DNA of 64,000 bases from Candidatus Poribacteria bacterium (GTDB taxonomy: Bacteria > Poribacteria > WGA-4E > PCPOR2b), in the NCBI GenBank assembly GCA_965116925.1, contig OZ220744.1, positions 4,256,001-4,320,000 of the forward strand, in the 5' to 3' direction. Made by a program: the position numbers and the translations under genes. The notes below the pieces were generated by a model. The model worked only from the letters and a program-made list of their open reading frames with translations, made no database searches and was not told where the DNA came from. Shown here one piece after another: positions 1 to 64,000 of the stretch (positions are counted from its first letter, which is position 1; every line of letters begins with the position of its first letter).

Positions 1-406
1 GTTCAACCTCTTACAGCGAACCACCGCGTTGCACAATGTTGAATTGCCGCTCATCTACAGTGGATTGAGTCGCAAGGAACGGCGACGCAGAGCGTTTGAA
101 GCGTTGGAATCCGTCGGACTCGCGGATCGTGTTCACCATAAGTCGAATGAAATGTCGGGTGGGCAAATCCAACGTGTAGCGATTGCACGGGCACTTGTAA
201 ACAACCCGTCGATGATCTTTGCTGATGAACCGACGGGAAATCTGGACACCCGTTCTGGCGGTGAAATTATGGCGATTTTTGATGAGTTAAACGAGGCGGG
301 AAACACGATTATCATGGTCACACACGAGCCCGAAATCGCAGCACATGCTCGACGCATCCTCCACATTCGGGACGGATTGATTGAGAGAGATGAACAGATC
401 GGGTGA
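1..406 (+). CDS. ABC transporter ATP-binding protein (LolD/MacB-like), 5'-truncated by window edge
   Basis: Signature [15 protein letters not shown], Walker B/D-loop [12 protein letters not shown]-loop VTHE. Confidence 0.9.
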
Positions 407-1422
407 TGGACACATCGGCACATACCTCCCGTGAACGAATGAACACTAACGGCAGCAACTCGGTCACAATCAGAACACCCGCACGGCTCCACTTTGCCCT
501 CATCGATCTCAACGGCTCACTGAACAGGATTGACGGGAGCATTGGTCTTGCAATCAATGACCCACATTTTGAAATTATCGCTGAACCGGCAGATCAGATC
601 CAAATTGAGTCTATCCGGTACGAGGAGCGGGCGCGAGCCCTCCTTGAAAAGCTGCGGGTAAAATACAGTTTCCCGGGCATCCACCTTCAACTCACTTCCG
701 AAATCCCGCCACATTCTGGATTTGGCTCCGGGACACAACTCGCTTTAGGTCTTGCCCAAGCGGTGAATACGCTTTACAACCTAAATTTGAGCGTAGCAGA
801 TTTAGCAGAAACCGTTGGGCGTGGCGGAACATCAGGGATCGGCATTACTGCCTTTGAACGGGGCGGGTTTATCCTTGATGGTGGACACCGTTTCCCCGAT
901 CAGAAATCCTCTTTTTTGCCCTCCTCCGCAGCGGGTAACGTTCCTGCACCACCGCTTCTCCTCCGTCATCCCTTCCCGGATTGGGAATTGCTCATTGTCG
1001 TTCCACGCTGTACGCATATCTCTGGCGAGACAGAAATTCAGCTTTTCAAAACCCTCTGTCCCCAACCTCGATCTACCGCCGAACAACTCTCTCACCTCAT
1101 CCTCCTTCAATTATTGCCGGCAATCTTTGAAGCGGACCGCCACACCTTTGGATCCGCGATTAATGAGGTTCAGACCTTGGGCTGGAAGAAGGTCGAGATT
1201 GATGCCCAAGGCGGCATTCTGCAACGGACACTTGACTTTTTACGGGACAACGGCGCAGCAGGGGCGGGAGTAAGCAGTTGGGGACCGGCAATTTTTGCCA
1301 TTGGGAATGACCTCCCTGCCTTAAAAGAGAAGACAGAGATGTTCCTTCAAACGCTGCCGGAAGGTGGAACCTGTTTTATCACAAGCGCGAACAACCGGGG
1401 CGCGGCAGTTACCGTCGCTTAG
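403..1422 (+). CDS. Beta-ribofuranosylaminobenzene 5'-phosphate (beta-RFAP) synthase family, GHMP kinase fold
   Basis: [54 protein letters not shown] motifs typical of RFAP synthases; exact start uncertain (403/406/439). Confidence 0.85.
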
Positions 1423-1434
1423 GTTTCATGTTTC

Positions 1435-2322
1435 CTACACGAGAATCTCAGTTCCGACACCCGATTGCGTAAACACCTCCAGCAAAATTGCGTGGCTAAC
1501 TCGACCATCAATAATATGCGTTTTCCACACCTCGCCATTGAGGGCCCTCACGCATGCTTCGACTTTCGGTAACATCCCTGAGCCAATCACCCCATCGGCA
1601 ATTAACCCTTCAATTTCGTCTGTTCTTATTCTTGATATTAATGAGGATTCATCGTGCAAATCTCGTAAGATACCGCGTTGATCCGTCAGCAGAATTAGTT
1701 TCTCCGCCTGCAGGGCAGCGGCTATCTCTCCTGCCATCGTATCCGCGTTGACGTTATACGTGCAATCATCATCTCCCACACCGTTTGGCGCGATTACCGG
1801 AATATAACCCTCCCGATCCAAGGCAAAAAGTATATCTGGCTTAACACCGACAATCTCCCCGACAAAACCGATGTCCACGGAGGTGGTCTTTCCGCTTTCA
1901 TCAACAACCTGCGGACAATGCTTCTGCACGCGGATAAGGTTCGCATCCTTTCCACAAAGCCCAACCGCTTTCCCGCCGTGCAGGTTAATCAGTGAGACAA
2001 TTTCTTTGTTGATTACCCCCGCGAGAACCATTTCAGCGATTTCAACGGTTTCCGCATCGGTGACCCGCAAGCCTTGTACAAACTCTGCTTCCTTGCCGAC
2101 TCGCCGCATCCAATCACTAATCTGGTTGCCGCCGCCGTGTACGATAACGGGGTTCATGCCGATATACTTCATCAACACGACATCCTGCATCACACTGTGT
2201 TTGAGTGAGTCATTCTCCATTGCAGCACCACCGTATTTAATCACGATGGTTTTTCCAGCGAAAGTCTGAATGTAGGGCAACGCCTCGATTAAGATTTCTG
2301 CTTTTCTGACCAATTCATCCAT
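1435..2322 (-). CDS. argB: Acetylglutamate kinase
   Basis: EALPYI, VIKYGGAAM, VHGGG, GLRVTD, YNVNAD, GMLPKV motifs; start taken at MDELVRK. Confidence 0.95.
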   Translation of the reverse strand: MDELVRKAEILIEALPYIQTFAGKTIVIKYGGAAMENDSLKHSVMQDVVLMKYIGMNPVIVHGGGNQISDWMRRVGKEAEFVQGLRVTDAETVEIAEMVLAGVINKEIVSLINLHGGKAVGLCGKDANLIRVQKHCPQVVDESGKTTSVDIGFVGEIVGVKPDILFALDREGYIPVIAPNGVGDDDCTYNVNADTMAGEIAAALQAEKLILLTDQRGILRDLHDESSLISRIRTDEIEGLIADGVIGSGMLPKVEACVRALNGEVWKTHIIDGRVSHAILLEVFTQSGVGTEILV

Positions 2323-2465
2323 TGCGGACCTCCTGTCTTTTGGTTTCACCGCCTTACGCTATTGATATTGAGTTATCCTTCTTGATTCTGGGCACATTTT
2401 ACCACCAAATGTAACCATTGTAAAGAAGCGCAAAATGAAACGTGTAGATACCATTCCACATTTGT

Positions 2466-3263
2466 CTATTGCCAGCCGATAAGCCTTAAATACCAGCTCC
2501 AGATTTCATTTCCCCAAAATAGATCCAGGGTTGCACCAATTACGAGAAAAGGACCGTAAGGTATTCGACTTCCACCGCCACTTTTTTTTCCGAGCGCGAT
2601 AAGGCACAATCCGATGATTGAGCCTGTAAAAGCGGAAGCCATAATCACAATCAGCAGATGGGGCCAGCCCCCCAGAAACAGTCCAACTAAGATCATCAAT
2701 TTGATGTCTCCGCCGCCCATCGCTTTTTTGCGAAAAAGAAACGTTCCCACAACCGCGATTAACGCCATTGAGGCACCGCCTGCTACTGCTCCGATGAGGT
2801 GATCAATCAGATAGCTCGGATTGTGACGGGTCAACGCAATGAGGAAAGTTAGTGCGGTGCCAGTAATCAGCCCAACAAGGATAATGGCGTTCGGAATGAT
2901 GTACCATCGCGCATCAATCCAAGCGATAGGTATTACTATACTGATGAACAGACAACTGTGCAAAAGTGTGAGTGTCGGTCCGAATTGATACAGTGAGAAC
3001 AGAAACAGGATACCTGTCATTAGTTCGACTAGTGGGTAGCTCCTTGAGATTGCCGCGTCGCAGTGGCGACAACGTCCTCTCAGGAAAAGGTAGCTCAGGA
3101 CTGGGATGTTATCGTAGAAGCGAATCGGCGTACGACATTCGGGGCAAAAGGAGCGGCGTGGAGAGTGAATAGAGAGGCCTTGAGGGAGGCGGTAGATACA
3201 CACATTCAAGAAACTGCCGATCACTAATCCAAGCGCAAAGATGAGGATGGACATCGCTATCAT
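2466..3263 (-). CDS. pilD: Prepilin peptidase (A24 family, PilD-like)
   Basis: GSFLNVCIYRLP, CxxC...GRCxxC Zn motif, MGGGDIKL, IPYGPFL, multiple TM segments. Confidence 0.9.
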   Translation of the reverse strand: MIAMSILIFALGLVIGSFLNVCIYRLPQGLSIHSPRRSFCPECRTPIRFYDNIPVLSYLFLRGRCRHCDAAISRSYPLVELMTGILFLFSLYQFGPTLTLLHSCLFISIVIPIAWIDARWYIIPNAIILVGLITGTALTFLIALTRHNPSYLIDHLIGAVAGGASMALIAVVGTFLFRKKAMGGGDIKLMILVGLFLGGWPHLLIVIMASAFTGSIIGLCLIALGKKSGGGSRIPYGPFLVIGATLDLFWGNEIWSWYLRLIGWQ

Positions 3264-3333
3264 CGGTACTGCTCTCTTTCTGTGATTGTGATAGCCCAGC
3301 CATGGTCGTTGCTTTCCACTCTAGGCGAATATT

Positions 3334-4725
3334 TCACAGATTATCCGGACGCTTGATGTTAAATTTTTCCAGTTTTTTGTAGAAATTGCTGCGCTCGATT
3401 TTCAACTGTTCAGCGGTTCGCTTGATGTTCCAACTGTTTGCATTAAGGGCATTACGGATGAGATCCGCTTCAGCGTCATCAACCATTTCCAGGAGAGATT
3501 TGCCCGTTTGGAATTGGTTTTCTTGGGGAACAGTGATGGGCTCGGGTTGGGAAACGGTCTTTGGAATTGGCAGGACATTCTCTACGTCAGTCGATAGGAT
3601 AACATCTTGATTGACCATAATGAGCAGGCGTTCGACAATATTCTTTAACTCTCGTATGTTGCCGGGCCAATGGTATAATTGCAGCAGTTGAATCGCCGAT
3701 GGATCGATGACTTTAGGTGCACGTGCGCTGTCCTTATGAAACCGTTCGACAAAATGCTTCACCAACACTGGCAAATCATCCGTGCGATCGCGGAGGGGAG
3801 GGACAGTAATCGGGACCACGCTCAGTCGATAGTAGAGATCCTGCCGAAACCTCCCTTCTTCAATTTCTCGCTCAAGGTTTTTATTCGTTGCAGCAATAAT
3901 CCGAACATCCACGTGAATTGTTTGCGTTCCGCCGAGGCGTTCTAGTTCACCGTATTCCAGTACGCGCAGCACTTTCGCCTGTGCTTTCAAACTCATATCG
4001 CCAATTTCATCGAGGAACAGTGCGCTGCCATCAGCAAGTTCAAATTTCCCCTGTCGTCGTACCGTTGCACCGGTGAAGGCACCACGTTCATGTCCAAACA
4101 GTTCGCTTTCAATCAGTTCCTCCGGCAATGCTGCACAGTTGAGCCGAATAAGCGGCTTTCGGCTGCGTTGGCTCTGCTTATGGATCGCATTGGCAACTAG
4201 TTCTTTGCCGGTGCCGTTTTCTCCTGTGATCAGTACACCCAAATTGCTTGATGCTACTTGACTAACCTGCGATCGGAGTTGTTGCATTGCAACGCTCTCT
4301 CCAACCATTTCGTCTTGAGCACCTATCTGCTCTTTCAGTGCCTCATTTTCCTGTGACAGGCGCGAAAGTTCTAGAAAGGGTTCAATAGCGTATACGATTT
4401 CATCAATACCAGCGGGTTTTGTCAGGTAACGTCTCGCCCCCAACTCCATCGTTTTAACCGCCGTTTCAATCTCTTTCTGCGCGGACATCATCACAACGTT
4501 CAACTGTGGTTTAATCTGCCGCAGACGGGTCAGGGTCTCAACGCCATCTATACCGCCCGGCATCAGGATGTCTAGCAGCACCAAATCGACCGTTTTCGAC
4601 GCGCACAGCTGCAGTGCTTCCTCACCACTCGAAGCTGTTAGCGTGTCGTAGCCTTCCGATTCTAACGCTTGCGCGAGCATCTTTGAAGCATTTTCTTCGT
4701 CATCAACAATGAGAATAGTAGCCAT
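3334..4725 (-). CDS. Sigma-54-dependent response regulator (NtrC/NtrX family)
   Basis: Receiver domain (ILIVDDE, LLDILMP), GENGTGKE, ESELFGHERGAFTGA, WPGNIREL, C-terminal Fis-type HTH. Confidence 0.95.
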   Translation of the reverse strand: MATILIVDDEENASKMLAQALESEGYDTLTASSGEEALQLCASKTVDLVLLDILMPGGIDGVETLTRLRQIKPQLNVVMMSAQKEIETAVKTMELGARRYLTKPAGIDEIVYAIEPFLELSRLSQENEALKEQIGAQDEMVGESVAMQQLRSQVSQVASSNLGVLITGENGTGKELVANAIHKQSQRSRKPLIRLNCAALPEELIESELFGHERGAFTGATVRRQGKFELADGSALFLDEIGDMSLKAQAKVLRVLEYGELERLGGTQTIHVDVRIIAATNKNLEREIEEGRFRQDLYYRLSVVPITVPPLRDRTDDLPVLVKHFVERFHKDSARAPKVIDPSAIQLLQLYHWPGNIRELKNIVERLLIMVNQDVILSTDVENVLPIPKTVSQPEPITVPQENQFQTGKSLLEMVDDAEADLIRNALNANSWNIKRTAEQLKIERSNFYKKLEKFNIKRPDNL

Positions 4726-4739
4726 AATTTTGTAGTTAT

Positions 4740-4796
4740 AAATAAGATTACATCACCGCGTTTGTAGGTCGGATTTTGCCTCATCATAGTTGTCAT
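4740..4796 (-). pseudogene. Vestigial N-terminus of a PemK/MazF-like toxin
   Basis: Overlapping frame reads MTTMMRQNPTYKRGDVIL, then runs out of frame into the NtrC gene start. Confidence 0.5.
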
Positions 4797-5013
4797 AGAC
4801 ATTCATCTCAGGGCTTTCCCAGTCTTCTGCAAAGGCTGCTAACTGTGCCCGCCAAGCTGCTGCCTGCGCCTGATCAATGCCACGTTCCTGCAAATCTACA
4901 GAATGAGATGGCAGAAAGGTTACAATAACGGGGGTGCCATCACACACATCACGGGGTGTCTTTGAGAATTCAATTTTACCATTGCGATATACGCCTTCAA
5001 TAGTTGTAAGCAT
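4753..5013 (-). CDS. Small antitoxin-like protein (DUF104/AF2212-like N-terminus)
   Basis: MLTTIEGVYRNGKIE start and FAEDWESPEMNVYD tail resemble antitoxins upstream of PemK/MazF toxins. Confidence 0.55.
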   Translation of the reverse strand: MLTTIEGVYRNGKIEFSKTPRDVCDGTPVIVTFLPSHSVDLQERGIDQAQAAAWRAQLAAFAEDWESPEMNVYDNYDEAKSDLQTR

Positions 5014-5067
5014 GGGTATTGCTCCTAATTTTTTGGTATTGCTATAACCTGTCACTCCGATCGAAGT

Positions 5068-6189
5068 CTACTTCCGTTCTTCTATCGACACAAACGATTT
5101 TGGTTCGGGACCGATGTAATCTGCCCGTGGACGGATCAGCCGGTTATCGGCTCTTTGCTCAATGACATGGGCAGCCCAACCGGTGATTCGCGACATCACG
5201 AAGATGGGGGTGAACATCGGTGTCGGGATACCGCACAGATGATAGGCGGAGGCACTGTAGAAATCGAGGTTCGGGAACAACTTCTTTTCCCGCCACATCA
5301 CCCCCTCAATGCGTTCAGAGATCTCGTACGGCAACCTATCTCCGCTCGATTCGGAGAGTTTCTGTGACCAACTTTTAATAATATCGGAGCGTGGGTCGGA
5401 AATTTTGTAAACGCGGTGACCAAAGCCCATGATTAACTGTTTCTGTTCAAGCATATCTAGAATAGCGGTTTCGGCTTCGTCCGGTGTCTGAAATTGTTCG
5501 ATTAGTTCCATCGCCGCTTCGTTTGCACCGCCGTGCAGGGGACCACGCAACGTTCCGATAGCTCCAACAATCGCGGAGTAGAAATCGGATAGGGTGGAGG
5601 TTGCGACCCGCGCCGCAAATGTCGAAGCGTTAAATTCATGCTCTGCATAAAGGATTAACGACACATCAACGGCTCTGCGTTTCAGTTCGTCCGGTTGCTC
5701 CCCATGCAGCAGACGCAGAAAGTGACCGGCGGCGGTTTCATCGTCCGCTTCGACATCAATCCGTTTGCCGCTCGTGTGGAAATGGTGCCAGTAGAGCAGC
5801 ATTGAACCGAAACAGCCAGTCAGCCTGTCCGCAATGTGAATCGGATCGCCTTCGCTGCTTTCACTCTCCATCGTTCCCAAGGCTGAACAGCCGGTACGCA
5901 GAACGTCCATCGGATGGGCATCCCCCGGTACTTGCTCAAGTACTATTTTCAGCCCAGCCGGTAGACCGCGCAATTCCATCAGCTTCTTTTTATAGCTATC
6001 AAGTTCGGTTTGTGTCGGCAATTTGCCGTGGATCAGCAGGTAGGCTGTCTCTTCAAAAGTAGCATGTTCCGCTAAATCGTGAATGGAATACCCACGATAG
6101 GTGAGTCCAACGCCCTCTTTTCCTACCGTAGCGATTGCGGTTTCGCCTGCTATCACGCCGGCTAATCCCCCAGTGCTTTTAGATTGCAT
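5068..6189 (-). CDS. prpC: 2-methylcitrate synthase
   Basis: GLAGVIAGETAI, LTYRGY, YAEHEFNASTF, GPLHGGANE, MGFGHRVY, FPNLDF; adjacent to prpB. Confidence 0.92.
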   Translation of the reverse strand: MQSKSTGGLAGVIAGETAIATVGKEGVGLTYRGYSIHDLAEHATFEETAYLLIHGKLPTQTELDSYKKKLMELRGLPAGLKIVLEQVPGDAHPMDVLRTGCSALGTMESESSEGDPIHIADRLTGCFGSMLLYWHHFHTSGKRIDVEADDETAAGHFLRLLHGEQPDELKRRAVDVSLILYAEHEFNASTFAARVATSTLSDFYSAIVGAIGTLRGPLHGGANEAAMELIEQFQTPDEAETAILDMLEQKQLIMGFGHRVYKISDPRSDIIKSWSQKLSESSGDRLPYEISERIEGVMWREKKLFPNLDFYSASAYHLCGIPTPMFTPIFVMSRITGWAAHVIEQRADNRLIRPRADYIGPEPKSFVSIEERK

Positions 6190-6231
6190 CGGTTTCCTCC
6201 TCTGTTAATTTAGTGGGAACTGTTGGAAGCG

Positions 6232-7125
6232 TTAATCTTTTTCCCGATCCGCGTTCAAGAGTTGATCGAGTTTGCGTTCATATTCGTGGTAGTCTAGGAA
6301 GTCATACAATTCCGCCCGCGTCTGCATGGTATGGACCACGGCCTTTTGTGTGCCTTCGCGGCGCAACGTCTGATACACATTGAGCGCAGCCGCACTCATA
6401 GCGCGGAATGCCGATAGCGGATAAAGCACGAGACTGACCCCAGCAGCCTTGAGTTCCTCTATCGTGTAAAGCGGTGTTTTACCAAACTCTGTGATATTCG
6501 CCAGTATGGGAACGTCCACCGCATTTGCAAACTTTCGGTACTGATTCAGTTCCGTCAAGGCTTCAGCAAAGATCATGTCCGCACCCGCTTCCACGTAACG
6601 ACAACTGCGGTCAATAGCTCCATTTAACCCCTCAACAGCGGCAGCATCCGTCCGCGCCATCACGACGAAGTCCGGATCTGTTTTAGCATCGGCAGCGGCT
6701 TTCATCCGATCAACCATCTCCGCTGCGCTCACTATCTCCTTGTTCGGACGGTGACCACAACGTTTTGCCTGCACCTGATCCTCAATATGCACGCCGGCGG
6801 CACCCGCCCGGATCATCTGGCGGATGGTTTTGGCGATCATAAACGCATTCCCCCAGCCAGTGTCAGCGTCGACGAGCAGCGGAAGTTCTGTGGTGTTGGC
6901 GATACGACGCACATCTTCCAGCACATCGTTCAGGGTGGTCATCCCTATATCTGGCAGCCCGTAAGAAGCGTTCGCCACGCCCCCACCCGAAAGATAGATC
7001 GATCGGAACCCTACGCGCTCCGCCATCAACGCTGAATATGCGTTAATCGTACCGACAACTTGCAAAGGGTTTTCTATCGCCAGTGCATCACGTAAACGAC
7101 GCCCAGCAGAGGATGTATGACTCAT
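6232..7125 (-). CDS. prpB: Methylisocitrate lyase
   Basis: [51 protein letters not shown]. Confidence 0.95.
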
Positions 7126-7137
7126 TTCTGACCTCTT

Positions 7138-8583
7138 TTACTCGATCCAGAACGAGAAGAGACGCGCTTGGCGCAGATAGAACTTCAGGCGCACCGGCTT
7201 CTCGAATACCAAGTCGTGTGGGTATTTCCACCGAATCTTCGCTTTGGTGCTGTCGCCGGTAAACGGCGGCGGTTCCTCTCCCGGCACCCAGAATCCCTCA
7301 TGGGGTCGCTGCGTCTCTGCATCGACAATCTCGCTATAGATTTCACCCCAAGTCGCGTCCGCATTGATGTAGACATCTTCGCCCTTCAGTTCAAACGGTT
7401 TTGTGACAATTGTGCCGCATTCACCGCCGTCGAGCGAAACGAAGCCGTCGGGTCGTAGCTTGGCAAGGCTCAACGCACCGGTATCTTCAAAGTGTTCAGG
7501 CTTGACATTCAGCCGAAACAGCTCCTTGGCACGGTTGAACTCTTTATACCGTTCGATATTTGAAGGCATACGCAGGGCGTTGTAGTAGCACCAGATCTCA
7601 CCGTCCTCACGCACGATGGGATGCCCTGCCATCAGGAGTTGGCTGCAGCCGTAATTTTCGCCATCAAACGGTTCAATTTCGATGAACAACTTGCGATCGG
7701 CAACGCGTTCCCAGTGATGGAGGTCCCGCGAAGCTGTCAACTCAATCTGGTTGATGCGGGTGTAGTTTGTCGCCGGCGGGGGAACGGCACCGAAGGGATT
7801 GAATATGGTCGGAAAACCGATATAGAACCCTTGATACGGCAGGACCGCCATGTTGTAACACTCTGCGATATAGTCCTCGTCGTCGATGATGGGTGGGGTG
7901 ATATATGCGGGGTCTTCAATAATTTTGCGGACACGGCGGCGGCGATTCTCCCGGTCGGTTTCGTCGGTGTGGAAAATTAGCTCAGGCTCAGAAAAGGTGT
8001 TGAAGTCTGAACTGGCGGAGAGCCACACGGAACGTCCCCACTCCGTACTCAACTTGACCATGGCGAGAAACTGGTTTGATTGGTGGTCGTGCGTAAACTG
8101 AGACTCGTCTTGGCTAGGGATGGGAGGCGTATCAACGAGGGTCCAATCAAATCCATCTGGCGACACAGCAGGATGGCGGTTGTGGGCACCGAATAAGCAC
8201 TTATAGCGGCGTCCGGGATCTGGATCCATCTCATCGCGTATCACATGATACGGGCGTCCCGGTCCCTTATACCCCGGGTCAAAGGCAATGTTGTTATCCT
8301 TGGAGCCGTTCGATTCATGTAACCCCAGAGAAGGTTTTTCCCAATGTTCGCCGTCTTCGGAAATCGCGTAGTATGCGTGCTCACCGAAGTACCACCATTC
8401 CCACAGTTTCTTCTCCGAATTCCATTGCGGACAAGATCGACTCTGAACCCCCACCCCGTTGATGACCGGTCCCCACTTCTTTGGGGAGTGCAGGGTACGG
8501 GTGGTACTTTTCATGCTTTCTAACGCGAAGTCGTCTAGGAAAAGCTGGCGGTGTTTCTTAGGATTGATCATGTCGGGATGCAC
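7138..8583 (-). CDS. Hypothetical glycoside-hydrolase-like beta-propeller protein (GH32/GH43-like)
   Basis: RQLFLDD, Asp-box-like SEDGEHW/SPDGFDW/SRDLHHW repeats, C-terminal LRPDGFVSL; GTG start at 8583 with AAGGAG RBS. Confidence 0.6.
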   Translation of the reverse strand: MHPDMINPKKHRQLFLDDFALESMKSTTRTLHSPKKWGPVINGVGVQSRSCPQWNSEKKLWEWWYFGEHAYYAISEDGEHWEKPSLGLHESNGSKDNNIAFDPGYKGPGRPYHVIRDEMDPDPGRRYKCLFGAHNRHPAVSPDGFDWTLVDTPPIPSQDESQFTHDHQSNQFLAMVKLSTEWGRSVWLSASSDFNTFSEPELIFHTDETDRENRRRRVRKIIEDPAYITPPIIDDEDYIAECYNMAVLPYQGFYIGFPTIFNPFGAVPPPATNYTRINQIELTASRDLHHWERVADRKLFIEIEPFDGENYGCSQLLMAGHPIVREDGEIWCYYNALRMPSNIERYKEFNRAKELFRLNVKPEHFEDTGALSLAKLRPDGFVSLDGGECGTIVTKPFELKGEDVYINADATWGEIYSEIVDAETQRPHEGFWVPGEEPPPFTGDSTKAKIRWKYPHDLVFEKPVRLKFYLRQARLFSFWIE

Positions 8584-8602
8584 TAGCGTTTCTCCTTTGC
8601 TA

Positions 8603-9475
8603 TTATACGGTTCGGTTGTCCAATGAATATTCACGGTTGCCCTCAGGACCCCCGCCAATTGCCCACGTCCCACGGAAGAGGGACTGTCGCTTGGACGGCA
8701 TCGCTGCGATCGTTTCGTGGCTCAGGTTGAGCCTGTGCCACTGCGCCCATATTGAGTTATAACAGTTAAAGACGGCACAGCGTGGATTGTCAGGATTGGT
8801 CCAATCGTTCGCCGCGTGGACGAGGCTTTCCGTGAAGATAACCACTGAACCCGGCGGGCAGCTGTAGTCCTCCATTATCGCTCTCATGCTCATCTCCCAT
8901 GGCGAATCGCTGATATTTGGGCGGTACGGGTCTGGACCTCCGTAGTTGAAATGTGCTTTGTGCGACCCACTGAGGAAGGAGGTGCCTCCGGTGCCTGCTT
9001 TTACCTCTTCAAGCTCCCACACCACCCGCGTAAGCCCAGCGAATATCTTACTGCCCGCAACCTGATATCGCATGGCGTTGGCTTGCTGCGGCGGACGCAC
9101 GACGTGCGGCAGCCCCCCGTCGCCTCGCTCCGACTTACTCCATCCCGGTGGCCTGACGGTGGTGAAGGAGCCTTCGCATCGGAAACCGTAGCAATCGTCT
9201 TTCACAAACGGATCCTCGGACAAGATTTCATTCAGAATACCTACGATTGCCGGATGATCGAGTAGTTTCTGGAGTGCGCCTTCATAGCTTTGTCTGGCAC
9301 CGGCATACACCTCTTCCTTCGTTTCTTCGATTTCATCCTCTGACAGCACGGCGGGCAGGAGTATCCATCCGCGGAGGTCGAAGAAGAACTTCTGTTCTGG
9401 GGTCATGGGCACCGGTGCGTCAGTAGTGATGCCGTGGGTATCTTTTGTCTCTATGGTCTGCTTTGATGGAGTCAT
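8603..9475 (-). CDS. PhyH-family Fe(II)/2-oxoglutarate dioxygenase-like protein (non-canonical metal motif)
   Basis: QKFFFDLRGWILL, GGTSFLSGSHK, PPGSVVIFTESLVH, distal R; HxD replaced by HVV. Confidence 0.75.
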   Translation of the reverse strand: MTPSKQTIETKDTHGITTDAPVPMTPEQKFFFDLRGWILLPAVLSEDEIEETKEEVYAGARQSYEGALQKLLDHPAIVGILNEILSEDPFVKDDCYGFRCEGSFTTVRPPGWSKSERGDGGLPHVVRPPQQANAMRYQVAGSKIFAGLTRVVWELEEVKAGTGGTSFLSGSHKAHFNYGGPDPYRPNISDSPWEMSMRAIMEDYSCPPGSVVIFTESLVHAANDWTNPDNPRCAVFNCYNSIWAQWHRLNLSHETIAAMPSKRQSLFRGTWAIGGGPEGNREYSLDNRTV

Positions 9476-9783
9476 TTTCTCTTATCCTTCTACATCAGTT
9501 CTTGTGGATTGTACGTAGTGCTTGTGGTAAGCGTGGGTTGGGTTGAACGCGAGTGAACCCCAACGCTGAAACATGAAGCGTGAGTAAAAAACGCGAAGCA
9601 GCATCTGACCATCTTATGGTCTTCTGAAGTCTATCACCTGAAAATAGTGAAGTCAAGCCAAAAATAGATGGACAAAATCCCACATGGATGGGAAAATATG
9701 AATGCGGCGAGACAAGAATATCCCAAATTGGTAGGGAGTCATTCATAAGCACACCTGCGTAGTGGGGAAAGGAGAGGCGACCA

Positions 9784-10317
9784 ATGCTTTATCGGCAAAA
9801 TCGCAGAGTTTTCTGGTTAGGCGGGTTGATTCTGGTAATTGTGGCGATTGCAGCAGCCAATATGGAGGGGCAAAATACCATAGCAACCGAATCGCAAAGG
9901 ACGGAAGACGTTGAGGGAGCGAAAGAGATTCGGATCCGTGGGGGTCTGGTATGTCTCGCGGAGGTGATGCACAATTTGTATCGTGCGGATCTCCCTACCG
10001 ATCACGAACACCTATACGGCTTTAAGACGACGGACGGTGTATTTTACACACTGCTGCGTACAAATCTATCGGAGGCGTTGTTTGTCGATGAACGTTTGCA
10101 CCACAAGACGCTCATCATTACAGGGAGAACCTTTCCAAAAACGCATCTGCTCGAAGCGATTCGACTCCAATCCGTCCACGATGGGGTACTCCACGACCTC
10201 TACTACTACTGCGACACCTGTGCGATACGTGCCGCTGCGCCGGGGGATTGTGTGTGTTGTCAGGCACCCGTTGAACTGGTCGAAAAGCCGGTGAAACTCG
10301 CCCCGTTATCGGATTAG
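9784..10317 (+). CDS. Exported Cys/His-rich putative metal-binding protein
   Basis: N-terminal signal/TM segment; VCLAE, DHEH and YYCDTC...PGDCVCCQAPV motifs. Confidence 0.6.
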   Translation: MLYRQNRRVFWLGGLILVIVAIAAANMEGQNTIATESQRTEDVEGAKEIRIRGGLVCLAEVMHNLYRADLPTDHEHLYGFKTTDGVFYTLLRTNLSEALFVDERLHHKTLIITGRTFPKTHLLEAIRLQSVHDGVLHDLYYYCDTCAIRAAAPGDCVCCQAPVELVEKPVKLAPLSD

Positions 10318-10509
10318 CTTCTTTTTCCATTTGGGTGTCAAGATATGAATCTCGACCTACAGATTATCTGCTGGTATTGGACCAAGTGAGAAGGTCGGGC
10401 GAGTTGAAAGTCCTACTCTTATCGCGAGATGTCTGAGCTATGGGCGGGGCGTCTTGTTAGGTTTCGCTACGCTCAACCCAACCTACGCGTTGTCAAATGT
10501 CAGCACGCC

Positions 10510-11478
10510 CTAGCTTTGGTTATCCTGCCTAAAAAACGGATCCACCTGTGACTCCTGCCGCTCAAGTTCAGTGAGTCGTCGGCGGATGCGCTGTCGGCGT
10601 CGGAGGTACACAAGAATAAATACCAGCCCAAGGCTGCCCCAAAAAAGGTATGAATTTGAGAATAGTGCTGCCCAGTAGTAACGCTGGGAGAGCGAGGCTT
10701 GCCATTCCGCATCGAATGTGGCGAGGTCCCAGCCGATTGCTTGCTTATAGGCGGTATTCAGATCGTGTCCCGCGCCAAGTAGGTCGATAACCTCCCATAA
10801 CTTTTCAACCCCTGCAATTTTTACCAGCCATGCAACCGCATTCAGGCTTTCGGCGTAAGCCAGCTGCGCCCCCCTTTCGGGGATTGGAAACCGTTCTGTC
10901 AGGTCTGCGAGCGGAATGATTGATCTCGATAGGATATGCTCAAACATGACATCATGGCGGTGGGGTGCCCACTCTCCGGAGAGGTAGATCGCAATCCCTT
11001 CAATAAACCACAAGGGGATGTCTCCGATTGTGGATTTGGTGCGTTGTCCGAAAGCGATGTGCACAATTTCGTGGCGGAGGACTTGGGAGAGTTGGAACTT
11101 TTGATCAATGATGACACGCGGGTTTTGGATCACAATGCGCCGACTGAGCGGGAAGGCGCAACCGACCGCCCAGTCTTGGATGGGGGCGTGGGCGGCGGCT
11201 TGGAATTGTTCCTGTGTCTTGCACATCCAGATCTCGATCTTGCCGATCTCTATCCCATCAATCAGGCGATTGAGATGCGGATAGAAATCCTCGGCAATAT
11301 CGGCGATATCTTGGGGGTGGGTCTCGTCGGGTTGGTAGTAGATCTGGAAATGCTCGCTTTCGAGCATCTCCCATGAATCCTCAGTGTTGCTATACAATCC
11401 GGTCGCACTGAAAATCAGCAGAATTGGCAAACAGAATCGGGAAAGTATGCGTAATGCTTTCCGAATGATCGCGTGCAT
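10510..11478 (-). CDS. Peptidase MA-like zinc metallopeptidase domain protein, membrane-anchored
   Basis: Signal peptide, HEIVH (HExxH), PLWFIEGIA, AYAES, C-terminal TM followed by Arg cluster. Confidence 0.8.
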   Translation of the reverse strand: MHAIIRKALRILSRFCLPILLIFSATGLYSNTEDSWEMLESEHFQIYYQPDETHPQDIADIAEDFYPHLNRLIDGIEIGKIEIWMCKTQEQFQAAAHAPIQDWAVGCAFPLSRRIVIQNPRVIIDQKFQLSQVLRHEIVHIAFGQRTKSTIGDIPLWFIEGIAIYLSGEWAPHRHDVMFEHILSRSIIPLADLTERFPIPERGAQLAYAESLNAVAWLVKIAGVEKLWEVIDLLGAGHDLNTAYKQAIGWDLATFDAEWQASLSQRYYWAALFSNSYLFWGSLGLVFILVYLRRRQRIRRRLTELERQESQVDPFFRQDNQS

Positions 11479-11554
11479 GGTTTTCCCCACCTTTTGAGAT
11501 GAATGTGCGTCTATAGGCTGGGCGCAATTCAAGAGAAGCTGCAAGGTATTTCCA

Positions 11555-12568
11555 TTACGCGATCCGATACTTCTCCACCGCCTCCATATCCAATTCAATC
11601 CCCAATCCGGGCGTGGTAGGTACTTCGACGAAGCCATCCTTTGGGGGCAATGCGCCGTAAATGAGATCATTCTCACGGACGAAATGGAGGGAATCGCTTG
11701 GAATCGTTGCGTTCTTGATAACCGCATGAACGTGGGTGCCGAAAGCACCCGATACGCCCAAACCGAGTCCAACAACCTGTAGCCACACCGGCAACCCCGC
11801 TGCTTCAGCGATGCCAGCGTTTTGCTGCGCGCTCATCGGACTACCCGCGGTGTTGAACATATCCGCTGCGTCTGCTTTGATGGCGTCTATAATCATCTTC
11901 GGATCTGCGATGTGAGGTGCGAGGGGGATGTGGGTCTGACTGCGAAAGTCGCGGTAGCTGTCCCAACCGTATTCGTGATACGAAAACGGATCTTCAAACG
12001 CTTCAATGTTGTATTTTTCTAACTCGTGTGCAAGACGGATCGATTGCTCCGGGGTCTCAAAAGAGAAGTTTGGATCGACGATAATCCCGTAATCCTCCCC
12101 CGCTGCTTCTGTCATGAGTCGGACGGTCTCCGCGATGTTCCACGGACGCGCTTTGAGCTTGTGTGTCTTAAAACCCAACTTGGCACCAACTTCTGCTTCC
12201 GCTGCAAATTCCTCTGGCTCCATCGGGCACGACCAATAACCGACGGGAACCCTCTCCCAGTGCTGTGCCCCCATCAGTTTGTGAGCGGGTACACTGAGTG
12301 CCTTGCCGACAATATCGAAAATTGCCGAGCCGAAGGCACCGCCGAGATTCTGCCATTTCAGATCCATTACGTTTACACCGATCCACCCCTCGATTGCGTC
12401 GTCAAATCGCTGTCCCCTTCCACCTTCACCTAAGCCGTAGATGCCTTCATCTGTGTGAACTTTGATGATTGGGATGGGGCGTTCGAGGTAGTCTCCGGGA
12501 CGGTGTTTCTCAATGGCAGGGATGTGGGGGACCGCTGTGATAAACTGCTCGACTTTTGTGATCTTCAT
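11555..12568 (-). CDS. Mandelate racemase/muconate lactonizing enzyme (enolase superfamily) protein
   Basis: MKITKV, TDEGIYGLGE, DIVGKAL.VP, KLK, VDPN, EDP, PGLGIELD. Confidence 0.88.
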   Translation of the reverse strand: MKITKVEQFITAVPHIPAIEKHRPGDYLERPIPIIKVHTDEGIYGLGEGGRGQRFDDAIEGWIGVNVMDLKWQNLGGAFGSAIFDIVGKALSVPAHKLMGAQHWERVPVGYWSCPMEPEEFAAEAEVGAKLGFKTHKLKARPWNIAETVRLMTEAAGEDYGIIVDPNFSFETPEQSIRLAHELEKYNIEAFEDPFSYHEYGWDSYRDFRSQTHIPLAPHIADPKMIIDAIKADAADMFNTAGSPMSAQQNAGIAEAAGLPVWLQVVGLGLGVSGAFGTHVHAVIKNATIPSDSLHFVRENDLIYGALPPKDGFVEVPTTPGLGIELDMEAVEKYRIA

Positions 12569-12640
12569 TCGCTTGCCTCGTAGCGTTTTGATCAAAAGTA
12601 AGTATCCTATGAATATACCGCTTCGTTGGGGCTTTGGTAC

Positions 12641-12963
12641 GTAGGTTGGGTTGAACGGTACGGTTGAAATATACCAAGCATTACTCTTAGATTTTGGAGT
12701 TAGATACTGCTCGAGATCTCCGAAACGCTAGTGAAACCCAACAATTGATTGTCAATTGAATTAAGGTGTTGGGTTTCACTGTATCTATAAGAGAATGTTA
12801 TTTACAGGTAGAACGTCTATTGTGCTTGAGAGGTATTCATTTTGGCTCATATAAAAAGAAAGTGCAAAATGCGAAGCGCGGGCGGGGAGACCCCGCCCCT
12901 ACGGTTTCTGTTGCACCCTTTCTTAACATGAGCCTTCATTTTTAACCGTTCAACCCAACCTAC
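12641..12963. repeat. GTAG-type REP-derived miniature element (family A)
   Basis: Inverted ends gtaggttgggttgaacg ... cgttcaacccaacctac with internal gtgaaacccaac/gttgggtttcac; also holds a second REP gggcggggagaccccgcccctac. Confidence 0.8.
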
Positions 12964-12971
12964 GCCACTGT

Positions 12972-13970
12972 TCATCTTAGGTGAGATAAGGTTTCCCGAA
13001 ACGCCTTGACGTGTGCGGGACTTGTCCCACAGCAGCCGCCAATCAGATAAGCCCCCTCTTTGATCAACTCTGGCAGATAAGGCGACATCTCCTCCGGTGC
13101 TTGGGGCCAATATGTCTGCTGGTTCTCGTCTAAACGTGCCATACCCGCATTTGGATATGCCATCAGTCGCTTTGAATTAATCCCCTTCTCCTCCATCGCT
13201 TCGCGCAGCTGCTGGATGCCGTTTATCGCATAGGGCATTCCCGTATGCTCCTCACGCCTCGATTCTGCACCGCAGTTTAGCCCTAAGATCTGAACAGAAT
13301 CGAGTAGGTTGTCTCCGTCGGAGAATTCCCCTTCGGCTAGAATTTCAACAAGAGACGCAGCCGAATGCCCCCAATCCGTTTTGTATATCACCTTTTTCGT
13401 CCGTCGATCTCTGGTGTATTTATAGGTCATATTCACGGCGATGGGAAGCCCTGTTTTTCTCGCAACGTCAACAGCGATTGCAGCCTCCTTCGCGGAGAAC
13501 ATAGTTTCAATACAGAAAAAGTCTACGCCTTCTTCTGCGAGGGCGTTTATTATCCGCTCATGTGCGTCTCTGACGGCATCATTCGCAATACCGAAGTCAA
13601 CACCGCCGCTATCGGCTTCGATTGCGCCGGGCGAGGGTCCGACTGACCCTGCAATATATACATCCCTTCCATTTCTCTCAACGGCTGCTTTCGCGTGTAC
13701 GACAGCTTGCCGCGTGATTTTCTCAGCTTCGGCTGCATCTTTCCCCGCCATTTCGAGGTGCAGGGGAGAAGCGACAAATGTGTTCGTTCCGATTGCATCG
13801 GCACCCGCTTCAATGTAAGCTGCATGAATGTCGATGACCGTTTCCGGGTGCAATTCGTTTGCCAGAGTGCTGTTTGTCAATGCGATGCCCACAGTAAACA
13901 GTTGTGAGCCAAACCCACCGTCATAAATCATTGGGGTGGGGTCTTTCAATCTATCCAAAAATGTCTTCAT
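12972..13970 (-). CDS. Stand-alone homocysteine S-methyltransferase (MetH Hcy-binding domain-like)
   Basis: YDGGFGSQL, AGADAIGTNTF, IAGSVGP, IETM, Zn ligands GLNC and IGGCCG, YPNAG. Confidence 0.9.
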   Translation of the reverse strand: MKTFLDRLKDPTPMIYDGGFGSQLFTVGIALTNSTLANELHPETVIDIHAAYIEAGADAIGTNTFVASPLHLEMAGKDAAEAEKITRQAVVHAKAAVERNGRDVYIAGSVGPSPGAIEADSGGVDFGIANDAVRDAHERIINALAEEGVDFFCIETMFSAKEAAIAVDVARKTGLPIAVNMTYKYTRDRRTKKVIYKTDWGHSAASLVEILAEGEFSDGDNLLDSVQILGLNCGAESRREEHTGMPYAINGIQQLREAMEEKGINSKRLMAYPNAGMARLDENQQTYWPQAPEEMSPYLPELIKEGAYLIGGCCGTSPAHVKAFRETLSHLR

Positions 13971-14025
13971 CTAAAGTCCTCTGATGTTTCAATAGAATTT
14001 TCACGCTACTCAGGTTTGCTCCTTT

Positions 14026-15087
14026 CTATCCCGTTGTCCAATGTTCTGGATCGAGACCGAAGCCACGTGCCTCCTCACAGATAGCCGCCCAAGTTGTATC
14101 ATCAATCTCAATACCCTCGACCTGCTTTCGTTCGGCTGTGCGAAATTCGGGTTCACCGGGAGTCAAGATCTCCTGGAATCCCGGCGCAAGGCGGCTCGAT
14201 TTGACGTGCTGAATCAGGTCCTCCACTTCATTGTAGTAGGCGTCGAGACTGGTGAAGTGAGTAATACTATAAACGGTGAAAAGCACACCATTGCTTACCA
14301 TTGTGCGTTCCCCGGCAGCACACCCCTCGCCGCTGAGAGTTCCGCCCAAAAGTTCCACCACAAAGCTAAGTCCGTAGCCTTTGTGTGCCACGACACCACC
14401 CATCGGCAGGATGGCTCCAGGTGGATCGGCTCTAAAGTCGTTCGGGTCGGTGGTCGGGTTGCCTTGTGAATCAATGAGCCAACCTTCCGGCACCTGTTTC
14501 CCCTGATTAATTGCAACGCGGACCTTACCTTCAGCCACCACGGAGGTGGTCATATCAACTAAAATCGGCTCATCGTTCCGGCGTGGGGCAGAGAACGCGA
14601 TCGGGTTTGTACTGAGGCGGCCGTCGAGACCACCGAAGGGAGCGATCTGGTAGCCGAGATTGCCGGCGTTGACGAAGGCCACTCCCATCATCTCGTTTCG
14701 AGCTGCCATCAAAGGATACGCACCCGCCCGCCCAACATGGCTCGTATTTCGCAGTGCGACGGTACCTGTTCCGTATTGTTTTGCTTTTTCGATTGCGAGG
14801 TTCATCGCAAAGGTTGCCCCGACCTGTCCAAGCGCGCTGTGTCCATCTACCACCGCAGCACAGGGATTATCACTCACAATTTCAGGCTTTGCGGTGGGTT
14901 GAAATCTACCATCTCGTATGGCACGGGCATATTCGTAGAAACGGATGGCACCGTGGGAATCGTGTCCGAAGAGGTTGGATTCGATTAGATGGTCAACAAC
15001 CGATCGGGTGTCTTCTGCTGTACAACCGGCGGCTTCAAAGAGGTCATAGCCAATTTGCCGCAGATTGTCGGGTTGGAATATAGGCAT
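14026..15087 (-). CDS. Ldh_2-family (malate/L-lactate/sulfolactate dehydrogenase-like) oxidoreductase
   Basis: GHDSHG, HVGRAG.Y, STNPIAF, DMTTS.VAEGK, HKGYGL, PGEPE. Confidence 0.9.
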   Translation of the reverse strand: MPIFQPDNLRQIGYDLFEAAGCTAEDTRSVVDHLIESNLFGHDSHGAIRFYEYARAIRDGRFQPTAKPEIVSDNPCAAVVDGHSALGQVGATFAMNLAIEKAKQYGTGTVALRNTSHVGRAGAYPLMAARNEMMGVAFVNAGNLGYQIAPFGGLDGRLSTNPIAFSAPRRNDEPILVDMTTSVVAEGKVRVAINQGKQVPEGWLIDSQGNPTTDPNDFRADPPGAILPMGGVVAHKGYGLSFVVELLGGTLSGEGCAAGERTMVSNGVLFTVYSITHFTSLDAYYNEVEDLIQHVKSSRLAPGFQEILTPGEPEFRTAERKQVEGIEIDDTTWAAICEEARGFGLDPEHWTTG

Positions 15088-15153
15088 GAAAGTTCCTTTC
15101 TGCTGTTCTAATCTATGTATGACTTTTTCATCTGGTACAGACGAGTTTTTTAT

Positions 15154-15255
15154 TATAGTAGATTTTAGAATTAATGGGACACGCCAAACCGGTGCGGTGA
15201 CAAACCGCACCTACCGGGGGGCGCAAGTGTTTCTTTATTTTTTGAATTCACTATA
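15154..15255. repeat. Miniature element family B, short form
   Basis: Ends tatagtagattttagaattaatgggacac ... gtgtttctttattttttgaattcactata with central REP ggtgcgg-aaaccgcacctacc; longer copies at 44509 and 55353. Confidence 0.8.
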
Positions 15256-15531
15256 GCTTCTCTGCTTTTGAATCTTATTATCGTGTTCTGTCTCAAGTTC
15301 TTCTACAAGTGCGTTCAGAATATCCTCCGGTTCGCCGGGACGTTCCCGCTTCTCTGTCCACTGCCACTGATCGAGGTAGTCGTCTGTTCCGGCTAAACCT
15401 GTTTCCATCGCTGTGCGATCAATCTCAACCTGAAAACGTTTAGGCATTTGCTGTGAGATTGGTTTTCTACCTTCAAAGACTCTGACCTGCGCCGGAATAT
15501 CTTTCCAATATAGGATTTGATACATTGCCAC
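15235..15531 (-). CDS. 'Virulence factor' family (CvfA-like/Virulence_fact) small protein
   Basis: YQILYWKDIPAQV...RFQ..IDR.AM..G...TDDYL.QW pattern. Confidence 0.75.
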   Translation of the reverse strand: MAMYQILYWKDIPAQVRVFEGRKPISQQMPKRFQVEIDRTAMETGLAGTDDYLDQWQWTEKRERPGEPEDILNALVEELETEHDNKIQKQRSYSEFKK

Positions 15532-15534
15532 GGT

Positions 15535-16569
15535 TCAACCCTCCAATTCTCCCTTGCGATAGGCACGCAGGAATGTTCTACAGAAGCGATCTTTGCCCAG
15601 CATCATATCTTCGGTCAGTTGATAGGCTTTTGACGATCGATCAACGGCGAGGGCTTTCTGCGGATTGTTGGTCACAGGGTCGATGATCCCGCTATCGGCA
15701 CCGGCTTCGACCGCGAGAATCATAAACACATCATTGATGAGACGACGGGAGGGCATCTGGAAGGAGACGTTGCTGAACCCACCACTGATATGGATAGCGG
15801 GACCATACTTCTCACGGAGTTGTCGGATAGCTTCAAAAGCGTGGTTACCGTTCTCTGTATCTACCCCAATCGGAAAGAACAGCGGATCGATGAAGATGTC
15901 CTCGGTCGCAATACCTCTGTCGTGCGCTGCGTCTACCATGCGTGAGGCGTTGGCGACTCGCTCTTCGGGGGTCTGTGGCATTCCAGATTCGCTGGCGGCT
16001 GTCACCATAACCTTCGTATTGTACTGTGTGGCGAGGTCCAATGCGTCAAGACGTTCCAGCGATGCGGAGTTGAGTAGTGCCCGCCCAACACTGCTATCAT
16101 ACACCTCAAGTCCTGCCGCTATAATTTCGCTGTTGGAGGAATCGATGGACAGGGGTGTGTCAGTCATCTGCTGAAGGGCTTGTACCAACCAGCGCATGGC
16201 TTCCTTCTGCTCTTCAAGCCGCCACGAAATTTCATCAACATTGACATCAAGGAAGTCGGTGCCGGAATCGACCTGCCGTTGGACGATTTTGCGTATGTAC
16301 TCCACACCTTCGCTGGCGTGGGGTTCTTCACCCGACATCGCCGCCTGAACCGCGATGATGACATGCTTGACGCGTCCCTCCTCATATTCTTGGGATTTCT
16401 TGATAGATTCGGGAATAACGAGGTAGCGGCGTTTTTTATTTGTATCCAAATAGCGGACGGATTCAATTCCATCTGGATTGTTCGTAACCAGTTTTCCGTT
16501 TCGGCGTACCACCCGCGTGGTATGGACATTTTCGCCGATGATGATAAAATCCTGATCGTTTATTTGCAT
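15535..16569 (-). CDS. Pterin-binding methyltransferase (AcsE / MetH folate-domain-like, DHPS fold)
   Basis: IIGENV, FLDVNVD, PLSIDSS, LLNS, IFIDPL, GFSNVSF, GIIDP. Confidence 0.88.
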   Translation of the reverse strand: MQINDQDFIIIGENVHTTRVVRRNGKLVTNNPDGIESVRYLDTNKKRRYLVIPESIKKSQEYEEGRVKHVIIAVQAAMSGEEPHASEGVEYIRKIVQRQVDSGTDFLDVNVDEISWRLEEQKEAMRWLVQALQQMTDTPLSIDSSNSEIIAAGLEVYDSSVGRALLNSASLERLDALDLATQYNTKVMVTAASESGMPQTPEERVANASRMVDAAHDRGIATEDIFIDPLFFPIGVDTENGNHAFEAIRQLREKYGPAIHISGGFSNVSFQMPSRRLINDVFMILAVEAGADSGIIDPVTNNPQKALAVDRSSKAYQLTEDMMLGKDRFCRTFLRAYRKGELEG

Positions 16570-16627
16570 CTTTACCCCTCTAATGTGTAGTGAGTAATGC
16601 GTAAAGAAGCCCTTTATGTATTACGTA

Positions 16628-18232
16628 TTACTCGTTATTCTTCGCGTGATGGTCTCGCTCCAGAAAAGTGTTGCCCCAAGCACTTGTGCCGTTGAGGGCA
16701 CCGTCCTTGAAAATCGCTGGACCATCTAACATCGTTTCTTCTTCACCGTAGGCTTTGAGACGGCCATAAGCCCGTGCCCAGATACAGTCCTTCTCTCCAA
16801 TTTCGCATTTACCCTGACGGGTTCCACCGCACGGTCCGTTGCGTTGGTTTTTCACGCACTGAGATTCAGGACATAGATACGCAATATCGGGCAGCGAGCA
16901 GTCGCCGCAGTCGCGACAGTCAAAGGCGGTGACCTTCACCGCTTGTTCCAAACCGTGCATGGCTTTTTTTATCCCCTCGCTTGCCCCGTCAATCGCTTGA
17001 GAGATCCGCTTACCGACATTGAATCCCGCGCTCCCCTTTTCAAAAACTTGGTCGTGCACCACACGGTTCATCTTATAGCCCAAGGGAATTTCTCTCTTGG
17101 CGGTTTTCAAGGCTTCCGGCCGTTTTGAAAAGAGATACTCGCGATTAATCTCAGTTGAACTGAGTCCGGTATCCGTTTCCGGTTCAAAGAAGTAAAATTC
17201 GTCGGGATAGTGGAAGCAAATTTCTTTGGCGAAATCCTTCCAATCGTCCTCACCAAAGCGATCTACTATCTTCAGAATTTTCACATAGTCTGTATAGCGT
17301 AGATGACCGCCTAGGTATACGCCGCGATAGCCTAGTCCTTTGGCGATGGCACACTGCTTAGCTGCGAATTCCAAGAGGAAGGCTTTGCCCTTGTCCTTTG
17401 ATTTTCCCTCTTTTTCGACTCGGTCAAGCAGCTGGTCGGTTACGGTCACGCCGGGGATGTTCCCCTTATTGAAAAAACGGGCGGCGGGTCGGCTGAGAAC
17501 GTAGACGTTGCCAATCACCGGGACATTCAGATTGTGGGTCGTCATATACTTCAACAATTCATCCTGTTTGCGTGAGTCGTACCCGATCTGGTTGATGATG
17601 AACGCAGCACCGTTCTCAATCTTCTTTTTTAGCTTGAAATACTGTGGCATAACCTCGCGTTCGTAACGTTTGTGGTTGTTGATCGCCGCACCCAAAAAGA
17701 AATTGGTGCGCTCCAACACCTGCGATCTTCTCCCTGCCCCTACCGTCATACCGGCGTTCATGTCAGCGAACATCTTCAGCAATCCTACGGAGTCGGTGTC
17801 AAAGACGGGACTCGCTTGACCACGATACCCATCGATCGGGTAATCGCCCGACAACGCTAGGATATTGTGAAACCCTTCGCTAGCAAGCTGCCATGCTCGG
17901 CTCTGAAGCGCGTTGCGGTTCCAGTCTTTGCAGGACAGGTGGATAATCACTTCCTGTCCACGGGAGAGAAGGTCTCTCCCCAAGGTATCGGGACCGATCA
18001 TAGCGTTGCCGCCCGGATTATCGGTGATGCTCAAGCCGTGTATGCGCGGATTGTCTGCCAGCTTTTGCGCCAATTCCAATACCCGCTCTCCATCGGGATC
18101 GGTCATAGTTCCACGCGAGGTTACCACTTCCACACAAGTGAGGAATGTATCTGTCTCCTGAAGCAGATGGCGGAATGAGGACCTCTGTGAAGCGTCAAAG
18201 TTATGGGCTGTTTTGGTGGGGGATGTATTCAT
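16628..18232 (-). CDS. metF: Methylenetetrahydrofolate reductase with C-terminal MetV-like Cys-rich domain
   Basis: SITDNPGG, IHLSCKDWNR, NILALSGD, KKIENGA.FIINQ; C-terminal CRDCGDC...CPESQC.KNQRNGPCGG...CE...CIW. Confidence 0.85.
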   Translation of the reverse strand: MNTSPTKTAHNFDASQRSSFRHLLQETDTFLTCVEVVTSRGTMTDPDGERVLELAQKLADNPRIHGLSITDNPGGNAMIGPDTLGRDLLSRGQEVIIHLSCKDWNRNALQSRAWQLASEGFHNILALSGDYPIDGYRGQASPVFDTDSVGLLKMFADMNAGMTVGAGRRSQVLERTNFFLGAAINNHKRYEREVMPQYFKLKKKIENGAAFIINQIGYDSRKQDELLKYMTTHNLNVPVIGNVYVLSRPAARFFNKGNIPGVTVTDQLLDRVEKEGKSKDKGKAFLLEFAAKQCAIAKGLGYRGVYLGGHLRYTDYVKILKIVDRFGEDDWKDFAKEICFHYPDEFYFFEPETDTGLSSTEINREYLFSKRPEALKTAKREIPLGYKMNRVVHDQVFEKGSAGFNVGKRISQAIDGASEGIKKAMHGLEQAVKVTAFDCRDCGDCSLPDIAYLCPESQCVKNQRNGPCGGTRQGKCEIGEKDCIWARAYGRLKAYGEEETMLDGPAIFKDGALNGTSAWGNTFLERDHHAKNNE

Positions 18233-18262
18233 GGTTGTGGGCTCGCTTGACTATGCTTAGGT

Positions 18263-19798
18263 TTAATAACCTTCTGACTTACACCATATTCTGCAATAAA
18301 CATCTTCTATCTCATTCAATGTTGTTTTCGACACATCTCCATATTCCTGAGATTCTTTTATTGCTTTAGATACGGAGTTATTGCACTGTTTCAGCTCTGA
18401 ATCCGTTGGATTCACAATGGGCATACGTTTCAGGTAGTTTGCTGAATTATTGGCTGTCGGGTTAATCTGACGAAGCAATTTAGTTGCAAGCTCCGTGTTT
18501 AAGAAACCGAGAAAATACATCAAGAGTTGTTCATTCTTAGGGAAGATGCCAACGATGCCTTGATCAAATAATCTACCTTCAAGCAATGTGGCAGTGAGAC
18601 GTGCTGACGCTACCATTGGAACACCAATTCCCTCCGAAAAATAGTACTGAGAATTCTGAAATCGAGCCGGATTCTTTCCCGGTGTTCGATATTTAGAAAC
18701 AGCCTCCTTGCTCCAATTAACATACCATTGCGTTTGTTTTACAAAGCGAGCTGCACCCCCTCGTAATACTGGGATGAAGCAGTTGGGGCCATCAATACCA
18801 TGAAGTGGTGGCACTGTGAGATCGGAAATTTTATCAACTTCGACATCTGCAAAAGATTTTGAACGTGGTATGTCAGCGTTGGCGCGGCGTACCCAATGAC
18901 GGTCATTACCTGAGTAAAAGCCGGTACGCACGTTAGCTATATCGCCCAAAGTCAAGTTGGCTCTGCTACTGAGCGTAATTCCATCGTCTTGTGATGGTTT
19001 CACGAATTCTGCACATGGTCGCGATAGGATTTCCTTTTGACTGATATTTGTAATTAAACACCGATTTTTTGACTCATATCCTAGAGCCAATTCCATCAAA
19101 ACATTCGCATTAGCAAGGTTCTCAATTATTCTTATTTGATGCGCCCTGTGAGTGGGCAGCTTGATTAAAGAGATAATACATAGCCCAGAATACCCAAAGC
19201 TAATTCCCGGAAAGAACTTTGATGGGAACAGTACGATTTCCTCAATGGTTGATTCATTCAGTAAGGTTCTTCGTAGGAAATCGTGGCGGTGAAGCCATAG
19301 AAATGTATCCGGGATGATAAATACCAAGCGACCTTCCTGATCTAGCAAACGAAAACAATGATAAAGAATTACACCATAGGTATCGCGCACATAGAGCCCC
19401 GGATAGCACTTCTTGAGAACGGCTCTTCTATGATGAGACTGATAAGCTCCATACGGAGGATTAGCAATGATGCGGTTGAAACGGATTTCTGGCTCAAATA
19501 AGGGGGAATGTCCTAGTTCAAGCACATCCTCATGCACGACCTTGATATTTTGGAATTGCTTATATTTTTCCTTGAGCGTGGTCGATGCCTGAGGGTCAAG
19601 TTCAGATGCCCGAATTTGCGAATTTGGGGATAACCGAATAATTCCATCAATTAAGTCACCAGCTCCCGCACAGGGTTCCCATATCGAATCCGCTGCGGTT
19701 GGTTTAAGCCGAGAAACCATGTATGAAACAATATCGGGCGAATCGGTATAATGAGCTTGGAACGTATCTCTATATCGTTGAGGTCTGGGGGTTACCAT
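18263..19798 (-). CDS. N6-adenine DNA methyltransferase, gamma class (TaqI/Eco57I-like)
   Basis: Motif I WEPCAGAG precedes motif IV IANPPY; C-terminal TRD-like region; visibly more AT-rich than neighbours. Confidence 0.9.
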   Translation of the reverse strand: MVTPRPQRYRDTFQAHYTDSPDIVSYMVSRLKPTAADSIWEPCAGAGDLIDGIIRLSPNSQIRASELDPQASTTLKEKYKQFQNIKVVHEDVLELGHSPLFEPEIRFNRIIANPPYGAYQSHHRRAVLKKCYPGLYVRDTYGVILYHCFRLLDQEGRLVFIIPDTFLWLHRHDFLRRTLLNESTIEEIVLFPSKFFPGISFGYSGLCIISLIKLPTHRAHQIRIIENLANANVLMELALGYESKNRCLITNISQKEILSRPCAEFVKPSQDDGITLSSRANLTLGDIANVRTGFYSGNDRHWVRRANADIPRSKSFADVEVDKISDLTVPPLHGIDGPNCFIPVLRGGAARFVKQTQWYVNWSKEAVSKYRTPGKNPARFQNSQYYFSEGIGVPMVASARLTATLLEGRLFDQGIVGIFPKNEQLLMYFLGFLNTELATKLLRQINPTANNSANYLKRMPIVNPTDSELKQCNNSVSKAIKESQEYGDVSKTTLNEIEDVYCRIWCKSEGY

Positions 19799-20790
19799 GT
19801 CAAGTATTTGACCAAGTCGTTTTGTTCAAGGGAATTTCGGAATTGGGGACTTACATCATCCATCCAAGTAACATTTTCGTGCATCCATCCACCTAAATCA
19901 AAGCCAGAATATTCTAACACTTTCGGATAGGTTTCTGCTCCACAATAAACTTCCCAGAGGTCTGACCCCTTCAGTATTTGAAGGTAGTGGTTATTTTCAT
20001 CTTCAGGTGCTCTCACCAAGAGAAGACACCGATAATCTTCTGGCTCTATGTGTTGGTATATACTAGCAACCAGAAATAAACGGTTGGTGTTTCCTTTTTC
20101 ATTTGAGCCGAAACCGCTCTTACAATCGACTACATACCGCGTACCTTCAATTGAGAAATGCAGATCCAATTCAAGTTTAATTTCACCCGATGTGACAAGA
20201 TGCCAAACTTGGTCATAGTAGCGGAGAAGTTGTTCTTTATCTTCCCTGCTGATGTTTAACCCTTGAATAAAATCTCGAACCTCGTTGGTCAATCTTTTCC
20301 TGATTTCCTCAAATAAAGGAGGGATGAATAAGGTAACATCTTTTCGTATCGGGTAATCAAAGCAAGTTGTGACGAAAGGCTCCCAGAGTTCACCCATTCT
20401 GCGAGAAAAAGCCATGTAGTCATAGGACCATACGTCATTCCGGCTCTCAAGCATCACGACATTCGTACAGTGCATTAACAAAAGGTTGGCTCGGAGGATT
20501 GAATCCGTTTGCCAATCTTCTCGCCCGGCATTTTGCCGTATAACAGCAGCTAACTGCTGTTTTTCTTTCGCAAGTGCACGGTTAATTGCTGTCGCTCGTT
20601 GCCTAAATTGCCTTTCGCCAAACTCCTGCTTTATCTCGTTAAGATATTCGATGGCTCTGAACCTGAGATAGGAAAGCAATTCGGCTTTACGTGAGTTGAA
20701 ATCCTTGTCGACTGATATAGACATCTGCATTCGTTGTAGCAGTTTTGCGTAACGGTCACATTTTGTGCAATAGATGGCTATATTACACAA
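19792..20790 (-). CDS. Putative type II restriction endonuclease (PD-(D/E)xK)
   Basis: ELDLHF...VVDCKSG motif; stop overlaps the MTase start; true start probably near 20729. Confidence 0.65.
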   Translation of the reverse strand: MCNIAIYCTKCDRYAKLLQRMQMSISVDKDFNSRKAELLSYLRFRAIEYLNEIKQEFGERQFRQRATAINRALAKEKQQLAAVIRQNAGREDWQTDSILRANLLLMHCTNVVMLESRNDVWSYDYMAFSRRMGELWEPFVTTCFDYPIRKDVTLFIPPLFEEIRKRLTNEVRDFIQGLNISREDKEQLLRYYDQVWHLVTSGEIKLELDLHFSIEGTRYVVDCKSGFGSNEKGNTNRLFLVASIYQHIEPEDYRCLLLVRAPEDENNHYLQILKGSDLWEVYCGAETYPKVLEYSGFDLGGWMHENVTWMDDVSPQFRNSLEQNDLVKYLTW

Positions 20791-21580
20791 ACAGTGGTGT
20801 TCGCTTCGGAGGACCGAAACCGAGTTCCACCAACCTTGAGACTATTCGTCGGAGTCGAGGACGGTCACTGTTGACCAGCTCCTCTGGTGGATGTAGTGAA
20901 TAGTTCCAACCTTCATATAGTCCTTTGACGTAAGCGATTTCCTCATCTGTCACGGGGTTTGCCATGAAGTTGATGGCGTGTTGGGAGCGTCCCGGTGGAC
21001 CGCCGAACGCACCATGCCATAGTGTTTCTGGAAAGACTATGACATCGCCGGGTTGCGATTCGACGACAACGCTGGGCACATCCGCGCCTGCAACCCCAAA
21101 CGGCATCGCGGTCGGATTATCCTGCTGTGCACTCAACGGCTGTATCCGTTTCCTATATTCTAATTTATGAGATCCCGGAATGAAACGCAGTGCGCCTGTG
21201 TCTTTGATGTTTGGCTCAAGGTAGAATGCGATCTTGATGTGAGGCACCGGTTCTGGGTCAAGTCCCCCGCCGTGCCACTGGGTGTCGCCGACATGGAGGT
21301 TGCCCTCGGTAGCGTTCAAGATGAAGTCAGGTCCGAGGAGGTCTTCGCCTAGCGCGTAGATGCGGTCATCCTCAATGAGCCATTGGAGTCGGGGATTCAA
21401 CTCGAAGAACGGGATCATGGCTTGCCGCTTTTCTCCGGGGAACGGCTTGCCTTGACGGTTTTCTCGCAAAACCGCGTCAGACTCACGACGGATGATGTCA
21501 ATCTCATGCGGGGTAAATAGCTGTCGAAGGACAAGGAATCCAAACGTCTCAAAGTGCTGTTTCTGCTGAATCGTTAGCAT
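20783..21580 (-). CDS. PhyH-family Fe(II)/2-oxoglutarate enzyme with HxG motif
   Basis: FETFGFLVL, QWHGG, GALRFIPGSH, PGDVIVF...LWHG, distal R. Confidence 0.8.
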   Translation of the reverse strand: MLTIQQKQHFETFGFLVLRQLFTPHEIDIIRRESDAVLRENRQGKPFPGEKRQAMIPFFELNPRLQWLIEDDRIYALGEDLLGPDFILNATEGNLHVGDTQWHGGGLDPEPVPHIKIAFYLEPNIKDTGALRFIPGSHKLEYRKRIQPLSAQQDNPTAMPFGVAGADVPSVVVESQPGDVIVFPETLWHGAFGGPPGRSQHAINFMANPVTDEEIAYVKGLYEGWNYSLHPPEELVNSDRPRLRRIVSRLVELGFGPPKRTPLFV

Positions 21581-21597
21581 GTTTACCTCTTTCTCGA

Positions 21598-22218
21598 TTA
21601 AGAGTTATGGCTGCCGTTGAGCTGCTTTTCACATGCCGTAAAAATAAAGTCAAGGATTCCGAATACTTTGGCAGGATCGGTTATTGAGTATGCAAGCGGA
21701 TGTTTCGCGAAGATATTTGTCTGCAACTTGCCAAACTCCCAGATAATCCCTGTTGACACGATTCCATACACGGTAACCTGTTCATCCGCATTCAGCTTTT
21801 GGCACGCTATCAGTTCCGCCAAGCATTGTGCCCAACCTCCTTCAAAATCCTGTTTTTTTGCCTCTACCACTGCTAGCAGGGGACGATCCACCAGCTTATC
21901 GGTCACGCCATCAACCCACGCTGACACAAAGTAATCCGGTTCCCCATACAACTCGTTGTCAACATTCAGAGCGCGCTGGGACCACAATTTCAGGGTTTCA
22001 TGGCGCTTCCACGCCTGCTGCAAAAACGGAAAAATGAAACTTTCCCTTAAAAACGTTTCACTTTCTTGAATCGCCTGTCTGTCCAACAAGAAATCTAGAT
22101 TCTCAATAAACCAACTGGGAGGTTCAAGCCGCAGATCGGGTATAAATCGTTCTGGACGGATTTGTAGGGGATATGTTTGAATAACTTGTTCTACACTTTT
22201 GAAATCGCTGTATGCCAT
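21598..22218 (-). CDS. Conserved hypothetical PD-(D/E)xK-fold protein
   Basis: MAYSDFK, G.PDY, VVEAKK.DFE.GWAQC.AE, YGIVSTG..WEFG. Confidence 0.6.
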   Translation of the reverse strand: MAYSDFKSVEQVIQTYPLQIRPERFIPDLRLEPPSWFIENLDFLLDRQAIQESETFLRESFIFPFLQQAWKRHETLKLWSQRALNVDNELYGEPDYFVSAWVDGVTDKLVDRPLLAVVEAKKQDFEGGWAQCLAELIACQKLNADEQVTVYGIVSTGIIWEFGKLQTNIFAKHPLAYSITDPAKVFGILDFIFTACEKQLNGSHNS

Positions 22219-22250
22219 CTGAATATCCTGCGTTCTGACTATCATCGTTA

Positions 22251-22278
22251 GTAGGGAACGCAGATCTGCGTTCCCTAC
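22251..22278. repeat. 28-bp perfect palindrome (REP family C)
   Basis: gtagggaacgcagatctgcgttccctac; further copies at 24060, 32665, 35051, 40014. Confidence 0.9.
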
Positions 22279-22309
22279 TGAAATGCGTAAGTCCTAATCT
22301 GCCCATTCA

Positions 22310-24265
22310 TCACACAAAGTCCATCGGCATCGGCTTAAACTGGCACCCTTCGACAAATACTTCAAAGAAGTCAGCGGTTGTTTCCAATTCGACATGTTCA
22401 ATCCCTTTGACCAGACGCTCGATAGCCTCACGTTTCTTGCGTGAGAGGAGAACCTCCTTCGCCCCTTGTACCGCGGCATTGCCGATCTTGACGATGCGAT
22501 CTTCGTCCACCGGTGCCAAAAAACCGATCTCAATTGCATTACGAACATCCACATAGTTGGCAAAGCCACCCGCCAGATAGAGGCGACTCACGTCCGCCGG
22601 ATTGATCCCGAACTTTCGCATAACGATGAATTGACCGCAGTAATTGGCAGCCTTCGCTTGAGCTAGATTGCTAGCATCTTCGCGGGAGAAGGTGATGTCG
22701 TATTCTGGTACGATTGGTATCTCTCGCGTTTTTCTGTCCCCGAATACACCCATTTCAGTCATCCGGTCATGGCGACGGAGTTCTGCCAGTAGATCGATTA
22801 GACCGGAACCGCAAATCCCTTGGGGGGCAACGCCGCCGATTGTACTATATTCAACCTGACCGTCTTTCCATCGGATCGACTCGATCGCTTCGTCGTAGCC
22901 CGGCATCCCGTATTTAATGCCGCCGCCCTCAAAAGCGGGACCTGCTGGACAGGAAGCGGCAATCAGCCGCTCTGGGTGTCCGACCACCACTTCGGTGTTT
23001 GTGCCGACATCCACTAGCATGACGACCTCTTTCTGGGATGCGATGTCGAGTGCGACCAGATCCGCTGCAACGTCGGCACCGACATGGCTGCCGATCAATG
23101 GCAGTCCATACACCTGTGCCTTGGGGTTGGCTCGGATTCCGAGCCGCCGCGTCTTCTCAATGAGCGACGTGGTTTTGCGATCGCCGGCGTGATATTGATG
23201 TTCGATTATCGATTGGTAAGGCTTTTGACCGATGCTCTGCACATCTAGCTTAAAGAAGATGTCCCGCATCGTCGAGTTGCCGACCACGACAATCTCGTAA
23301 ATTTCTTGGCGGACAAACCCTAGTTGTTTCGCCATCTCCTGAATCTCGTGGTTGAGCGCGTTGATGACCGCCCAGCGTAACTCCCCGCCAAACTCTCCAT
23401 CATACGAAATGCGGTGCATGATGTCGCTGCCGCCGAATCGTTGTGGGTTCTCAAAGGAACTGACATGGACGCTTTCACCTGTCTCCAAATCGACCAAGTC
23501 GATGACTACTGTTGTGGTGCCGAGATCAATCGCCAAGCCGTAGATGTGACCGCGATATTTGTCAACTGCCTCATCATCATAGTAAACCATATTTTCGCGG
23601 CGCGTTACTAATGGGTCAATTTGGAGAGGTTTTTCGTGTGTGCGGGTAAGGATCTTGGGAGTACGCCGCACTGGCAGGAACTCAATATTGACATCGGCGT
23701 CCTTAACCATCGCTTGGCAGGCGAGCCGATAGTTCTCCCGCAAAAACGACTCGGCTTCGTTCCGTGGGCGCAACGCCTCCATCCCCTCTTTGATCTCTAC
23801 AATACATTCATGGCACTGTCCGGTGCGGTAGCAGGAGGTCGGCACCTGAACTGCGAGTTCATCGGCGTAATCAAAAATGGTCTTCCCGGCTGCGAGCGGA
23901 TGCTTTTTGCCGTCATGCGTTACTGTTCCTACCCCGTAGCTTACTTCGCTGTCGAGGAAAGCACCTTCGGCAGCTTCGGTTTCCCACGCAGTCCGATAGT
24001 CAATTTTATCGTCTCCACCACACAAAAGTAATTCCTCCTCTGGTGCCCCGCGAACGCTAGTAGGGAACGCAGATCTGCGTTCCCTACCCACCAAACCCTC
24101 GCTAGGCGGTTTTCGCTGGTTTCGGCACCCAAATTTAGCAGTACATTGATCGAAGCGGTTTTTGTACGGGCATCGATGCATAGATTGCACGTCGGCATGG
24201 GCAACCATGCTTGAGAACATCTCTGATATTTTATCTAAACGTTTTTGATACTCTTCTTTGCTCAT
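22310..24265 (-). CDS. Reductive activator of corrinoid proteins (RACo/RamA, ASKHA ATPase, 2Fe-2S domain) with extra N-terminal Cys domain
   Basis: SC..TGQCHEC...RLACQ ferredoxin motif, AIDLGTTT, NPQ.FG.D, HVGAD, DVGTNTE, AGPAFEG, GICGSG, LAGGF, GNAA..GA. Confidence 0.92.
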   Translation of the reverse strand: MSKEEYQKRLDKISEMFSSMVAHADVQSMHRCPYKNRFDQCTAKFGCRNQRKPPSEGLVGRERRSAFPTSVRGAPEEELLLCGGDDKIDYRTAWETEAAEGAFLDSEVSYGVGTVTHDGKKHPLAAGKTIFDYADELAVQVPTSCYRTGQCHECIVEIKEGMEALRPRNEAESFLRENYRLACQAMVKDADVNIEFLPVRRTPKILTRTHEKPLQIDPLVTRRENMVYYDDEAVDKYRGHIYGLAIDLGTTTVVIDLVDLETGESVHVSSFENPQRFGGSDIMHRISYDGEFGGELRWAVINALNHEIQEMAKQLGFVRQEIYEIVVVGNSTMRDIFFKLDVQSIGQKPYQSIIEHQYHAGDRKTTSLIEKTRRLGIRANPKAQVYGLPLIGSHVGADVAADLVALDIASQKEVVMLVDVGTNTEVVVGHPERLIAASCPAGPAFEGGGIKYGMPGYDEAIESIRWKDGQVEYSTIGGVAPQGICGSGLIDLLAELRRHDRMTEMGVFGDRKTREIPIVPEYDITFSREDASNLAQAKAANYCGQFIVMRKFGINPADVSRLYLAGGFANYVDVRNAIEIGFLAPVDEDRIVKIGNAAVQGAKEVLLSRKKREAIERLVKGIEHVELETTADFFEVFVEGCQFKPMPMDFV

Positions 24266-24337
24266 TGGTTTATTGGTGCATTAGTTCATGAAAACAATCC
24301 CAATGTTTTAACATTGGGTCAAACGGCGTAACTTTAG

Positions 24338-24366
24338 TTGATTTTGCGTATAAATGATGGTATACT
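24338..24366 (+). promoter_or_regulatory. Sigma70-type promoter inside the element
   Basis: TTGATT-17 nt-TATACT with TG in the extended -10 position. Confidence 0.6.
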
Positions 24367-24372
24367 TTTGAT

Positions 24373-24708
24373 ACGTCCAAAAGCGGGAGAATGTCACCCT
24401 TGCAGCCTTGCAAGGTCTCCCGCCTCTCCAGTGACATGGGGACTTTGGACGGGTGGCTAACCAAGCCATACTGGACGAAAACCAAGTCCAAAATTGTATA
24501 ACCGTCGCGGCGGGACACGCCGAGACGTAAAAATGCCTGTGGAGGGGCTGTAAGACCACGCTATTTTGCATGGCAAATCTCATCGAAGCAGGTATACGGC
24601 AGGGGTGCCCTTAGCGGGGCACACCCGTAAGTCCGTTAAAAACTCTCGAAGGAGATACAAAGTGATTACTAATAAGAATCCCAATGTTTCAACTTTGGGA
24701 GCGGTCAA
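24373..24708 (+). ncRNA. Putative structured RNA: 5' pseudoknot domain plus TnpB omega/reRNA-like scaffold
   Basis: Nested stems gtccaaa/tttggac, gcgggaga/tctcccgc, ccttgca/tgcaagg; tnpB 3'-end-like gcctgtggaggggctgtaagacc...gaagcagg. Confidence 0.6.
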
Positions 24709-24710
24709 TC

Positions 24711-25478
24711 CTACTCATCGTCCCAATCCTCGTCATCTTCTTCGAGGAATTTCTTTGCCAACGCCACGCATTCAAGGGCATCCTTGCCGTATCCGTCCGC
24801 CCCCATATCGTCGGCGAACTCTTGGGTCACCGGGGCACCGCCCACCATAATCTTAACATCTTCCCGGAGATCTTCATCAATAAAGGCTTCGATTGTTTTG
24901 CCCATATTCGGCATCGTTGTGGTGAGCAACGCTGACATTCCGAGCACGGGTGCCTCATGCTCTTCTACCGCTTCGATGAACTCATCGTCCGAAGTGTCCA
25001 CCCCCAAGTCGTGTACGACAAATCCTGCCCCCCGCAACATCATAATGCAGAGGTTCTTGCCGATGTCGTGGAGATCGCCCTTCACCGTTCCCATGATTAC
25101 AGTCCCGATGGGATCGATACCGGAGGCAGATAGAATCGGTTCAATATACGCCATCCCAGCCTTCATCGCTCGCGCACAGGCGAGGACTTCCGGGACGAAG
25201 ATAAAGTTCTCTCGAAACTTGATCCCAACAATCCCCATCCCTGCGATGAGTCCGTCATCCATGATTTCGAGTGCTTCGGTGCCTGACTCTAGGGCGGCTT
25301 TGGTCATCTCATCCACACCATCGTTGTCTCCGTCGATGAGTGCTGCGGCGATGTCTTGCATCTCAGGGGTGGTTTGGGCAAATGTGTTAATAGCGCGCTC
25401 CCGTTCATCGGGACGCTCAATAAACTCCTCAATTTCGTCTACGATAATTTCATTCTGAATGTCAGTAATTTCTGCCAT
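24711..25478 (-). CDS. Stand-alone corrinoid (cobalamin-binding) protein, MtaC/MetH-cap-like
   Basis: GM..VG.KF...FVPEVL cap, GTVKGDLHDIGKNL (DxHxxG), MSALLTTTM, VGGAP. Confidence 0.95.
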   Translation of the reverse strand: MAEITDIQNEIIVDEIEEFIERPDERERAINTFAQTTPEMQDIAAALIDGDNDGVDEMTKAALESGTEALEIMDDGLIAGMGIVGIKFRENFIFVPEVLACARAMKAGMAYIEPILSASGIDPIGTVIMGTVKGDLHDIGKNLCIMMLRGAGFVVHDLGVDTSDDEFIEAVEEHEAPVLGMSALLTTTMPNMGKTIEAFIDEDLREDVKIMVGGAPVTQEFADDMGADGYGKDALECVALAKKFLEEDDEDWDDE

Positions 25479-25529
25479 AGTTTTTTCTCTTTGGATTTTA
25501 AGTAAATTCTCGCAAAAGTTGATGTTTTG

Positions 25530-25940
25530 TTATTGGTATAAGCCTAATTCAATCAGACGTTGTCGCTCCGCAATACGTTTTTCATCGTTAAAACGCAGAA
25601 TTTTTACTGTTACTCGTGCTTCAGCAGTAAGAGCACGGATTACCCCTTTTTCTAACTCAAAATGCCTGTCCCAGTTTTGAGTGCGCGGATTAAAAAATGG
25701 AACGAGTGTTCCTGTCTGTGGGTCGAATGAGCCTACGTTTGGTCCTTTGTAGCGATTACAGTACATACAAGAAAGTGCAAGATTTCTCTCATCCGTATTT
25801 CCACCATGCTGACGGGGCACAATGTGATCTGGCTCGTGCTTGTGCAACGAAAACGACTGGGGTAAGAGACAATATTCGCAGCGATTGCCGGCACGCCTTA
25901 CGACGAATTGACGTACACTTGTAGATAGACCGGAAGGCAC
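25530..25940 (-). CDS. HNH endonuclease family protein
   Basis: RAGNRCEYC, DHIVPRQHGG, NLALSC..CN..KG, FFNPR..W..HF. Confidence 0.85.
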   Translation of the reverse strand: MPSGLSTSVRQFVVRRAGNRCEYCLLPQSFSLHKHEPDHIVPRQHGGNTDERNLALSCMYCNRYKGPNVGSFDPQTGTLVPFFNPRTQNWDRHFELEKGVIRALTAEARVTVKILRFNDEKRIAERQRLIELGLYQ

Positions 25941-26300
25941 TTAGGCTCCCTGTTTTAGCTGTGATGTAACTTGTGTCTTGAGCATGATGACAATATGCTC
26001 AATTTGTTGCAGTTCATCGAGTTCAAGTTGCTCCATCTCCGATAACAATCCCGCTTGATTTAGTGTGAGCAAGCGTTGAAGCCTCTCCTGCGCCCGTTCA
26101 GAAACGTGATAGTCAAGTACCTCCTGCGGGTCAGGGTTTTTTGATAAAAACTGAATTGTCTCGGATGCGGTAGCAGCGGCCAAGGTCTTGAATCCGATGA
26201 GACTCAACTCGATAACAGTTGGAAGCCAAGAGCCAATCGGCTGAATTCGTCTTGCCAATTCATCAGGAACCTGCATTGTTAGCTGAACCATATTCTTCAT
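25941..26300 (-). CDS. Hypothetical antitoxin-like partner of the HNH gene
   Basis: N-terminal LT..VPDELA (RHH-like), RLQ.LL..N..G.LS..E..ELDE; abuts the HNH start. Confidence 0.55.
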   Translation of the reverse strand: MKNMVQLTMQVPDELARRIQPIGSWLPTVIELSLIGFKTLAAATASETIQFLSKNPDPQEVLDYHVSERAQERLQRLLTLNQAGLLSEMEQLELDELQQIEHIVIMLKTQVTSQLKQGA

Positions 26301-26332
26301 CCTTACCAACACGGAATGTCTCTGTCCGGTCT

Positions 26333-27388
26333 TTAATTCAACTCCACATGTTCTTTGTGCCAATCCTGCACCGCTTTGGGAATTTCTTTGAGATTTTCAA
26401 TAGCGGTCTGCAGCGGAATCGCACACTCTGGACCGACAAGCTGCACACCGGACTCCAGATTCTTGTAGACTTCTCCCCTAACGTCTTCGGGCCCTTTTGA
26501 GAAAAGCGTCTCAGGATTGTTAATGTTTCCGACCAGAGAGATCCGTTCCTTCACGACTTCCATGGATTCACCGGGTTCGTTTTTGGAATCGTAGTGGAAG
26601 GCTGCCATTCCTGTTTGGGCGATATATTCCATTCTGTCCACCGTCCGCCCACAGATATGCAGAATCAGCGGAATGGGAATCCGATCGACAAACTCAGTGT
26701 GTAGATCGCGGAGGTAACGCTCATAGTATTCGCCACTGACCAGATCGCCCGTTGCGTGGTCGGGTAGGGTCAGTGCATCTGCTCCCGCTTCAATCTGTGC
26801 GACTCCAAACTCTATCGTGGCTTCCTTCAACTTATCAAGCGCGAGTTTCGTTTGGCCCGGATCGTCCAGAGATAGCAGCAAAAAAGGCTCCACGCCGAAA
26901 CAGTGATAGGCCTGAGACCAAGGTCCCATCGTCTTTCCAATAATAGCGACATCATCCCCGTATTCCTTCTTGAGAATCTTAATCGCGTCGAGCACGCATT
27001 TGGTATCCTGATGCGTCAAAAAGTCTGATGGGATCTTGATTTCATCGACATCCTCCCAGATCGGTTCACGCATTCTGACCGTGGGCCAATTATCCTTCTG
27101 CTCCCATTGGATCTTGCATCCGAGCGCAGAGGATTCTTGGATGATCGTGAAAACAGGCATAATCGTATCGAAACCTAACTCAGTATACCCGGTGGCGGCT
27201 AAACGTGCCATCAACTCAGGTTGACGGTTGGCTTCCGGGAATGGTGCGTCCACCAAGTCCATCAGTTCTACTGTGGCGACAGATGTTGGATTGCAGATTG
27301 GTGTTCGGTCCACAGGTTCTCTCTTCAACGCTGCCAAAACCCGTTCCTTACCGGTCATCGGTCCGACTGTTTGTTTTTGGGTTCCCAT
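26333..27388 (-). CDS. MtaA/CmuA-family methylcobamide methyltransferase (URO-D fold)
   Basis: MTGKERVLAAL...VDR.P, ESSALGC, GPWS, AGAD, Zn ligands LHICG and GPEC, VGNI. Confidence 0.88.
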   Translation of the reverse strand: MGTQKQTVGPMTGKERVLAALKREPVDRTPICNPTSVATVELMDLVDAPFPEANRQPELMARLAATGYTELGFDTIMPVFTIIQESSALGCKIQWEQKDNWPTVRMREPIWEDVDEIKIPSDFLTHQDTKCVLDAIKILKKEYGDDVAIIGKTMGPWSQAYHCFGVEPFLLLSLDDPGQTKLALDKLKEATIEFGVAQIEAGADALTLPDHATGDLVSGEYYERYLRDLHTEFVDRIPIPLILHICGRTVDRMEYIAQTGMAAFHYDSKNEPGESMEVVKERISLVGNINNPETLFSKGPEDVRGEVYKNLESGVQLVGPECAIPLQTAIENLKEIPKAVQDWHKEHVELN

Positions 27389-27397
27389 ATTTTCCTC

Positions 27398-28033
27398 CTA
27401 ATTCTGTTGGCTTGGGGCTGCGAGGACGCCACGCGATGCTGCCATCTCCTGTTCCCGCACGATGGCACGTACATTCGGGGCGCGAACCAGCAGCAAACCG
27501 AGCAGCGCGTCATGTGAGTGCCCACACGGAAACGCAACCGTATCGAGCGTTCCATCCACCTCTTCCATCTCTCCCAATTTCATTAAACCGCCAGCAATTG
27601 CGGAGATACGCCTCTCGGCGCGTCTGCCCTCGCCATCAGCCCGCACTTGGTAAATCCCTTCTCCAAGGCTATCAACCGTGATGGTAAGCCCCGATTTTTT
27701 GTCCAAGATCTGTAAGGGACGCGGTTCCACCGAATCGTTCGGAGAGAGCTTACAGGACTCCAGAAAAGTTCGCTTGCAGGCTAGCTGGTGTGCTGCCTCA
27801 CAGGGAAACTGGAGCAGTCCATTTGTATCCTCAACTAAATTTCCCATGTGCGTCATCGTATTAACCGCAAACTGGATGCGCCCCTGAGCCCCTTCCATCT
27901 GGCTGTAGGTATGCACTAAAAACAGGGGACTTTCATCCTGCCCCTGCTGGTATAGGGCGATTGTAATATCGTGGAAATGAGGGTCCATCGGGACCAATTC
28001 AATACGTTTTCCAATATCGACCGTTTGACCCAT
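27398..28033 (-). CDS. Conserved hypothetical protein, first gene of the methyltransferase cluster
   Basis: 211-aa ORF with GAGGAG RBS, 9 nt before the MtaA-like gene; two FPC motifs; no family recognised. Confidence 0.7.
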   Translation of the reverse strand: MGQTVDIGKRIELVPMDPHFHDITIALYQQGQDESPLFLVHTYSQMEGAQGRIQFAVNTMTHMGNLVEDTNGLLQFPCEAAHQLACKRTFLESCKLSPNDSVEPRPLQILDKKSGLTITVDSLGEGIYQVRADGEGRRAERRISAIAGGLMKLGEMEEVDGTLDTVAFPCGHSHDALLGLLLVRAPNVRAIVREQEMAASRGVLAAPSQQN

Positions 28034-28665
28034 GGTTGTCTCCTCGTTATCATTTTGGTTAGGTTAAATAAACGCAAAGACGCAAAGTCACAAAATGTCT
28101 TATCGACACGATTTGGCAATTTGGCAGGGCACTGGCAGGTCCAAAAAAAAATTTCAATCTCACATCGGGGGTTTATCATTAGCCGATGTCTCTCTGAACC
28201 CTGACGGGGCCTAGCTTCAGGGCGTTTGTAGATTTTTACCACGCAAGAGAAGAGGCACCCAGACGGCTTTTTGACCTGCCAAATACGCACTATTTATGGA
28301 TCGTTTTTCACTGAAATGCTACCATAACCGCGCCAAATGTCAGGGATTTGGCAGGGCACTGGCAGGTCAAAACTCTGAAATGCGTAAGTCCTGTAATTGT
28401 TTTCACATTTCATGCGCCTTGTGTTTTGCACTTTCTTTTTCGCTCATGTTAAGAAATCGTGCAACAGAAACCGAGTTTTCAAGAAAAAACTCGGTTTATC
28501 TTTCTGCTGTGCGCTTTCTTTTTAGATGAGCCGTAGCTTTTAGCTCTTAATTTTGCTTGACAACGGAACGTTTTATTCGCATAATAATTAATGGTCTGAC
28601 CTTTGTGGCATAAGTTTAACCCAAAATTGGGGAATTGTAAAGCAAAATTTTTATTAAGGATTTGA

Positions 28666-28935
28666 ATGCCTGAGATTTGTCGATTTTTCGGTATCATAAT
28701 ACGGATGTATGTGGAGCCTCGAGCTCCTCATCATCGCCCTCATTTTCATGCTTATTACCAAGAGAACGTTGGTGTATATGCCGTTGATACGATTGAATTA
28801 ATCGCTGGTCAATTACCCAGACGGCAGCACCGTTTGGTAGAGGCTTGGGCAGAGTTGCATCAGAGAGAATTGCTGGCAGATTGGGAACGATTACAATCGG
28901 GCCAAATGCCATTCAAAATCGATCCGCTTCGATAA
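28666..28935 (+). CDS. DUF4160 family protein (toxin-like)
   Basis: MPEICRFFGIII.MY...H..PHFHA.Y...LVEAWAELHQ.EL...W. Confidence 0.85.
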   Translation: MPEICRFFGIIIRMYVEPRAPHHRPHFHAYYQENVGVYAVDTIELIAGQLPRRQHRLVEAWAELHQRELLADWERLQSGQMPFKIDPLR

Positions 28936-28946
28936 AGGAGGGCGGC

Positions 28947-29249
28947 ATGAGTCATCCAATATATCGCGTCGTTTTTTTTGAAATACAGGCACCTTACACA
29001 CTTCGAGTCTGTTTTGATGACAATACGGAACAGATTATAGACTTCCAAGACACATTAGAAGGAGAATTGTTCGGGCCACTTCGCGATGGTTCCTTGTTCA
29101 ATCAGGTTCAGATTGATCCAGAAGTCCATACGTTGGTATGGCCGAATGGGGCTGATTTTGATCCAGCGACCTTACATGATTGGCATGAGCATTTGCCGGA
29201 ACTTAAGAGAATGGCGAAGTGCTGGTCTCTTGCAAAAACGGCAGGATAA
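28947..29249 (+). CDS. DUF2442 family protein (partner of DUF4160)
   Basis: YTL...FDD...GELF.PL...FNQV......TLVWPNGADFDP; AAGGAGG RBS. Confidence 0.85.
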   Translation: MSHPIYRVVFFEIQAPYTLRVCFDDNTEQIIDFQDTLEGELFGPLRDGSLFNQVQIDPEVHTLVWPNGADFDPATLHDWHEHLPELKRMAKCWSLAKTAG

Positions 29250-29263
29250 CATATTAACTACCA

Positions 29264-30031
29264 ATGCCATTGCAGCGTTTTTCACTATCGTATGTTATGA
29301 AAATGCAAGAACAGGAAAAATTAGCGGTGAAAGAAATGAAGCCCGATACCCGCACCTCTGTGAGTGATGGGATTGTAGAGCAGATGGTTGACCTTATTTC
29401 CCGGGACGTGCTGAAACCCGGGGACCGGTTGCCTTCTGAGCGGGAATTGTGTAAGCGGTTGGGGGTGGGGCGGAGTTCTTTGAGAGAGGCGTTGCGTTCC
29501 CTTGCCGTCATGGGGATTATAGACGGACGGGTTGGAGATGGCACCTTTGTTTCTAACAGCAATAAGCGGTATCTGGAGAAAACGTTACAGTGGGGGTTGC
29601 TGCTTGACCGTAAAAGGGTTCAAGACCTTATCGAAACTAGGCTTATGTTAGAATCTCAGACAGCGTTTCTGGCTGCACAGCGCGTCACACCTGAGAATAT
29701 TGAGGCGATCGAGGAGACCTTGCGGGGGATGGAAGCGTCGATCGGACAGCCTGAGAAATACTTGGAGTTCGATTTACAGTTTCACCTGACCATCGCACGC
29801 GCAACACAAAATTCGATACTCTACAGCCTTCTGAGCATGATACGGGGTTATCTGCAAGAGTGGATTAAGGGAAGTCTCGCTGAGCCGTCAACAGGTGAGG
29901 AGACGCGGGCAGAATTGTCGTTACTGGAACACCGGAAAATCCTTGATGCCCTGAGAAAGGGAGAGGCGGATCAGGCGCAGCAGGCGATGACGGAACACAT
30001 TCTCTCCAGTAGCGTAGATCTTCAGAGGTGA
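29264..30031 (+). CDS. GntR/FadR-family transcriptional regulator
   Basis: PGDRLPSERELC..LGVGRSSLREAL, FCD domain FH..IA.A..N; start may be 29303 or 29336. Confidence 0.92.
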   Translation: MPLQRFSLSYVMKMQEQEKLAVKEMKPDTRTSVSDGIVEQMVDLISRDVLKPGDRLPSERELCKRLGVGRSSLREALRSLAVMGIIDGRVGDGTFVSNSNKRYLEKTLQWGLLLDRKRVQDLIETRLMLESQTAFLAAQRVTPENIEAIEETLRGMEASIGQPEKYLEFDLQFHLTIARATQNSILYSLLSMIRGYLQEWIKGSLAEPSTGEETRAELSLLEHRKILDALRKGEADQAQQAMTEHILSSSVDLQR

Positions 30032-30062
30032 TAAGAGTCTTATCTTCGATAGGTGTTGAAAT

Positions 30063-30593
30063 ATGAGACGAATCCGCTATAGCGTTGCCATAAGTTTGGA
30101 CGGCTACATCGCTGGTTTCGGCGACGAGTTTGATTGGATTGTTATGGATCCTGATATCGACTTCGCCGGGCTGTCCGAGCAGTTCGATACCTATCTGCTC
30201 GGCCGGCGGACGTTCGAGGTCACACGCAGCCACGGACAGGCGGCGATACCCGGCACACGAACGTTCGTGTTCTCGCAAACGTTACGGCAGAGCGACTACG
30301 ACGATGTCACGATCGTCGGTGAGAACTGGAGACAGGTGGTGCAGTCGCTCCGTGAGGAAGCGGGAAAGGACATCTGGTTGTTCGGTGGAGGTGCCCTATT
30401 TCGCAGCTTAGCCGAAGAAGGATTCGTCGATACGGTGGAGGTTGCTATCATCCCAATCGTACTCGGCGGGGGTATTCCGCTCATTGCCGAACCGTCCACG
30501 CGAATCACGTTGACGTTGAAGGAGCACACGGTGTATAAGAAGACCGGTATCGTCTGGCTAGTGTACACCGTGAACGATACTAGGGCATGTTGA
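30063..30593 (+). CDS. Dihydrofolate reductase-like (RibD C-terminal) protein
   Basis: AISLDGYIA, LGRRTF, GKDIWLFGGG, P.VLGGGIPL. Confidence 0.88.
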   Translation: MRRIRYSVAISLDGYIAGFGDEFDWIVMDPDIDFAGLSEQFDTYLLGRRTFEVTRSHGQAAIPGTRTFVFSQTLRQSDYDDVTIVGENWRQVVQSLREEAGKDIWLFGGGALFRSLAEEGFVDTVEVAIIPIVLGGGIPLIAEPSTRITLTLKEHTVYKKTGIVWLVYTVNDTRAC

Positions 30594-30647
30594 CATTTTG
30601 ATACTGCTCATTCGGCAAACGCTGTAATCATCAGGCAATCTGCCATA

Positions 30648-30824
30648 AGTAGCGCGAACTGTTAGCAGGCTGGGATCACAATCTAACAGATCGTGGTACA
30701 AAAGCAGATAAGGTTGTCAAACAACAATAATGAGAACAAAGATCACAATCTAACAGATCGTGGTACAAAAGTCCGAAATCGTCTCTGACGTGCGAACAAA
30801 GGGTTGGCAGACCCAATCCCTACG
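30648..30824. repeat. Cluster of REP-like hairpins, including two 31-bp copies gatcacaatctaacagatcgtggtacaaaag
   Basis: Copies at 30674-30704 and 30741-30771, third at about 37358; further REP gggttggcagacccaatccctac. Confidence 0.75.
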
Positions 30825-30911
30825 AAGGATTATGCGTTTGTGCTCCTTCTTGATGGTTTGGTTGCGATGAAATGTCAACAGAACCTAGTCAAGTGTGAGC
30901 ACATCAAGTTG

Positions 30912-31625
30912 TCAATCCGTCGTCCGCCGGAAGTAATCCTCAAGCCCACCCATTGGCGTGAATCCCAATATCCGTTTTGCCTTCTCGACTTGGTATTTTC
31001 CCTGTGCGAAATAGCTGAGTAGGTTGAAGGACTGGAAGTTGCCGGGAACAGATTCAATCTCTAATGCCAAGCGACAGGCGTGTTGCAGGTCTTCCCACAC
31101 CACTGTGAAGGGTGGAAAATCGCCTTGGACAGCTTCCGTTGGCTTCGCGCCGAGACCGTTAAAGAGAAAACAGACGGTTTGGATGTCGTATGTCCGGGAG
31201 AAAATCTCGCATATCTCCATGCTGAGGTACTTGGTAATCCCGTAATAGCCGACACCCGGTGCTCGTGGCACATCGTCAAGGTCAAATTCGGGATCGTATG
31301 CGTGACGAATTGATTGGGGACCGGTGTGAACCACCTTCTTAATGCCAAGTTCGGCGGCGGCTTTCATCACGTGATATGCACCCTTCGTGCTCACCTCAAA
31401 ACTGATTACGGGATCATCGCGGAGGACAGCGAAGTTCATGATGGCGTCTATCCCACGGCATACCTCCAATACATCTGGATATGAAGTTATATCAACATTG
31501 ATAATCGGTTTCCCATCTGGATGCGGCACAATATCCGAGAGATACAGATCGTAATCCTTTTCCAAGTCTGGCGTGACGTAAGGGGCGATATTGCCAGACG
31601 CGCCCAAGACAAGCACTTTTTTCAT
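30912..31625 (-). CDS. NAD(P)-dependent epimerase/dehydratase (extended SDR, uronate dehydrogenase-like)
   Basis: VLVLGASGNIA, YGITK (YxxxK). Confidence 0.8.
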   Translation of the reverse strand: MKKVLVLGASGNIAPYVTPDLEKDYDLYLSDIVPHPDGKPIINVDITSYPDVLEVCRGIDAIMNFAVLRDDPVISFEVSTKGAYHVMKAAAELGIKKVVHTGPQSIRHAYDPEFDLDDVPRAPGVGYYGITKYLSMEICEIFSRTYDIQTVCFLFNGLGAKPTEAVQGDFPPFTVVWEDLQHACRLALEIESVPGNFQSFNLLSYFAQGKYQVEKAKRILGFTPMGGLEDYFRRTTD

Positions 31626-31767
31626 AACTGAATTCTCCTATCCGTGAAACGTGAAACGTAAAACGTGATTGCGTAGAGACCCTTCCAACCTTCCTTTGCT
31701 TCCATTCTTCCCTTTCTTCACTCGTAGCAACAAGGTCCAAACGGGTCATCTTTTTTTAACTTTTACG

Positions 31768-32529
31768 CTACGCAGATGAGTCGGTTGTCTTCAGGTAGAG
31801 GCTCTGAAAATCGTGAGTGGGTTGATACCCGATCCCCCGTGCTTGGTCGATCAGAAATTTAGGGTTGGGGATATCCGCACAGATATGATAGACCGCCCAC
31901 CGCTGTGCCCACCATGCGCTGTTGCTACTGTCCCGATTCAAGACGCAGCGGAACGCACCCGCGGCATCCCGGATATCGAGCCATGCAAGGTTTGGCGTTT
32001 CCCCCTGAACCGCTTCCTCAAACACTAACTCTCCCAACCGCAGCCCTGTTACCGTGACGAGGTGTTCCCGCGCAAACTCGCGAACGGTCAACTCACCCAA
32101 ATACTTTGTCATTTCCACAATTTCCGGCGACGGGAGAGGTTTCCAGAGTTCGGTGATATACACATCGTCGGGGTAGTTGTTGAAAATAGATAGAGTGCTC
32201 GCATAGATAAATCTCTTTATCCCCGCTTCAACCGCTGCGCTGAAGAGGACATGTGTGCCTCGTGTCGCCAAGTCTAGCAGCATCTGCTCACGCTTTAATT
32301 CATCAGATGGCAGATCGGTCGGTGGTTCGCCGGTATGAATCAGGGTATCAATCCCCCGAACCGCTTCCCACGAATCATCGGGATCCAAGATGTTTCCCTG
32401 AATAAAATCGCAGCCTTCTGCTGCGTGAACCGGTACACTGTCCATGAGGCGTACACTGTGGTCAGCCTTCAGTTCAGTCGCTATCGCCTGTGACAGTTGA
32501 CTGGATGCACCGGTAATGAGAATATTCAT
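31768..32529 (-). CDS. Atypical SDR / NAD-dependent epimerase-like protein
   Basis: ILITGASSQL, FIYAST, TKYLGE; catalytic Tyr appears absent. Confidence 0.7.
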   Translation of the reverse strand: MNILITGASSQLSQAIATELKADHSVRLMDSVPVHAAEGCDFIQGNILDPDDSWEAVRGIDTLIHTGEPPTDLPSDELKREQMLLDLATRGTHVLFSAAVEAGIKRFIYASTLSIFNNYPDDVYITELWKPLPSPEIVEMTKYLGELTVREFAREHLVTVTGLRLGELVFEEAVQGETPNLAWLDIRDAAGAFRCVLNRDSSNSAWWAQRWAVYHICADIPNPKFLIDQARGIGYQPTHDFQSLYLKTTDSSA

Positions 32530-32716
32530 TGAGTTACCTCCTTCGCATTTTCGTTCATCATATCAGACAACCCCGAACCTGTCAATTTTTTTCCTTTCTT
32601 CCGCCGAAAGATGATATAATATTCTGAGTTATCATCCTGATAAACAGAGTAGTGCTTGGTAAACGTAGGGAATGCAGATTTGCGTTCCCTACGGAGATAT
32701 TAGAAAGGATAACTTC

Positions 32717-35047
32717 TTGCAAAACAGTCAGTATCGCCAAATCCAGAAAGTTGCTGTGGTTGGAGCGGGGACAATGGGATCTCAGATCGCTGCCCATATT
32801 GCCAACGTTGGTATTCCGTGCGATCTGCTGGATATTCCGCCCACTGAGCTCACCGCTGAGGAACGTGCCAATCACTTGACACTCGACAGTCCCGCTGTGC
32901 GGAATCGGATCGCACAATCGGCGTTGGATCGGATGAAAAGCGCGAAAACCCGCTCGCCGTTTTACGTCCCCGACGCCGCGGAGTTGATTCGGATTGGCAA
33001 CTTTCACGATCACGCCGAATGGCTGGCAGAGGCAGACTGGATTATAGAGGCGGTGGTCGAAAACCTTGATGTCAAGAAGCAGGTGCATGGGCGGATTGAC
33101 CGGCATCGCAGGCGCGGGGCACTTGTGAGTTCTAACACCTCCGGGATTTCGATTCGTGCAATCGCTGAAGGGCTCTCGGACGATTACCGGGAATGCTTTC
33201 TCGGGGCACATTTCTTCAATCCGCCGCGCTATATGTACCTAATCGAACTCATTCCGATGGACGCAACCCGCTCGGATATAGTCGAATTTATCTCCGATTT
33301 TGCGGAACACACGCTTGGTAAAGGGGTTGTCCGTTGTAAAGATACGCCGAACTTTATCGCCAACCGGATCGGTATTTTCTCAGTCCTGCACACCATCCAC
33401 CTGATGCTTGAAGAAGGATATACGATTGACGAGGTGGATGCGATTACGGGTCCACCGATGGGGCATCCTCGGAGTGCGACTTTCCGTTTGGGAGACATCA
33501 TTGGGCTTGATGTGCTCGTGGATGTGGCGAACAATGTCTACGAGAATGCACCTGACGATGAGCAGCGCGAGGTTTTTCGGGTTCCCGATTTTATCTTACA
33601 GATGGTTGAAAAGGGCTGGCTCGGCGAGAAAACGGGCGGCGGCTTCTATGAGAGGCGTCGCGGTGGAAACGGCGGTGAGATCTGGACGTTAGACTATAAT
33701 ACACTCGAATATGTGCCTCGTTCGGAGGTCCGGTTCGATTCGATCGGTGAGGTCAGACGAATTACAGACGCAGGGGAGCGACTGAAGCGACTGATTGACA
33801 GCGATGACCGTGCGGGCCGGTTTGCGTGGAAATGCCTCAGCCATACGATGCGCTACGCAGCGGCGCGCATCCCCGAAATCGCGGACGATATAGAGAGTAT
33901 TGACAATGTGATGAAGTGGGGGGGCAATTGGGAGCTTGGGATTTTTGAGGCGTGGGACGCAATCGGTGTATCGGAATCCGTTGAACGGATGAAATCAGAA
34001 AGCCATACGATTCCGCCGCTTGTTGCAAATCTGATAGATTCAGGGCGTACCTCGTTTTACAAAACATCGTCCAACAGCCAGCCCGTGAAATCCAATGCGG
34101 ACGCGAGCCTCATTGACATGGGCGATGGGGTCCTATGTCTTGAGTTTCACAGCAAGATGAACACGATTGATAACCCAAGCATTGAGATGATGTTTGAGGC
34201 ACTTGATGAGGTAGCGCGCAATTTTGAAGGACTCGTCATCGGGAATCACGCGGACAACTTCTCCGTCGGTGCGAACCTTGCCTTGATGCTTGAGCGGGCT
34301 CGAAACAAAGATTGGGATGCGCTTGAGGCGATGATCTCCGCCTACCAAAGGGCGAACATGAGATTCAGACTTTCCCCCAAGCCGGTAGTCGCTGCGCCCA
34401 CAGGTATGGCTTTGGGCGGGGGATGCGAAATTGCATTCGGGGCAGACCGCATCTGTGCTGCTGCCGAAACTTACATCGGTCTGGTTGAGGTGGGTGTTGG
34501 GCTTATCCCGGCTGCAGGCGGTGTAAAGGAGATGGCGATCCGCTGCCTAGAAGGCGTCCCGTTAGATGCGGACGCTGAACTGTTTCCGCACTTTAAGCGT
34601 GCCTTTGAAACTATCGCCTATGCCAAAGTATCTGAGAGTGCTGCGGGCGCGAAGCGGCTCGGCTATCTCCGTGAGACGGATGCTGTTTCAATCAATCGGG
34701 CGCATCACCTTCATGATGCCAAGCAGCTGGTACTAGCGATGGCAGCGGAGGGGTATCAGCAGCCTCAACCGAGGGGGGTATTTGTGCTAGGAGAAACGGG
34801 GCTTGACCGCTTGAGAGCGGAGATCGATCTCGCGCAACGCGCCGGGCAGCTCAGTGATCACGATGTGAAGATCTTGAATCAGCTTGCGTTAGTTCTTTGT
34901 GGTGGGGAGATTTCTACACCACAATCTGTATCCGAGGACTATCTCCTTGAGTTGGAGCGCGAGGCGTTTCTTAGACTCTGTGGTGAGGAGAAAACACATC
35001 AGCGGATCGAGTACACCCTCAAGACGGGGAAGCCGTTGAAGAACTAA
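32717..35047 (+). CDS. 3-hydroxyacyl-CoA dehydrogenase / enoyl-CoA hydratase (FadN-like)
   Basis: VVGAGTMG, EAVVENL, SNTSG, HFFNPPRY, FIANRIG; crotonase NFSVGANL, GGGCE; TTG start at 32717 after AAGGA. Confidence 0.92.
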   Translation: MQNSQYRQIQKVAVVGAGTMGSQIAAHIANVGIPCDLLDIPPTELTAEERANHLTLDSPAVRNRIAQSALDRMKSAKTRSPFYVPDAAELIRIGNFHDHAEWLAEADWIIEAVVENLDVKKQVHGRIDRHRRRGALVSSNTSGISIRAIAEGLSDDYRECFLGAHFFNPPRYMYLIELIPMDATRSDIVEFISDFAEHTLGKGVVRCKDTPNFIANRIGIFSVLHTIHLMLEEGYTIDEVDAITGPPMGHPRSATFRLGDIIGLDVLVDVANNVYENAPDDEQREVFRVPDFILQMVEKGWLGEKTGGGFYERRRGGNGGEIWTLDYNTLEYVPRSEVRFDSIGEVRRITDAGERLKRLIDSDDRAGRFAWKCLSHTMRYAAARIPEIADDIESIDNVMKWGGNWELGIFEAWDAIGVSESVERMKSESHTIPPLVANLIDSGRTSFYKTSSNSQPVKSNADASLIDMGDGVLCLEFHSKMNTIDNPSIEMMFEALDEVARNFEGLVIGNHADNFSVGANLALMLERARNKDWDALEAMISAYQRANMRFRLSPKPVVAAPTGMALGGGCEIAFGADRICAAAETYIGLVEVGVGLIPAAGGVKEMAIRCLEGVPLDADAELFPHFKRAFETIAYAKVSESAAGAKRLGYLRETDAVSINRAHHLHDAKQLVLAMAAEGYQQPQPRGVFVLGETGLDRLRAEIDLAQRAGQLSDHDVKILNQLALVLCGGEISTPQSVSEDYLLELEREAFLRLCGEEKTHQRIEYTLKTGKPLKN

Positions 35048-35097
35048 GTTGTAGTGAACGCAGATCTGCGTTCACTACGAACTCAGGTGATTATTTT

Positions 35098-35940
35098 ATG
35101 GAATTTGGTGAGTTTGAACTTTTTGTGGTAAGCGATGGCACATTCCGACTGGACGGGGGTGCCATGTTCGGCACGATACCGAAGGTGCTATGGGAACGCA
35201 CCCATCCTGCTGATGATCGCAACCGAATCCTCATGGGGCTAAATTGCCTGTTGATTCGGACGCCCACGGAGAACATTTTGGTGGATACCGGCCTCGGCGA
35301 TGCCTACGATGAAAAATTTGCTTTTCTGTACGGTGTTGACAAATCCGAGACGGATTTGCTGAGAAGTCTCGCAGCGGTGGGGGTACAGGCGGCGGATATC
35401 AATAAAGTTATTTTGACGCACCTGCATTTCGATCATGCCGGCGGGAATTGCTTTCAGGAAGAAGCCGGAGAATTTAGACCCACATTCCCGAACGCTGTCT
35501 ACTACATCAACGAGGGGGAGCTGGCGTATGCAAAAGATCCTGACCCACGCAGTAGCCCCAGCTATCTCCCATACACTTGGGAGCCGCTTGAAAAGCGGGG
35601 ACAGGTTGCGCCTATCTCCGGGGAGGTAGAGGTTGCCCCCGGCGTGGCGATACTGTCTGCACCGGGACATACACCCAACCATCAGATTGTTACGGTGAAA
35701 TCAGGGGGATTGACCGCGTGTTTTCTGGCGGACTTGGTCCCGACACCTTCGCACTTGAAAACACATTACGTAATGGGATTTGATCTTGACGCTTTGACTG
35801 CGATGAAAAACAAGGAACGGGTATTGAAACAGGCGCAGGCGGAAAATTGGCTACTCGTTTTTGAACATTCGCCGGGGGTCAAAGCGGGTTACTTGACTGA
35901 GGACCTTCAGGTTGAGCCCGTTGAACTCGCTTCCCTGTGA
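35098..35940 (+). CDS. MBL-fold metallo-hydrolase (YtnP-like)
   Basis: DGGAMFG..PK.LW, THLHFDHAGG, GHT..HQ, ADL.P, MGFD. Confidence 0.9.
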   Translation: MEFGEFELFVVSDGTFRLDGGAMFGTIPKVLWERTHPADDRNRILMGLNCLLIRTPTENILVDTGLGDAYDEKFAFLYGVDKSETDLLRSLAAVGVQAADINKVILTHLHFDHAGGNCFQEEAGEFRPTFPNAVYYINEGELAYAKDPDPRSSPSYLPYTWEPLEKRGQVAPISGEVEVAPGVAILSAPGHTPNHQIVTVKSGGLTACFLADLVPTPSHLKTHYVMGFDLDALTAMKNKERVLKQAQAENWLLVFEHSPGVKAGYLTEDLQVEPVELASL

Positions 35941-36167
35941 GGATAGATGTGATATTTTTTGTTAATATCGTTCCAGTGGTGTAGGTTGGGTTGAACGGTT
36001 AAATGTGAATCTATGTCAAGGACAATAGTGGTGCTGCTTTTCAACAATAGTCCTTGATAGATAGGTATAGTGAAACCCAACACTCAATCCAACCAACAAT
36101 CAAGCGTTGGGTTTCACTATATTTGGGAGATTTCAAGCGGAATCAAGCCTCGCAATTCAAATGTAAT

Positions 36168-36322
36168 TAGGAGTTACGCACTTCGCTGGCAAACATCGCA
36201 CACCCCGTACAGGTTAGGCAACCTGTACCCACTATTACAGACTGGGAACCCCCAATTTCTTCAAGAGCAGGTGACGCGCCACGAAGGCAGCGGCGATATT
36301 TATATCAACTGCGTAAGTCCTA
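36168..36322. mobile_element. MITE with taggagttacgca/tgcgtaagtccta terminal inverted repeats
   Basis: 13-bp imperfect TIRs flanked by tgtaat on both sides; similar ends at about 22283, 28381, 40054 and 41112. Confidence 0.65.
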
Positions 36323-36329
36323 TGTAATA

Positions 36330-37268
36330 ACCCAAGTTGCTACCTATAATTGAGTAGTTGGTTGGAGTTAAAGTTGATAGATACTGCTTGCTAATACAAA
36401 CAAGACCACTTTCAATTCAAATCCTTGTTGTGTTACGGCATGAATCGAACGAGGCAGCAATCGCTCAATTAAACTGCCAGCGGTCTCGACAGACTTACGA
36501 TGGCAAGCCGCCACATAGGTCTCCCACTGTGGATAAGGTCGCTTGGAATTCTGTTTGCGTGTCGGCTTGAGGTCCACTCCAATGGTTGCCAATATATCCT
36601 CTATCTCATAGTTATTGTATGCTTTATCCCCGTAGACACAACTGCCCGGTGGTAAGTCAAAATCAAAATACTGTAATCCCTCGACATCACTCATGCTTGC
36701 TGGCGTTAGAAAAAACTCAACAGGCTGTTGGCTCGCTGTCACTAACAGGTGAACTTTCAAGCCATAGAAGTACCGACGCTTGGACGCTTGATACCCACGA
36801 AATGCCTCATCGGTATACAGTTTTGACCGACTAATGCGGATATTGTCACAGACCGCAATAGGCAGTGTATCTATCGCATAAATCTGCTGTTGATTGAGTT
36901 TTACATAACTTTCGGCTAAGATTTTGAACAATGTGATGAACATCGGTTTAATCCGATGCAACCGTCGATTGAAACGACTTTTTGACAGCATATTGGGGAT
37001 ATAGCCATGAGTGTGTAGAAAGTCACAAGTCACTTGGAAGTTACCACCGAAAAACAACGCAGCGACGACTCCGGTGGTCATGACCTCGGCGTCAGTCATC
37101 TGCGCCTGTGGAGAGGTTTTTGAGTTAAGTGCTTCTAACAGCTTGTCACAGAGATAGAAAATGGTTACAATTTGTAGGTCCATGGGTTTCTCCTTTTGAG
37201 GGGGTATGGGTGAATCCCCTCAAGTTTAACGGAAAACCCATGGATTTTCAATAACTAGCAACTTGGGT
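36330..37268 (-). mobile_element. IS982-family insertion sequence
   Basis: TIRs acccaagttgcta/tagcaacttgggt; 9-bp target duplication tatgtaata at 36321-36329 and 37269-37277. Confidence 0.9.
36368..37183 (-). CDS. IS982-family DDE transposase
   Basis: MTDAEV, SRFNRR, IDT.PI.VC, YFYGLKVH, GDKAY, RK.VET. Confidence 0.9.
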   Translation of the reverse strand: MDLQIVTIFYLCDKLLEALNSKTSPQAQMTDAEVMTTGVVAALFFGGNFQVTCDFLHTHGYIPNMLSKSRFNRRLHRIKPMFITLFKILAESYVKLNQQQIYAIDTLPIAVCDNIRISRSKLYTDEAFRGYQASKRRYFYGLKVHLLVTASQQPVEFFLTPASMSDVEGLQYFDFDLPPGSCVYGDKAYNNYEIEDILATIGVDLKPTRKQNSKRPYPQWETYVAACHRKSVETAGSLIERLLPRSIHAVTQQGFELKVVLFVLASSIYQL

Positions 37269-37619
37269 TATGTAATATTCAGTATTTTTTTAGTTCCGTT
37301 CAACCCAACCTACTCTTAACTGCCAAATGTAGCGCGAACTGTTAGTTTGCACGCTAGGATCACAATCTAACAGATCGTGGTACAAAAGCGCACTTTCACG
37401 AAACAGTTTTTTGAACAGGAAGCGTCCCGATGAAAAACGGAGTTGGGTTTCACTCTATCTGTCTATAAACAGGTGTTGTTGGACGAGGGAGCCTCTATTA
37501 TCCTTAATAGGGATTGCCGTTTAACCGTTCAACCCAACCTACGGACTAGTAAATGTCAACAGAACCCAAGAGAAACCGAGTTTTGCCGAAAAAACTCGGT
37601 TTCTTTGGACGATTTCTTA

Positions 37620-38505
37620 GAGCCTGTTTTAAAATTCATTTGATATGGTTTTGCATCAAGTAAATGGAAGCAATATACACCATAGCTTCAGCAGTCTGAG
37701 CAGACCGTTCATAGTCCACAGTCAATCGGCGAAACCAAGCGAACCAAGAAAAGGTGCGCTCCACAATCCATCGCAATGGGACCCCTGTAAATCCTGATTG
37801 CTTAACAGATGGCGCAATGTCCAATCGACACTGATGCGCCATATATAACCAGTCACCTAATTCTCCACGATAACCAGCATCAGCACAGACTAATTGAATC
37901 GTTATGTGCCAATTAAAGACCTCTTTGAGTAACTCTATTGCGACTTGATTATCACTGACATTGGCATCGGTGACCTTGACTCCCAATGGGATGCCAATGG
38001 TATCGGTGACTATATGACGTTTACGCCCTTTGACTTTCTTATGTGCATCAAAGCCGCTACTATCTGCCAGTTCGGTCGTCTTGACCGATTGGCTGTCAAT
38101 GATAGCGACTGTCGGTGAAGGGGCTTTGCCAATATCACAACGGATTTGGTTATGAAGTGCTTGATGAATCAGAATCCATGTGCCATCAGTTTTCCATTTT
38201 CTGAAACGGGAATAGACCGTTTGCCATGGTGGCATCTGATGGGGGAGCATTCGCCATTGACAGCCGGATTTGACTACATAAAAAATAGCGTTGATAATTG
38301 CGCGCAACCCCCATTTGAGCGGTCTGCCTACCGGTGAAGGTTCTGGCAGATAGGGTAACAGGTTGTCCCACTGGGCATCGGTCAAATCTGTGGGATAGGT
38401 TGTTTGGGTCATGTTTAGCCCTTTCATTGGAATGGTATTTACAGCTCCAATGAATAAACGTAAACATGAACTCTTGAGTAGAATCGATCTTTTTAAAACA
38501 GGTTC
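37620..38505 (-). mobile_element. IS5-family insertion sequence (IS1031-like)
   Basis: TIRs gagcctgttttaaaa / ttttaaaacaggttc (14 of 15 match); TTA duplication at 37617-37619 and 38506-38508. Confidence 0.88.
37636..38412 (-). CDS. IS5-family transposase
   Basis: YPTDLTDAQW, GCQWR.LP...PPWQTVY, IDSQSVK, KGRKRH, ADAGY, RWIVERT.SW. Confidence 0.93.
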   Translation of the reverse strand: MTQTTYPTDLTDAQWDNLLPYLPEPSPVGRPLKWGLRAIINAIFYVVKSGCQWRMLPHQMPPWQTVYSRFRKWKTDGTWILIHQALHNQIRCDIGKAPSPTVAIIDSQSVKTTELADSSGFDAHKKVKGRKRHIVTDTIGIPLGVKVTDANVSDNQVAIELLKEVFNWHITIQLVCADAGYRGELGDWLYMAHQCRLDIAPSVKQSGFTGVPLRWIVERTFSWFAWFRRLTVDYERSAQTAEAMVYIASIYLMQNHIK

Positions 38506-38544
38506 TTAATATGAGTGACAGCCGAAAGGAAAAAAAACAGAAAA

Positions 38545-39927
38545 ATGGTAGATAAGAAATACCTTCTCACTGACGACCAGATGCGCCACTTCATTGTTAA
38601 CGGTTATGTAATCGTCAACACGGATCTCCCAGCGAGTTTTCACGATTTCATTTATGAGCGAACAGAAGAGGTGTTTGAAAAGGAGGGTAATCCGGGGAAT
38701 AACCTGTTGCCTCGAATCCCTGAGATTCAAACGGTCTTTGATGATAAGTGGGTTATCGGTGGGTTAATCAGTGTTTTGGGTGAGGATTACTACATGCAGC
38801 CCCATCGCCATCCTCACTTTAATCGACCGAAAAGTGAAGGACAGCGAATGCACCAAGACGGTGGCAGGCGATGGTCGCATCACACGCGAAGATTGTTGGT
38901 TTTTTACTATCCACAGGATACGCCCATAGAGCTCGGTCCTACTGGAATCGTTCCGGGGAGTCACTACTATAATACCCCTGACGGCGCAACGGTCAGCGAT
39001 GAACTCCCGGTTTGTGGCAAAGCTGGCACGGTGGCGATTGTAAACTATGATTTGTGGCATCGCGGTATGCCGAATCGTACCGACAAGAACCGTTACATGA
39101 TGAAGTTCCTCTTTGCTCGCATGTCGGAGCCGGAGTCGCCTTCGTGGAATAACGAACAGGTGGAGTGGGATCAGCGTGATCCGATTGGCAATGGTGTACA
39201 CCAAAAGATGTTCCAGCACGTTTGGGACTGGCATCATGGAAAAACGAACGGAGATACACCGAGCAACGGTCAATCGATGCAATCTGTACCGAAACTTATC
39301 GAAGGGATGGGTGATGATTCGGAGTCAAAGGGTCTCAGTGCTGCTTATGCGTTAGGCGAATTTGGAGAGCAGGTGGTGCCTGCGTTGATGGAGGCGTTTG
39401 GGGGCGAATCCGAAACGGCACGGCGAAATGCCTATTATGCGTTGAATGCGATCGGCGCGCCTGCGGTTGACCCGCTCATAGGCAACTTGAAACACCTAGA
39501 TTCACAGGTGCGTGAGACCGCTGCGGAGGCGTTAGGAGATATTGGTTCTCCCGCACATGCCGCTGTTCCGGAATTAGTAGGAGTGTTGCAAGATGAATCG
39601 GAGGAGGTTCGTTCCCGTGCGGCGGAAGCGTTAGGGACAGTCAGTCAAGGAGAGTCAACAGCCATCCCCGCATTAAGCGCAGCACTACAGGATGGGGATG
39701 AAAGGGTCCGGCGAGATGCCCTCCTTGCATTGGCGCGGATTGGTTCCCATGCGGTTGATGCTGTTGATGCGTTGGGTGGGATGTTTTCCGATGAAAACCG
39801 GTATGTGCGCGGCGATGCGGTTCATGCTTTATATCGCATCGGTACGCCGGAGGCAAAGGAGGTTTTACTTCAATTTCTGATGAGGACTCGGTGGTGCCCC
39901 TTGACCAACCGAGAAAGCACGCATTAG
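38545..39927 (+). CDS. PhyH-family dioxygenase fused to C-terminal HEAT/PBS-lyase repeats
   Basis: HQD, GPT..VPGSH, LWHRG, RYMMKF; repeats of VR..AA.ALG. Confidence 0.88.
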   Translation: MVDKKYLLTDDQMRHFIVNGYVIVNTDLPASFHDFIYERTEEVFEKEGNPGNNLLPRIPEIQTVFDDKWVIGGLISVLGEDYYMQPHRHPHFNRPKSEGQRMHQDGGRRWSHHTRRLLVFYYPQDTPIELGPTGIVPGSHYYNTPDGATVSDELPVCGKAGTVAIVNYDLWHRGMPNRTDKNRYMMKFLFARMSEPESPSWNNEQVEWDQRDPIGNGVHQKMFQHVWDWHHGKTNGDTPSNGQSMQSVPKLIEGMGDDSESKGLSAAYALGEFGEQVVPALMEAFGGESETARRNAYYALNAIGAPAVDPLIGNLKHLDSQVRETAAEALGDIGSPAHAAVPELVGVLQDESEEVRSRAAEALGTVSQGESTAIPALSAALQDGDERVRRDALLALARIGSHAVDAVDALGGMFSDENRYVRGDAVHALYRIGTPEAKEVLLQFLMRTRWCPLTNRESTH

Positions 39928-40068
39928 GGGGTGATACGGGGTTGCAGCTGCTGATACGGGATACGGTCAAAGATCGAGAATGCCTTGTAATAGCAGTTCA
40001 CCCCCTGTAGTTCGTAGTGAACGCAGATCTGCGTTCACTACAATCTGGTGGAGTGCATAAGTCCTGAA

Positions 40069-40830
40069 TCATTTCCCTTTTATCTCGTCCCAATCTACTT
40101 CATCTTCGTCCTTCTTTGCGTCGCTGTCATTGTTCCTCGCTCTGCCGCCACGACGGCCACCACCTCCACGTTCTCGTCGGATTGCCTCTAGCTTCCGACG
40201 ACGTTCTTCCGGTGAGGCGGTGCGTAACCACTCGCGCAATGCGTCGCGTTCCCGATTCGCCCCACGCCGTCCGGCTCTTTGAGTTTGGCGTTCATCATCT
40301 GAACGCTCTGCGGAAGCTTCAGAGTTTCCGCCTCCACCTGATTTTTCTCCTGAACGACTTGAACCGCTGAGAAACTGCATTGACTCCGCTTTGAGGGTTA
40401 CAATGTCATCTGAGGCTTTGAGGCTTACTTGATTCGCTGCGATGTTTTCGACAATTGCGTCGCCAACCTTCTCTCCTTGGGCTACATAATAGAGTTGGCT
40501 GGATTTTCGTTCCATCACGAGGGCTTTTGCAACTGTTCCTCGTGTGCCAATCCATGTGGCGACCAATGCGTATTCCGGATCTCGATTTGGTCTTTGCCAA
40601 CCCAGCGGACGGAACAGGTTATTTTCGATGATAACGCGATAGAAATCTCCACCGTTGTCTCGCGCTTCAACTTGCTTCCGATCCACGCGCTTTTCAACTC
40701 CGTTCCGACCCCGTTTCAAGGACTCCGATGAATCGGAGGATTTTTTAACCTGCGCGTACACGGATTGGGAGTTGGAGAACAACAAGCTCATAGCACAGCA
40801 CATCAATAAGACAGTGCACAAACGGTGCAT
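40069..40830 (-). CDS. Exported hypothetical protein, GspC/T2SS-C-like central domain and low-complexity Arg/Gly tail
   Basis: Signal peptide; NLFRPLG...Y.LV.T...KA......YYV..GEKVG...V..I....V.L. Confidence 0.5.
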   Translation of the reverse strand: MHRLCTVLLMCCAMSLLFSNSQSVYAQVKKSSDSSESLKRGRNGVEKRVDRKQVEARDNGGDFYRVIIENNLFRPLGWQRPNRDPEYALVATWIGTRGTVAKALVMERKSSQLYYVAQGEKVGDAIVENIAANQVSLKASDDIVTLKAESMQFLSGSSRSGEKSGGGGNSEASAERSDDERQTQRAGRRGANRERDALREWLRTASPEERRRKLEAIRRERGGGGRRGGRARNNDSDAKKDEDEVDWDEIKGK

Positions 40831-41203
40831 TTGAATCTCCTCTCTGGTACATCATGTAACCGCATTTTTGCGATTGAATCGGCGTTTGCAGTGATTGTTG
40901 TTGGGTGATGCGGTAAACAACAAAGAACTTTCCATTGAGTAAGGTGCGGAGGTACTACAAACGCAAACTTCAAAATTAGACAATTTGACTTTAGCAGATT
41001 AAGAAGGTAAAATTTATGACTGAACCCTTAGACGCTAAACCTTATCTTTTTGTTCAGAAAAATTTTCGCACAGCACTTTCGCGCTCTCAATTTCGTCCAA
41101 TTGCAACAACTCAGGATTTACGCGCTCCAGACTGTAGTTGCCCGTTTCTTAATCCCGATTTATCTGGGATTCATCGGGCGTTGGCAACGGTGTCCAGTAG
41201 TGC

Positions 41204-41446
41204 GTAGGTTGGGTTGAACGCAGTCAAGAAATCCGATTTGGACACATCAAACACCTATCAAACTGGAGACTCTGTAGATAGCATCGAAGAGAGAGTGAAA
41301 CCCAACTTCATACCTCACGTTCCCGGACATCTGCTGGGAAAAGCGTTGGGTTTCACTCAGGTTTTTGAGATTTGAATGAGAGTTGTGCATCGGCATCGGG
41401 TTGTACGGTTGTTATTTTTATTTGACTTTGGTTCAACCCAACCTAC
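41204..41446. repeat. Family A REP element
   Basis: gtaggttgggttgaacg ... gttcaacccaacctac. Confidence 0.8.
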
Positions 41447-41699
41447 GTGTCCTCTACAGTGGTTACGGCATACGGAGTATGCCTATTACTATGTGGGTTA
41501 CTAGCAACTTGAGTTAAGATAAGTTGGGTTTCACTCAGGTTTTTGAGATTTGAATGAGAGTTGTGCAGCGGCATCGAGTTGTACGGTTGTTATTTTTATT
41601 TGACTTTGTTCAACCCAACCTACGTGTCCTCTACAGTGGTTACGGCATACGGAGTATGCCTATTACTATGTGGGTTACTAGCAACTTGAGTTAAGATAA
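41345..41699. repeat. Near-perfect tandem duplication of about 178 bp
   Basis: 41345-41522 and 41523-41699 differ at only a few positions. Confidence 0.9.
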
Positions 41700-41864
41700 G
41701 TAAGGAGAGCTAACGCTCGGCGGTTAAAATAGAATCAGTATTCATCTATATTTTGGCACATAAACCCCAACTTATTTTGCATCGTCACAGAACTACAAGA
41801 TTGCGGAGGAAAAATTGACGACACTCAATGGCTGCTCCGCCGAATAATATAAAAGGGGATAACA

Positions 41865-42545
41865 ATGCAAATCAATTTTCAGAAAGTAGTAGATCTGTCT
41901 TACACGGTTGATGAAAACAGTCCACGCGAACTTCCGATTGACCCTGTCAAAATCTACGATACAGCAACAATCGACAAGGATGGCTACTTTGAAAGCCGAG
42001 TAGATTTATCCGGGCATTGTGCGACGCATATTGACGTTCCCTGCCTGATGTACGCCGAGGGATTCACCGTCGCTGAAATTCCACAGGACAAATTAACGGG
42101 ATCTGCCGTGCTGATAGACCTATCAGACGTGAAACAACCGGGCGATGCCGTGACGGCAGAAGACATCGAGAAGTGGATTGCCGAAAACGGCGATATTCCG
42201 CCAGATAGCATCGTTTTCATGCGGACCGGCATGGATCAATATGCGTACCAAGATAGTTTCAACCGTCAATGGATTGGCTTCAGCGAGGATGCGGCGCGGT
42301 TGCTTGTCCAGAAAGAGATCAAGACGATTGGAACGGATGCCTGCAGCATCGACTCGATGGCTGGACATCCGCCTCAGCACGACGGCCTACCGCCCGCCCA
42401 TCTCGTTTTTCTCGGTGCTGGTATCCCGCAGGTCGAAGATCTCTGTAATCTGAGCGAACTGCCGACGAACTTTCACGTGGCGATTGCGCCGATGAAGTTA
42501 GCGCGGAGCTCCGGTGCCCCGACGCGCGTCTTTGCATTTGTCTAA
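41865..42545 (+). CDS. Cyclase family protein (kynurenine formamidase-like)
   Basis: VDLS, HCATHIDVP (HxxTHxD), RTG, IGTD..SID, H..FL..GIP.VE.L.NL, GAPTRV. Confidence 0.88.
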   Translation: MQINFQKVVDLSYTVDENSPRELPIDPVKIYDTATIDKDGYFESRVDLSGHCATHIDVPCLMYAEGFTVAEIPQDKLTGSAVLIDLSDVKQPGDAVTAEDIEKWIAENGDIPPDSIVFMRTGMDQYAYQDSFNRQWIGFSEDAARLLVQKEIKTIGTDACSIDSMAGHPPQHDGLPPAHLVFLGAGIPQVEDLCNLSELPTNFHVAIAPMKLARSSGAPTRVFAFV

Positions 42546-42582
42546 TTGTAACTGTTCCTCTGAAAACGGATAAAACAGAGAC

Positions 42583-43440
42583 ATGAAAACTCAGACGGTC
42601 GGCATTGAATTAGAAGAAGCGGATCGAGAGGCATACAGCGATCAAGGTTTTTGGATTGGTCCCCAGTTATTCGATGACGCGACGGTGAAGGAGCTGCGTA
42701 GTGCAGTTTGCCGCACCATCCGCGGCGAGCGGGATTTCGATTCAATGCACTGGGGGCAGCCACCGAAATTCGACCCCCAAAGTCCAAAATTGGCACATGT
42801 GGTCAACGGTTGGTGGGTGAACGCCAAAATCCGCGAATTGATCCAATCCGACGAAATTGGTTATTTGGCTTCCCGACTGATGGGGACTCAGGAGGTCCGT
42901 CTGGTGCACGACCAAGTTCTTTACAAACCGGGGAATGGTTCCGAGTCGGAAGAGGTTCTGGATGGCAATGTTGGCTGGCATCAGGATGCCGCCCACTGGA
43001 CTATGTTCAACTCTACCACCTTCTGCACCGCTTGGATTGCCTTACAGGACACCGACCTTTCCAATGGAAGTATGTGTTTTGTTAGGGGATCACATAAATG
43101 GGGGTTAATCAAAGACGCCGCCGGTTTTGCGAATAAAGACCTACACGCTTCGGAAAAGAGGTTTTCTCAAGGTGACCGGCGGTGGGTGGAAATTCCTTGC
43201 GTACTCAAAGCGGGTCAAGTCAGTTTCCATACGGGGTTGACCTTTCACGGTTCCGGTCCCAATCGGACGGATGCACCACGTCTTTCGATTGCGCTCAACA
43301 TGATGCCCGGCGGGACGACCTATAACAAGCATGGTAGGGATAATTTGATTGGTGCCCAATTGGGACCCTATGTGAAACACGGGGACCTGTGCACAGATCC
43401 TTTCTTTCCAAGAATGTGGCCTCCGAACCGTGCTGATTAG
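42583..43440 (+). CDS. PhyH-family dioxygenase
   Basis: GWHQD, TAWIAL, NGSM.FV.GSH, FHGSGPN...PR. Confidence 0.9.
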   Translation: MKTQTVGIELEEADREAYSDQGFWIGPQLFDDATVKELRSAVCRTIRGERDFDSMHWGQPPKFDPQSPKLAHVVNGWWVNAKIRELIQSDEIGYLASRLMGTQEVRLVHDQVLYKPGNGSESEEVLDGNVGWHQDAAHWTMFNSTTFCTAWIALQDTDLSNGSMCFVRGSHKWGLIKDAAGFANKDLHASEKRFSQGDRRWVEIPCVLKAGQVSFHTGLTFHGSGPNRTDAPRLSIALNMMPGGTTYNKHGRDNLIGAQLGPYVKHGDLCTDPFFPRMWPPNRAD

Positions 43441-43567
43441 CTAGGGTATGTTGACATTTATCGTAGGGGCGAGGTTTCCTCGCCCGACGGGTTGGGGAAC
43501 CCAACCCCTACAGTGGGTTAGCCTATAAGCAGGTGTCAAGATATGAATCTCGACCTACAACCAGCAC

Positions 43568-44458
43568 CTATTGAATCAATTCCGCCTTTATCCCATCGAG
43601 CGGTATATCGAGCAAATCCTCCCCAAAGATGATATGACCGTCGAAAATCTGTCCCGCCTCAAACAACAACCGTTCACGTATACCAGGGCGTGCAACCTGC
43701 TCCGTTAGGTGAACCAGCACCAGTGTGCTGACTTGGGCATCACGCGCGGTACGCGCTGCGTCCAGATGTCCTGAACAACAGCTCGTCAATCTGGGATCTG
43801 TAACAACTCCATTGATAAAGTGACACATGTGCACCAGCACATCGGCACCCGCTGCGAGTTCGGTGAGTTTTGCTGTTGGCCCCGTATCACCGCCAAAGAC
43901 GATGGCATGTTCCTGTGTCTCCAAGCGGTAGGCGAGACAGGTGAGTTGGGGTTGGCAGTGAACGACTTCTGCGACCTTTACGCGCCAATCCGCACACTCC
44001 ACTATGGTGCCGTCAGCGACCTCAGTTACCGTTGGGTTTGGTCGCTTGCGTGGCAACACGCCCCCGCGCTTTTCATAGATGAAATGGCTGCCGGGATGCT
44101 CGGTTCTTCCTGCCAGATCCGGTCCGAATACACCGGATTTACCGAAGAGCAGTTGGGTCATCCTTTCTGTGTTGGGGGGACCATACACACTTAGCTCTGG
44201 AATTTTGCCGACCCCCTGATCCCAACGTGACAACACCAGATAGCCGTAATCGACACAGTGGTCGTAGTGAAGATGGGTCAGAAATAGGTGTGTAATGTGG
44301 GTTGGTGACACGTCTTTTTTCAGTAGCCGCCGCACACAACCGGGACCACAATCAAAGAGAAGTTTCTCCTCGCCTAGGGTGACCAGATAACTAGAACCCG
44401 CACGATGGAGGAGTGGTGTTGGTGTGCCTGTTCCGAGAAGGGTTAAACGGATTGACAT
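43568..44458 (-). CDS. MBL-fold hydrolase (RNase Z / arylsulfatase-like)
   Basis: LLGTGTP, FDCGPG, THLHYDH, GDT, ADVLVH, LVLVH. Confidence 0.85.
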   Translation of the reverse strand: MSIRLTLLGTGTPTPLLHRAGSSYLVTLGEEKLLFDCGPGCVRRLLKKDVSPTHITHLFLTHLHYDHCVDYGYLVLSRWDQGVGKIPELSVYGPPNTERMTQLLFGKSGVFGPDLAGRTEHPGSHFIYEKRGGVLPRKRPNPTVTEVADGTIVECADWRVKVAEVVHCQPQLTCLAYRLETQEHAIVFGGDTGPTAKLTELAAGADVLVHMCHFINGVVTDPRLTSCCSGHLDAARTARDAQVSTLVLVHLTEQVARPGIRERLLFEAGQIFDGHIIFGEDLLDIPLDGIKAELIQ

Positions 44459-44508
44459 GTGGAATTGCTCCTACGGATCAAGGGTATTTGTATCATTTTT
44501 TGGGATAT

Positions 44509-44721
44509 TATAGTGGATCGTAGAATTAATGAAATACGCCAAACCGGTGCGGTTGAATGAAAATTAAAAAAATAATTCGGTAATTTGCTAGCGATGCCGG
44601 CGCGGGGGAAAACCGCGCCTACCGTATGTTTCGAGGAAAATAGGGATTACCGATTTAAATACTTAAACTTCATAAAACCGCACCTACCGGGGGGCGAAAG
44701 TGTCTATTTATTTTTACCATA
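44509..44721. repeat. Miniature element family B, long form with 117-bp nested insert (44557-44673)
   Basis: Closely similar to 55353-55573. Confidence 0.8.
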
Positions 44722-45079
44722 GATTGCTGAATAGGTGATGAATATCGTTGCGTTTGATGTTATCATGATTTATCCTAGCCTTCAACCTCTTTTTGGACAT
44801 AAGGGAGGGCAATCGCATCTGTTTAGGAATTAGGTAGTTGAGCAATCAGGACACTGGGGGAACCCCGGTTGTAGCACAAATTGACTGACCTCCGGGCAAG
44901 TACAGGTTAGAAACCTGTACCCACAAGGGAATTTGGAGTGCCATCTGCTACAGTCAAAGTCATGCTGTGCATGAAGGCTCGCGCCAGATTTATCTGGTGA
45001 ATGTGGAGGAGATTGTATTAGGGTGAGGATACGGATCACCGAACAATAGGGCATCTCCTGATTCATTTCCTGTTTTTTG

Positions 45080-45107
45080 TTGACACTTTACATGATGTGG
45101 CTATAAT
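45080..45107 (+). promoter_or_regulatory. Consensus sigma70 promoter upstream of the Nramp-like gene
   Basis: TTGACA-16 nt-TATAAT. Confidence 0.6.
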
Positions 45108-45316
45108 GTTGGCTAGTCCAATTTGCTGAGCGATAGGGTCATTTATGATAGATTTTAGAATTAATTGGACACTGTGAACGAGCGAGGTCAGGAACTTTGT
45201 TCGCGGAGTTACGGCACACGGAGTGTGCCTACTACTTTGGCAGTTTATCAATTTCACTGGGATACTGGAGGAGAATTATCCGGATTATTTTTCTACCCTA
45301 ACCAACAGGAGAAATT

Positions 45317-46813
45317 ATGGAGGAAAAAGAAACAATTGACGAGAATCAAGAGGAGATAGGCACGGTCGAAATTCCACCTGTTACTGGGGTGTTTGGTCAG
45401 TCGTGGTCAATGCAGAAACTGCTCGGCTTAATGGCTGTCTTTGGACCTGCCGCAATTGTTGCATCGGTCAGTATCGGTGCCGGCGAAACGATTGTCGTTG
45501 TCCGTACAGGTGCTTGGGCACGTTATGACCTCCTATGGCTCGTGCTTATAAGTTGTATCGTTAAAGGCGTTTTTCTTACCTATCTGCTCGGACGTTACAC
45601 CGCCGTTAGCGGTGAATATCTTGGACATCGGCTGGTAAGGCTACCCGGACCGCGCGGTTGGTTTTTGCTTATGATTATGTTAGTTGAATTAATCGGTGGT
45701 CCGATGGCTTGGGTGCCAATTGCTAAACCGTGTGCAGATCTATTTCACTTTTTACTTAACGGAGTTCCGCAATCAATCCCCGAACCGATTTGGGAAAATA
45801 TCTTTACCTCTGCCTTCATCGGTCTCGCTTTGCTACTCAGCCTGAAGATGTCATATAATAGACTGGAAAAGCAGCAGGTGATCATCTGCCTGATCCTTGT
45901 GACTGGAACGATTATCGGCACCCTGATGGTACGTCCAGATCTCTGGCAAGCATTCATTGGATCCGTAAATGTAGGACATCTGCCAGCGTTTCCAGAGTGG
46001 ACACCAGACGATGCGCGTCAGAATCCGCTGCTAACAATGGCGACAACATTTGCTTACGTTGGTGGTGGGGCGATGGGTTATATCGTCTACGCTAACTGGA
46101 TTGGCCTCCACCGTTGGGGGTTGACAGGACATCAAAATATTGATGCCATCCGCGACTATGCTTTCAAGCACGATGCGATTGACTACCTGCCCGATGCACC
46201 GGAACAGGTCAGCCGATTGCGACAACTTGTCGCACCGTTGCGGTGGGATGCTGGCATGGGTGCAGTCGTTCTGTTTATTGTAACGGCGGCATTTATGATA
46301 TCTGGCGCTGCGGTCTTGTATCCACTAGAAAGTCGATTTGAAGGATGGAGCCTACTTACCGAGCAGGCTCACGTCTGGAGTAACATCCATCCCTCGTTGG
46401 TCTGGGTTTACTACATCTGTATCATTGCCGCCCTTTGGGGAACCCTACAAGCGGTGCCCGAAGTCCTTACCCGTGTATCGCACGAATTTTTAGAGGCACT
46501 GTGGCCCTCCCGCGAATGGCCCTATGCTAAAATCCAGCGTTTCATCTGTACCTATTTTTTCGTCTCCACCTTTATTGTCATTTGGACAGATCTAAAGTTT
46601 GATATTCTCACGCAGATTGCGGGCACTTTGGGAAACTTTGCGATTTCATTTGTCATGGTTCTTGCGTTGCGCTTGAATTCCAAACTCCCTAGCTCTTATC
46701 GGACGCACCGTGTGATGTGGATCGGCGGATTTATATCTGCGCTGATTCAGATTGCTTTTGCAGGCGTTAGTATCTGGAGTTTAGGCGGCAAAATCTTCGG
46801 TGGTGGACAGTAG
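45317..46813 (+). CDS. Nramp-superfamily (YcsG/MntH-like) transporter
   Basis: GPAAIVASVSIGAGE, GA...Y.LLW, RY...SGE, about 11 TM segments. Confidence 0.8.
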   Translation: MEEKETIDENQEEIGTVEIPPVTGVFGQSWSMQKLLGLMAVFGPAAIVASVSIGAGETIVVVRTGAWARYDLLWLVLISCIVKGVFLTYLLGRYTAVSGEYLGHRLVRLPGPRGWFLLMIMLVELIGGPMAWVPIAKPCADLFHFLLNGVPQSIPEPIWENIFTSAFIGLALLLSLKMSYNRLEKQQVIICLILVTGTIIGTLMVRPDLWQAFIGSVNVGHLPAFPEWTPDDARQNPLLTMATTFAYVGGGAMGYIVYANWIGLHRWGLTGHQNIDAIRDYAFKHDAIDYLPDAPEQVSRLRQLVAPLRWDAGMGAVVLFIVTAAFMISGAAVLYPLESRFEGWSLLTEQAHVWSNIHPSLVWVYYICIIAALWGTLQAVPEVLTRVSHEFLEALWPSREWPYAKIQRFICTYFFVSTFIVIWTDLKFDILTQIAGTLGNFAISFVMVLALRLNSKLPSSYRTHRVMWIGGFISALIQIAFAGVSIWSLGGKIFGGGQ

Positions 46814-46889
46814 TATATTTTTTAACGATGTGCTGTGGATTTGCCAATCCATGGCGAGCGGGCCTCTATAGGGGAATCCTCAACGGTTA

Positions 46890-48170
46890 ATGGTAAATAA
46901 TTCACGACTGACGATGCGCAGGGGGCATTCCTTGCGCACTTTCGAGGCATTTGGTAACCGTAGCTACCGGTTGCTTTGGCCCGCGAACTTCCTCGCCTAT
47001 ATCTGCCGGTGGATGCAGCTGACGCTGCTGGGCTGGCTTGTCCTAGAGTTGACGGATTCACCATTTTCGGTAGCTTTGGTCGGTTTCTTCGGGATGCTGC
47101 CGCTTCTGATACTTGGCATGGTGGGCGGTGTATTGGCTGATAGGGTCAATAAGCACCGAATCCTCATCATGACACAGGTAATAAGCTGTGTCGCTGCCTT
47201 TGCGATGGTGCTGCTGCTCAAGATGGAAGCGATACGTTTCTGGCACGCTTACGTCGTGATGGGGTGTACCGGCATCGGGTGGGCCCTGGATATGCCCTCC
47301 CGACGTTCAGCCATACACGATCTTGTCGGCAGAGCAGGGGTGACCAACGCTATGGCGATGGATTCTGTCGGTATGCAGGCGAGCCGTATGATCGGTCCGG
47401 CGTTGGCGGGCGCACTGATAACCACGGTTGATGTGTTGGGAGGTTACATCGTTGTTAGTGCAATCTATGTTGTGGCGATTGCCCTAATCGCAGCGGTGAA
47501 CCTGCCGCCTGTCGACCGGAGCCGTCTTGGGTTGTCTAGCGTCCTTGGCAACTTGGTGGAAGGGTTCCGGTACGTGAGGCGCGACAATGTGCTGGTGGCA
47601 ACCGTACTCGTCACCATCCTAATGAATTTGCTGCTCTTTCCCTACGCACAGATGATTCCGGTTATCGCTCGCGATGTCCTTTTGATTGGTCCCGGACTGA
47701 TGGGAACGCTCCTAGGCGCTGAAGGGCTAGGCGCGCTTTTTGGTGCGATCTGTGTCGCTTCGATAGGGGTTATCCGGTTCCATGGACGGTTGTACATCGG
47801 CGGGTCAATGCTTGGGTTGGTTATGCTCTTATGTTTCTCGACGGTGCGGTGGTACTACATTGCCCTTCCGGTGCTATTTGTTCTCGGGTTCGGGACATCG
47901 GGCTTTTCAACAATGCAGTCAACCCTTGTGATGCTGCGCTCTAGGGAGGAGATGCGTGGACGGGCACTAGGCGTTATCAGTCTCGCCATCGGTGCTGGTC
48001 CGCTGGGGGCACTTATGGTAGGTGCTATTGCGTCAATGAGCAGCACACCATTTGCCATCGGAATTGACGCAGTGCTAGGGATTGTGTTGCTTTCGGTGAT
48101 AGCCTTGCTGATGCCGTCGCTGTGGCGACAACCGATGGTTTCAGACGAGCGGACTCCCAAGGTCAATTGA
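46890..48170 (+). CDS. MFS transporter (MFS_3/H+ antiporter-like)
   Basis: GGVLADRVN, D.P.RRS, R.IGPALAG, EMRGR; 12 TM segments. Confidence 0.88.
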   Translation: MVNNSRLTMRRGHSLRTFEAFGNRSYRLLWPANFLAYICRWMQLTLLGWLVLELTDSPFSVALVGFFGMLPLLILGMVGGVLADRVNKHRILIMTQVISCVAAFAMVLLLKMEAIRFWHAYVVMGCTGIGWALDMPSRRSAIHDLVGRAGVTNAMAMDSVGMQASRMIGPALAGALITTVDVLGGYIVVSAIYVVAIALIAAVNLPPVDRSRLGLSSVLGNLVEGFRYVRRDNVLVATVLVTILMNLLLFPYAQMIPVIARDVLLIGPGLMGTLLGAEGLGALFGAICVASIGVIRFHGRLYIGGSMLGLVMLLCFSTVRWYYIALPVLFVLGFGTSGFSTMQSTLVMLRSREEMRGRALGVISLAIGAGPLGALMVGAIASMSSTPFAIGIDAVLGIVLLSVIALLMPSLWRQPMVSDERTPKVN

Positions 48171-48188
48171 TGGCACAATCCGGGCTTA

Positions 48189-49838
48189 CTATCCGAAGGG
48201 ACGCCTGTACGAAAAGGCGGTTTCCTCGCTGGTGATGAATTCAAGCAGTGACGCTTGTCCGTCCTCGGTGGCTTTCCGAGCGCGTAGAATCGCCGGACCG
48301 ACATCTGCGGGATCCGCTACCCGCTCCGCCCAGCCTCCCATAGCCCGTCCCATATCGGCATAGTTCCCACCAATGTCTCGTGTCCTGTACAACTCATGAG
48401 ATCTCGCCATGTGCGTCGTCTCTATAGCCATGGTGGAGTTGTTCAGCACTACGGTGAGGATTGGTATACTGTTTCGGGCAGCTGTCTCGAAGTCCAACCC
48501 TGTCATCCCGAATGCAGCATCCCCCATAAAGTTGACCACGAATTTTTCGGGCGCAGCGAGTTTCGCCCCGATATTAAGCCCAAGTCCGGTTCCAAGTCCG
48601 TGCGACTTGCCCCAGCCTAGGTACGTTCGGGGACCACCTGATTGATAGAACGGCATTAGTTGGTCGCGAGGGCTTCCAGAGTCGTGGGTGACAATCGCTT
48701 CCGCCGGATCGACATTGTTCATGAACTCCCAGATGACGCGGTAGGGAGTGATGGGAACCTCATCCGATGTAAGTTTGGGCGTCCACTCCTTCAACCACGC
48801 TTTCCGAACAGATGCGATCTCTTCTGCAACTTTGTTGTCGGCTTGGTTGGTGCTTGGACGCAGGTCTTTGCAAGCCTCAATGAACTGCTGCAGTACTAGC
48901 TTGGCGTCCCCAACGACAGGATAGTCGGTGTAGTAATCTTTATCTATGTCTATCGGATCATTTGTCGCATGGATAAAGGTCTTACCCGAAGGAATAGTCG
49001 TGGTCATGCCGTGCTTTGTGAAGGAGGTGCCGATCCCGAATACCACATCGGCTTGACCCAAGAAGTGGTAGACACAGCCGTTCATAACACTTGAGCCGCT
49101 CCCCAGAGCCAAAGGGTGCTTTTCGGGGAAGGCACTCTTTCCCGCCAACGTGGTCATGACGGGCACCTGTAGCAGTTCTGCTAGCTCCACCAACTCCTCG
49201 GTGGCGTCCGCGCATAGTACACCCTGGCCGGCGTGGATGATGGGGGCTTTTGCGTCCAGCAGCGCGCGGGCTGCCGCAAGGATATCCTGAGAATCGGCTT
49301 TTGAAAGTGTGGATTTGACGGGCTTGTAACCCTCAAGGATTGATGCGTCTACCTCTGCGTCCGCGATGTCGGTGGGGATCTCAACCATGACGGGACCAGG
49401 CCGCCCCATCTTGAGCCTAGCGAATGCCCGGCGCATTGTCTCGCCAACCTGCGAAGCGGTGCTGATCTGCTCGACGGATTTGGTGATGTCTGAAAAGCTG
49501 CGTACCGAGCTGAAGAGAGGGAATACGCCATCACGTGCTCTAGGGTGACCCAGTGGGAGCAATAGCATGGGCACGGCGTCTGAGTAGGCGGTGGCAACGC
49601 CTGCGAAGGCGTTTTCGGCACCGGGCCCATTCTGCATGGCGAACACCCCCGGTGGGCTTCCGTTATTTACTCGTGCGTAGCCGTCTGCGATACCGACCCC
49701 TACCCGTTCCTGACGGCAGATGATTGGTCGTATGCCAACCTCGGCGGTTGACTCGATCAGAGCGGTTGTGGGATAGGCACTGAGGTACTCAACGCCCTCC
49801 TTCTTCATGATATGCGCTATGGCATCAAGAACTTTCAT
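48189..49838 (-). CDS. Thiamine-pyrophosphate-dependent enzyme (acetolactate synthase-like)
   Basis: RQER..ADGYAR, Q.GPG.EN, GRPGPV, GDAAFGM...NN TPP motif. Confidence 0.9.
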   Translation of the reverse strand: MKVLDAIAHIMKKEGVEYLSAYPTTALIESTAEVGIRPIICRQERVGVGIADGYARVNNGSPPGVFAMQNGPGAENAFAGVATAYSDAVPMLLLPLGHPRARDGVFPLFSSVRSFSDITKSVEQISTASQVGETMRRAFARLKMGRPGPVMVEIPTDIADAEVDASILEGYKPVKSTLSKADSQDILAAARALLDAKAPIIHAGQGVLCADATEELVELAELLQVPVMTTLAGKSAFPEKHPLALGSGSSVMNGCVYHFLGQADVVFGIGTSFTKHGMTTTIPSGKTFIHATNDPIDIDKDYYTDYPVVGDAKLVLQQFIEACKDLRPSTNQADNKVAEEIASVRKAWLKEWTPKLTSDEVPITPYRVIWEFMNNVDPAEAIVTHDSGSPRDQLMPFYQSGGPRTYLGWGKSHGLGTGLGLNIGAKLAAPEKFVVNFMGDAAFGMTGLDFETAARNSIPILTVVLNNSTMAIETTHMARSHELYRTRDIGGNYADMGRAMGGWAERVADPADVGPAILRARKATEDGQASLLEFITSEETAFSYRRPFG

Positions 49839-49993
49839 GGGTCATTAGCGTTCGATTGTAGGAAAGCGAAAGACGAAAAAAACGTGATCCCTCGCTTTCC
49901 CGCTTTTTACGTTTCACGCATCACGTTTCACTCGTGATACCTGACCGGAGAACGTATCCACAGTTACAAACTAGCACCACTAGTTATCTACGT

Positions 49994-50986
49994 TTAAGCA
50001 CATCTAGGATCGTCCGTTTTCCAGCGGTGGAAGGTGGGATTGTCATCGCTCCCCGACAGCCGGCTGCGCGTCTCATACCACAGATTTGCCCACTCCTCGG
50101 CATCGTGCAACTCACTCTCCGGATTGGAGCGGCTGCGCGCAACAAAGCCTGGAAATGCACTGCGTCCGGTCGGCTGACCCGTTGGGTTGTAGCGCAGGTC
50201 GAAGCTCCAGCGGATATTATCGCTGTTATTTGGCAGCGAGCTATGACAGTTGAGACGGTGAAAAAATAGGACGCCTCCGCGCTTGAGCGGGATCGGTACG
50301 CTATCTGGCTCACGCAGAAATTTGCCCGGAATGTGACGACCAAATCCTCTTGACAGGTCGGTGCTCGTAATGCAGTGCTGCAGTAATCCTTCACGGTGGC
50401 TTTTGGGAATAACTTCGAGGCAGCCATTTTCAATCGTAGCATCCCACAAGCCGAACCAAACTGTCAGCATATCGGTTTCATCCGCCTCTGGTGTGACAAC
50501 CCCAGTATCCTGATGCCATGGGGTCGCCCCTATCTGGGGACGTCCGGTATCTTCGTTGATTGGACAGAGGTGCTCCGGCGGCTTCAGCCGTACATGCTGC
50601 ACAGGGTTCGAGTAAATTTCGGGACCAATCAACGATTCAATCGCATCAAGAAGTCTCTCGTTACGGAGAAGGTGGAAAACTTTCGGTCCCACCCACATCG
50701 GTGTGTCTGGCTGCACATTCTGCTGCGGTAAAGAAAAATCGAAATACTGTGCATGTACCCTACCGGATTCAGCGTAAATTTTCGTCAGTCGATCGCCAAA
50801 CGGCAGGTCATCATACATCGAAGATATTTCGCCGTTATCATACAGTTCTTGGGCGAGTTGATCCAAGACGCCTGCGTACTCTTCAATGACTGGATCTAGG
50901 TCTTGTTCGGGGTCCAACACGTCTTCAACGACCAGATATCCCTCTTCCTTAAATTGTGCCACTTGGGCTTCGGTCAGATGCGCCAT
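49994..50986 (-). CDS. PhyH-family dioxygenase
   Basis: FKEEGYLV, PWHQD, NGCL.VIP.SH, H.SLPN....RWSFDLRY. Confidence 0.9.
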   Translation of the reverse strand: MAHLTEAQVAQFKEEGYLVVEDVLDPEQDLDPVIEEYAGVLDQLAQELYDNGEISSMYDDLPFGDRLTKIYAESGRVHAQYFDFSLPQQNVQPDTPMWVGPKVFHLLRNERLLDAIESLIGPEIYSNPVQHVRLKPPEHLCPINEDTGRPQIGATPWHQDTGVVTPEADETDMLTVWFGLWDATIENGCLEVIPKSHREGLLQHCITSTDLSRGFGRHIPGKFLREPDSVPIPLKRGGVLFFHRLNCHSSLPNNSDNIRWSFDLRYNPTGQPTGRSAFPGFVARSRSNPESELHDAEEWANLWYETRSRLSGSDDNPTFHRWKTDDPRCA

Positions 50987-51176
50987 CTTGTTACCTTCCT
51001 TTGTGTGGATTGTATCCGACTGCTTCCTATAGGACGGGTTGAGCAAGCTGTTCCTAGCTATAATTATAACAGAATTCTGAAAAATTGAGAACACAAAAAT
51101 CAACAGGAGCAAAACGGAGTGCCAAATGGAATGACAAGCGAAGTTTTGATCGTGTTATAGTGCCGCCGAAAAGGTG

Positions 51177-51205
51177 TTGACCGGTTTTTGGGGTTGTGCT
51201 ATAAT
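51177..51205 (+). promoter_or_regulatory. Sigma70 promoter for the symporter operon
   Basis: TTGACC-17 nt-TATAAT with extended -10 TG. Confidence 0.6.
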
Positions 51206-51290
51206 TCCAAATTAAAATGGAGATCGAATAGCCCTTTTTAAGGAATCCGACTGGCTATAAAACGAAATCATATTTTTAGGGTAGTTGCTT

Positions 51291-51539
51291 ATGATAGATC
51301 AATTTGTTATATTCGCTCGCAGCATTCTGTCGGACAACTGGTTTGCGTGGTTTTATCAATACCTGTTCGGCGGACTGTTCTTTTTTGCTTCCCTCTGGCT
51401 GACGCTGCGTGCCGGGATCGTTTATAAGGGACTACGCGCTGACCGGCGGATCATCTGGGTGCTCGTCGTCGGCTTCTTCCTGTTTGCTGGCATCCACCTG
51501 ATTTGGATCTTTTCTGTGGAGGGACCCCCTGGCAAATGA
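51291..51539 (+). CDS. Small two-TM membrane protein
   Basis: Two hydrophobic segments; stop overlaps the symporter start (ATGA). Confidence 0.65.
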   Translation: MIDQFVIFARSILSDNWFAWFYQYLFGGLFFFASLWLTLRAGIVYKGLRADRRIIWVLVVGFFLFAGIHLIWIFSVEGPPGK

Positions 51540-53368
51540 GCGACTCACTCCATACACTCGATTACACCGTCATTGTCCTCTACTTCGCAGCGATTGTGGC
51601 TTGTGGTATCTACTTCGGACGATATACGAAATCCACGGCGGACTTCTTCTTCGGTGGACAACGCTTTGTCTGGTGGTTGGTCGCCGCGTCATGTATTGCT
51701 ACTCTTGTCGGTTCCTACAGTTTTATCAACTACTCCGATCTTGGCTACGACAGCGGGCTTGCCAGTATGACGTACTACACGAACGACTGGTTCATCATGC
51801 CGCTGTTCCTGCTCGGCTGGTTCCCGATTATCTATTTTAACCGCATAAGCACCATCCCTGAGTATTTTGAACGTCGGTTCGATCGACGCACGCGATTCAT
51901 GGTACTCATCCTGATCGTGCTGTATCTTGTCGGCTACATCGGCATGAACCTACAGACGATCGCTGTCGTTCTGAACCGTGTCATAGGGATGCCCATAATG
52001 GTGGGTGCTGTGATAGTGGCAATCATTTCGCTTGCCTATATGCACAGCGGGGGACAGATGTCGGTGCTCATGACGGATCTGTTCCAGAGCATGATCCTGC
52101 TTGTCGCCGGTATCGGTATCTTCGTGCTCGGCATCAATCACGTTGGTGGCTGGGACGCGTTTTGGAATGGACTGCCGGCGACGCATAAAGTTCCATTCCC
52201 TCAATTCAACGAGCCCGCAAACTTTCACTTCATCGGCACGTTCTGGGGCGACGCGCTTTCAGGCACCGTCGCTTTCTTTTTTATTAATCAGGGCATCATC
52301 CTGCGTTTCCTGTCGGTCAAGTCCGTCCACGATGGTCGCAAAGCCATGATTGTTATGGTGCTTGTCCTGATGCCTATCGCAGCGATCGTTGTCAGCAATG
52401 GGGGGTGGGTCGGCAAAGCGATGGATACTTACGGTTGGCCCGAAGCACCCGAAAAGGCGAAGAGCGTTTTTGTAATGGTGATGAAAGTCATCACCCAGCC
52501 GGGGGTGTTTGGTCTGGTTATCGCTGCGCTGTTGGCAGCGTTGATGTCCACACTCGATACGCTCATTAACGCCGTCTCTGCCGTAGGCGTTAATGACATC
52601 TGGAAGACTGTTGTGCCGGGAAAAGACGACAAATACTATCTCCATGCCGCTCGCTTGGCAGCCGTTGGCGCGACACTTTTGGGGTTGGTGCTCGTTCCCA
52701 TCTTTGAACTGGATGATCAGATCTATACGGCGCATTCAAAGTTTTTCACAACGATATTGCCATCGCTGATTGTGGTCCTGCTGATGGGTGTGCTTTGGTC
52801 CCGTTTCACATCGGCAGCAGCGTTCTGGGCACTGCTCTTGGGATCCCTACTTACCCTCGTCACCCATCACAAATCCCTCTATTTTCTAATTGAACCACTC
52901 GCGCACGGTGTGCCTCCCGATAAGGGATACATCTATATGCGTGGACTGTTTGGTACACTAGTCACAGTAGTACTCGGTGTGGGCATCACGCTCTTTACCA
53001 AACCGCGGCCGAAGTCAGAACTCCCCGGACTCTGTATTGCTACCTTGTCCGAAGGGATGCGGCTGTTTAAGGGCGGCGAACCGAATCGGTCTGAACCGAA
53101 AACTTCCTCACCCCTCCAGTTTCGTACAGATGCGATTGACGCTGACCGTGTGCGGCTGCCGGTTGAGTTGATGGACGAACTTTCTATTCAGGAAGGGGAT
53201 CTCATCTATGTATCGGACGCCCGTCGATGGCTCGGCGGTCTGCGCTCCGTGCATCTGAAAGCCGACGCGCCGCATCAGGAGACTGGTGTCGTCATTCTGA
53301 ACGATGAGGCTGTCGATCGTGCAAACTTCAGTATTGAGCTGCCTGTCACGGTAGAGAAGATACTCTGA
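51536..53368 (+). CDS. Sodium:solute symporter (SSS family) with C-terminal soluble extension
   Basis: DFF.GG, TIPEYFERRFD, SGG, TD..Q, NQ...RFL, AALMST. Confidence 0.9.
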   Translation: MSDSLHTLDYTVIVLYFAAIVACGIYFGRYTKSTADFFFGGQRFVWWLVAASCIATLVGSYSFINYSDLGYDSGLASMTYYTNDWFIMPLFLLGWFPIIYFNRISTIPEYFERRFDRRTRFMVLILIVLYLVGYIGMNLQTIAVVLNRVIGMPIMVGAVIVAIISLAYMHSGGQMSVLMTDLFQSMILLVAGIGIFVLGINHVGGWDAFWNGLPATHKVPFPQFNEPANFHFIGTFWGDALSGTVAFFFINQGIILRFLSVKSVHDGRKAMIVMVLVLMPIAAIVVSNGGWVGKAMDTYGWPEAPEKAKSVFVMVMKVITQPGVFGLVIAALLAALMSTLDTLINAVSAVGVNDIWKTVVPGKDDKYYLHAARLAAVGATLLGLVLVPIFELDDQIYTAHSKFFTTILPSLIVVLLMGVLWSRFTSAAAFWALLLGSLLTLVTHHKSLYFLIEPLAHGVPPDKGYIYMRGLFGTLVTVVLGVGITLFTKPRPKSELPGLCIATLSEGMRLFKGGEPNRSEPKTSSPLQFRTDAIDADRVRLPVELMDELSIQEGDLIYVSDARRWLGGLRSVHLKADAPHQETGVVILNDEAVDRANFSIELPVTVEKIL

Positions 53369-53389
53369 GAGGCTTCCAGTGTCTGCCGA

Positions 53390-55318
53390 TCAGAACAGAA
53401 ATCGGTATGTCGGTACATTCCAGATAGCACCGCGTAGCGACCAGAATCCACCGACGACAAACTCACCCAAAATCAATCCCAGAAACAGCGGAATCGCCTT
53501 TTGATGTGTTTTGACGCCACCTAACTTTAACAGAATTAGTTTCAACAACCAGCTCACGAAAATCGATCCCCAGAACACGTTCATTGACCAACTGCTGGAG
53601 ACCGCAAATCCCGCCGGATGGAACACCCACCAGATAAAGCGCATCCGCATCACCATTAGAAACAGCGTCGTGGCCATACCGAAAATCAGTCCACCCATTG
53701 CGCCGTAGTCCGGAGACAGTGGGTGATACAGCCACGACTGTAATTTATTGAACGGTCGCCAAGCATACCCAATAGCGCCGGAATATCTATAGCCATCGCT
53801 GAGATAAGCCCAAAACGCCACAGGTCCTGTTAGCGCGATTGCTACAATCATCCCCCACAGCAGGCGTCGGTGGCTTGACCGTGACCGCTCCATCAGTTTG
53901 AATCCTTCGAGTTGGTGAGGCATCACATGCCCACGATAGGCACGGTTAAAGAAGTGGAAAAGCCCGTACATGGTCAGTTCGTTTGAGCTGAGGACGCGAG
54001 TTCCTAGCGCTTTGACCAATGTTGTATCCGGTCCTGAGAAATGCAGATCGTGGACCGGGGATCCTAACTCCGCGCGCATCCGTGTAATCGCTGTTGAGAT
54101 AGCGTAGTAGATGAGAAAAAAGAGGAAGCTACTCCACAGCGCCATCCCTACCTGCTGACAGAAAAAGAGCAGTGTCCCAAAGACAAGAATCAGTCCGATC
54201 AGTGCAGCCCGATAGCTCATCGGTTCGTCCACTGATTCCCCACGCCTGCCTCTAATCGCAGCAGAAACGACCCGCTTCAGGTGGTGCCGTGTCATCCAGA
54301 GCGCGATCAGAAATAGCCCCAAGTACGCCCCTGTGGTCTGCTGTTCGATATAGGGAAATTCTGGGATGGAGTGCAAGCCGAGGAGGTTTGCGAGGATCCG
54401 CTCTCCTTTCCAGAACAGATAGAAGAACCAGCAAGCGAATGAGAGATCCAGCGGGATTAAGAACGCAAGTCCAACCGCATAGGGAAAAACGGCAACCGGG
54501 GTCCAACCTATCGCATTCCACGGTTTATTTGTGAAAAAGGGCCGGAGGTCGTAAAGCCGCCCACCGAGACCGGGAATAATTGGAGACAGGAAATGAAGCC
54601 CGTTGAGAATATCAAGTCCCGCGCCCAATCCAAACCCAATCCACATCATTCGATTGGAAAGGAGAGAGGAGCGTCCATCGGTCATCTGAAGTGGGAGTTG
54701 AATGATGGGATAACTCAGTTTTTCCGCCTCTGTCCACGGTCTGCGTACCAAGACATTGATGCAGAGCATCCCAAACACCAGTAGAAAAATGAATCCAGAC
54801 CAGAGGAGGATGGGGAATAGCCATGCCTGTACAACTTGAGGCAGATAGAAACTGGACTCACCTTCGGCGAAGCCTTTTAGAATTTCCTTGTCTTGAACAG
54901 CGAGCCAAGGGGGGATAAACCGCCAGAAGAGTTCCGCCCATTCGTTCTCCGGACGGGCATACCAGAACGGTCCCACTAGGACTGCCATTAGCACCCGCAT
55001 CATGTCGAGTCCCGCAATCCCAGAGGAGATCGACAGCATCACATAGACAATCAGCAGCTCGCCTTGATTCAATGCGGAGTTGGGGGCAAGCTGCTTGAAC
55101 AGCAGATTCAGCAGGAGCAGTATGAATAGGATAAAAATGATGTTGAAAAAGAGGGAGACAGTCGTTGAGGTCGCTTCGCCGGAAGCGATCCAATAGGCGT
55201 TGGCAGGGAGAAGCAACGTGCCGATAAACACTGCCCGCCATCGTGTTCGGTTCACAGGTTGGGAATCGCTGTTTGAAGACGGAGGGATTAGCTCATCGCG
55301 TTTTGCGTTTTTAAGCAT
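53390..55318 (-). CDS. Polytopic membrane protein, DUF6785/DUF6784 (OPT-like) family
   Basis: W...EKLSYPI, DLSFACWFFY, RMRAELG.P, HPAG, FLGLILGE. Confidence 0.7.
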   Translation of the reverse strand: MLKNAKRDELIPPSSNSDSQPVNRTRWRAVFIGTLLLPANAYWIASGEATSTTVSLFFNIIFILFILLLLNLLFKQLAPNSALNQGELLIVYVMLSISSGIAGLDMMRVLMAVLVGPFWYARPENEWAELFWRFIPPWLAVQDKEILKGFAEGESSFYLPQVVQAWLFPILLWSGFIFLLVFGMLCINVLVRRPWTEAEKLSYPIIQLPLQMTDGRSSLLSNRMMWIGFGLGAGLDILNGLHFLSPIIPGLGGRLYDLRPFFTNKPWNAIGWTPVAVFPYAVGLAFLIPLDLSFACWFFYLFWKGERILANLLGLHSIPEFPYIEQQTTGAYLGLFLIALWMTRHHLKRVVSAAIRGRRGESVDEPMSYRAALIGLILVFGTLLFFCQQVGMALWSSFLFFLIYYAISTAITRMRAELGSPVHDLHFSGPDTTLVKALGTRVLSSNELTMYGLFHFFNRAYRGHVMPHQLEGFKLMERSRSSHRRLLWGMIVAIALTGPVAFWAYLSDGYRYSGAIGYAWRPFNKLQSWLYHPLSPDYGAMGGLIFGMATTLFLMVMRMRFIWWVFHPAGFAVSSSWSMNVFWGSIFVSWLLKLILLKLGGVKTHQKAIPLFLGLILGEFVVGGFWSLRGAIWNVPTYRFLF

Positions 55319-55352
55319 TCATACCTCTATTGCTAGTTTCCCGACGTAAATC

Positions 55353-55573
55353 TGTAGTAGATTTTAGAATTAATGGGACACGCCAAACCGGTGCGATTAC
55401 ATGAAAATTAAAAAAACAGTTCGGTAATTTGCTAGCGACACCGGCGCGGTTGAAAACCGCGCCTACCGTATGTTTCGAGGAAAATCGGGATTACCGATTT
55501 AAATACTTAAACTTCATAAAACCGCACCTACCGGGGGAGCGCAAGTGTTTCTTTATTTTTTGAATTCACTATA
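55353..55573. repeat. Miniature element family B, long form with nested insert 55401-55517
   Basis: Same ends as 15154-15255; insert atgaaaattaaaaa...ttaaacttcat carries its own REP. Confidence 0.8.
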
Positions 55574-55600
55574 AATCCATTTTAACCACACGAGGTTGAC

Positions 55601-57130
55601 TCAAGTTTGCTTCTGATTTTGAATCCAACCCCAGAACAGATTGTCGCGCTGGTTGCCCGCAGTCAGATACTCGGCTTTCAAACGTGAAAGTTCATCGTCC
55701 TTATAGTTTACAATCGGTTGACCGTTGCTATCCAGTTCAATGCCGTACTGACCGGCGGCGTTAATACCGAAGATGGCATTTTTCACGGGACCATCGGCGG
55801 GTCCCAACGGCTCCAAATCGTATTTGTCTTGCAGGTCTGTCGGGATTTCGATGCGGCGTAGTGCCTCGATCTGCCATTGCGGTGAGCCTGCCCAGATCGA
55901 ATCGGTGCCCCACAGCACACGACTCGCGCCTAAGCCCTTAATCAGTATCCCCAACATTGCCGCTGCGATCCTCGGATGCGTAATCGCCAACGCACCGAAG
56001 GAGAGACCGATGTCGGCGTACACATTCGACACCCCATATTTTTCGGGAATGGCAGCCATCTCGTCAATCCACGGCAGTCGCCCAGTCCCTTCAAAAGTTT
56101 CGCTCACCCCGCGGGCGTCGCGCCACATCTTCAAGCCAGCGTGATAAATGTGAAAATTCAGTTGGGGCCAATCTTGGGCAGCCTTCCCAAGATCATCCAA
56201 CGTCGCATAGTGCCAGTTTGGGATGCTCTCGTAGTCGATAGGCAGCACCCCCTTGTGGACGCAGATATTTCGGACGCCGTACTTGTGGGCTTTTTCGTAG
56301 GTCGGGTAGGTCAAATCTTCATCGTCCATGCGCCACGGTTTATCAAAGGTAGGTTCAGCACCCAGAACGTCGCCAATGGTGTAGCCCTTCCACGAATCCA
56401 CCTTGAGTTCTGTGGCAGCGCGGTCCATCGCCTCCAGATACTCTGGAACGCTGGGCCAAATCACGCCGTGCGCTAGCACCCGTCGTGTGCCGGACAGTTG
56501 ATTGACCAGATTGCGTGTGGCTACCATCTGATCATCAGACAGAAGTATCTTGTATGGATCGACAGACGGAGATGTACTGAGCAGCGCAATGGTTGTGTCG
56601 CTGTCGAAGAACATGTCCTTCAGGTAGTAATCGAACTTGTAATATTTCAGATCGAGTTCCTGCTCGACCAATTCCGGATTCCAAGGCATCTTGGATTGGT
56701 TGTTGCCGCGGGCAGCGTCCCGTATCCAGAGTTGACCTTCCCAACTGTAGTCATCGTGAACGTGGTGCGTATGAACGTCGAAGATAAATTGGTCCTTGGT
56801 CTCGTCTTTCCGTGCACCCGCTGCCTCTGAATCTTCGGCTTCATCGGTATCTACGTTGTAGACTTCACCATGGACCTGATTCATCGCTAGAAATGCGGCA
56901 GCCATACCGCTAGAGGAACGGAGATAGGTTTGGCGTGGGATGCCCTGACGACTAGCATACAGATCTGCCTCCTCCTGAATCAGCGATTCGACCTGTGCCT
57001 GCTGCTGCGTTTGTGGGGGTGGGAAGCATTCGCCGCTAGAGATGACCTGCGTTGGCACAGGGCATTCCACCCGCTTTTGGTATGCGCGCTGTAGGTGCTG
57101 AAGCTGCTGATTGGTGAGCCACATGGACAT
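55601..57130 (-). CDS. Amidohydrolase_2 family protein
   Basis: FDVHTH, WKGY, CVHKG, IYHAG, WGTDS.W. Confidence 0.88.
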   Translation of the reverse strand: MSMWLTNQQLQHLQRAYQKRVECPVPTQVISSGECFPPPQTQQQAQVESLIQEEADLYASRQGIPRQTYLRSSSGMAAAFLAMNQVHGEVYNVDTDEAEDSEAAGARKDETKDQFIFDVHTHHVHDDYSWEGQLWIRDAARGNNQSKMPWNPELVEQELDLKYYKFDYYLKDMFFDSDTTIALLSTSPSVDPYKILLSDDQMVATRNLVNQLSGTRRVLAHGVIWPSVPEYLEAMDRAATELKVDSWKGYTIGDVLGAEPTFDKPWRMDDEDLTYPTYEKAHKYGVRNICVHKGVLPIDYESIPNWHYATLDDLGKAAQDWPQLNFHIYHAGLKMWRDARGVSETFEGTGRLPWIDEMAAIPEKYGVSNVYADIGLSFGALAITHPRIAAAMLGILIKGLGASRVLWGTDSIWAGSPQWQIEALRRIEIPTDLQDKYDLEPLGPADGPVKNAIFGINAAGQYGIELDSNGQPIVNYKDDELSRLKAEYLTAGNQRDNLFWGWIQNQKQT

Positions 57131-57189
57131 GGAATTTCTCCGAACGATTTGGCGTGTTTGTTAAGGTGAGATTACTATACTGAAAATCG

Positions 57190-57537
57190 TTAGGTCGAGC
57201 ATACGGGACATCGGATAACCTGTCCATCGTTTGGTTCCGGATGCCGTTCGTTATCCAGTTTTCCGTCGGGTCCCTCTAATTGATGCCACATCGCGCATTG
57301 CTGTCGGAATGCTGCGTCGGTTGATTCAACATATTGAAAGGAAAAGACACGGTAGTCGGAGTCAAGCCAACCTTTCAGCGTCGCTGCGAGGTTGCCGTCC
57401 GTGCGACCGACAAGCGCGCGGTAGTACGCGTATTTTGGTGTCTCTTTGATTCGGCGAAGCAGGAAAACGGCGGGCCCCGTGTTATTGATAACAGCGTCGA
57501 TGACACTATCCGCTAGTTGAAACGGTCCTTCCATCAC
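57190..57537 (-). CDS. Small hypothetical protein, possibly degenerate GIY-YIG-like
   Basis: AVFLL...LVGRTD.NL...L, C..WH, N..HP, C-terminal CPVC. Confidence 0.5.
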   Translation of the reverse strand: MMEGPFQLADSVIDAVINNTGPAVFLLRRIKETPKYAYYRALVGRTDGNLAATLKGWLDSDYRVFSFQYVESTDAAFRQQCAMWHQLEGPDGKLDNERHPEPNDGQVIRCPVCST

Positions 57538-57583
57538 GGCATCCTCGGAGGGAGTTTGGGACTGAATCTAATGGCTTATGTTA

Positions 57584-57787
57584 ACCTAAGTTGCTAGTTG
57601 TCAAACCGGCTCGACTTGGGAGACATGCCCAAGCCATAACTGCAGCTCTTGTATACACATTGCGCTCCTCTGGAGCGCAGGGATTAACTCTATCGTGGTT
57701 CTATAGACATATCGCTCCTCTGGAGCGAAAGATAGAATTTGATCTTTAACAGAAAACGGATCGATTTTCAACACTAGCAACTTGCGT
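57584..57787. mobile_element. MITE with IS982-type ends
   Basis: acctaagttgctag ... ctagcaacttgcgt with tatgtta duplication (57577-57583, 57788-57794); two internal cgctcctctggagcg hairpins. Confidence 0.8.
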
Positions 57788-57907
57788 TATGTTAAGAGAT
57801 CGTGCGACAGAAACCGGTTGAGTTCATTAGTGCATTGGTTCATTAGTTCATAGGTGCGTGACCAACCAATTGCTTTCACGTTTTACGCATCACGTTTCAG
57901 ATAAGTC

Positions 57908-58735
57908 TTATCCATGAAAAAACTTTATACGCTCCGCTGATTTACCCGTTACTGTATTTGGAGAAAGTGCGCCCTCCCCGAAAACTATCGGAAAGGTATC
58001 GCCCGTAACCACCGAGCGAGTTTCCACATCCATATAGGTCGCACTGAATGCTCGACGCGGTGACGTGGTCGTGTTGACGCCTGAACGGTGCAGCAAAAAG
58101 TTATGTAGCAGAACGGCTTCTCCCGCCTCCGCTTCTAAGTCCATTACATCTTCATCGCGGGTATATTTCGCCTGATCTTCCTCCGACGTGAAGTGCCTTT
58201 CGTTGAGAATCCCCAGATTATTGCTGCCCGGCACAATCTGCATGCAACCGCTGGCGACGGTCGCTGCATCGAAGGTGGTCCACACCGTGATAATGGGATT
58301 GGTATCAATCTTCCAACCGACCCCGATGTCTTGGTGCCACACCAGTTCCGTCCCACGCTCGGCGGGTTTGTTCATGAACATAGATCGAAAAACCGCTACA
58401 TCTTCCCCGATGTAGCGACGGGTGATTTGGCGGATGAGGGGCTTCTGCATATAGGCGAGAAAGAGCGGATCCTGTTCCAGATCGTCAATGCGCCGGTAGT
58501 TCAGGGTTGCTTCTTGGTTCCCTACAGTACGGGTCATATCGCTCCCCGTATACCGAGGGTCAAGTTGAAAACGCATGTTTTCATAGCGGATTTTACCTAG
58601 CATAATATCGTCTATGCGTTGTTGGATGGCAGCCAGTTCGTCGGGCGACAGGAGTTTGCCCAGACGCAGATAGCCCTGCTCCATAAACTGTTCGTGATGT
58701 CGGTCTTCAAACGAGGAAAGCGTTTCCAATTGCAT
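57908..58735 (-). CDS. PhyH-family dioxygenase
   Basis: F.EQGY, MNKP, VWHQD, GCMQIVPGS, LHRSG.N....RRA. Confidence 0.9.
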   Translation of the reverse strand: MQLETLSSFEDRHHEQFMEQGYLRLGKLLSPDELAAIQQRIDDIMLGKIRYENMRFQLDPRYTGSDMTRTVGNQEATLNYRRIDDLEQDPLFLAYMQKPLIRQITRRYIGEDVAVFRSMFMNKPAERGTELVWHQDIGVGWKIDTNPIITVWTTFDAATVASGCMQIVPGSNNLGILNERHFTSEEDQAKYTRDEDVMDLEAEAGEAVLLHNFLLHRSGVNTTTSPRRAFSATYMDVETRSVVTGDTFPIVFGEGALSPNTVTGKSAERIKFFHG

Positions 58736-58755
58736 TATCTTAATCTCCTTCTGTT

Positions 58756-59787
58756 TTATCTTTTATAGCTGAATTTCTTGATAAAGTTCTTGACAGGGTT
58801 TCCATCTGCGAACAACACCCGTCGACTCTGTGTCAGTCCGATCATCGAATATTCTGTATGCGAATCATCCATCCCACCGTGGCGGCAGATGCTTGGTTGA
58901 CCGTGGTGACGCAAAATCCTTTTCATATCCACTAGACTGTAGTCGGATAACTCGGAGAGACTTTGTTCAAGGAAGCCCTGTCTCGCTTTGGCGTTGCACT
59001 TACCGCTTTCGGTGCGACGATCGGCATCTGCAAGCGTTGGCAGCTGGTAGCAGTTGACGCAGTTCATGTGATGTGCATCTGGTTCTGGGTTGCGTACCTG
59101 CATTATTGGGCATGGTGCTTCGATGGAACACATCACGCCAGTCGCATCTACGCAGACGTGGCTGTAGCCTTTGCCGCGGGTTGGGAGTTGGGACAGGCGT
59201 CGAACAAATTCCGATGTTGTCCGGCTCTGAATCAGGCATTCGTAAGCCCAGAGCCGTATCGGGACGAAGTCATCGCTCTGTTGGAAAACGCTTCCAACCG
59301 ACGAGTGTCCTACCGCTACACCTTCGGCGTTCATGGCATCGGTTGTCGCAATCATGCCGCAGAAGGTAAAGTTTACCATAGGAATTGCGTCGTCTCGGTG
59401 GATAACCCGTGCACACGGCGGACGACGTTCATCTTTAGCAAGTCCATCGTTGTTTTTCCCCCAAAGCGGTCCGTCCGATCCGCCGTTAAATACAACGTTC
59501 GTGCATCCCTCATCAACCACTAGTTCATTGGCGTACATCGGGAGATTCAGTTGGAAGATGGTGTCGAGGGGGATGTTGGCACCGGCTGCTATCCCTTCAA
59601 GTTCCGCGAGAACCGCCGGCAGATGGGTTTTCAACGTCTCCAGGAAGCGTGGAAACCGCTGTGCCCATACGGTACTGTCGATGTTTGGCGGGAAGAGAGC
59701 AAGATGTTCGCGGATTTCCTCACGCAACGCTTCGCCGGTGAGATTGCCAATTTCGCGGGGGGAGCCTGAGACTTCAACGACTTTCAT
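58756..59787 (-). CDS. C45-family Ntn-hydrolase (acyl-CoA:6-APA acyltransferase-like)
   Basis: G...E.G...G N-terminus, EL.GIA.GA, autocleavage GCT, GKNND, MNAEGV. Confidence 0.8.
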   Translation of the reverse strand: MKVVEVSGSPREIGNLTGEALREEIREHLALFPPNIDSTVWAQRFPRFLETLKTHLPAVLAELEGIAAGANIPLDTIFQLNLPMYANELVVDEGCTNVVFNGGSDGPLWGKNNDGLAKDERRPPCARVIHRDDAIPMVNFTFCGMIATTDAMNAEGVAVGHSSVGSVFQQSDDFVPIRLWAYECLIQSRTTSEFVRRLSQLPTRGKGYSHVCVDATGVMCSIEAPCPIMQVRNPEPDAHHMNCVNCYQLPTLADADRRTESGKCNAKARQGFLEQSLSELSDYSLVDMKRILRHHGQPSICRHGGMDDSHTEYSMIGLTQSRRVLFADGNPVKNFIKKFSYKR

Positions 59788-59843
59788 AGCATTTCCTTAT
59801 GGAGTTTTGGGACTAAAAAATCTTGTCTTCCCCCTGTGATATG

Positions 59844-61316
59844 CTAGTAAGGGGACGGCTGCTGCAGCGCAGAGGGGTATGGACCATATTCCACAATAAG
59901 TTCTACCTCCTCTACCTTGAGCGGGCTGACCAACCCCTGCGCCCTTTTTTCCAGAATGATTTCTAGCAGGTTCTCACCCTGTCTCGGCAGAATGTTCCTT
60001 AGGTGAAATTCCAACCATTGACCGCCGTAAGCGTTGATCTCTGAGCCGTAGGTGCGTAGACAATTCTCGTCCTTGAGGGACTTGTCATTGAGCCGGATAT
60101 CGAGCCTATCGGCGGAGACAAGGTCGGTGATGTTAATCCTGAGACGGATCTGACGTATCCGCTCCTTAGCACCCGCAACATCATCGGCAATATAGAACGG
60201 AATCGGATGCCGCGTCCCGACATCTGAGGCGTTAATATCGACAGGCAGGGGTGTCGGATAGTGGGTTTTATCATCTTTGGCTTCGCGGTTTCGGGCGACC
60301 ATGTAGCACTTGTCCCCCTCTTTCACTAGCTCTGGATCACCAAGTTCGGTCAGCATACTGCGTTCTACCTCCCCTAGGGGCCAACGCATGAACCAAGTAT
60401 ACAAACCATCAACGCCACGCGCCCAGTTGTTCGCCACCGCTGCCCGCATCTGTTCGGGTGTGGGCCATATCCGTTGTGGTGCTCCGGTCATGGCATCGTG
60501 GACATAAGGTTGTAGGATACCGTAGACCGAGGCATCCGCTTGATGTGCTGTCTCAATCAACCAGTCGATGGGTATATCGGGATCGAGAACCATGTAGGCG
60601 TAACGCATCGGAACCGCAAAATCTATTAGACCGCGCTCAAACCACGTCCGCACGTCGAGACCTTGTGCTAGATTCATCTCCTCTGTGGGTAGCACGCGGA
60701 CGCCAAGATCGCACGAATCGCCACGACGGCTTCTGACCATCTCGGCGATCTGCTCGATATATTCTGTCAGGACGGGGATCATGGCGGGAGCGTCCTCGTC
60801 CCGAATGTTAGCGCTGCCTCCCGGAAATGCGAAATCCAACTCCAGTCCTTCGGTAGGATACTCGGTCGCCAGTTCCTCTAGCACGGCGAATTGGCGATCG
60901 CGTACCTCTTGATGCCCCAAACCACGACCACCGTTCTGTAGCCGATGCGCCGGATCCATACCGCCATGAGCGGGCATCCGCAGGCTAGCAATGAAGTCCA
61001 ACCCCTTGTCATGTGATCGGTCAATGAGAACCCGCAATGGATCTAGCCCTCGGTCAATTAGACTCTGCATGTTGTGCCATGTGCGCCAGTACGCAGCCAT
61101 CTCGAAAGGTTGGATGTCTTCCCCAAAGCGCATACCAATTTTGGACGGGTAAAACAACCCATCTCCCCGTTCAACGCCGTAGCAGAAGGTATCCACCGCT
61201 GTGCCGGCGACTTCGTCAACGGGAACCCAAGCGTCCTCCAGCGTCATCGGCGGCTCAAAGACAAACAGGTAGTAGTGACGCGCGTCGTTCATGTAGATGA
61301 TCCGTTTCTTTCGCAT
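59844..61316 (-). CDS. Hypothetical GHL10-like TIM-barrel glycoside-hydrolase-like protein
   Basis: IIYMND, YPSKIG, GLDP, FIASLRM, EGLELDF, GLDV..W...GLID, GVDGLY. Confidence 0.6.
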   Translation of the reverse strand: MRKKRIIYMNDARHYYLFVFEPPMTLEDAWVPVDEVAGTAVDTFCYGVERGDGLFYPSKIGMRFGEDIQPFEMAAYWRTWHNMQSLIDRGLDPLRVLIDRSHDKGLDFIASLRMPAHGGMDPAHRLQNGGRGLGHQEVRDRQFAVLEELATEYPTEGLELDFAFPGGSANIRDEDAPAMIPVLTEYIEQIAEMVRSRRGDSCDLGVRVLPTEEMNLAQGLDVRTWFERGLIDFAVPMRYAYMVLDPDIPIDWLIETAHQADASVYGILQPYVHDAMTGAPQRIWPTPEQMRAAVANNWARGVDGLYTWFMRWPLGEVERSMLTELGDPELVKEGDKCYMVARNREAKDDKTHYPTPLPVDINASDVGTRHPIPFYIADDVAGAKERIRQIRLRINITDLVSADRLDIRLNDKSLKDENCLRTYGSEINAYGGQWLEFHLRNILPRQGENLLEIILEKRAQGLVSPLKVEEVELIVEYGPYPSALQQPSPY

Positions 61317-61394
61317 GGGGAATTTTCCTTTCTTGCAAGGTTCGACTGAATACCTCTCGATCAGTGGACGGTTCTCAATGTTGAAATAAATATC

Positions 61395-61423
61395 ATCGTA
61401 GCAAAATTTTTCCTCAGTGTCAA
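61395..61423 (-). promoter_or_regulatory. Sigma70 promoter for the 61316 gene
   Basis: Minus strand TTGACA-17 nt-TACGAT with extended -10 TG. Confidence 0.5.
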
Positions 61424-61599
61424 CGGGAAAGCGAGAAATGGCAAACGAGCAGTGGACACTTAAACACTTCCCTGTCAATTGCGTCGAATAACTGTAGTCA
61501 ATAGATATAATATACCTCTTTTTTTTAACCACATTCGCAAAAATGTCCAAGAATCAGTAGGCGATGGGGTAATCCCCATCGGAAAGGAATCTTGTTTAT

Positions 61600-62403
61600 A
61601 TGGCTAGCAATCGAACCCCAACTTCCACCTTGAATCTTTTGATCTTATGCGGTTTGGTAGTCTTATTTTCGTTGTTCATCGCTCACCTTCCTGCTTTTGC
61701 AGAAAGCCATGCTGCAGATATTGATATCGAAGCTATTGTCAAACAAATGGACGAACTCTATCGTAGCGAAACGAGCCAGACGAACATGGAGATGCAGATT
61801 GTTACGCCACACTGGGAGAGAACTTTGGCTTTGGAGGTCTGGACGCAGGGGATGGACAAGACCTTCATCTTGATAAACTCACCTAAAAAAGAGAAGGGCG
61901 TTGCGACCTTGCGGATTGGAAATGAGATGTGGAACTATCTCCCCAAGACGAACAAGGTGATGAAAGTGCCACCGTCAATGATGATGGGATCTTGGATGGG
62001 GTCTGATTTTACGAATGATGACCTCGTCAAAGAGTCATCCATGCTCGACGATTACACCTACGAACGCATCACACCGGCGGATGCCCAACCTGACCATCTC
62101 TACATTCAGCTGCTGCCAAAAGAGGATTCACCGATTGTCTGGGGCAAACTTATCGTTGCTATCCGAATGAGTGATCGGATTCCGGTTTGGCAGCATTTCT
62201 ACGACGAAACAGGGCGTCTGACACGAGTTATGAATTTCAAGGAGATCAGATCGTTCGACGGAAAGACTATACCCTCAGTAATGGAGATGATACCGCAGAA
62301 CAAAGAGGGGCACAAGACCGTTGTACGGTTCGTGGACGCCGAGTTTGACAAGGGTATTGACGAAAAAGTCTTTACCCGCCGAAACCTTCAGAAGCGGAGA
62401 TAA
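61600..62403 (+). CDS. Outer-membrane lipoprotein-sorting (LolA-like) protein
   Basis: Signal peptide; P.KEKG...L....MWNYLP, SWMGSDFTNDDL, F...NL. Confidence 0.85.
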   Translation: MASNRTPTSTLNLLILCGLVVLFSLFIAHLPAFAESHAADIDIEAIVKQMDELYRSETSQTNMEMQIVTPHWERTLALEVWTQGMDKTFILINSPKKEKGVATLRIGNEMWNYLPKTNKVMKVPPSMMMGSWMGSDFTNDDLVKESSMLDDYTYERITPADAQPDHLYIQLLPKEDSPIVWGKLIVAIRMSDRIPVWQHFYDETGRLTRVMNFKEIRSFDGKTIPSVMEMIPQNKEGHKTVVRFVDAEFDKGIDEKVFTRRNLQKRR

Positions 62404-62442
62404 ATCAACTTCATTTACGTTTTACGCATTACGTTTTAGACT

Positions 62443-63660
62443 ATGATGACCCTTAAAATTGCATTCCGCAACATCTTCCGTCAAAAACGACGCACAATCC
62501 TAACCGCACTCGCAATGATTGTCGGGTTTACACTCTCGTCCGTGTTTATCGGCTGGTCTGATGGCGCGTATTCCGACATTATTGCGATGTTCACGCAGAA
62601 CCGCATGGGGCATATTCAGGTGCATCGGGGAGACTATCTTGATAAACCGTCGCTCTACAAAACGATGGATAACTACGAGTCGATCGGGGAAACCATCGAA
62701 AGCGTAAAAGGGGTAGAGGCGTGGACGCCGCGGGTTTACTCGGCGGGACTCGGCTCGGTTAGCGAAAAGAGCACCACCGTACAAATCATCGGCGTTGATG
62801 TGGCGCGTGAAGTCGAAGCGACCCGATTTGATCGGAAAATCATTGATGGGAAGGTAATCTCAGCGCATCCGGCGCGTGAAGCGGTCTTAGGGAAGGGGCT
62901 TGCGAGAAACCTTTCTGCAGCAATCGGCGACGAACTCGTGATTGTCTCGCAGGGTGCCGATGGTTCAATCGCTAACGAATTGTATGAGATTGTCGGCATA
63001 GCAGAAAGCGGCGACGACGTCACAGATCGGATGGCGTGTTATCTCCACACTGGGGATGCACAGGAGTTGCTGGTGCTCGAAGGACGCTCCCACGAAATTG
63101 TTGTGATTGTGTCAAACATCAATCGTGTCTACAAAATCACAAAGGCAATCGAAGCTGCTCTTGATGATTCGACGCTCGATGTCGCCCCGTGGCAGGTGGT
63201 CGCCAAGGATTTTTATCGGGCGATGCAGGCGGATAAGCAGGGCGATGCTATCGGACGGATTATTATCATGCTCATCGTTGCTATTGGTGTCCTGAATACG
63301 GTACTGATGTCGGTGCTGGAGCGAACAAGCGAGTACGGTGTGTTGAAGGCGGTCGGAACGAAACCGAGACAGATCTTCTGGTTGGTAGTTTGCGAGGTGC
63401 TGATCATTGCCATCGGCAGCATCGTCGTTGGTGCCGGACTCGGTACTGTGGGCAACTATCTGCTATCGATATATGGCATTACGATGCCACAGGAATTTAC
63501 TTACGGCGGCATCAAATTTCAGACGATGTACGCCGAGGTCAACGTCCGAAGTCTTATTATTCCTGCGATCGCCGTCATTCTGTCGGCAGGGATAGTCAGT
63601 ATATTTCCCGCGTTAAAGGCAGCACGAATTCTGCCAGCTAGGGCAATGCGTGCCCATTGA
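62443..63660 (+). CDS. ABC transporter permease (LolC/E, FtsX-like)
   Basis: AFRNIFRQKRRT, NT.LMSVLER..EYG.LKA.G, PA.KAA...P..A. Confidence 0.9.
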   Translation: MMTLKIAFRNIFRQKRRTILTALAMIVGFTLSSVFIGWSDGAYSDIIAMFTQNRMGHIQVHRGDYLDKPSLYKTMDNYESIGETIESVKGVEAWTPRVYSAGLGSVSEKSTTVQIIGVDVAREVEATRFDRKIIDGKVISAHPAREAVLGKGLARNLSAAIGDELVIVSQGADGSIANELYEIVGIAESGDDVTDRMACYLHTGDAQELLVLEGRSHEIVVIVSNINRVYKITKAIEAALDDSTLDVAPWQVVAKDFYRAMQADKQGDAIGRIIIMLIVAIGVLNTVLMSVLERTSEYGVLKAVGTKPRQIFWLVVCEVLIIAIGSIVVGAGLGTVGNYLLSIYGITMPQEFTYGGIKFQTMYAEVNVRSLIIPAIAVILSAGIVSIFPALKAARILPARAMRAH

Positions 63661-63723
63661 AATTGATGGTCAAAGGGCAAGACAAATCACTTTATCACGC
63701 ATCACGTTTCACGGTTCAAAACC

Positions 63724-64000
63724 ATGTGGTTAACCCTCATTAAACTGGCTTGGAGAAATCTCTTTCGGAATAAACGGCGCACCATTATCGCTTCGATAGC
63801 GATTGGTATCGGTCTGGCTGCGCTTATCTTTATGGATGCGTTGTGGGTTGGGATGGAGGAGAACATGGTCAAAACTGCCACCGCTTCGTTTCTTGGCGAT
63901 GGGCAGATTCATCGAAAAGACTTCCGTGATACGCAGACAGTCGAAATGACGATCAATCAACTCGATGAAGTAGTCGATGGTCTCTCTCAGGAAGCGATTG
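63724..64000 (+). CDS. Second ABC permease (LolC/E-like), 3'-truncated by window edge
   Basis: MWLTLIKLAWRNLFRNKRRTII..., read directly from the sequence. Confidence 0.85.
   Translation, partial: MWLTLIKLAWRNLFRNKRRTIIASIAIGIGLAALIFMDALWVGMEENMVKTATASFLGDGQIHRKDFRDTQTVEMTINQLDEVVDGLSQEAI

Follow-up and report, generated by a model that had tools for sequence, protein, structure and literature searches.

The window analysed, 64,000 nucleotides of a Poribacteria contig from a lineage known here from metagenome-assembled genomes only, contains five minus-strand genes that are kept and lost together. They encode an uncharacterised 211-aa protein (27398..28033), an MtaA-like corrinoid methyltransferase of the URO-D fold (26333..27388), a stand-alone corrinoid protein (24711..25478), a RACo/RamA-type corrinoid reductive activase (22310..24265) and a stand-alone homocysteine S-methyltransferase domain (12972..13970). 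With about an even chance, this core constitutes a folate-independent relay that moves a methyl group from a methyl-sulfur compound to the corrinoid protein and on to homocysteine, giving methionine. Gene content, motifs, co-distribution and selection were observed, and from these we infer the enzyme roles.

A profile search placed all seven genes named in a preliminary description on the minus strand between 12972 and 28033 and above the Pfam cut-offs. The set is co-oriented as described but it is not contiguous, since seven further genes are interspersed. An ORF of 118-140 aa (118 aa in the window) and an HNH nuclease gene lie between the MtaA-like and corrinoid genes (25530..26297, minus strand). 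A 215-aa ORF, a PhyH dioxygenase gene, a putative type II restriction enzyme gene and an N6-adenine methylase gene occupy 18263..22245 (minus strand), the latter two having a GC content of 0.42-0.43. A minus-strand Ldh_2-family dehydrogenase gene (Pfam; about 18 paralogues in the genome) is located at 14026..15087, its start being inferred from 353-aa orthologues, and its position in the cluster is specific to family f1. These passengers are rare, being present at 4-17 of 100 related loci (PhyH 17, Ldh_2 16, 118-aa ORF 7, N6-adenine methylase 6, HNH 4) in a tally that left out the 215-aa ORF and the restriction gene, which were found at f1 loci only. Contigs from four public runs join position 26345 directly to 25484 without the 118-aa ORF and HNH pair. 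The survey of synteny revealed an identical gene order in records of Latescibacterota, Gemmatimonadota and Acidobacteria and in metagenome contigs, and this recurrence indicates that the order is non-random. Contigs from four metatranscriptome runs (two studies) cover the cluster genes, although such contigs may hold DNA. No Rfam matches were obtained in the window and promoter-like sites were found at chance level (21 versus 20.9). The preliminary description had overlooked the 211-aa partner gene, a Cys-rich module on RACo and a divergent GntR/FadR-type regulator outside its span (29264..30031, plus strand). The best matches of this regulator are NanR and LldR; it is present at 34 of 100 loci (at least 50% identity) and also adjoins the 211-aa gene in several metagenome contigs.

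Comparative genomics separated the core from accessory genes. An orthologue of the pterin methyltransferase encoded in the cluster was detected in 18/18 genomes of family f1, 9/9 of f2 and 2/3 of f4 but in 0/82 of f3, where the MtaA-like gene is nevertheless retained in 80 of 82 genomes. The pterin loss in f3 was probably a single event among related genomes. Every one of the 21 f3 genomes tested has full metH, and none of the 10 genomes that carry the pterin orthologue has it. In 20 of these 21 f3 genomes the corrinoid and homocysteine modules persist under purifying selection, and dN/dS values of 0.03-0.15 were obtained for all five core genes in f3 pairs. The corrinoid orthologue (80-92% identity) and the homocysteine methyltransferase orthologue (63-88%) occur in the same 30 of 40 genomes, of which 29 have the 211-aa gene and the MtaA-like gene. 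The order corrinoid, RACo, homocysteine domain was found at 12 of 13 f3 loci fetched. In genome G027 (one contig, 94% complete), mere relics of the 211-aa and homocysteine genes lie 2.4 Mb apart and neither an MtaA-like nor a corrinoid orthologue is present, so that both unlinked halves were lost together. One further genome (G042; 50 contigs, 90% complete) carries the corrinoid and homocysteine genes, and no MtaA-like gene was found in it. The f3 distribution, the selection and the joint loss in G027 define the five genes as the core. Outside Poribacteria, the 3 of 16 carriers that lack a stand-alone pterin match all have full metH, while 4 of 16 have both metH and the pterin gene, and therefore the mutual exclusion of these genes is not universal.

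The accessory folate arm comprises a MetF-MetV fusion (MTHFR plus Cys-rich DUF5981; Pfam; 16628..18232), which is the sole MTHFR in the genome and was not seen in f3 corrinoid loci, and the pterin-binding methyl-THF:corrinoid methyltransferase (Pfam Pterin_bind; 15535..16569), a PF00809 protein with an MtrH score below the cut-off. A small PF13769 ('Virulence_fact') protein (Pfam; 15235..15531) is also accessory; it was found in 11 of 40 genomes (f1 3/3, f2 6/6, f3 2/21). All three genes are on the minus strand. Judged by gene content, the folate (C1-oxidation) arm is dispensable. Routing of the methyl group to C1 oxidation, which the preliminary description had treated as a defining feature, is thus weakened by the f3 genomes, and also by the remaining gene inventory, as the genome has FolD but neither Fhs nor a full-length PurU match. 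The suggested split MetH-type set with RACo was in turn borne out: pterin, corrinoid and homocysteine modules are separate genes, and no match over the TIGR02082 cut-off for full metH was found in the 99% complete single contig. Since full metH is lacking, these modules likely act together as a split methionine synthase of the kind known from Roseobacters. Elsewhere in the genome there are four core-MetE-like ORFs, a second gene for a homocysteine methyltransferase and a PF02965 domain that stands alone.

The corrinoid protein, the sole stand-alone copy in the genome, has a cap and a B12-binding domain with a DxHxxG motif at 135. The homocysteine methyltransferase (Pfam S-methyl_trans) has three Zn-Cys ligands, and its Cys motifs are conserved in 37 of 37 copies. 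RACo (Pfam Fer2 and RACo) includes a 2Fe-2S domain and is extended at its N-terminus by a Cys-rich module of about 98 aa, which is fused at 41 of 61 loci and encoded by a separate ORF at 20. No Pfam match to this module was found and an atlas search gave only unnamed clusters scoring <0.9.

The MtaA-like enzyme (Pfam URO-D), one of two URO-D proteins in the genome and the only one in the cluster, passes the TIGR01463 model for MtaA/CmuA (249.3 bits, cut-off 235.4). Together with the conserved synteny, this supports the earlier proposal that an MtaA-family enzyme is linked to a split MetH-type set. Scores fall below the methanogen equivalog cut-offs (NF040654 for MtaA, 241.5 versus 400 bits; NF041608 for MtbA, 204.2 versus 600 bits). 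The best solved match is a methylcobalamin:CoM methyltransferase, with 192 bits to Methanosarcina MtaA compared to 43.5 bits and 26% identity to CmuA. By these comparisons the enzyme resembles methanogen MtaA far more than CmuA, which weakens the CmuA/halomethane reading of the preliminary description. Zinc ligands are predicted at H244, C246 and C322 (plus D267), and the His-Cys-Cys motifs are retained at 100 of 100 loci. Such a site is a mark of S/Se-methyltransferases (PMC10418091), and in combination with the nearness to methanogen MtaA it favours a methyl-sulfur donor over halomethanes. Of 120 genomes of the phylum, 109 contain one match each (81-98% identity); within one Poribacteria order the gene occurs in 109 of the 112 genomes sampled. 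Identity across other families and phyla is 77-89%. This breadth and conservation suggest that the enzyme probably handles one specific, common compound.

In the proposed relay, RACo would reduce the corrinoid to Co(I) with ATP and the MtaA-like enzyme would serve for input in the manner of MtpA or MtsA, with a thioether or methylthiol as substrate. Candidate donors are methylmercaptopropionate, DMS or methanethiol, methylthioethanol and methylthioacetate. The methyl group would pass from the MtaA-like enzyme via the corrinoid protein to the homocysteine domain as acceptor, with the 211-aa protein as a putative metal-binding helper. MtpA, which works in the input direction from a thioether, provides the precedent for an MT2-family enzyme in this role (10.1101/548461). 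Thermodynamics disfavour the methylation of Co(I) by a thioether, which was seen at high substrate only (10.1101/548461), so this step would have to be pulled by homocysteine. In this genome the accessory arm of pterin methyltransferase and MTHFR may plug methyl-THF into the same corrinoid protein, so that relay and arm would form a split MetH that replaces metH, and surplus methyl may enter the folate pool. Several observations speak against the relay: MtaA-family enzymes usually run in the opposite direction, the folate domain of MetH in f3 might have access to the stand-alone corrinoid protein, and other possible methionine synthases are present in the genome. The probably single pterin loss in f3, the carriers with both metH and the pterin gene, and genome G042 count on the same side. 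No substrate-indicating gene was found to be conserved beside the cluster, where sugar-type oxidoreductases, isomerases and a HAD hydrolase are neighbours in other phyla. The methanethiol oxidase and cysteine/mercaptopropionate dioxygenase families were not found in the genome, which thus lends no downstream support to those products.

The 211-aa protein is encoded by the first gene of the cluster, directly upstream of the MtaA-like gene, and is its most constant partner, present at 99 of 100 MtaA loci with a gap of at most 150 nt at 89. It has 1059 homologues and contains two Cys-x3-His pairs (C78/H82 and C170/H174) and an invariant D17, motifs that are conserved in 67-69 of 71-72 alignment rows. 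The structural model is confident (pLDDT 89.9); no Pfam family, no Foldseek match at E<=0.001 and no usable atlas match were obtained, and the best VIA match (Z 7.0, rmsd 3.5, 94 aligned) involves residues 1-99, in a comparison that barely covered the second half. Because BLASTP of the first against the second half gave no match, an internal repeat is suggested solely by the motif and secondary-structure pattern. Longer, fused forms were searched and none was found, which is weak evidence; one record that seems to join the protein to the N-terminus of the MtaA-like enzyme (P0328) appears to be frameshifted and was left out. It is conceivable, if unlikely, that the 211-aa protein represents a donor-activating methyltransferase (MT1) of a new class, with the MtaA-like enzyme and the homocysteine domain as two thiol-methylating outputs. 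Both zinc-thiol enzymes would then stay in their canonical direction, and the paired Cys and His residues, the invariant acidic residues and a gene that never parts from the MtaA-like gene would be accounted for. However, the protein is 44-65% identical in other families and phyla, compared to 77-89% for the MtaA-like enzyme and about 80% for the corrinoid protein, at split clusters its gene stays with the MtaA-like and not the corrinoid gene, and its most distant homologues (P0370, P0384) have lost the Cys/His pairs.

An outward flux, in which the methyl group of methyl-THF or methionine is transferred to a small thiol (sulfide, methanethiol or a CoM-like compound) and methyl sulfides are produced or detoxified, is quite unlikely. 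It would follow the canonical MtaA direction and suit the best solved match, and this genome encodes ComA, as do 15 of 16 carriers from other phyla. Yet without a pterin enzyme the homocysteine domain of f3 would have to demethylate methionine, and among 40 Poribacteria genomes, 29 of which carry the MtaA-like gene, a single one had ComA. A CoM link was rejected, as ComA does not track the module in Poribacteria. A methyl-selenium donor, as for type 1 mlp clusters, appears improbable even though the His-Cys-Cys site also suits selenium ligands (PMC10418091), tRNA-Sec is present in this genome and selA was detected in 49 of 49 genomes tested, every carrier included. The same gene occurs in 2/2 non-carriers of the order, 4/5 non-carriers of the class and 52/61 genomes of a control phylum sample (51/60 without G160), which marks it as background in these lineages, and it was discarded as a link; none of the genes seen next to the cluster is a selenium gene. 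Demethylation of O-methylated sugars or sugar acids is very improbable. The FadR-type regulator and the sugar-type enzymes adjoining the cluster in other phyla would fit, but O-demethylases have other residues in place of one or both Cys ligands (PMC10418091) and both are kept here in 100/100 copies, no O-demethylase structure is among 19 PDB sequence matches, and sugar-type neighbours are common in these genomes. The halomethane methyltransferase (Cmu/Mec/Cdm-like) with flow into C1 oxidation that was first proposed is likewise very improbable: TIGR01463 includes CmuA, at 3 of 13 metagenome loci PurU adjoins the cluster and haloalkane activity evolved repeatedly among UroD-superfamily enzymes (PMC13222342), but identity to CmuA is low, cmuB and cmuC had no genome match at E<=1e-3, DUF1638/MecG (PF07796) was not found in the genome, CdmB is without zinc (PMC13222342) and the folate arm is dispensable.

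The enzyme logic of a shared corrinoid hub with RACo is already known. As in the split methionine synthase of Phaeobacter inhibens, PF02574, PF00809 and PF02607+PF02310 are three separate genes, and as in that system and the Ruegeria pomeroyi MtgBCDE/MetF2/RamA hub (PMC5764234, PMC12478193), a RamA/RACo activase (Fer2 and RACo) is present, full metH is absent, MetF lies beside the pterin gene and one corrinoid protein apparently serves both methionine synthesis and a substrate-specific methyltransferase. In contrast to these systems, the substrate module consists of a zinc enzyme and the 211-aa protein instead of the MttB-family MtgB of the glycine betaine system (PF06253, 0 matches in the genome), the DUF1638 partner is missing and the constant module is the homocysteine and not the pterin domain. 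The URO-D fold, His-Cys-Cys site and cognate corrinoid protein are shared with Methanosarcina MtaA, MtsA/MtsB and MtpA/MtpC (PDB 4ay7; 10.1101/548461), from which the cluster differs by its sub-threshold equivalog scores, its bacterial host and a homocysteine acceptor module in place of CoM and methanogenesis. Type 1 mlp clusters, for which links to methionine salvage were proposed, likewise combine an MtaA-like protein, a corrinoid protein, Ram/RACE and S/Se-type zinc ligands (PMC10418091). They have two or three MtaA-like genes versus one here, where a homocysteine module and often a folate methyltransferase are added, and by definition they contain no THF methylase within 20 kb, while the pterin methyltransferase is 10 kb away in this cluster. 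Cmu (Methylorubrum extorquens CM4), Mec and Cdm share the logic of UroD-superfamily methyltransferase, corrinoid protein, folate methyltransferase and MetF, but in the present cluster the folate arm is optional. Cmu differs further by the CmuA fusion of methyltransferase and corrinoid domains and by CmuB/CmuC, and the Mec cassette, compared by gene content, by MtrH-family MecF as folate enzyme and by the DUF-type MecG, which accompany MecE, MecB and MecH.

A literature search outside the subscription journals listed no description of this cluster. In bacteria other than anaerobes, MtaA-like enzymes are without an assigned role; type 1 mlp clusters were found in obligate anaerobes only (PMC10418091). 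The natural pattern of loss narrows the problem to a five-protein system that is open to reconstitution and screening. Only tentatively can it be suggested that the cluster represents a widespread, undescribed B12 route in sponge symbionts and in marine and soil bacteria of several phyla, in which a zinc enzyme of the methanogen type, with a new metal-binding protein family as its activator, demethylates a methyl-thioether (such as methylmercaptopropionate or DMS) and the methyl group is put directly on homocysteine. Should methylated sulfur prove to be the donor, sponge symbionts would have a so far overlooked share in the cycling of DMSP-derived sulfur, and the thioether route, if true, would be a bacterial sink for methylated sulfur that has gone unrecognised outside methanogens.

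All seven genes named in the preliminary description were found on the minus strand between window positions 12972 and 27388, each above its Pfam cut-off, in a genome of 6.47 Mb (single contig, 99% complete). The closest homologues that carry a name belong to Ca. Poribacteria, and the assignment to that group follows those names. Searches with the window proteins (tblastn) found one copy of each cluster module in this genome, except that Ldh_2 has many paralogues and the homocysteine methyltransferase a distant second copy. By profile score, the URO-D-fold protein (26333-27388), here called MtaA-like, lies above the MtaA/CmuA subfamily cut-off and below the MtaA and MtbA equivalogs. RACo carries a Cys-rich N-terminal module, which in 20 of 61 loci is encoded by an ORF of its own. 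A putative type II restriction-modification pair of low GC content (18263-20790) is inserted in the cluster of some genomes of family f1; in genome G061 its restriction gene is split in two pieces. Intergenic palindromic repeats at 28431-28520 and 15141-15215, with approximately 400 and 350 genomic BLAST matches, are REP- or MITE-like, and one of them reaches into the Ldh_2 ORF, whose start is over-extended there. The window holds six PhyH-family genes and, at 38515-39927, HEAT repeats fused to a PhyH domain. The neighbouring ICL/PEP-mutase-family and citrate-synthase genes (6232-7125 and 5068-6189) are possibly prpB-prpC of a methylcitrate cycle.

Gene order was compared across 100 loci around MtaA-like orthologues, drawn from two sets (20 and 80) in which at least six loci represent the same genome twice. 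The gene for a 211-aa protein (27398-28033) lies upstream of the MtaA-like gene in 99 loci, with a gap of 150 nt or less in 89. Further downstream, where flank length caps the counts, corrinoid and RACo genes follow in 38 loci; 33 loci have MetF-MetV with the pterin gene, 29 have PF13769 and 28 a homocysteine domain. A FadR-type regulator was present in 34. HNH (4 loci), its small partner ORF (7), the methylase (6), PhyH (17) and Ldh_2 (16) are passengers, and in contigs from four public runs the MtaA-like gene leads straight into the corrinoid gene, the HNH pair being absent. The synteny is conserved: Latescibacterota, Gemmatimonadota and Acidobacteria records show a compact form of the same gene order. 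Among 13 metagenome loci with a distant 211-aa homologue, the MtaA-like gene (77-83% identity) comes next in nine, and the other four end at, or shortly past, the homologue; PurU adjoins three of the 13. Just past the regulator, one Gemmatimonadetes record (L120:6246-8272) encodes a second homocysteine methyltransferase together with an ORF of the URO-D family. Plasmid 1 of Gemmatirosa kalamazoonensis (L123:9971-14983) carries corrinoid, RACo and homocysteine-domain genes, the MtaA-like pair being absent from the stretch read, and is a candidate cultured split-MetH set.

The distribution of these genes was followed in 120 Poribacteria genomes, where counts reflect few events because the compared genomes are kin. 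The MtaA-like gene (81-98% identity in the phylum) was detected in 18/18 genomes of family f1, 9/9 of f2, 80/82 of f3 and 2/3 of f4, and in 0/8 from other families; the pterin methyltransferase occurs in 18/18, 9/9, 0/82 and 2/3 of f1-f4, respectively. In a hand-picked subset of 40 genomes, full metH was present in 21/21 f3 genomes versus 0/10 with a pterin orthologue; G003 retains only the C-terminal half of an f3-type metH. Corrinoid and homocysteine orthologues co-occur in the same 30 of the 40 genomes (20/21 in f3), the homocysteine gene being in two pieces in G062, and 29 of these 30 carry a near-complete 211-aa gene. The order corrinoid-RACo-homocysteine domain, lacking folate genes and with the 211-aa/MtaA-like pair located elsewhere, was seen in 12 of 13 f3 loci; in the thirteenth, the homocysteine gene maps far away. 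Values of dN/dS for f3 pairs were 0.03 (MtaA-like), 0.04-0.07 (corrinoid), 0.05-0.09 (RACo), 0.08-0.15 (homocysteine gene) and 0.12-0.13 (211-aa gene). In their f3 form, these five core proteins make up the minimal set. In G027 (one contig, 94% complete) two unlinked halves of the system decayed together: the 211-aa and homocysteine genes are fragments 2.4 Mb apart, no MtaA-like or corrinoid orthologue was detected, and the two stretches examined gave no RACo match. The exception is G042, a 50-contig assembly with corrinoid and homocysteine genes in which the MtaA-like and 211-aa genes were not found. Among 16 carriers from other phyla, nine have the pterin gene without metH, four have both, and three give no stand-alone pterin match; all three of the latter have full metH.

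The genome under study has no full metH, an absence that the preliminary description had raised as a possibility, and MetF-MetV is its sole MTHFR. Because of this and other genome context, the pterin, corrinoid and homocysteine modules are matched to the Phaeobacter split methionine synthase (PMC5764234) and likewise to the Ruegeria shared corrinoid hub (PMC12478193). FolD was found and PurU gave only a 29% partial match; searches of the genome returned no MttB-family gene, DUF1638 or Fhs. The modules are not the only possible methionine source. A stand-alone MetH reactivation domain (PF02965; L001:1477-2319, G000:C1:4018223-4019065) has an altered SAM-site motif and approximately 25% identity to f3 MetH, with similar copies in G061 and G001. 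The second homocysteine methyltransferase (L005:1387-2373), which appears BHMT-like by its sequence features, adjoins an OYE-family flavoprotein gene and may provide a route from betaine or S-methylmethionine that needs no cobalamin. The genome also has four core-MetE-like ORFs (PF01717; L007, L008, L009, L010), unlinked to one another and one of them apparently frameshifted; the three scanned fell below every methionine-synthase equivalog cut-off. A ComA (phosphosulfolactate synthase) gene stands alone at L160:9158-9970 (G000:C1:201157-201969), no other CoM genes being recognised alongside.

The best solved match of the MtaA-like enzyme is Methanosarcina MtaA (192 bits), and its residues H244, C246 and C322 are kept in 100/100 copies. 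According to PMC10418091, this is the ligand set of S/Se-methyltransferases, and O-demethylases have one or both Cys ligands changed. MtpA is such an enzyme serving as the input step, from methylmercaptopropionate (10.1101/548461). Since just two partners of the corrinoid protein are evident in f3, the core reaction must link homocysteine/methionine to whatever the MtaA-like enzyme (or the 211-aa protein) takes as substrate. A methyl path from a thioether via the corrinoid protein to homocysteine is favoured, at about an even chance, because of these two partners, the MtaA match, the S/Se-type zinc ligands and the MtpA precedent; we infer its direction and its substrate, and likewise the part played by the 211-aa protein.

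The 211-aa protein gave a confident predicted model (pLDDT 89.9) and has two conserved Cys-x3-His pairs, and structural searches with the model returned no clear match; that it is itself the true input enzyme is unlikely. The most distant homologues (P0370, P0384) have lost one or both pairs. Outward flux to a small thiol is quite improbable; ComA is present in this genome and in 15/16 other-phylum carriers, but in only 1/40 Poribacteria genomes. A methyl-selenium donor is very unlikely, since selA, detected in 49/49 genomes tested, is likewise present in non-carriers and in 52/61 of a control phylum. O-demethylation, at odds with the zinc ligands, is slightly less probable still. The halomethane/CmuA-type input first suggested is the most doubtful, as the enzyme is distant from CmuA (43.5 bits), cmuB and cmuC have no match in the genome, and the Cmu and Mec partners (10.1101/2021.08.30.458270; PMC13222342) are missing.

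The logic of a shared corrinoid hub is already published; a literature search found no description of an MtaA-like input with a 211-aa partner in these phyla. Beside the favoured path from a thioether to homocysteine, the folate arm would serve as an accessory supply of methyl-THF where metH is absent.

Follow-up and report, generated by a model that had tools for sequence, protein, structure and literature searches.

A protein-free IS200/IS605-derived element of Candidatus Poribacteria belongs to a diverged mobile family with a conserved omega-RNA scaffold and a knotted leader

Between two corrinoid genes of a Candidatus Poribacteria genome lies a stretch of DNA that encodes no protein: what is it, and how could it move and keep its RNA folded without genes of its own? 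The stretch falls within a window of 64,000 nt (contig OZ220744.1, positions 4,256,001 to 4,320,000), to which all coordinates refer unless another contig is named; features are on the + strand unless stated otherwise. Both neighbours are host genes on the − strand, a RACo-type corrinoid activator on the left (22310–24265; Fer2, RACo middle and C-terminal domains) and a B12-binding corrinoid protein on the right (24711–25478), and the element (24283–24708) points against them.

The element, delimited by its copies, its ends and its empty sites, is a mobile, IS200/IS605-derived PATE of this lineage of sponge symbionts. It has no open reading frame for a transposase or nuclease; it has subterminal palindromes in common with IS605-type elements and lacks terminal inverted repeats; and its family inserts 3′ of a fixed short motif without target duplication, with empty alleles observed. 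In these features and in its tnpA/tnpB-type ends it resembles PATEs, as defined in Dyall-Smith 2011 (PMC3119063), and standalone omega-RNAs. The initial annotation had already seen a protein-free IS200/IS605 element without tnpA or tnpB, and the absent reading frames, related ends and copies bear this out; the two near-identical hairpins that it saw at the boundaries (24299–24318 and 24679–24700) are indeed related, as a 26-nt direct repeat with 88% identity.

Copies and empty sites establish that the element moves. The right boundary at 24708 is exact, as a 95% identical copy in the same genome stops there before a different flank. All 16 readable relatives lack the element at the orthologous site (a 17th lies at a contig edge); their empty alleles, which had been proposed as a check, join at 24708/24709, and in 7 of them TGAA stands immediately 5′ of the right flank. 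Further copies and full-length tnpB parents, likewise proposed as a check, were both found in the genome, the parents with matching ends; the 6.47-Mb genome holds four mini-elements (the window copy, one at 95%, one at 76% and one more distant). Among the loci fetched, 41, spread over 9 of the 20 genomes examined from the genus, have a hairpin with an ACCAA loop beside omega stem 1, and the 35 loci with readable right ends give 34 distinct flanks, the sole repeat being one orthologous insertion. When the genome collection was searched with a pattern derived from the element, 30 stretches matched, all but one of them in Ca. Poribacteria records (29), and the ACCAA-plus-stem-1 pattern had no match in metagenome or viral contigs. 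The element is a member of a diverged, mobile family rather than a fresh one-off deletion. Its earlier description as internally deleted holds insofar as it is a deletion derivative of the tnpB type in which about 11 codons before the stop are all that is left of the reading frame, with the deletion ending ~12 nt 5′ of stem 1; the implied single event does not.

The family is varied in form. L059 (G007) is a minimal element with left end, promoter and omega scaffold, no leader, and an end that reads GTCAG; L069, L094 and L096 represent a further protein-free subtype with a leader, a different linker and no ACCAA hairpin. What all subtypes have in common is the omega core and the exact right end. 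Other deletion derivatives of tnpB elements in this genome keep different pieces (G000:C1:89686–90199, 111768–112090, 4409078 and 5743460). A short palindromic repeat of the CCCGATTTATCGGG type is inserted at recurring places in both mini-elements and tnpB elements (L001, L005, L053, L064, L066, L075 and L090) and resembles small repeats that target PATEs in Haloquadratum.

At the right end (24676–24708), a DNA guide GAAT (24676–24679), a hairpin (24679–24700) and a cleavage site TCAA (24705–24708) are present, the guide and cleavage site standing as first annotated and matching those of IS608. The left end (24283–24318) consists of an 11-nt terminal segment, the DNA guide CAAT (24295–24298) and a subterminal hairpin (24299–24318). 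Across the family, DNA guide and target covary: left guides CAAT and TAAT pair with a TGAA target in 40 of 43 left ends, and CAAG, TAAG and CATG pair with TGAC in 8 of 10. This covariation and the site of a sister copy, L053, identify TGAA as the family target and dispose of TTAG (24281–24284), which had been put forward as the left target. In IS608, the fourth letter of the guide is also paired. The IS608 ends, as described in PMC5934647, are alike in the right guide GAAT, the TCAA site and a guide tetranucleotide at the hairpin foot that sets the target; they differ in that IS608 combines GAAT with TCAA and AAAG with TTAC (PMC5934647), whereas here the left guide is CAAT and the target TGAA (CAAG and TGAC in subfamilies).

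The left junction of the window copy departs from this pattern. The usual target position, about 11 nt 5′ of the guide, reads ATTA, and an internal TGAA (24289–24292) lies merely 2 nt 5′ of the guide. The start at 24283 is taken from alignment with L053 (in the relative G014), whose identical terminal segment sits 3′ of a TGAA target, and the left end probably starts there. Because the target position lacks TGAA, and because host sequence and left end share 7 nt of microhomology, the original left junction was likely lost through a microhomology deletion. The L053 site itself is cleanly empty in the window at 22223/22224, with no duplication. Comparison of window positions 22220–22228 with L053/L127 (G014:C48) shows that this sister copy, whose left-end variant is that of the window copy, lies in another genome at the opposite end of the RACo gene, a distance of ~2 kb, which suggests a local hop.

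Who would move such an element? An autonomous tnpA–tnpB element with the same left end as the mini-element occurs in G014 (L194), and TnpA provided in trans would move the mini-element. No cognate tnpA was found in the genome of the window, where only distant Y1 proteins were recovered; for this reason, and because the left junction seems lost, the window copy is probably stranded here. Elsewhere in the window, a short palindromic repeat at 24058–24090 and 22252–22279 has very high contig depth in metatranscriptome runs and is probably REP-like, and RAYT-like Y1 genes occur at other places in the genome; at 18263–20790, motifs indicate a methyltransferase-like reading frame beside an endonuclease-like one.

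The 3′ half of the element carries an omega-RNA scaffold (24503–24708), made up of stem 1 (24503–24527), stems 2/3 (24535–24593), an extra stem of the family (24596–24636), the right-end hairpin and a GTCAA end. It joins the 3′ end of tnpB to the right end, with the guide beyond, and it has conserved stems and a 3′-end pseudoknot, the latter recognized by geometry rather than covariation. From 37 extracted rows, 27 were aligned (22 protein-free and 5 tnpB-bearing), leaving aside rows with recurrent inserts or without a pattern match. Across 45 named pairs, 96% of cells are paired and 29 pairs have changed on both sides, a result reached by 0 of 500 shuffles, with slid partners pairing at 33–43%; within the 22 protein-free rows alone, 947 of 979 cells are paired and 20 of the 45 pairs are compensated. 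The stem 1 loop GGACA (24513–24517) and the GTCAA end occur in all 27 rows and would form the three-pair pseudoknot described for ISDra2 (PMC10097598); these pairs never vary and therefore carry no covariation. The scaffold resembles the omega-RNA of ISDra2 TnpB in its origin from the tnpB 3′ end and right end, its −5 to −3 pseudoknot, its stems 1–4 and its guide from the flank, to the extent covered by PMC10097598 and PMC10278001, and differs from it in the extra stem between stem 2 and the right-end hairpin, the TGAA target and a transcript without the tnpB reading frame. The tnpB 3′-end-like guide-RNA scaffold recognized at the outset is thereby confirmed in its covarying stems and pseudoknot motifs.

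This scaffold seems to have a history apart from that of its gene. In an unrooted tree of 39 omega rows, a 100/100 branch separates the 22 protein-free rows, which are substantially diverged among themselves, from 17 tnpB rows. Among the tnpB loci scanned, the mini-type extra stem was not found, and the mini-type pattern of the leader stem P0 matched once, elsewhere in its locus; as the tree samples 17 tnpB omega regions, an unsampled parent could carry mini-type stems. Given the strong covariation, the kept pseudoknot geometry and the 100/100 branch, the omega RNA looks to have been selected without its gene.

Candidate partners for such an RNA are at hand. A PF07282 profile search recovers 26 tnpB-type loci in this genome, among them four full-length TnpBs of the cognate clade with intact D-E-D catalytic and zinc-finger motifs; these four intact genes carry the same omega-RNA fold as the mini-element, and three of them retain the left end and promoter. 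The TnpB clade is present in 10 of 10 genomes with a mini-element, five genomes without the clade have no match to the mini-element interior, and five have the clade with no mini-element detected; these genomes are kin rather than independent trials, and the co-occurrence may reflect shared exposure to TnpA alone. From the covariation, the shared TGAA motif and this co-occurrence, we infer that the mini omega-RNA is loaded in trans onto TnpB. Its predicted guide (24709–24728) is host flank that overlaps the stop of the corrinoid gene on the other strand, and TGAA followed by this guide is the empty allele seen in relatives. No match of TGA(A/C) plus guide longer than 7 nt was found in this genome for the window copy, and none of nine elements tested has a self-target longer than 11 nt. 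The guide simply records the insertion site; with 34 distinct flanks among 35 copies, no meaning of its antisense orientation to the corrinoid gene, noted at the outset, is supported.

Transcription would start within the element. The sigma70-type promoter proposed at the outset (TTGATT-17-TG.TATACT, 24338–24366) has an extended −10 and lies 6–8 nt 5′ of the leader; taken by itself the match is within chance (1 found; shuffle mean 1.2), but none of the 27 aligned copies departs from the −10 letters T-G-x-T-A-T-x-x-T. This promoter would drive an RNA of roughly 340 nt plus flank. Four metatranscriptome runs from three studies were counted neither way because they consist of contigs, which give no strand, ends or level: two have no cover over 24332–24636, one has three short pieces of 88–95% identity inside the element and one bridges the empty allele.

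The 5′ half of the predicted transcript is less familiar, and the initial annotation had missed both its knot and its ACCAA hairpins. It is modelled to open with a three-way junction, the bulge of which is paired to the loop of a hairpin, in a leader knot (24373–24451) made of a closing stem P0 (24375–24381 with 24444–24450), P1 (24383–24390 with 24416–24423), hairpins P3 (24398–24415) and P4, and a kissing pair between the P1/P3 bulge (24391–24397) and the P4 loop (24431–24437). The same fold stands 5′ of 21 of the 26 tnpB loci of the genome (20 by pattern and 1 by eye), in four protein clades. Since pairs could not be counted reliably on a MAFFT alignment of the full set of leaders, we used a model built from 14 tnpB leaders only, with the kissing pair left out. 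It has a single match in the window, at 24373–24467 (E 1.5e-7), and across the phylum it hits 36 of 101 genomes. After two of 68 rows were dropped as antisense or truncated, 55 distinct leaders were available for the unmodelled kissing pair, which has at least six Watson–Crick pairs in 43 of the 55, across 25 different bulge cores, compared with 16 of 1,824 mismatched combinations. The 5′ strand of the leader has at least two partner sites in 34 of 49 non-mini leaders, compared with 151 of 1,408 cross pairs, and in 21 of 24 mini leaders, compared with 77 of 262 such pairs, and in distant families both tandem partners change along with it. The leader is not required, as L059 has promoter and omega scaffold without it. 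Autonomous tnpA–tnpB elements (L191–L197 and L211–L213) have tnpB straight after tnpA and no leader knot, which marks tnpB-only elements.

The leader resembles known RNAs in parts of its architecture. The ZTP riboswitch also pairs a bulge with a hairpin loop, and HDV-like ribozymes share the nested P1–P2–P3 order; the leader knot differs from both in having no conserved core letters and no Rfam match. Searched with Rfam 15, the leader and omega parts reach no family at gathering threshold (within the element SAM-VI scores highest, with 20.7 bits where its threshold is 57.5, at E 0.99), and the leader has no match even at E up to 2–5. The invariant unpaired core of a ligand-binding riboswitch or self-cleaving ribozyme was not found; across families the pairings are kept and the letters turn over. 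SAM-VI, HDV-like, hammerhead and ZTP readings are rejected by these scores and because no core letters are fixed. Descent from the 3′ end of tnpA is rejected as well, despite a conspicuous local similarity (best local score 40.5 against a shuffle maximum of 42; 1 of 82 leaders scored in a profile test). We know of no kissing pair or tandem partner in the 5′ UTR of IS200 tnpA. That UTR likewise folds at the 5′ end of a transcript from the IS200/IS605 group, where it restricts translation, and it can also work as an RNA in its own right (PMC4513863, PMC5435999 and PMC12594629), but it heads tnpA, whereas the leader knot heads tnpB and has no sequence or Rfam link to it. No description of the knotted leader was found in the part of the literature searched; the extended data of PMC10055086 and non-Rfam motif catalogues may bear on it.

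Leader knots also occur away from tnpB. Several without tnpB after them lie 3′ of TTGGCAC, which we take to be a sigma54-type motif (G000:C1:322171, 338630 and 3117397; L145–L148 and L153); some stand beside activator-like genes, and they are conserved across genera, which hints at a possible adoption of the knot by the host. Three others (G000:C1:5833001, 2911453 and 5221834) stand, respectively, before a long non-TnpB reading frame, before an apparent broken anti-sigma-antagonist gene and without a clear reading frame.

Between leader and scaffold lie two hairpins with ACCAA loops. The first (24453–24469) is missing in some subtypes; the second (24473–24489) occupies the place of the start codon in tnpB parents, provides with its 5′ arm the second site to which the leader 5′ strand could pair, and in this genome is found only in the four mini-elements. 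Its stem is paired in 108 of 108 cells with one compensated pair. The 25-codon mini-ORF annotated here (24453–24530) does end in AAGHAET, the C-terminus of one cognate TnpB in this genome; its start, frame and length vary among 27 copies, several of which have no start, and a peptide is rejected.

Taken together, we consider it probable that the element is a non-autonomous PATE that exploits the TnpA and TnpB of its family, equipped with promoter, leader and omega scaffold. TnpA from elsewhere would mobilize it, and its promoter would yield the RNA. TnpB of the cognate clade would trim the 5′ part, for which the self-processing reported in PMC10278001 is a precedent, and bind the scaffold. It would then cut TGAA plus flank, the empty allele, and we propose that recombination therefore copies the element back; PMC10055086 provides a precedent for such cutting and homing. 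The leader knot would most likely shield the 5′ end of the transcript. In tnpB parents, where the second partner lies just 5′ of the start codon, the leader would gate translation as its 5′ strand slips onto that partner; in the mini-element, which has lost the start codon, the ACCAA hairpin would lock up the second partner, and the RNA would go untranslated. Energy models do not support the slip, as folding without the pseudoknot places the 5′ strand on the first partner (probability 0.72–1.00), not the second, in 6 of 6 cases, and the switch is hypothetical.

An unlikely alternative is that the RNA acts as a decoy, binding TnpB or a leader-binding factor, with leader and ACCAA loops titrating a reader of the tnpB leader and altering the level of active TnpB, and with empty-allele cutting secondary. 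It would account for a leader kept with compensatory changes though no reading frame follows, and for the unpaired ACCAA loop, which has 7 of its 9 letters fixed across 27 copies beside a drifting spacer and which most copies carry twice. ACCAA hairpins are nevertheless missing from one subtype (L069) and the leader from another (L059), and it is the omega core and exact right end that all share. Another reading is a two-part parasite, in which the 3′ half takes TnpB and the 5′ half is an undescribed transcript-start switch (the kissing-loop knot with its two tandem co-evolving partners) joined to ACCAA loops that soak up the factor reading the tnpB leader; we regard this, too, as improbable, and if it were true the mini-element would steer production of its own helper nuclease.

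We doubt still more that the element is a neutral deletion remnant riding on TnpA, its folds inherited from tnpB parents and decaying slowly. Deletion derivatives of many shapes do occur in this genome (89686–90199 and 111768 onward), and several kissing-pair bulge sequences are found in both minis and parents, so that exchange is possible. Slow decay fits poorly, however, with the pairing and 20 compensated pairs among minis, with a single branch that parts them from parents, with a mini-type extra stem and P0 lacking counterparts in place in the tnpB loci scanned, and with one orthologous mini copy that is 96.9% identical between two species, compared with 84–94% in four flank blocks. That the host has adopted the element to act on the corrinoid operon, as an antisense RNA or a gene for a small peptide, is suggested by the position between two co-oriented corrinoid genes, the opposing orientation and the sister copy that flanks the far end of RACo in a different genome, but is very improbable given the site empty in 16 of 16 relatives, the 34 flanks in 35 copies and the unconserved mini-ORF.

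Gene-less omega-RNA elements as such are already published: PATEs often encode omega-RNAs acted on in trans (Meers preprint, PMC10055086), and standalone omega-RNAs have been shown to work in trans (Altae-Tran 2023, PMC10691335). Compared with the PATEs described in these sources, the present elements form a diverged single lineage that has kept a promoter, ACCAA hairpins and a knotted leader not yet catalogued. What the locus contributes is the covariation of guide and target, the origin of protein-free copies in one branch, the test for tandem partners and the apparent loss of a junction. With matched parents, a TGAA target and empty alleles, the family offers a natural setting in which to test the borrowing of TnpB published for gene-less elements, and its dozens of naturally recoded scaffolds provide a covariation map of possible use for omega-RNA studies in this TnpB clade. 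Less familiar is the leader, a specific, testable RNA with a predicted switch that would bear on the control of tnpB expression.

Follow-up and report, generated by a model that had tools for sequence, protein, structure and literature searches.

The window (that is, the whole 64,000-nucleotide stretch of contig OZ220744.1 from a Candidatus Poribacteria genome) carries on its minus strand, at 22310–27388, a corrinoid methyltransferase cluster that includes a RACo activator, a B12-binding protein and a protein that we take to be MtaA/CmuA-like. The cluster is interrupted by an HNH-like/antitoxin-like gene pair (25530–26363) and by a non-coding IS200/IS605 mini-element of approximately 420 nucleotides. 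This element sits between the RACo-type activator gene and the corrinoid-protein gene (Pfam B12-binding), both on the opposite strand, and its transcript is antisense to the cluster; in order, it consists of a left end, a promoter, a structured RNA domain at its head, two hairpins, a tnpB C-terminal remnant (the last nine codons) with the predicted omegaRNA, and a right end (Table 1). The coding frame of the RACo-type gene also holds a perfect 28-nucleotide REP-like palindrome (24060–24087) that adds an ERRSAFPT-like peptide, and a second such peptide lies nearer the N terminus.

Table 1. Features of the mini-element and its RNA domain (window positions)
Feature	Position	Strand	Basis or remark
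Left tip of element	about 24282-24298	+	Looks shortened; small deletion shared with host flank
Left-end subterminal hairpin, IS200/IS605	24299..24318	+	Identical hairpin starts 7 elements in own genome
Sigma70-type promoter, extended -10 (TG + TATACT 24361-24366)	24338..24366	+	9/12 consensus match, a quality expected by chance at about 1 site in the scan
Predicted transcription start	about 24372-24374	+	Placed from promoter position
P1 closing stem	24374-24381 / 24444-24451	+	Read from sequence and RNAfold
Strand X (P1 5′ strand), two alternative partners	24374..24381	+	Fold, two-site covariation, register energies
P2	24383-24390 / 24416-24423	+	Fold, covariation; carries kissing bulge and optional P3 (24383..24423)
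Kissing bulge UGUCAC	24392-24397	+	Unpaired in nested fold; between P2 and P3
P3 inner hairpin	24398-24404 / 24409-24415	+	Optional; missing from one subtype
P4 hairpin	24425-24430 / 24437-24442	+	Loop kisses P2 bulge
P4 loop GUGACA	24431-24436	+	Exact complement of UGUCAC 24392-24397
Proximal partner of X	24444..24451	+	Closes three-way junction; 8 Watson–Crick pairs, -55.7 kcal/mol
P5 hairpin, specific to mini-element family	24453..24469	+	AACCA-type loop; 2/5 pairs change on both sides; 83.5% paired
P6 hairpin, conserved loop GAAAACCAA	24472..24490	+	Stem invariant in 17 mini-element copies
P6 5′ arm, distal partner of X	24472-24477	+	Matches RBS region of full tnpB leaders
tnpB last-codon remnant (TVAAGHAET-stop)	24500..24530	+	Full tnpB copies end alike; fused to decayed start region
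Predicted TnpB omegaRNA scaffold	24500..24708	+	Resembles 3′ ends of full tnpB elements
Right-end hairpin	24680-24699	+	Element terminus about 24707/24708
Predicted guide (host flank)	24708..24727	+	Putatively antisense to 3′ end of corrinoid-protein gene

All five relatives compared have an empty site at the locus of the element, with TGA directly upstream in three of the five, and the guide sequence follows the TGA-type motif in the empty alleles. The end features are PATE-like (that is, left and right subterminal hairpins, a short target motif and no long terminal inverted repeats); mini-elements have a TGA-type motif before their left ends and a right end at GGTCA/TCAA, and the left tip and target motif of the window copy itself look eroded. 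Copies are dispersed, with four mini-elements in the same genome and matches of at least 180 nucleotides to a 271-nucleotide mini-element query in 8 of 20 genomes of the genus. Full-length TnpB ORFs that finish with the C-terminal motif of the remnant occur in this genome as well, which matches the TnpB C-terminal domain at 26 places and Y1 transposase at 5, the latter perhaps not all IS-associated. The omegaRNA identity of 24500–24708 is predicted from the IS605 layout given in passages of Meers et al. (2023, 10.1101/2023.03.14.532601), and we infer from these sequence features that the host element is a PATE-like non-autonomous omegaRNA carrier, the guide of which is predicted to be used in trans. 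A short GATCCCGATTTATCGGG-type repeat is inserted at one and the same omegaRNA spot in L114, L150, L159 and the 3′ ends of the own-genome tnpB genes at 400.8 and 4474.2 kb, marking this spot as a tolerant loop. Contigs from sponge metatranscriptomes cover related copies; as these contigs run on into promoter DNA and the libraries contain contigs of 12–49 kb, they demonstrate neither expression nor the start site.

Fold of the RNA domain

The region 24360–24510 has a minimum free energy of −57.9 kcal/mol (RNAfold; z = −4.67), with 0 of 200 dinucleotide shuffles being equally stable, and RNAfold of the window copy returns P1–P4 and both downstream hairpins (24453–24469 and 24472–24490). An earlier sequence-only reading of this DNA had described these stems, the two small hairpins and the UGUCAC:GUGACA kiss, and all of them are recovered at their positions. 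Its loop–loop pseudoknot holds as regards exact complementarity and covariation, but the 5′ strand belongs to an internal bulge that separates P2 from P3 rather than to a terminal loop. In the diverged mini-elements L032 and L173, the P6 stem changes jointly with X. The mini-element hairpins P5 and P6 (24453–24490) form a tandem with sequence-conserved A(A/U)CCA-type loops, a possible repeated protein-binding site (that is, a sponge-like RNA).

A search of window positions 20000–30000 against Rfam 15 gave two weak matches, neither at its gathering threshold, and the one that overlaps the domain is SAM-VI (20.7 bits versus a threshold of 57.5); in 20 loci with homologous copies (P3-less leaders, described below, are not among them), all eight matches were likewise weak and below threshold. 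Given this, strong covariation that includes the pseudoknot, and the lack of a description in the literature considered, the undescribed RNA motif proposed in the earlier reading is supported: the domain is a real, uncatalogued RNA motif.

The short frame that follows fared differently. GTG at 24453 opens 25 codons that end in the tnpB C-terminal remnant, but in a 95%-identical copy in the same genome (G000:5588951) the frame meets a stop after six codons, and in another (G000:2585589) the GTG is missing. As it is unconserved among sister copies, the mini-ORF was dropped as a regulated gene and is better read as a chance product of the deletion that joined the leader to the end of tnpB; the original start was an AUG, which is kept in mini-element L092 and decayed in other copies.

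Covariation and distribution of the motif

A covariance model of 11 leaders from which the window copy was left out (R1) recognizes that copy at 29.6 bits (E 3.8e-6), and the same fold precedes tnpB genes of several subfamilies. A shorter subtype without P3 exists, in which, as P3 is missing, two terminal loops kiss; conversely, the 5′ kissing strand of the window form is an internal bulge because P3 is inserted. A second model (R2) also recognizes P3-less leaders, giving them up to 24.5 bits on the sense strand.

Among 52 distinct sequences, 22 of the 24 pairs in the nested helices change on both sides, and 96.6% of cells are paired compared with 42–55% in slid controls, in an alignment fitted to the model. 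For the kiss, which was tested independently of the model (2 of 53 rows were dropped as truncated or decayed), 35 of 41 distinct bulge/loop pairs have at least five Watson–Crick pairs in their own pairing, compared with 3.8% of mismatched combinations, and 0 of 20,000 permutations reach the observed mean, although such permutation counts, here and below, overstate significance because the rows are related. The pairing proposed in the sequence-only reading therefore covaries, and the number of different kiss words is large. The P3-less form gives 18/23 versus 9.5% of mismatched combinations (0/20,000 permutations). In 17 ORF-less mini-elements (from 26 extracted; aligned by MAFFT without a model), 17 of 41 pairs change on both sides with 94% paired, and the kiss is 99% paired with changes at two of its six pairs; 'further pair types' in this alignment showed no excess over shuffles (197/500). 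The frequent G–U pairs fit a single-stranded sense molecule. The junction is mostly ACAC, ACAT, ACAG or GCAC in the 52 rows and ACAC in 9 of 12 P3-less rows; among unpaired positions, the second base of the P3 loop alone reaches 98%, and P3 is optional.

Across the phylum, R2 matches 84 of 121 Poribacteria genomes, in families f1, f2 and f3, and none of 11 genomes of families f4–f8, most of those checked being also without tnpB. R3, a model of 12 P3-less leaders, has matches in 42 of 141 genomes, and these all belong to family f2. In the genome of the window, R2 finds 39 copies: 26 before tnpB starts (some truncated), 4 in mini-elements and 9 others. None of the nine has a start codon shortly after the motif by a start scan, and four lie directly behind TGGCAC..TGC sites, which are sigma54-like. 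The motif ends approximately 14 nucleotides before the ATG in 52 of 64 Poribacteria tnpB loci (66 of 69 loci were searched, three 5′-truncated ones being left out). Of the 69 genome loci related to one own-genome TnpB, 67 are titled Ca. Poribacteria. Eleven of the other 12 tnpB loci are deletion or truncation derivatives in which the −10 box is lost too, and the remaining one has the shorter form.

Outside the phylum, neither R2 nor R3 matched any of 151 Chloroflexota genomes (strict filters, with only top candidates scored), two genomes queried singly gave none, blastn against plasmids and phages returned no motif match, viral scans with three TnpBs and one pattern found nothing, and a metagenome pattern scan gave five matches, none of which was scored by R2. 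With one other phylum sampled (Chloroflexota), restriction to Poribacteria is not established. Two looser searches were abandoned: a P6-hairpin pattern allowing two mismatches gave counts near those of the reversed control in most of 31 genomes (26 loci inspected comprised 8 mini-elements and otherwise chance matches, several in an atpD-like gene), and a loose descriptor scan of the own genome gave too many chance matches.

Natural variants lack all or part of the leader. Leaderless tnpB elements occur at L264 (G130:C123) and, in the own genome, at G000:C1:5977551 and 1037390-; as L264 keeps a promoter-like box without the motif, the motif is not obligatory. Promoter and leader were lost together in L180, L181, L183, L188–L191, L198, L232 and L241, several of these losses being deletions between short AATG repeats, and the sequence before the tnpB ATG in such copies resembles the foot of the left-end hairpin. 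Smaller deletions (L238:1420-1488, L356 and L233) have left one variant without the kissing bulge, one without one repeat and a third without the P2 3′ strand and P4 5′ arm. The plasmid TnpBs closest to L258, a TnpB with a P3-less leader, are 41–44% identical to it and are often annotated beside IS607 transposases or recombinases. The sequence relationships suggest that IS605-type ends of Poribacteria, together with the leader, took in TnpBs of other clades, and the leader may have been exchanged as a module between TnpB clades.

Two partners for the 5′ strand

In most of the 94 leaders listed, X starts 5–6 nucleotides after the best −10 box (the script chose the wrong box in a minority), so X is probably the 5′ end of the RNA. 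X is complementary to two downstream sites: once 9 of the 94 leaders were dropped (no motif, an internal deletion, or a miscalled −10 box or start), 72 of 85 had a second site with at least five Watson–Crick pairs, and by distinct X core the rule holds in 23 of 30 compared with 22.5% of mismatched combinations (0/20,000 permutations). It spans unrelated X sequences, spacers of 1 to about 12 nucleotides between the partners, and TnpBs with only 20–30% identity to the first sequence of the alignment; the tandem distal partner could have arisen partly by slippage duplication. In most listed tnpB leaders the distal site lies at about −15 to −4 (Shine–Dalgarno) or −4 to +4 (AUG), and X thus has mutually exclusive pairings over the ribosome-binding site (RBS), an arrangement of the riboswitch type.

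Constrained folding gives a median difference of 0.55 kcal/mol between registers and a difference of at most 2 kcal/mol in 29 of 62 leaders; in the window copy, the proximal register is predicted to be better by about 7 kcal/mol, as the distal site is held in hairpin P6. A pseudoknot-free nearest-neighbour model detected no effect of removing X on mean RBS accessibility (0.58 versus 0.58), with native accessibility lower than X-less in only 39 of 85 leaders. The earlier proposal of a translational control leader of tnpB can be kept for the motif family, where the position of the motif just before the start and the covariation of X with the Shine–Dalgarno/AUG site point to such a role, but not for the window copy, which has no tnpB ORF, an unconserved GTG mini-ORF and a favoured proximal register.

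Copies elsewhere vary this arrangement. GIY-YIG genes follow the motif at two bacterial loci and at four of seven viral loci, the four being the full-length relatives among the seven. These GIY-YIG leaders (L386–L389; L145:1501-1612; L147) have a phage or prophage-like setting, the neighbouring gene presumably encoding a prohead-protease-like protein. Their distal site lies approximately 25 nucleotides upstream of the AUG, off the Shine–Dalgarno sequence, and their tandem X partners lie upstream of a weak hairpin that masks the Shine–Dalgarno sequence; they perhaps control a ribosome standby site. Host copies at G000:C1:322173, 338633, 3117439- and 3232609-, together with L070 and L136–L141, lie behind TGGCAC-N5-TGC sigma54-like promoters; they contain two or three repeats rich in purines, and no start codon stands next to them. 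The L070/L136–L141 type, including its kiss, hardly varies between several genera. These copies may be independent small RNAs or long leaders.

Explanations and known systems

With moderate confidence, we favour a model in which the leader is a switch with two registers at the 5′ terminus, which adjusts translation and protects the 5′ end. The domain would be the 5′-terminal module of a Poribacteria expression cassette (that is, IS end, promoter and structured leader), with the RNA starting 5–6 nucleotides after the −10 box such that X is the transcript 5′ end. P2 (with P3 where present) and P4 would fold and then kiss, and X would first close a compact three-way junction with the proximal site during transcription, leaving the 5′ end buried and the RBS free; alternatively, X would slip to the distal repeat, which overlaps the Shine–Dalgarno sequence or AUG in tnpB leaders, and thereby close the RBS. 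As the registers are close in energy, the leader may act as a poised or kinetic switch that limits translation of the nuclease. Translation of the toxic nuclease would then be brief or low, and the RNA would be left for omegaRNA maturation. A shape-recognising protein that binds the compact fold perhaps tips the balance between registers, and the freely varying sequence argues against a small ligand. In the mini-element of the window the ORF is gone, yet compensatory changes have preserved the domain, which is predicted to favour the proximal register; there it is most likely a 5′ cap, which would protect, or bind a protein to, an omegaRNA used in trans by the TnpB of full copies. Results that speak against the switch are the unchanged RBS accessibility in the folding model, the position of the distal site in GIY-YIG leaders, and the nine own-genome copies with no start codon behind them.

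Much of this could also be served by a static stability cap, in which the sole task of the fold is to hide the 5′ end from decay of the RppH/RNase E/J type and so prolong the life of the mRNA or omegaRNA precursor, the second repeat being left over from slippage or acting as a minor reserve. Such a cap would explain why the motif stands at the predicted start whether the promoter is sigma70-like or sigma54-like, why ORF-less mini-elements retain it and why no net effect on the RBS was modelled; we nevertheless consider it unlikely, given that two X partners persist across unrelated X sequences, with the distal one usually on the Shine–Dalgarno sequence or AUG in tnpB leaders, and that a plain hairpin would suffice without a covarying kiss. 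In another reading, the P1/P2/P4 junction with its kiss would mimic the SRP Alu 5′ domain, bind the ribosomal factor site and slow or position ribosomes, and mini-elements would, by analogy, capture nascent TnpB in trans, much as Alu SINEs capture L1 protein. The SRP RNA of Poribacteria is indeed of the large kind that includes an Alu domain (RF01854 matches in 59 of 61 genomes), and the domain is retained in guide-only elements that have no ORF. However, R1 and R2 give no match on the own-genome SRP RNA, R3 run on 27 SRP loci with filters off gives 19 weak matches (E 1.8–9.6) of which none falls on the SRP gene, the junction is mostly RCAC with no UGU, helix 5 and a minor-saddle partner are missing, and the kiss varies freely whereas it is nearly invariant among the SRP genes listed, all of which makes Alu-like docking quite improbable.

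A small-molecule or ion riboswitch, with the kissing junction as aptamer and the register slip as expression platform, would account for mutually exclusive pairings over the RBS, near-isoenergetic registers and the strong conservation, in several genera, of a chromosomal copy downstream of a sigma54-like promoter. We regard it as very unlikely: one optional P3-loop base is the only near-invariant unpaired nucleotide, the downstream genes have no common metabolic theme, no Rfam riboswitch matched, and the distal site is off the Shine–Dalgarno sequence in GIY-YIG leaders, with no start after 9 of the 39 own-genome copies. Highly improbable, in our estimate, is protection against read-through, whereby promoter sequence in incoming transcripts would pair with the start region and block translation. 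Upstream 9-mers do pair slightly better with the RBS region than permuted ones (4.05 versus 3.69; 66/20,000), and CC stands before the start in 45 of 67 leaders compared with 142 of 1,306 background ORFs, but the native upstream 30 nucleotides perform no better than shuffled or swapped ones (accessibility 0.41 versus 0.43 versus 0.41; 37/67) and the kiss is left unexplained. The least credible possibility is a self-cleaving or capping ribozyme that processes the transcript 5′ end: despite a compact pseudoknotted fold before the selfish nucleases TnpB and GIY-YIG, there is no Rfam ribozyme match and no invariant catalytic-looking core, and cleavage would gain little as the domain is already at the predicted start.

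Beyond the two-register switch, a broader and decidedly doubtful picture would be a portable, lineage-wide RNA device that serves several TnpB clades, phage GIY-YIG genes and sigma54-driven host transcripts, the Alu-like fold being read by the ribosome or by a single host or TnpB protein that flips the X register, with guide-only mini-elements capturing TnpB in trans as bacterial counterparts of SINEs. In any event, the motif family is real and uncatalogued and has a testable switch architecture, the functional steps of which we infer. It adds an uncatalogued compact kissing-loop fold with a proposed slip-strand expression platform, which a major sponge symbiont has at transposon, phage and host loci alike.

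Among known RNAs, the ZTP (pfl) riboswitch combines an internal-loop-to-hairpin-loop pseudoknot, and the purine riboswitch a kissing-loop three-way junction, with an RBS expression platform; unlike these aptamers, which have invariant ligand-binding nucleotides, the motif has no invariant ligand-type nucleotides and no Rfam match. No description of the motif was found in the literature considered (supplements, including those on bioRxiv and that of Weinberg et al. 2017 with its 224 motifs, and subscription journals were outside the scope): the main text of Weinberg et al. (PMC5737381) mentions neither Poribacteria nor IS605, and the portions considered of a TnpB survey in PNAS (PMC10691335) contain no such leader. 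A functional parallel would be the IS200 tnpA 5′ UTR of Salmonella and E. coli, in which, according to the sections used of Ellis et al. (2015, PMC4513863), the Shine–Dalgarno sequence is sequestered. Both are structured 5′ leaders in elements of the IS200/IS605 superfamily that limit, or would limit, a transposon protein, but the IS200 leader is a long static stem–loop that controls tnpA together with the antisense RNA art200 and Hfq, whereas the motif is a kissing-loop three-way junction of approximately 60–80 nucleotides with two registers that stands before tnpB, GIY-YIG and host loci. PATEs, which often encode omegaRNAs acted on in trans according to passages of Meers et al. (2023, 10.1101/2023.03.14.532601), resemble the mini-element in being ORF-less and in having left- and right-end hairpins and an omegaRNA for use in trans; those passages describe no structured 5′ leader, whereas the mini-element keeps a covarying leader and two extra hairpins.

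The SRP Alu 5′ domain, as set out in parts of Kempf et al. (2014, PMC4231752), is a three-way junction of helices 2, 3 and 4 with a loop–loop pseudoknot of approximately five pairs, UGU between helices 3 and 4, a helix 5 minor-saddle motif and helix 1. The P3-less subtype shares its topology (that is, a closing helix and two kissing helices) and has a similar size, but the motif differs in the optional inserted P3, the cis position at the mRNA 5′ end and the freely varying kiss, and its P1 closes directly on P2 and P4 with the RBS or small hairpins downstream and no helix 5. As the UGU junction and helix 5 are missing, and testing the motif models against SRP loci gave no covariance-model match on an SRP gene, we have not filed the motif as an Alu domain; were the Alu-like reading true, mobile elements would use a ribosome-docking fold in bacteria.

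Little is known of what keeps tnpB expression in check or of how a single transcript serves both as mRNA and as omegaRNA, and we found one control mechanism in the literature, namely the DNA-binding repressor Arc, which represses IS605 tnpB promoters in the portions used of a 2026 preprint (Moon et al., 10.64898/2026.09.24.754181), a text in which the words 'UTR' and 'leader' do not occur. As a concrete RNA element that can be mutated, and that comes in two structural subtypes with natural compensatory variants in the hundreds, the motif makes the question of tnpB restraint directly testable by reporters and probing. Both Arc and the motif would form layers that restrain tnpB expression in IS605 elements; Arc, as that preprint has it, is a protein that acts on DNA at transcription, whereas the motif is an RNA that we propose acts after initiation.
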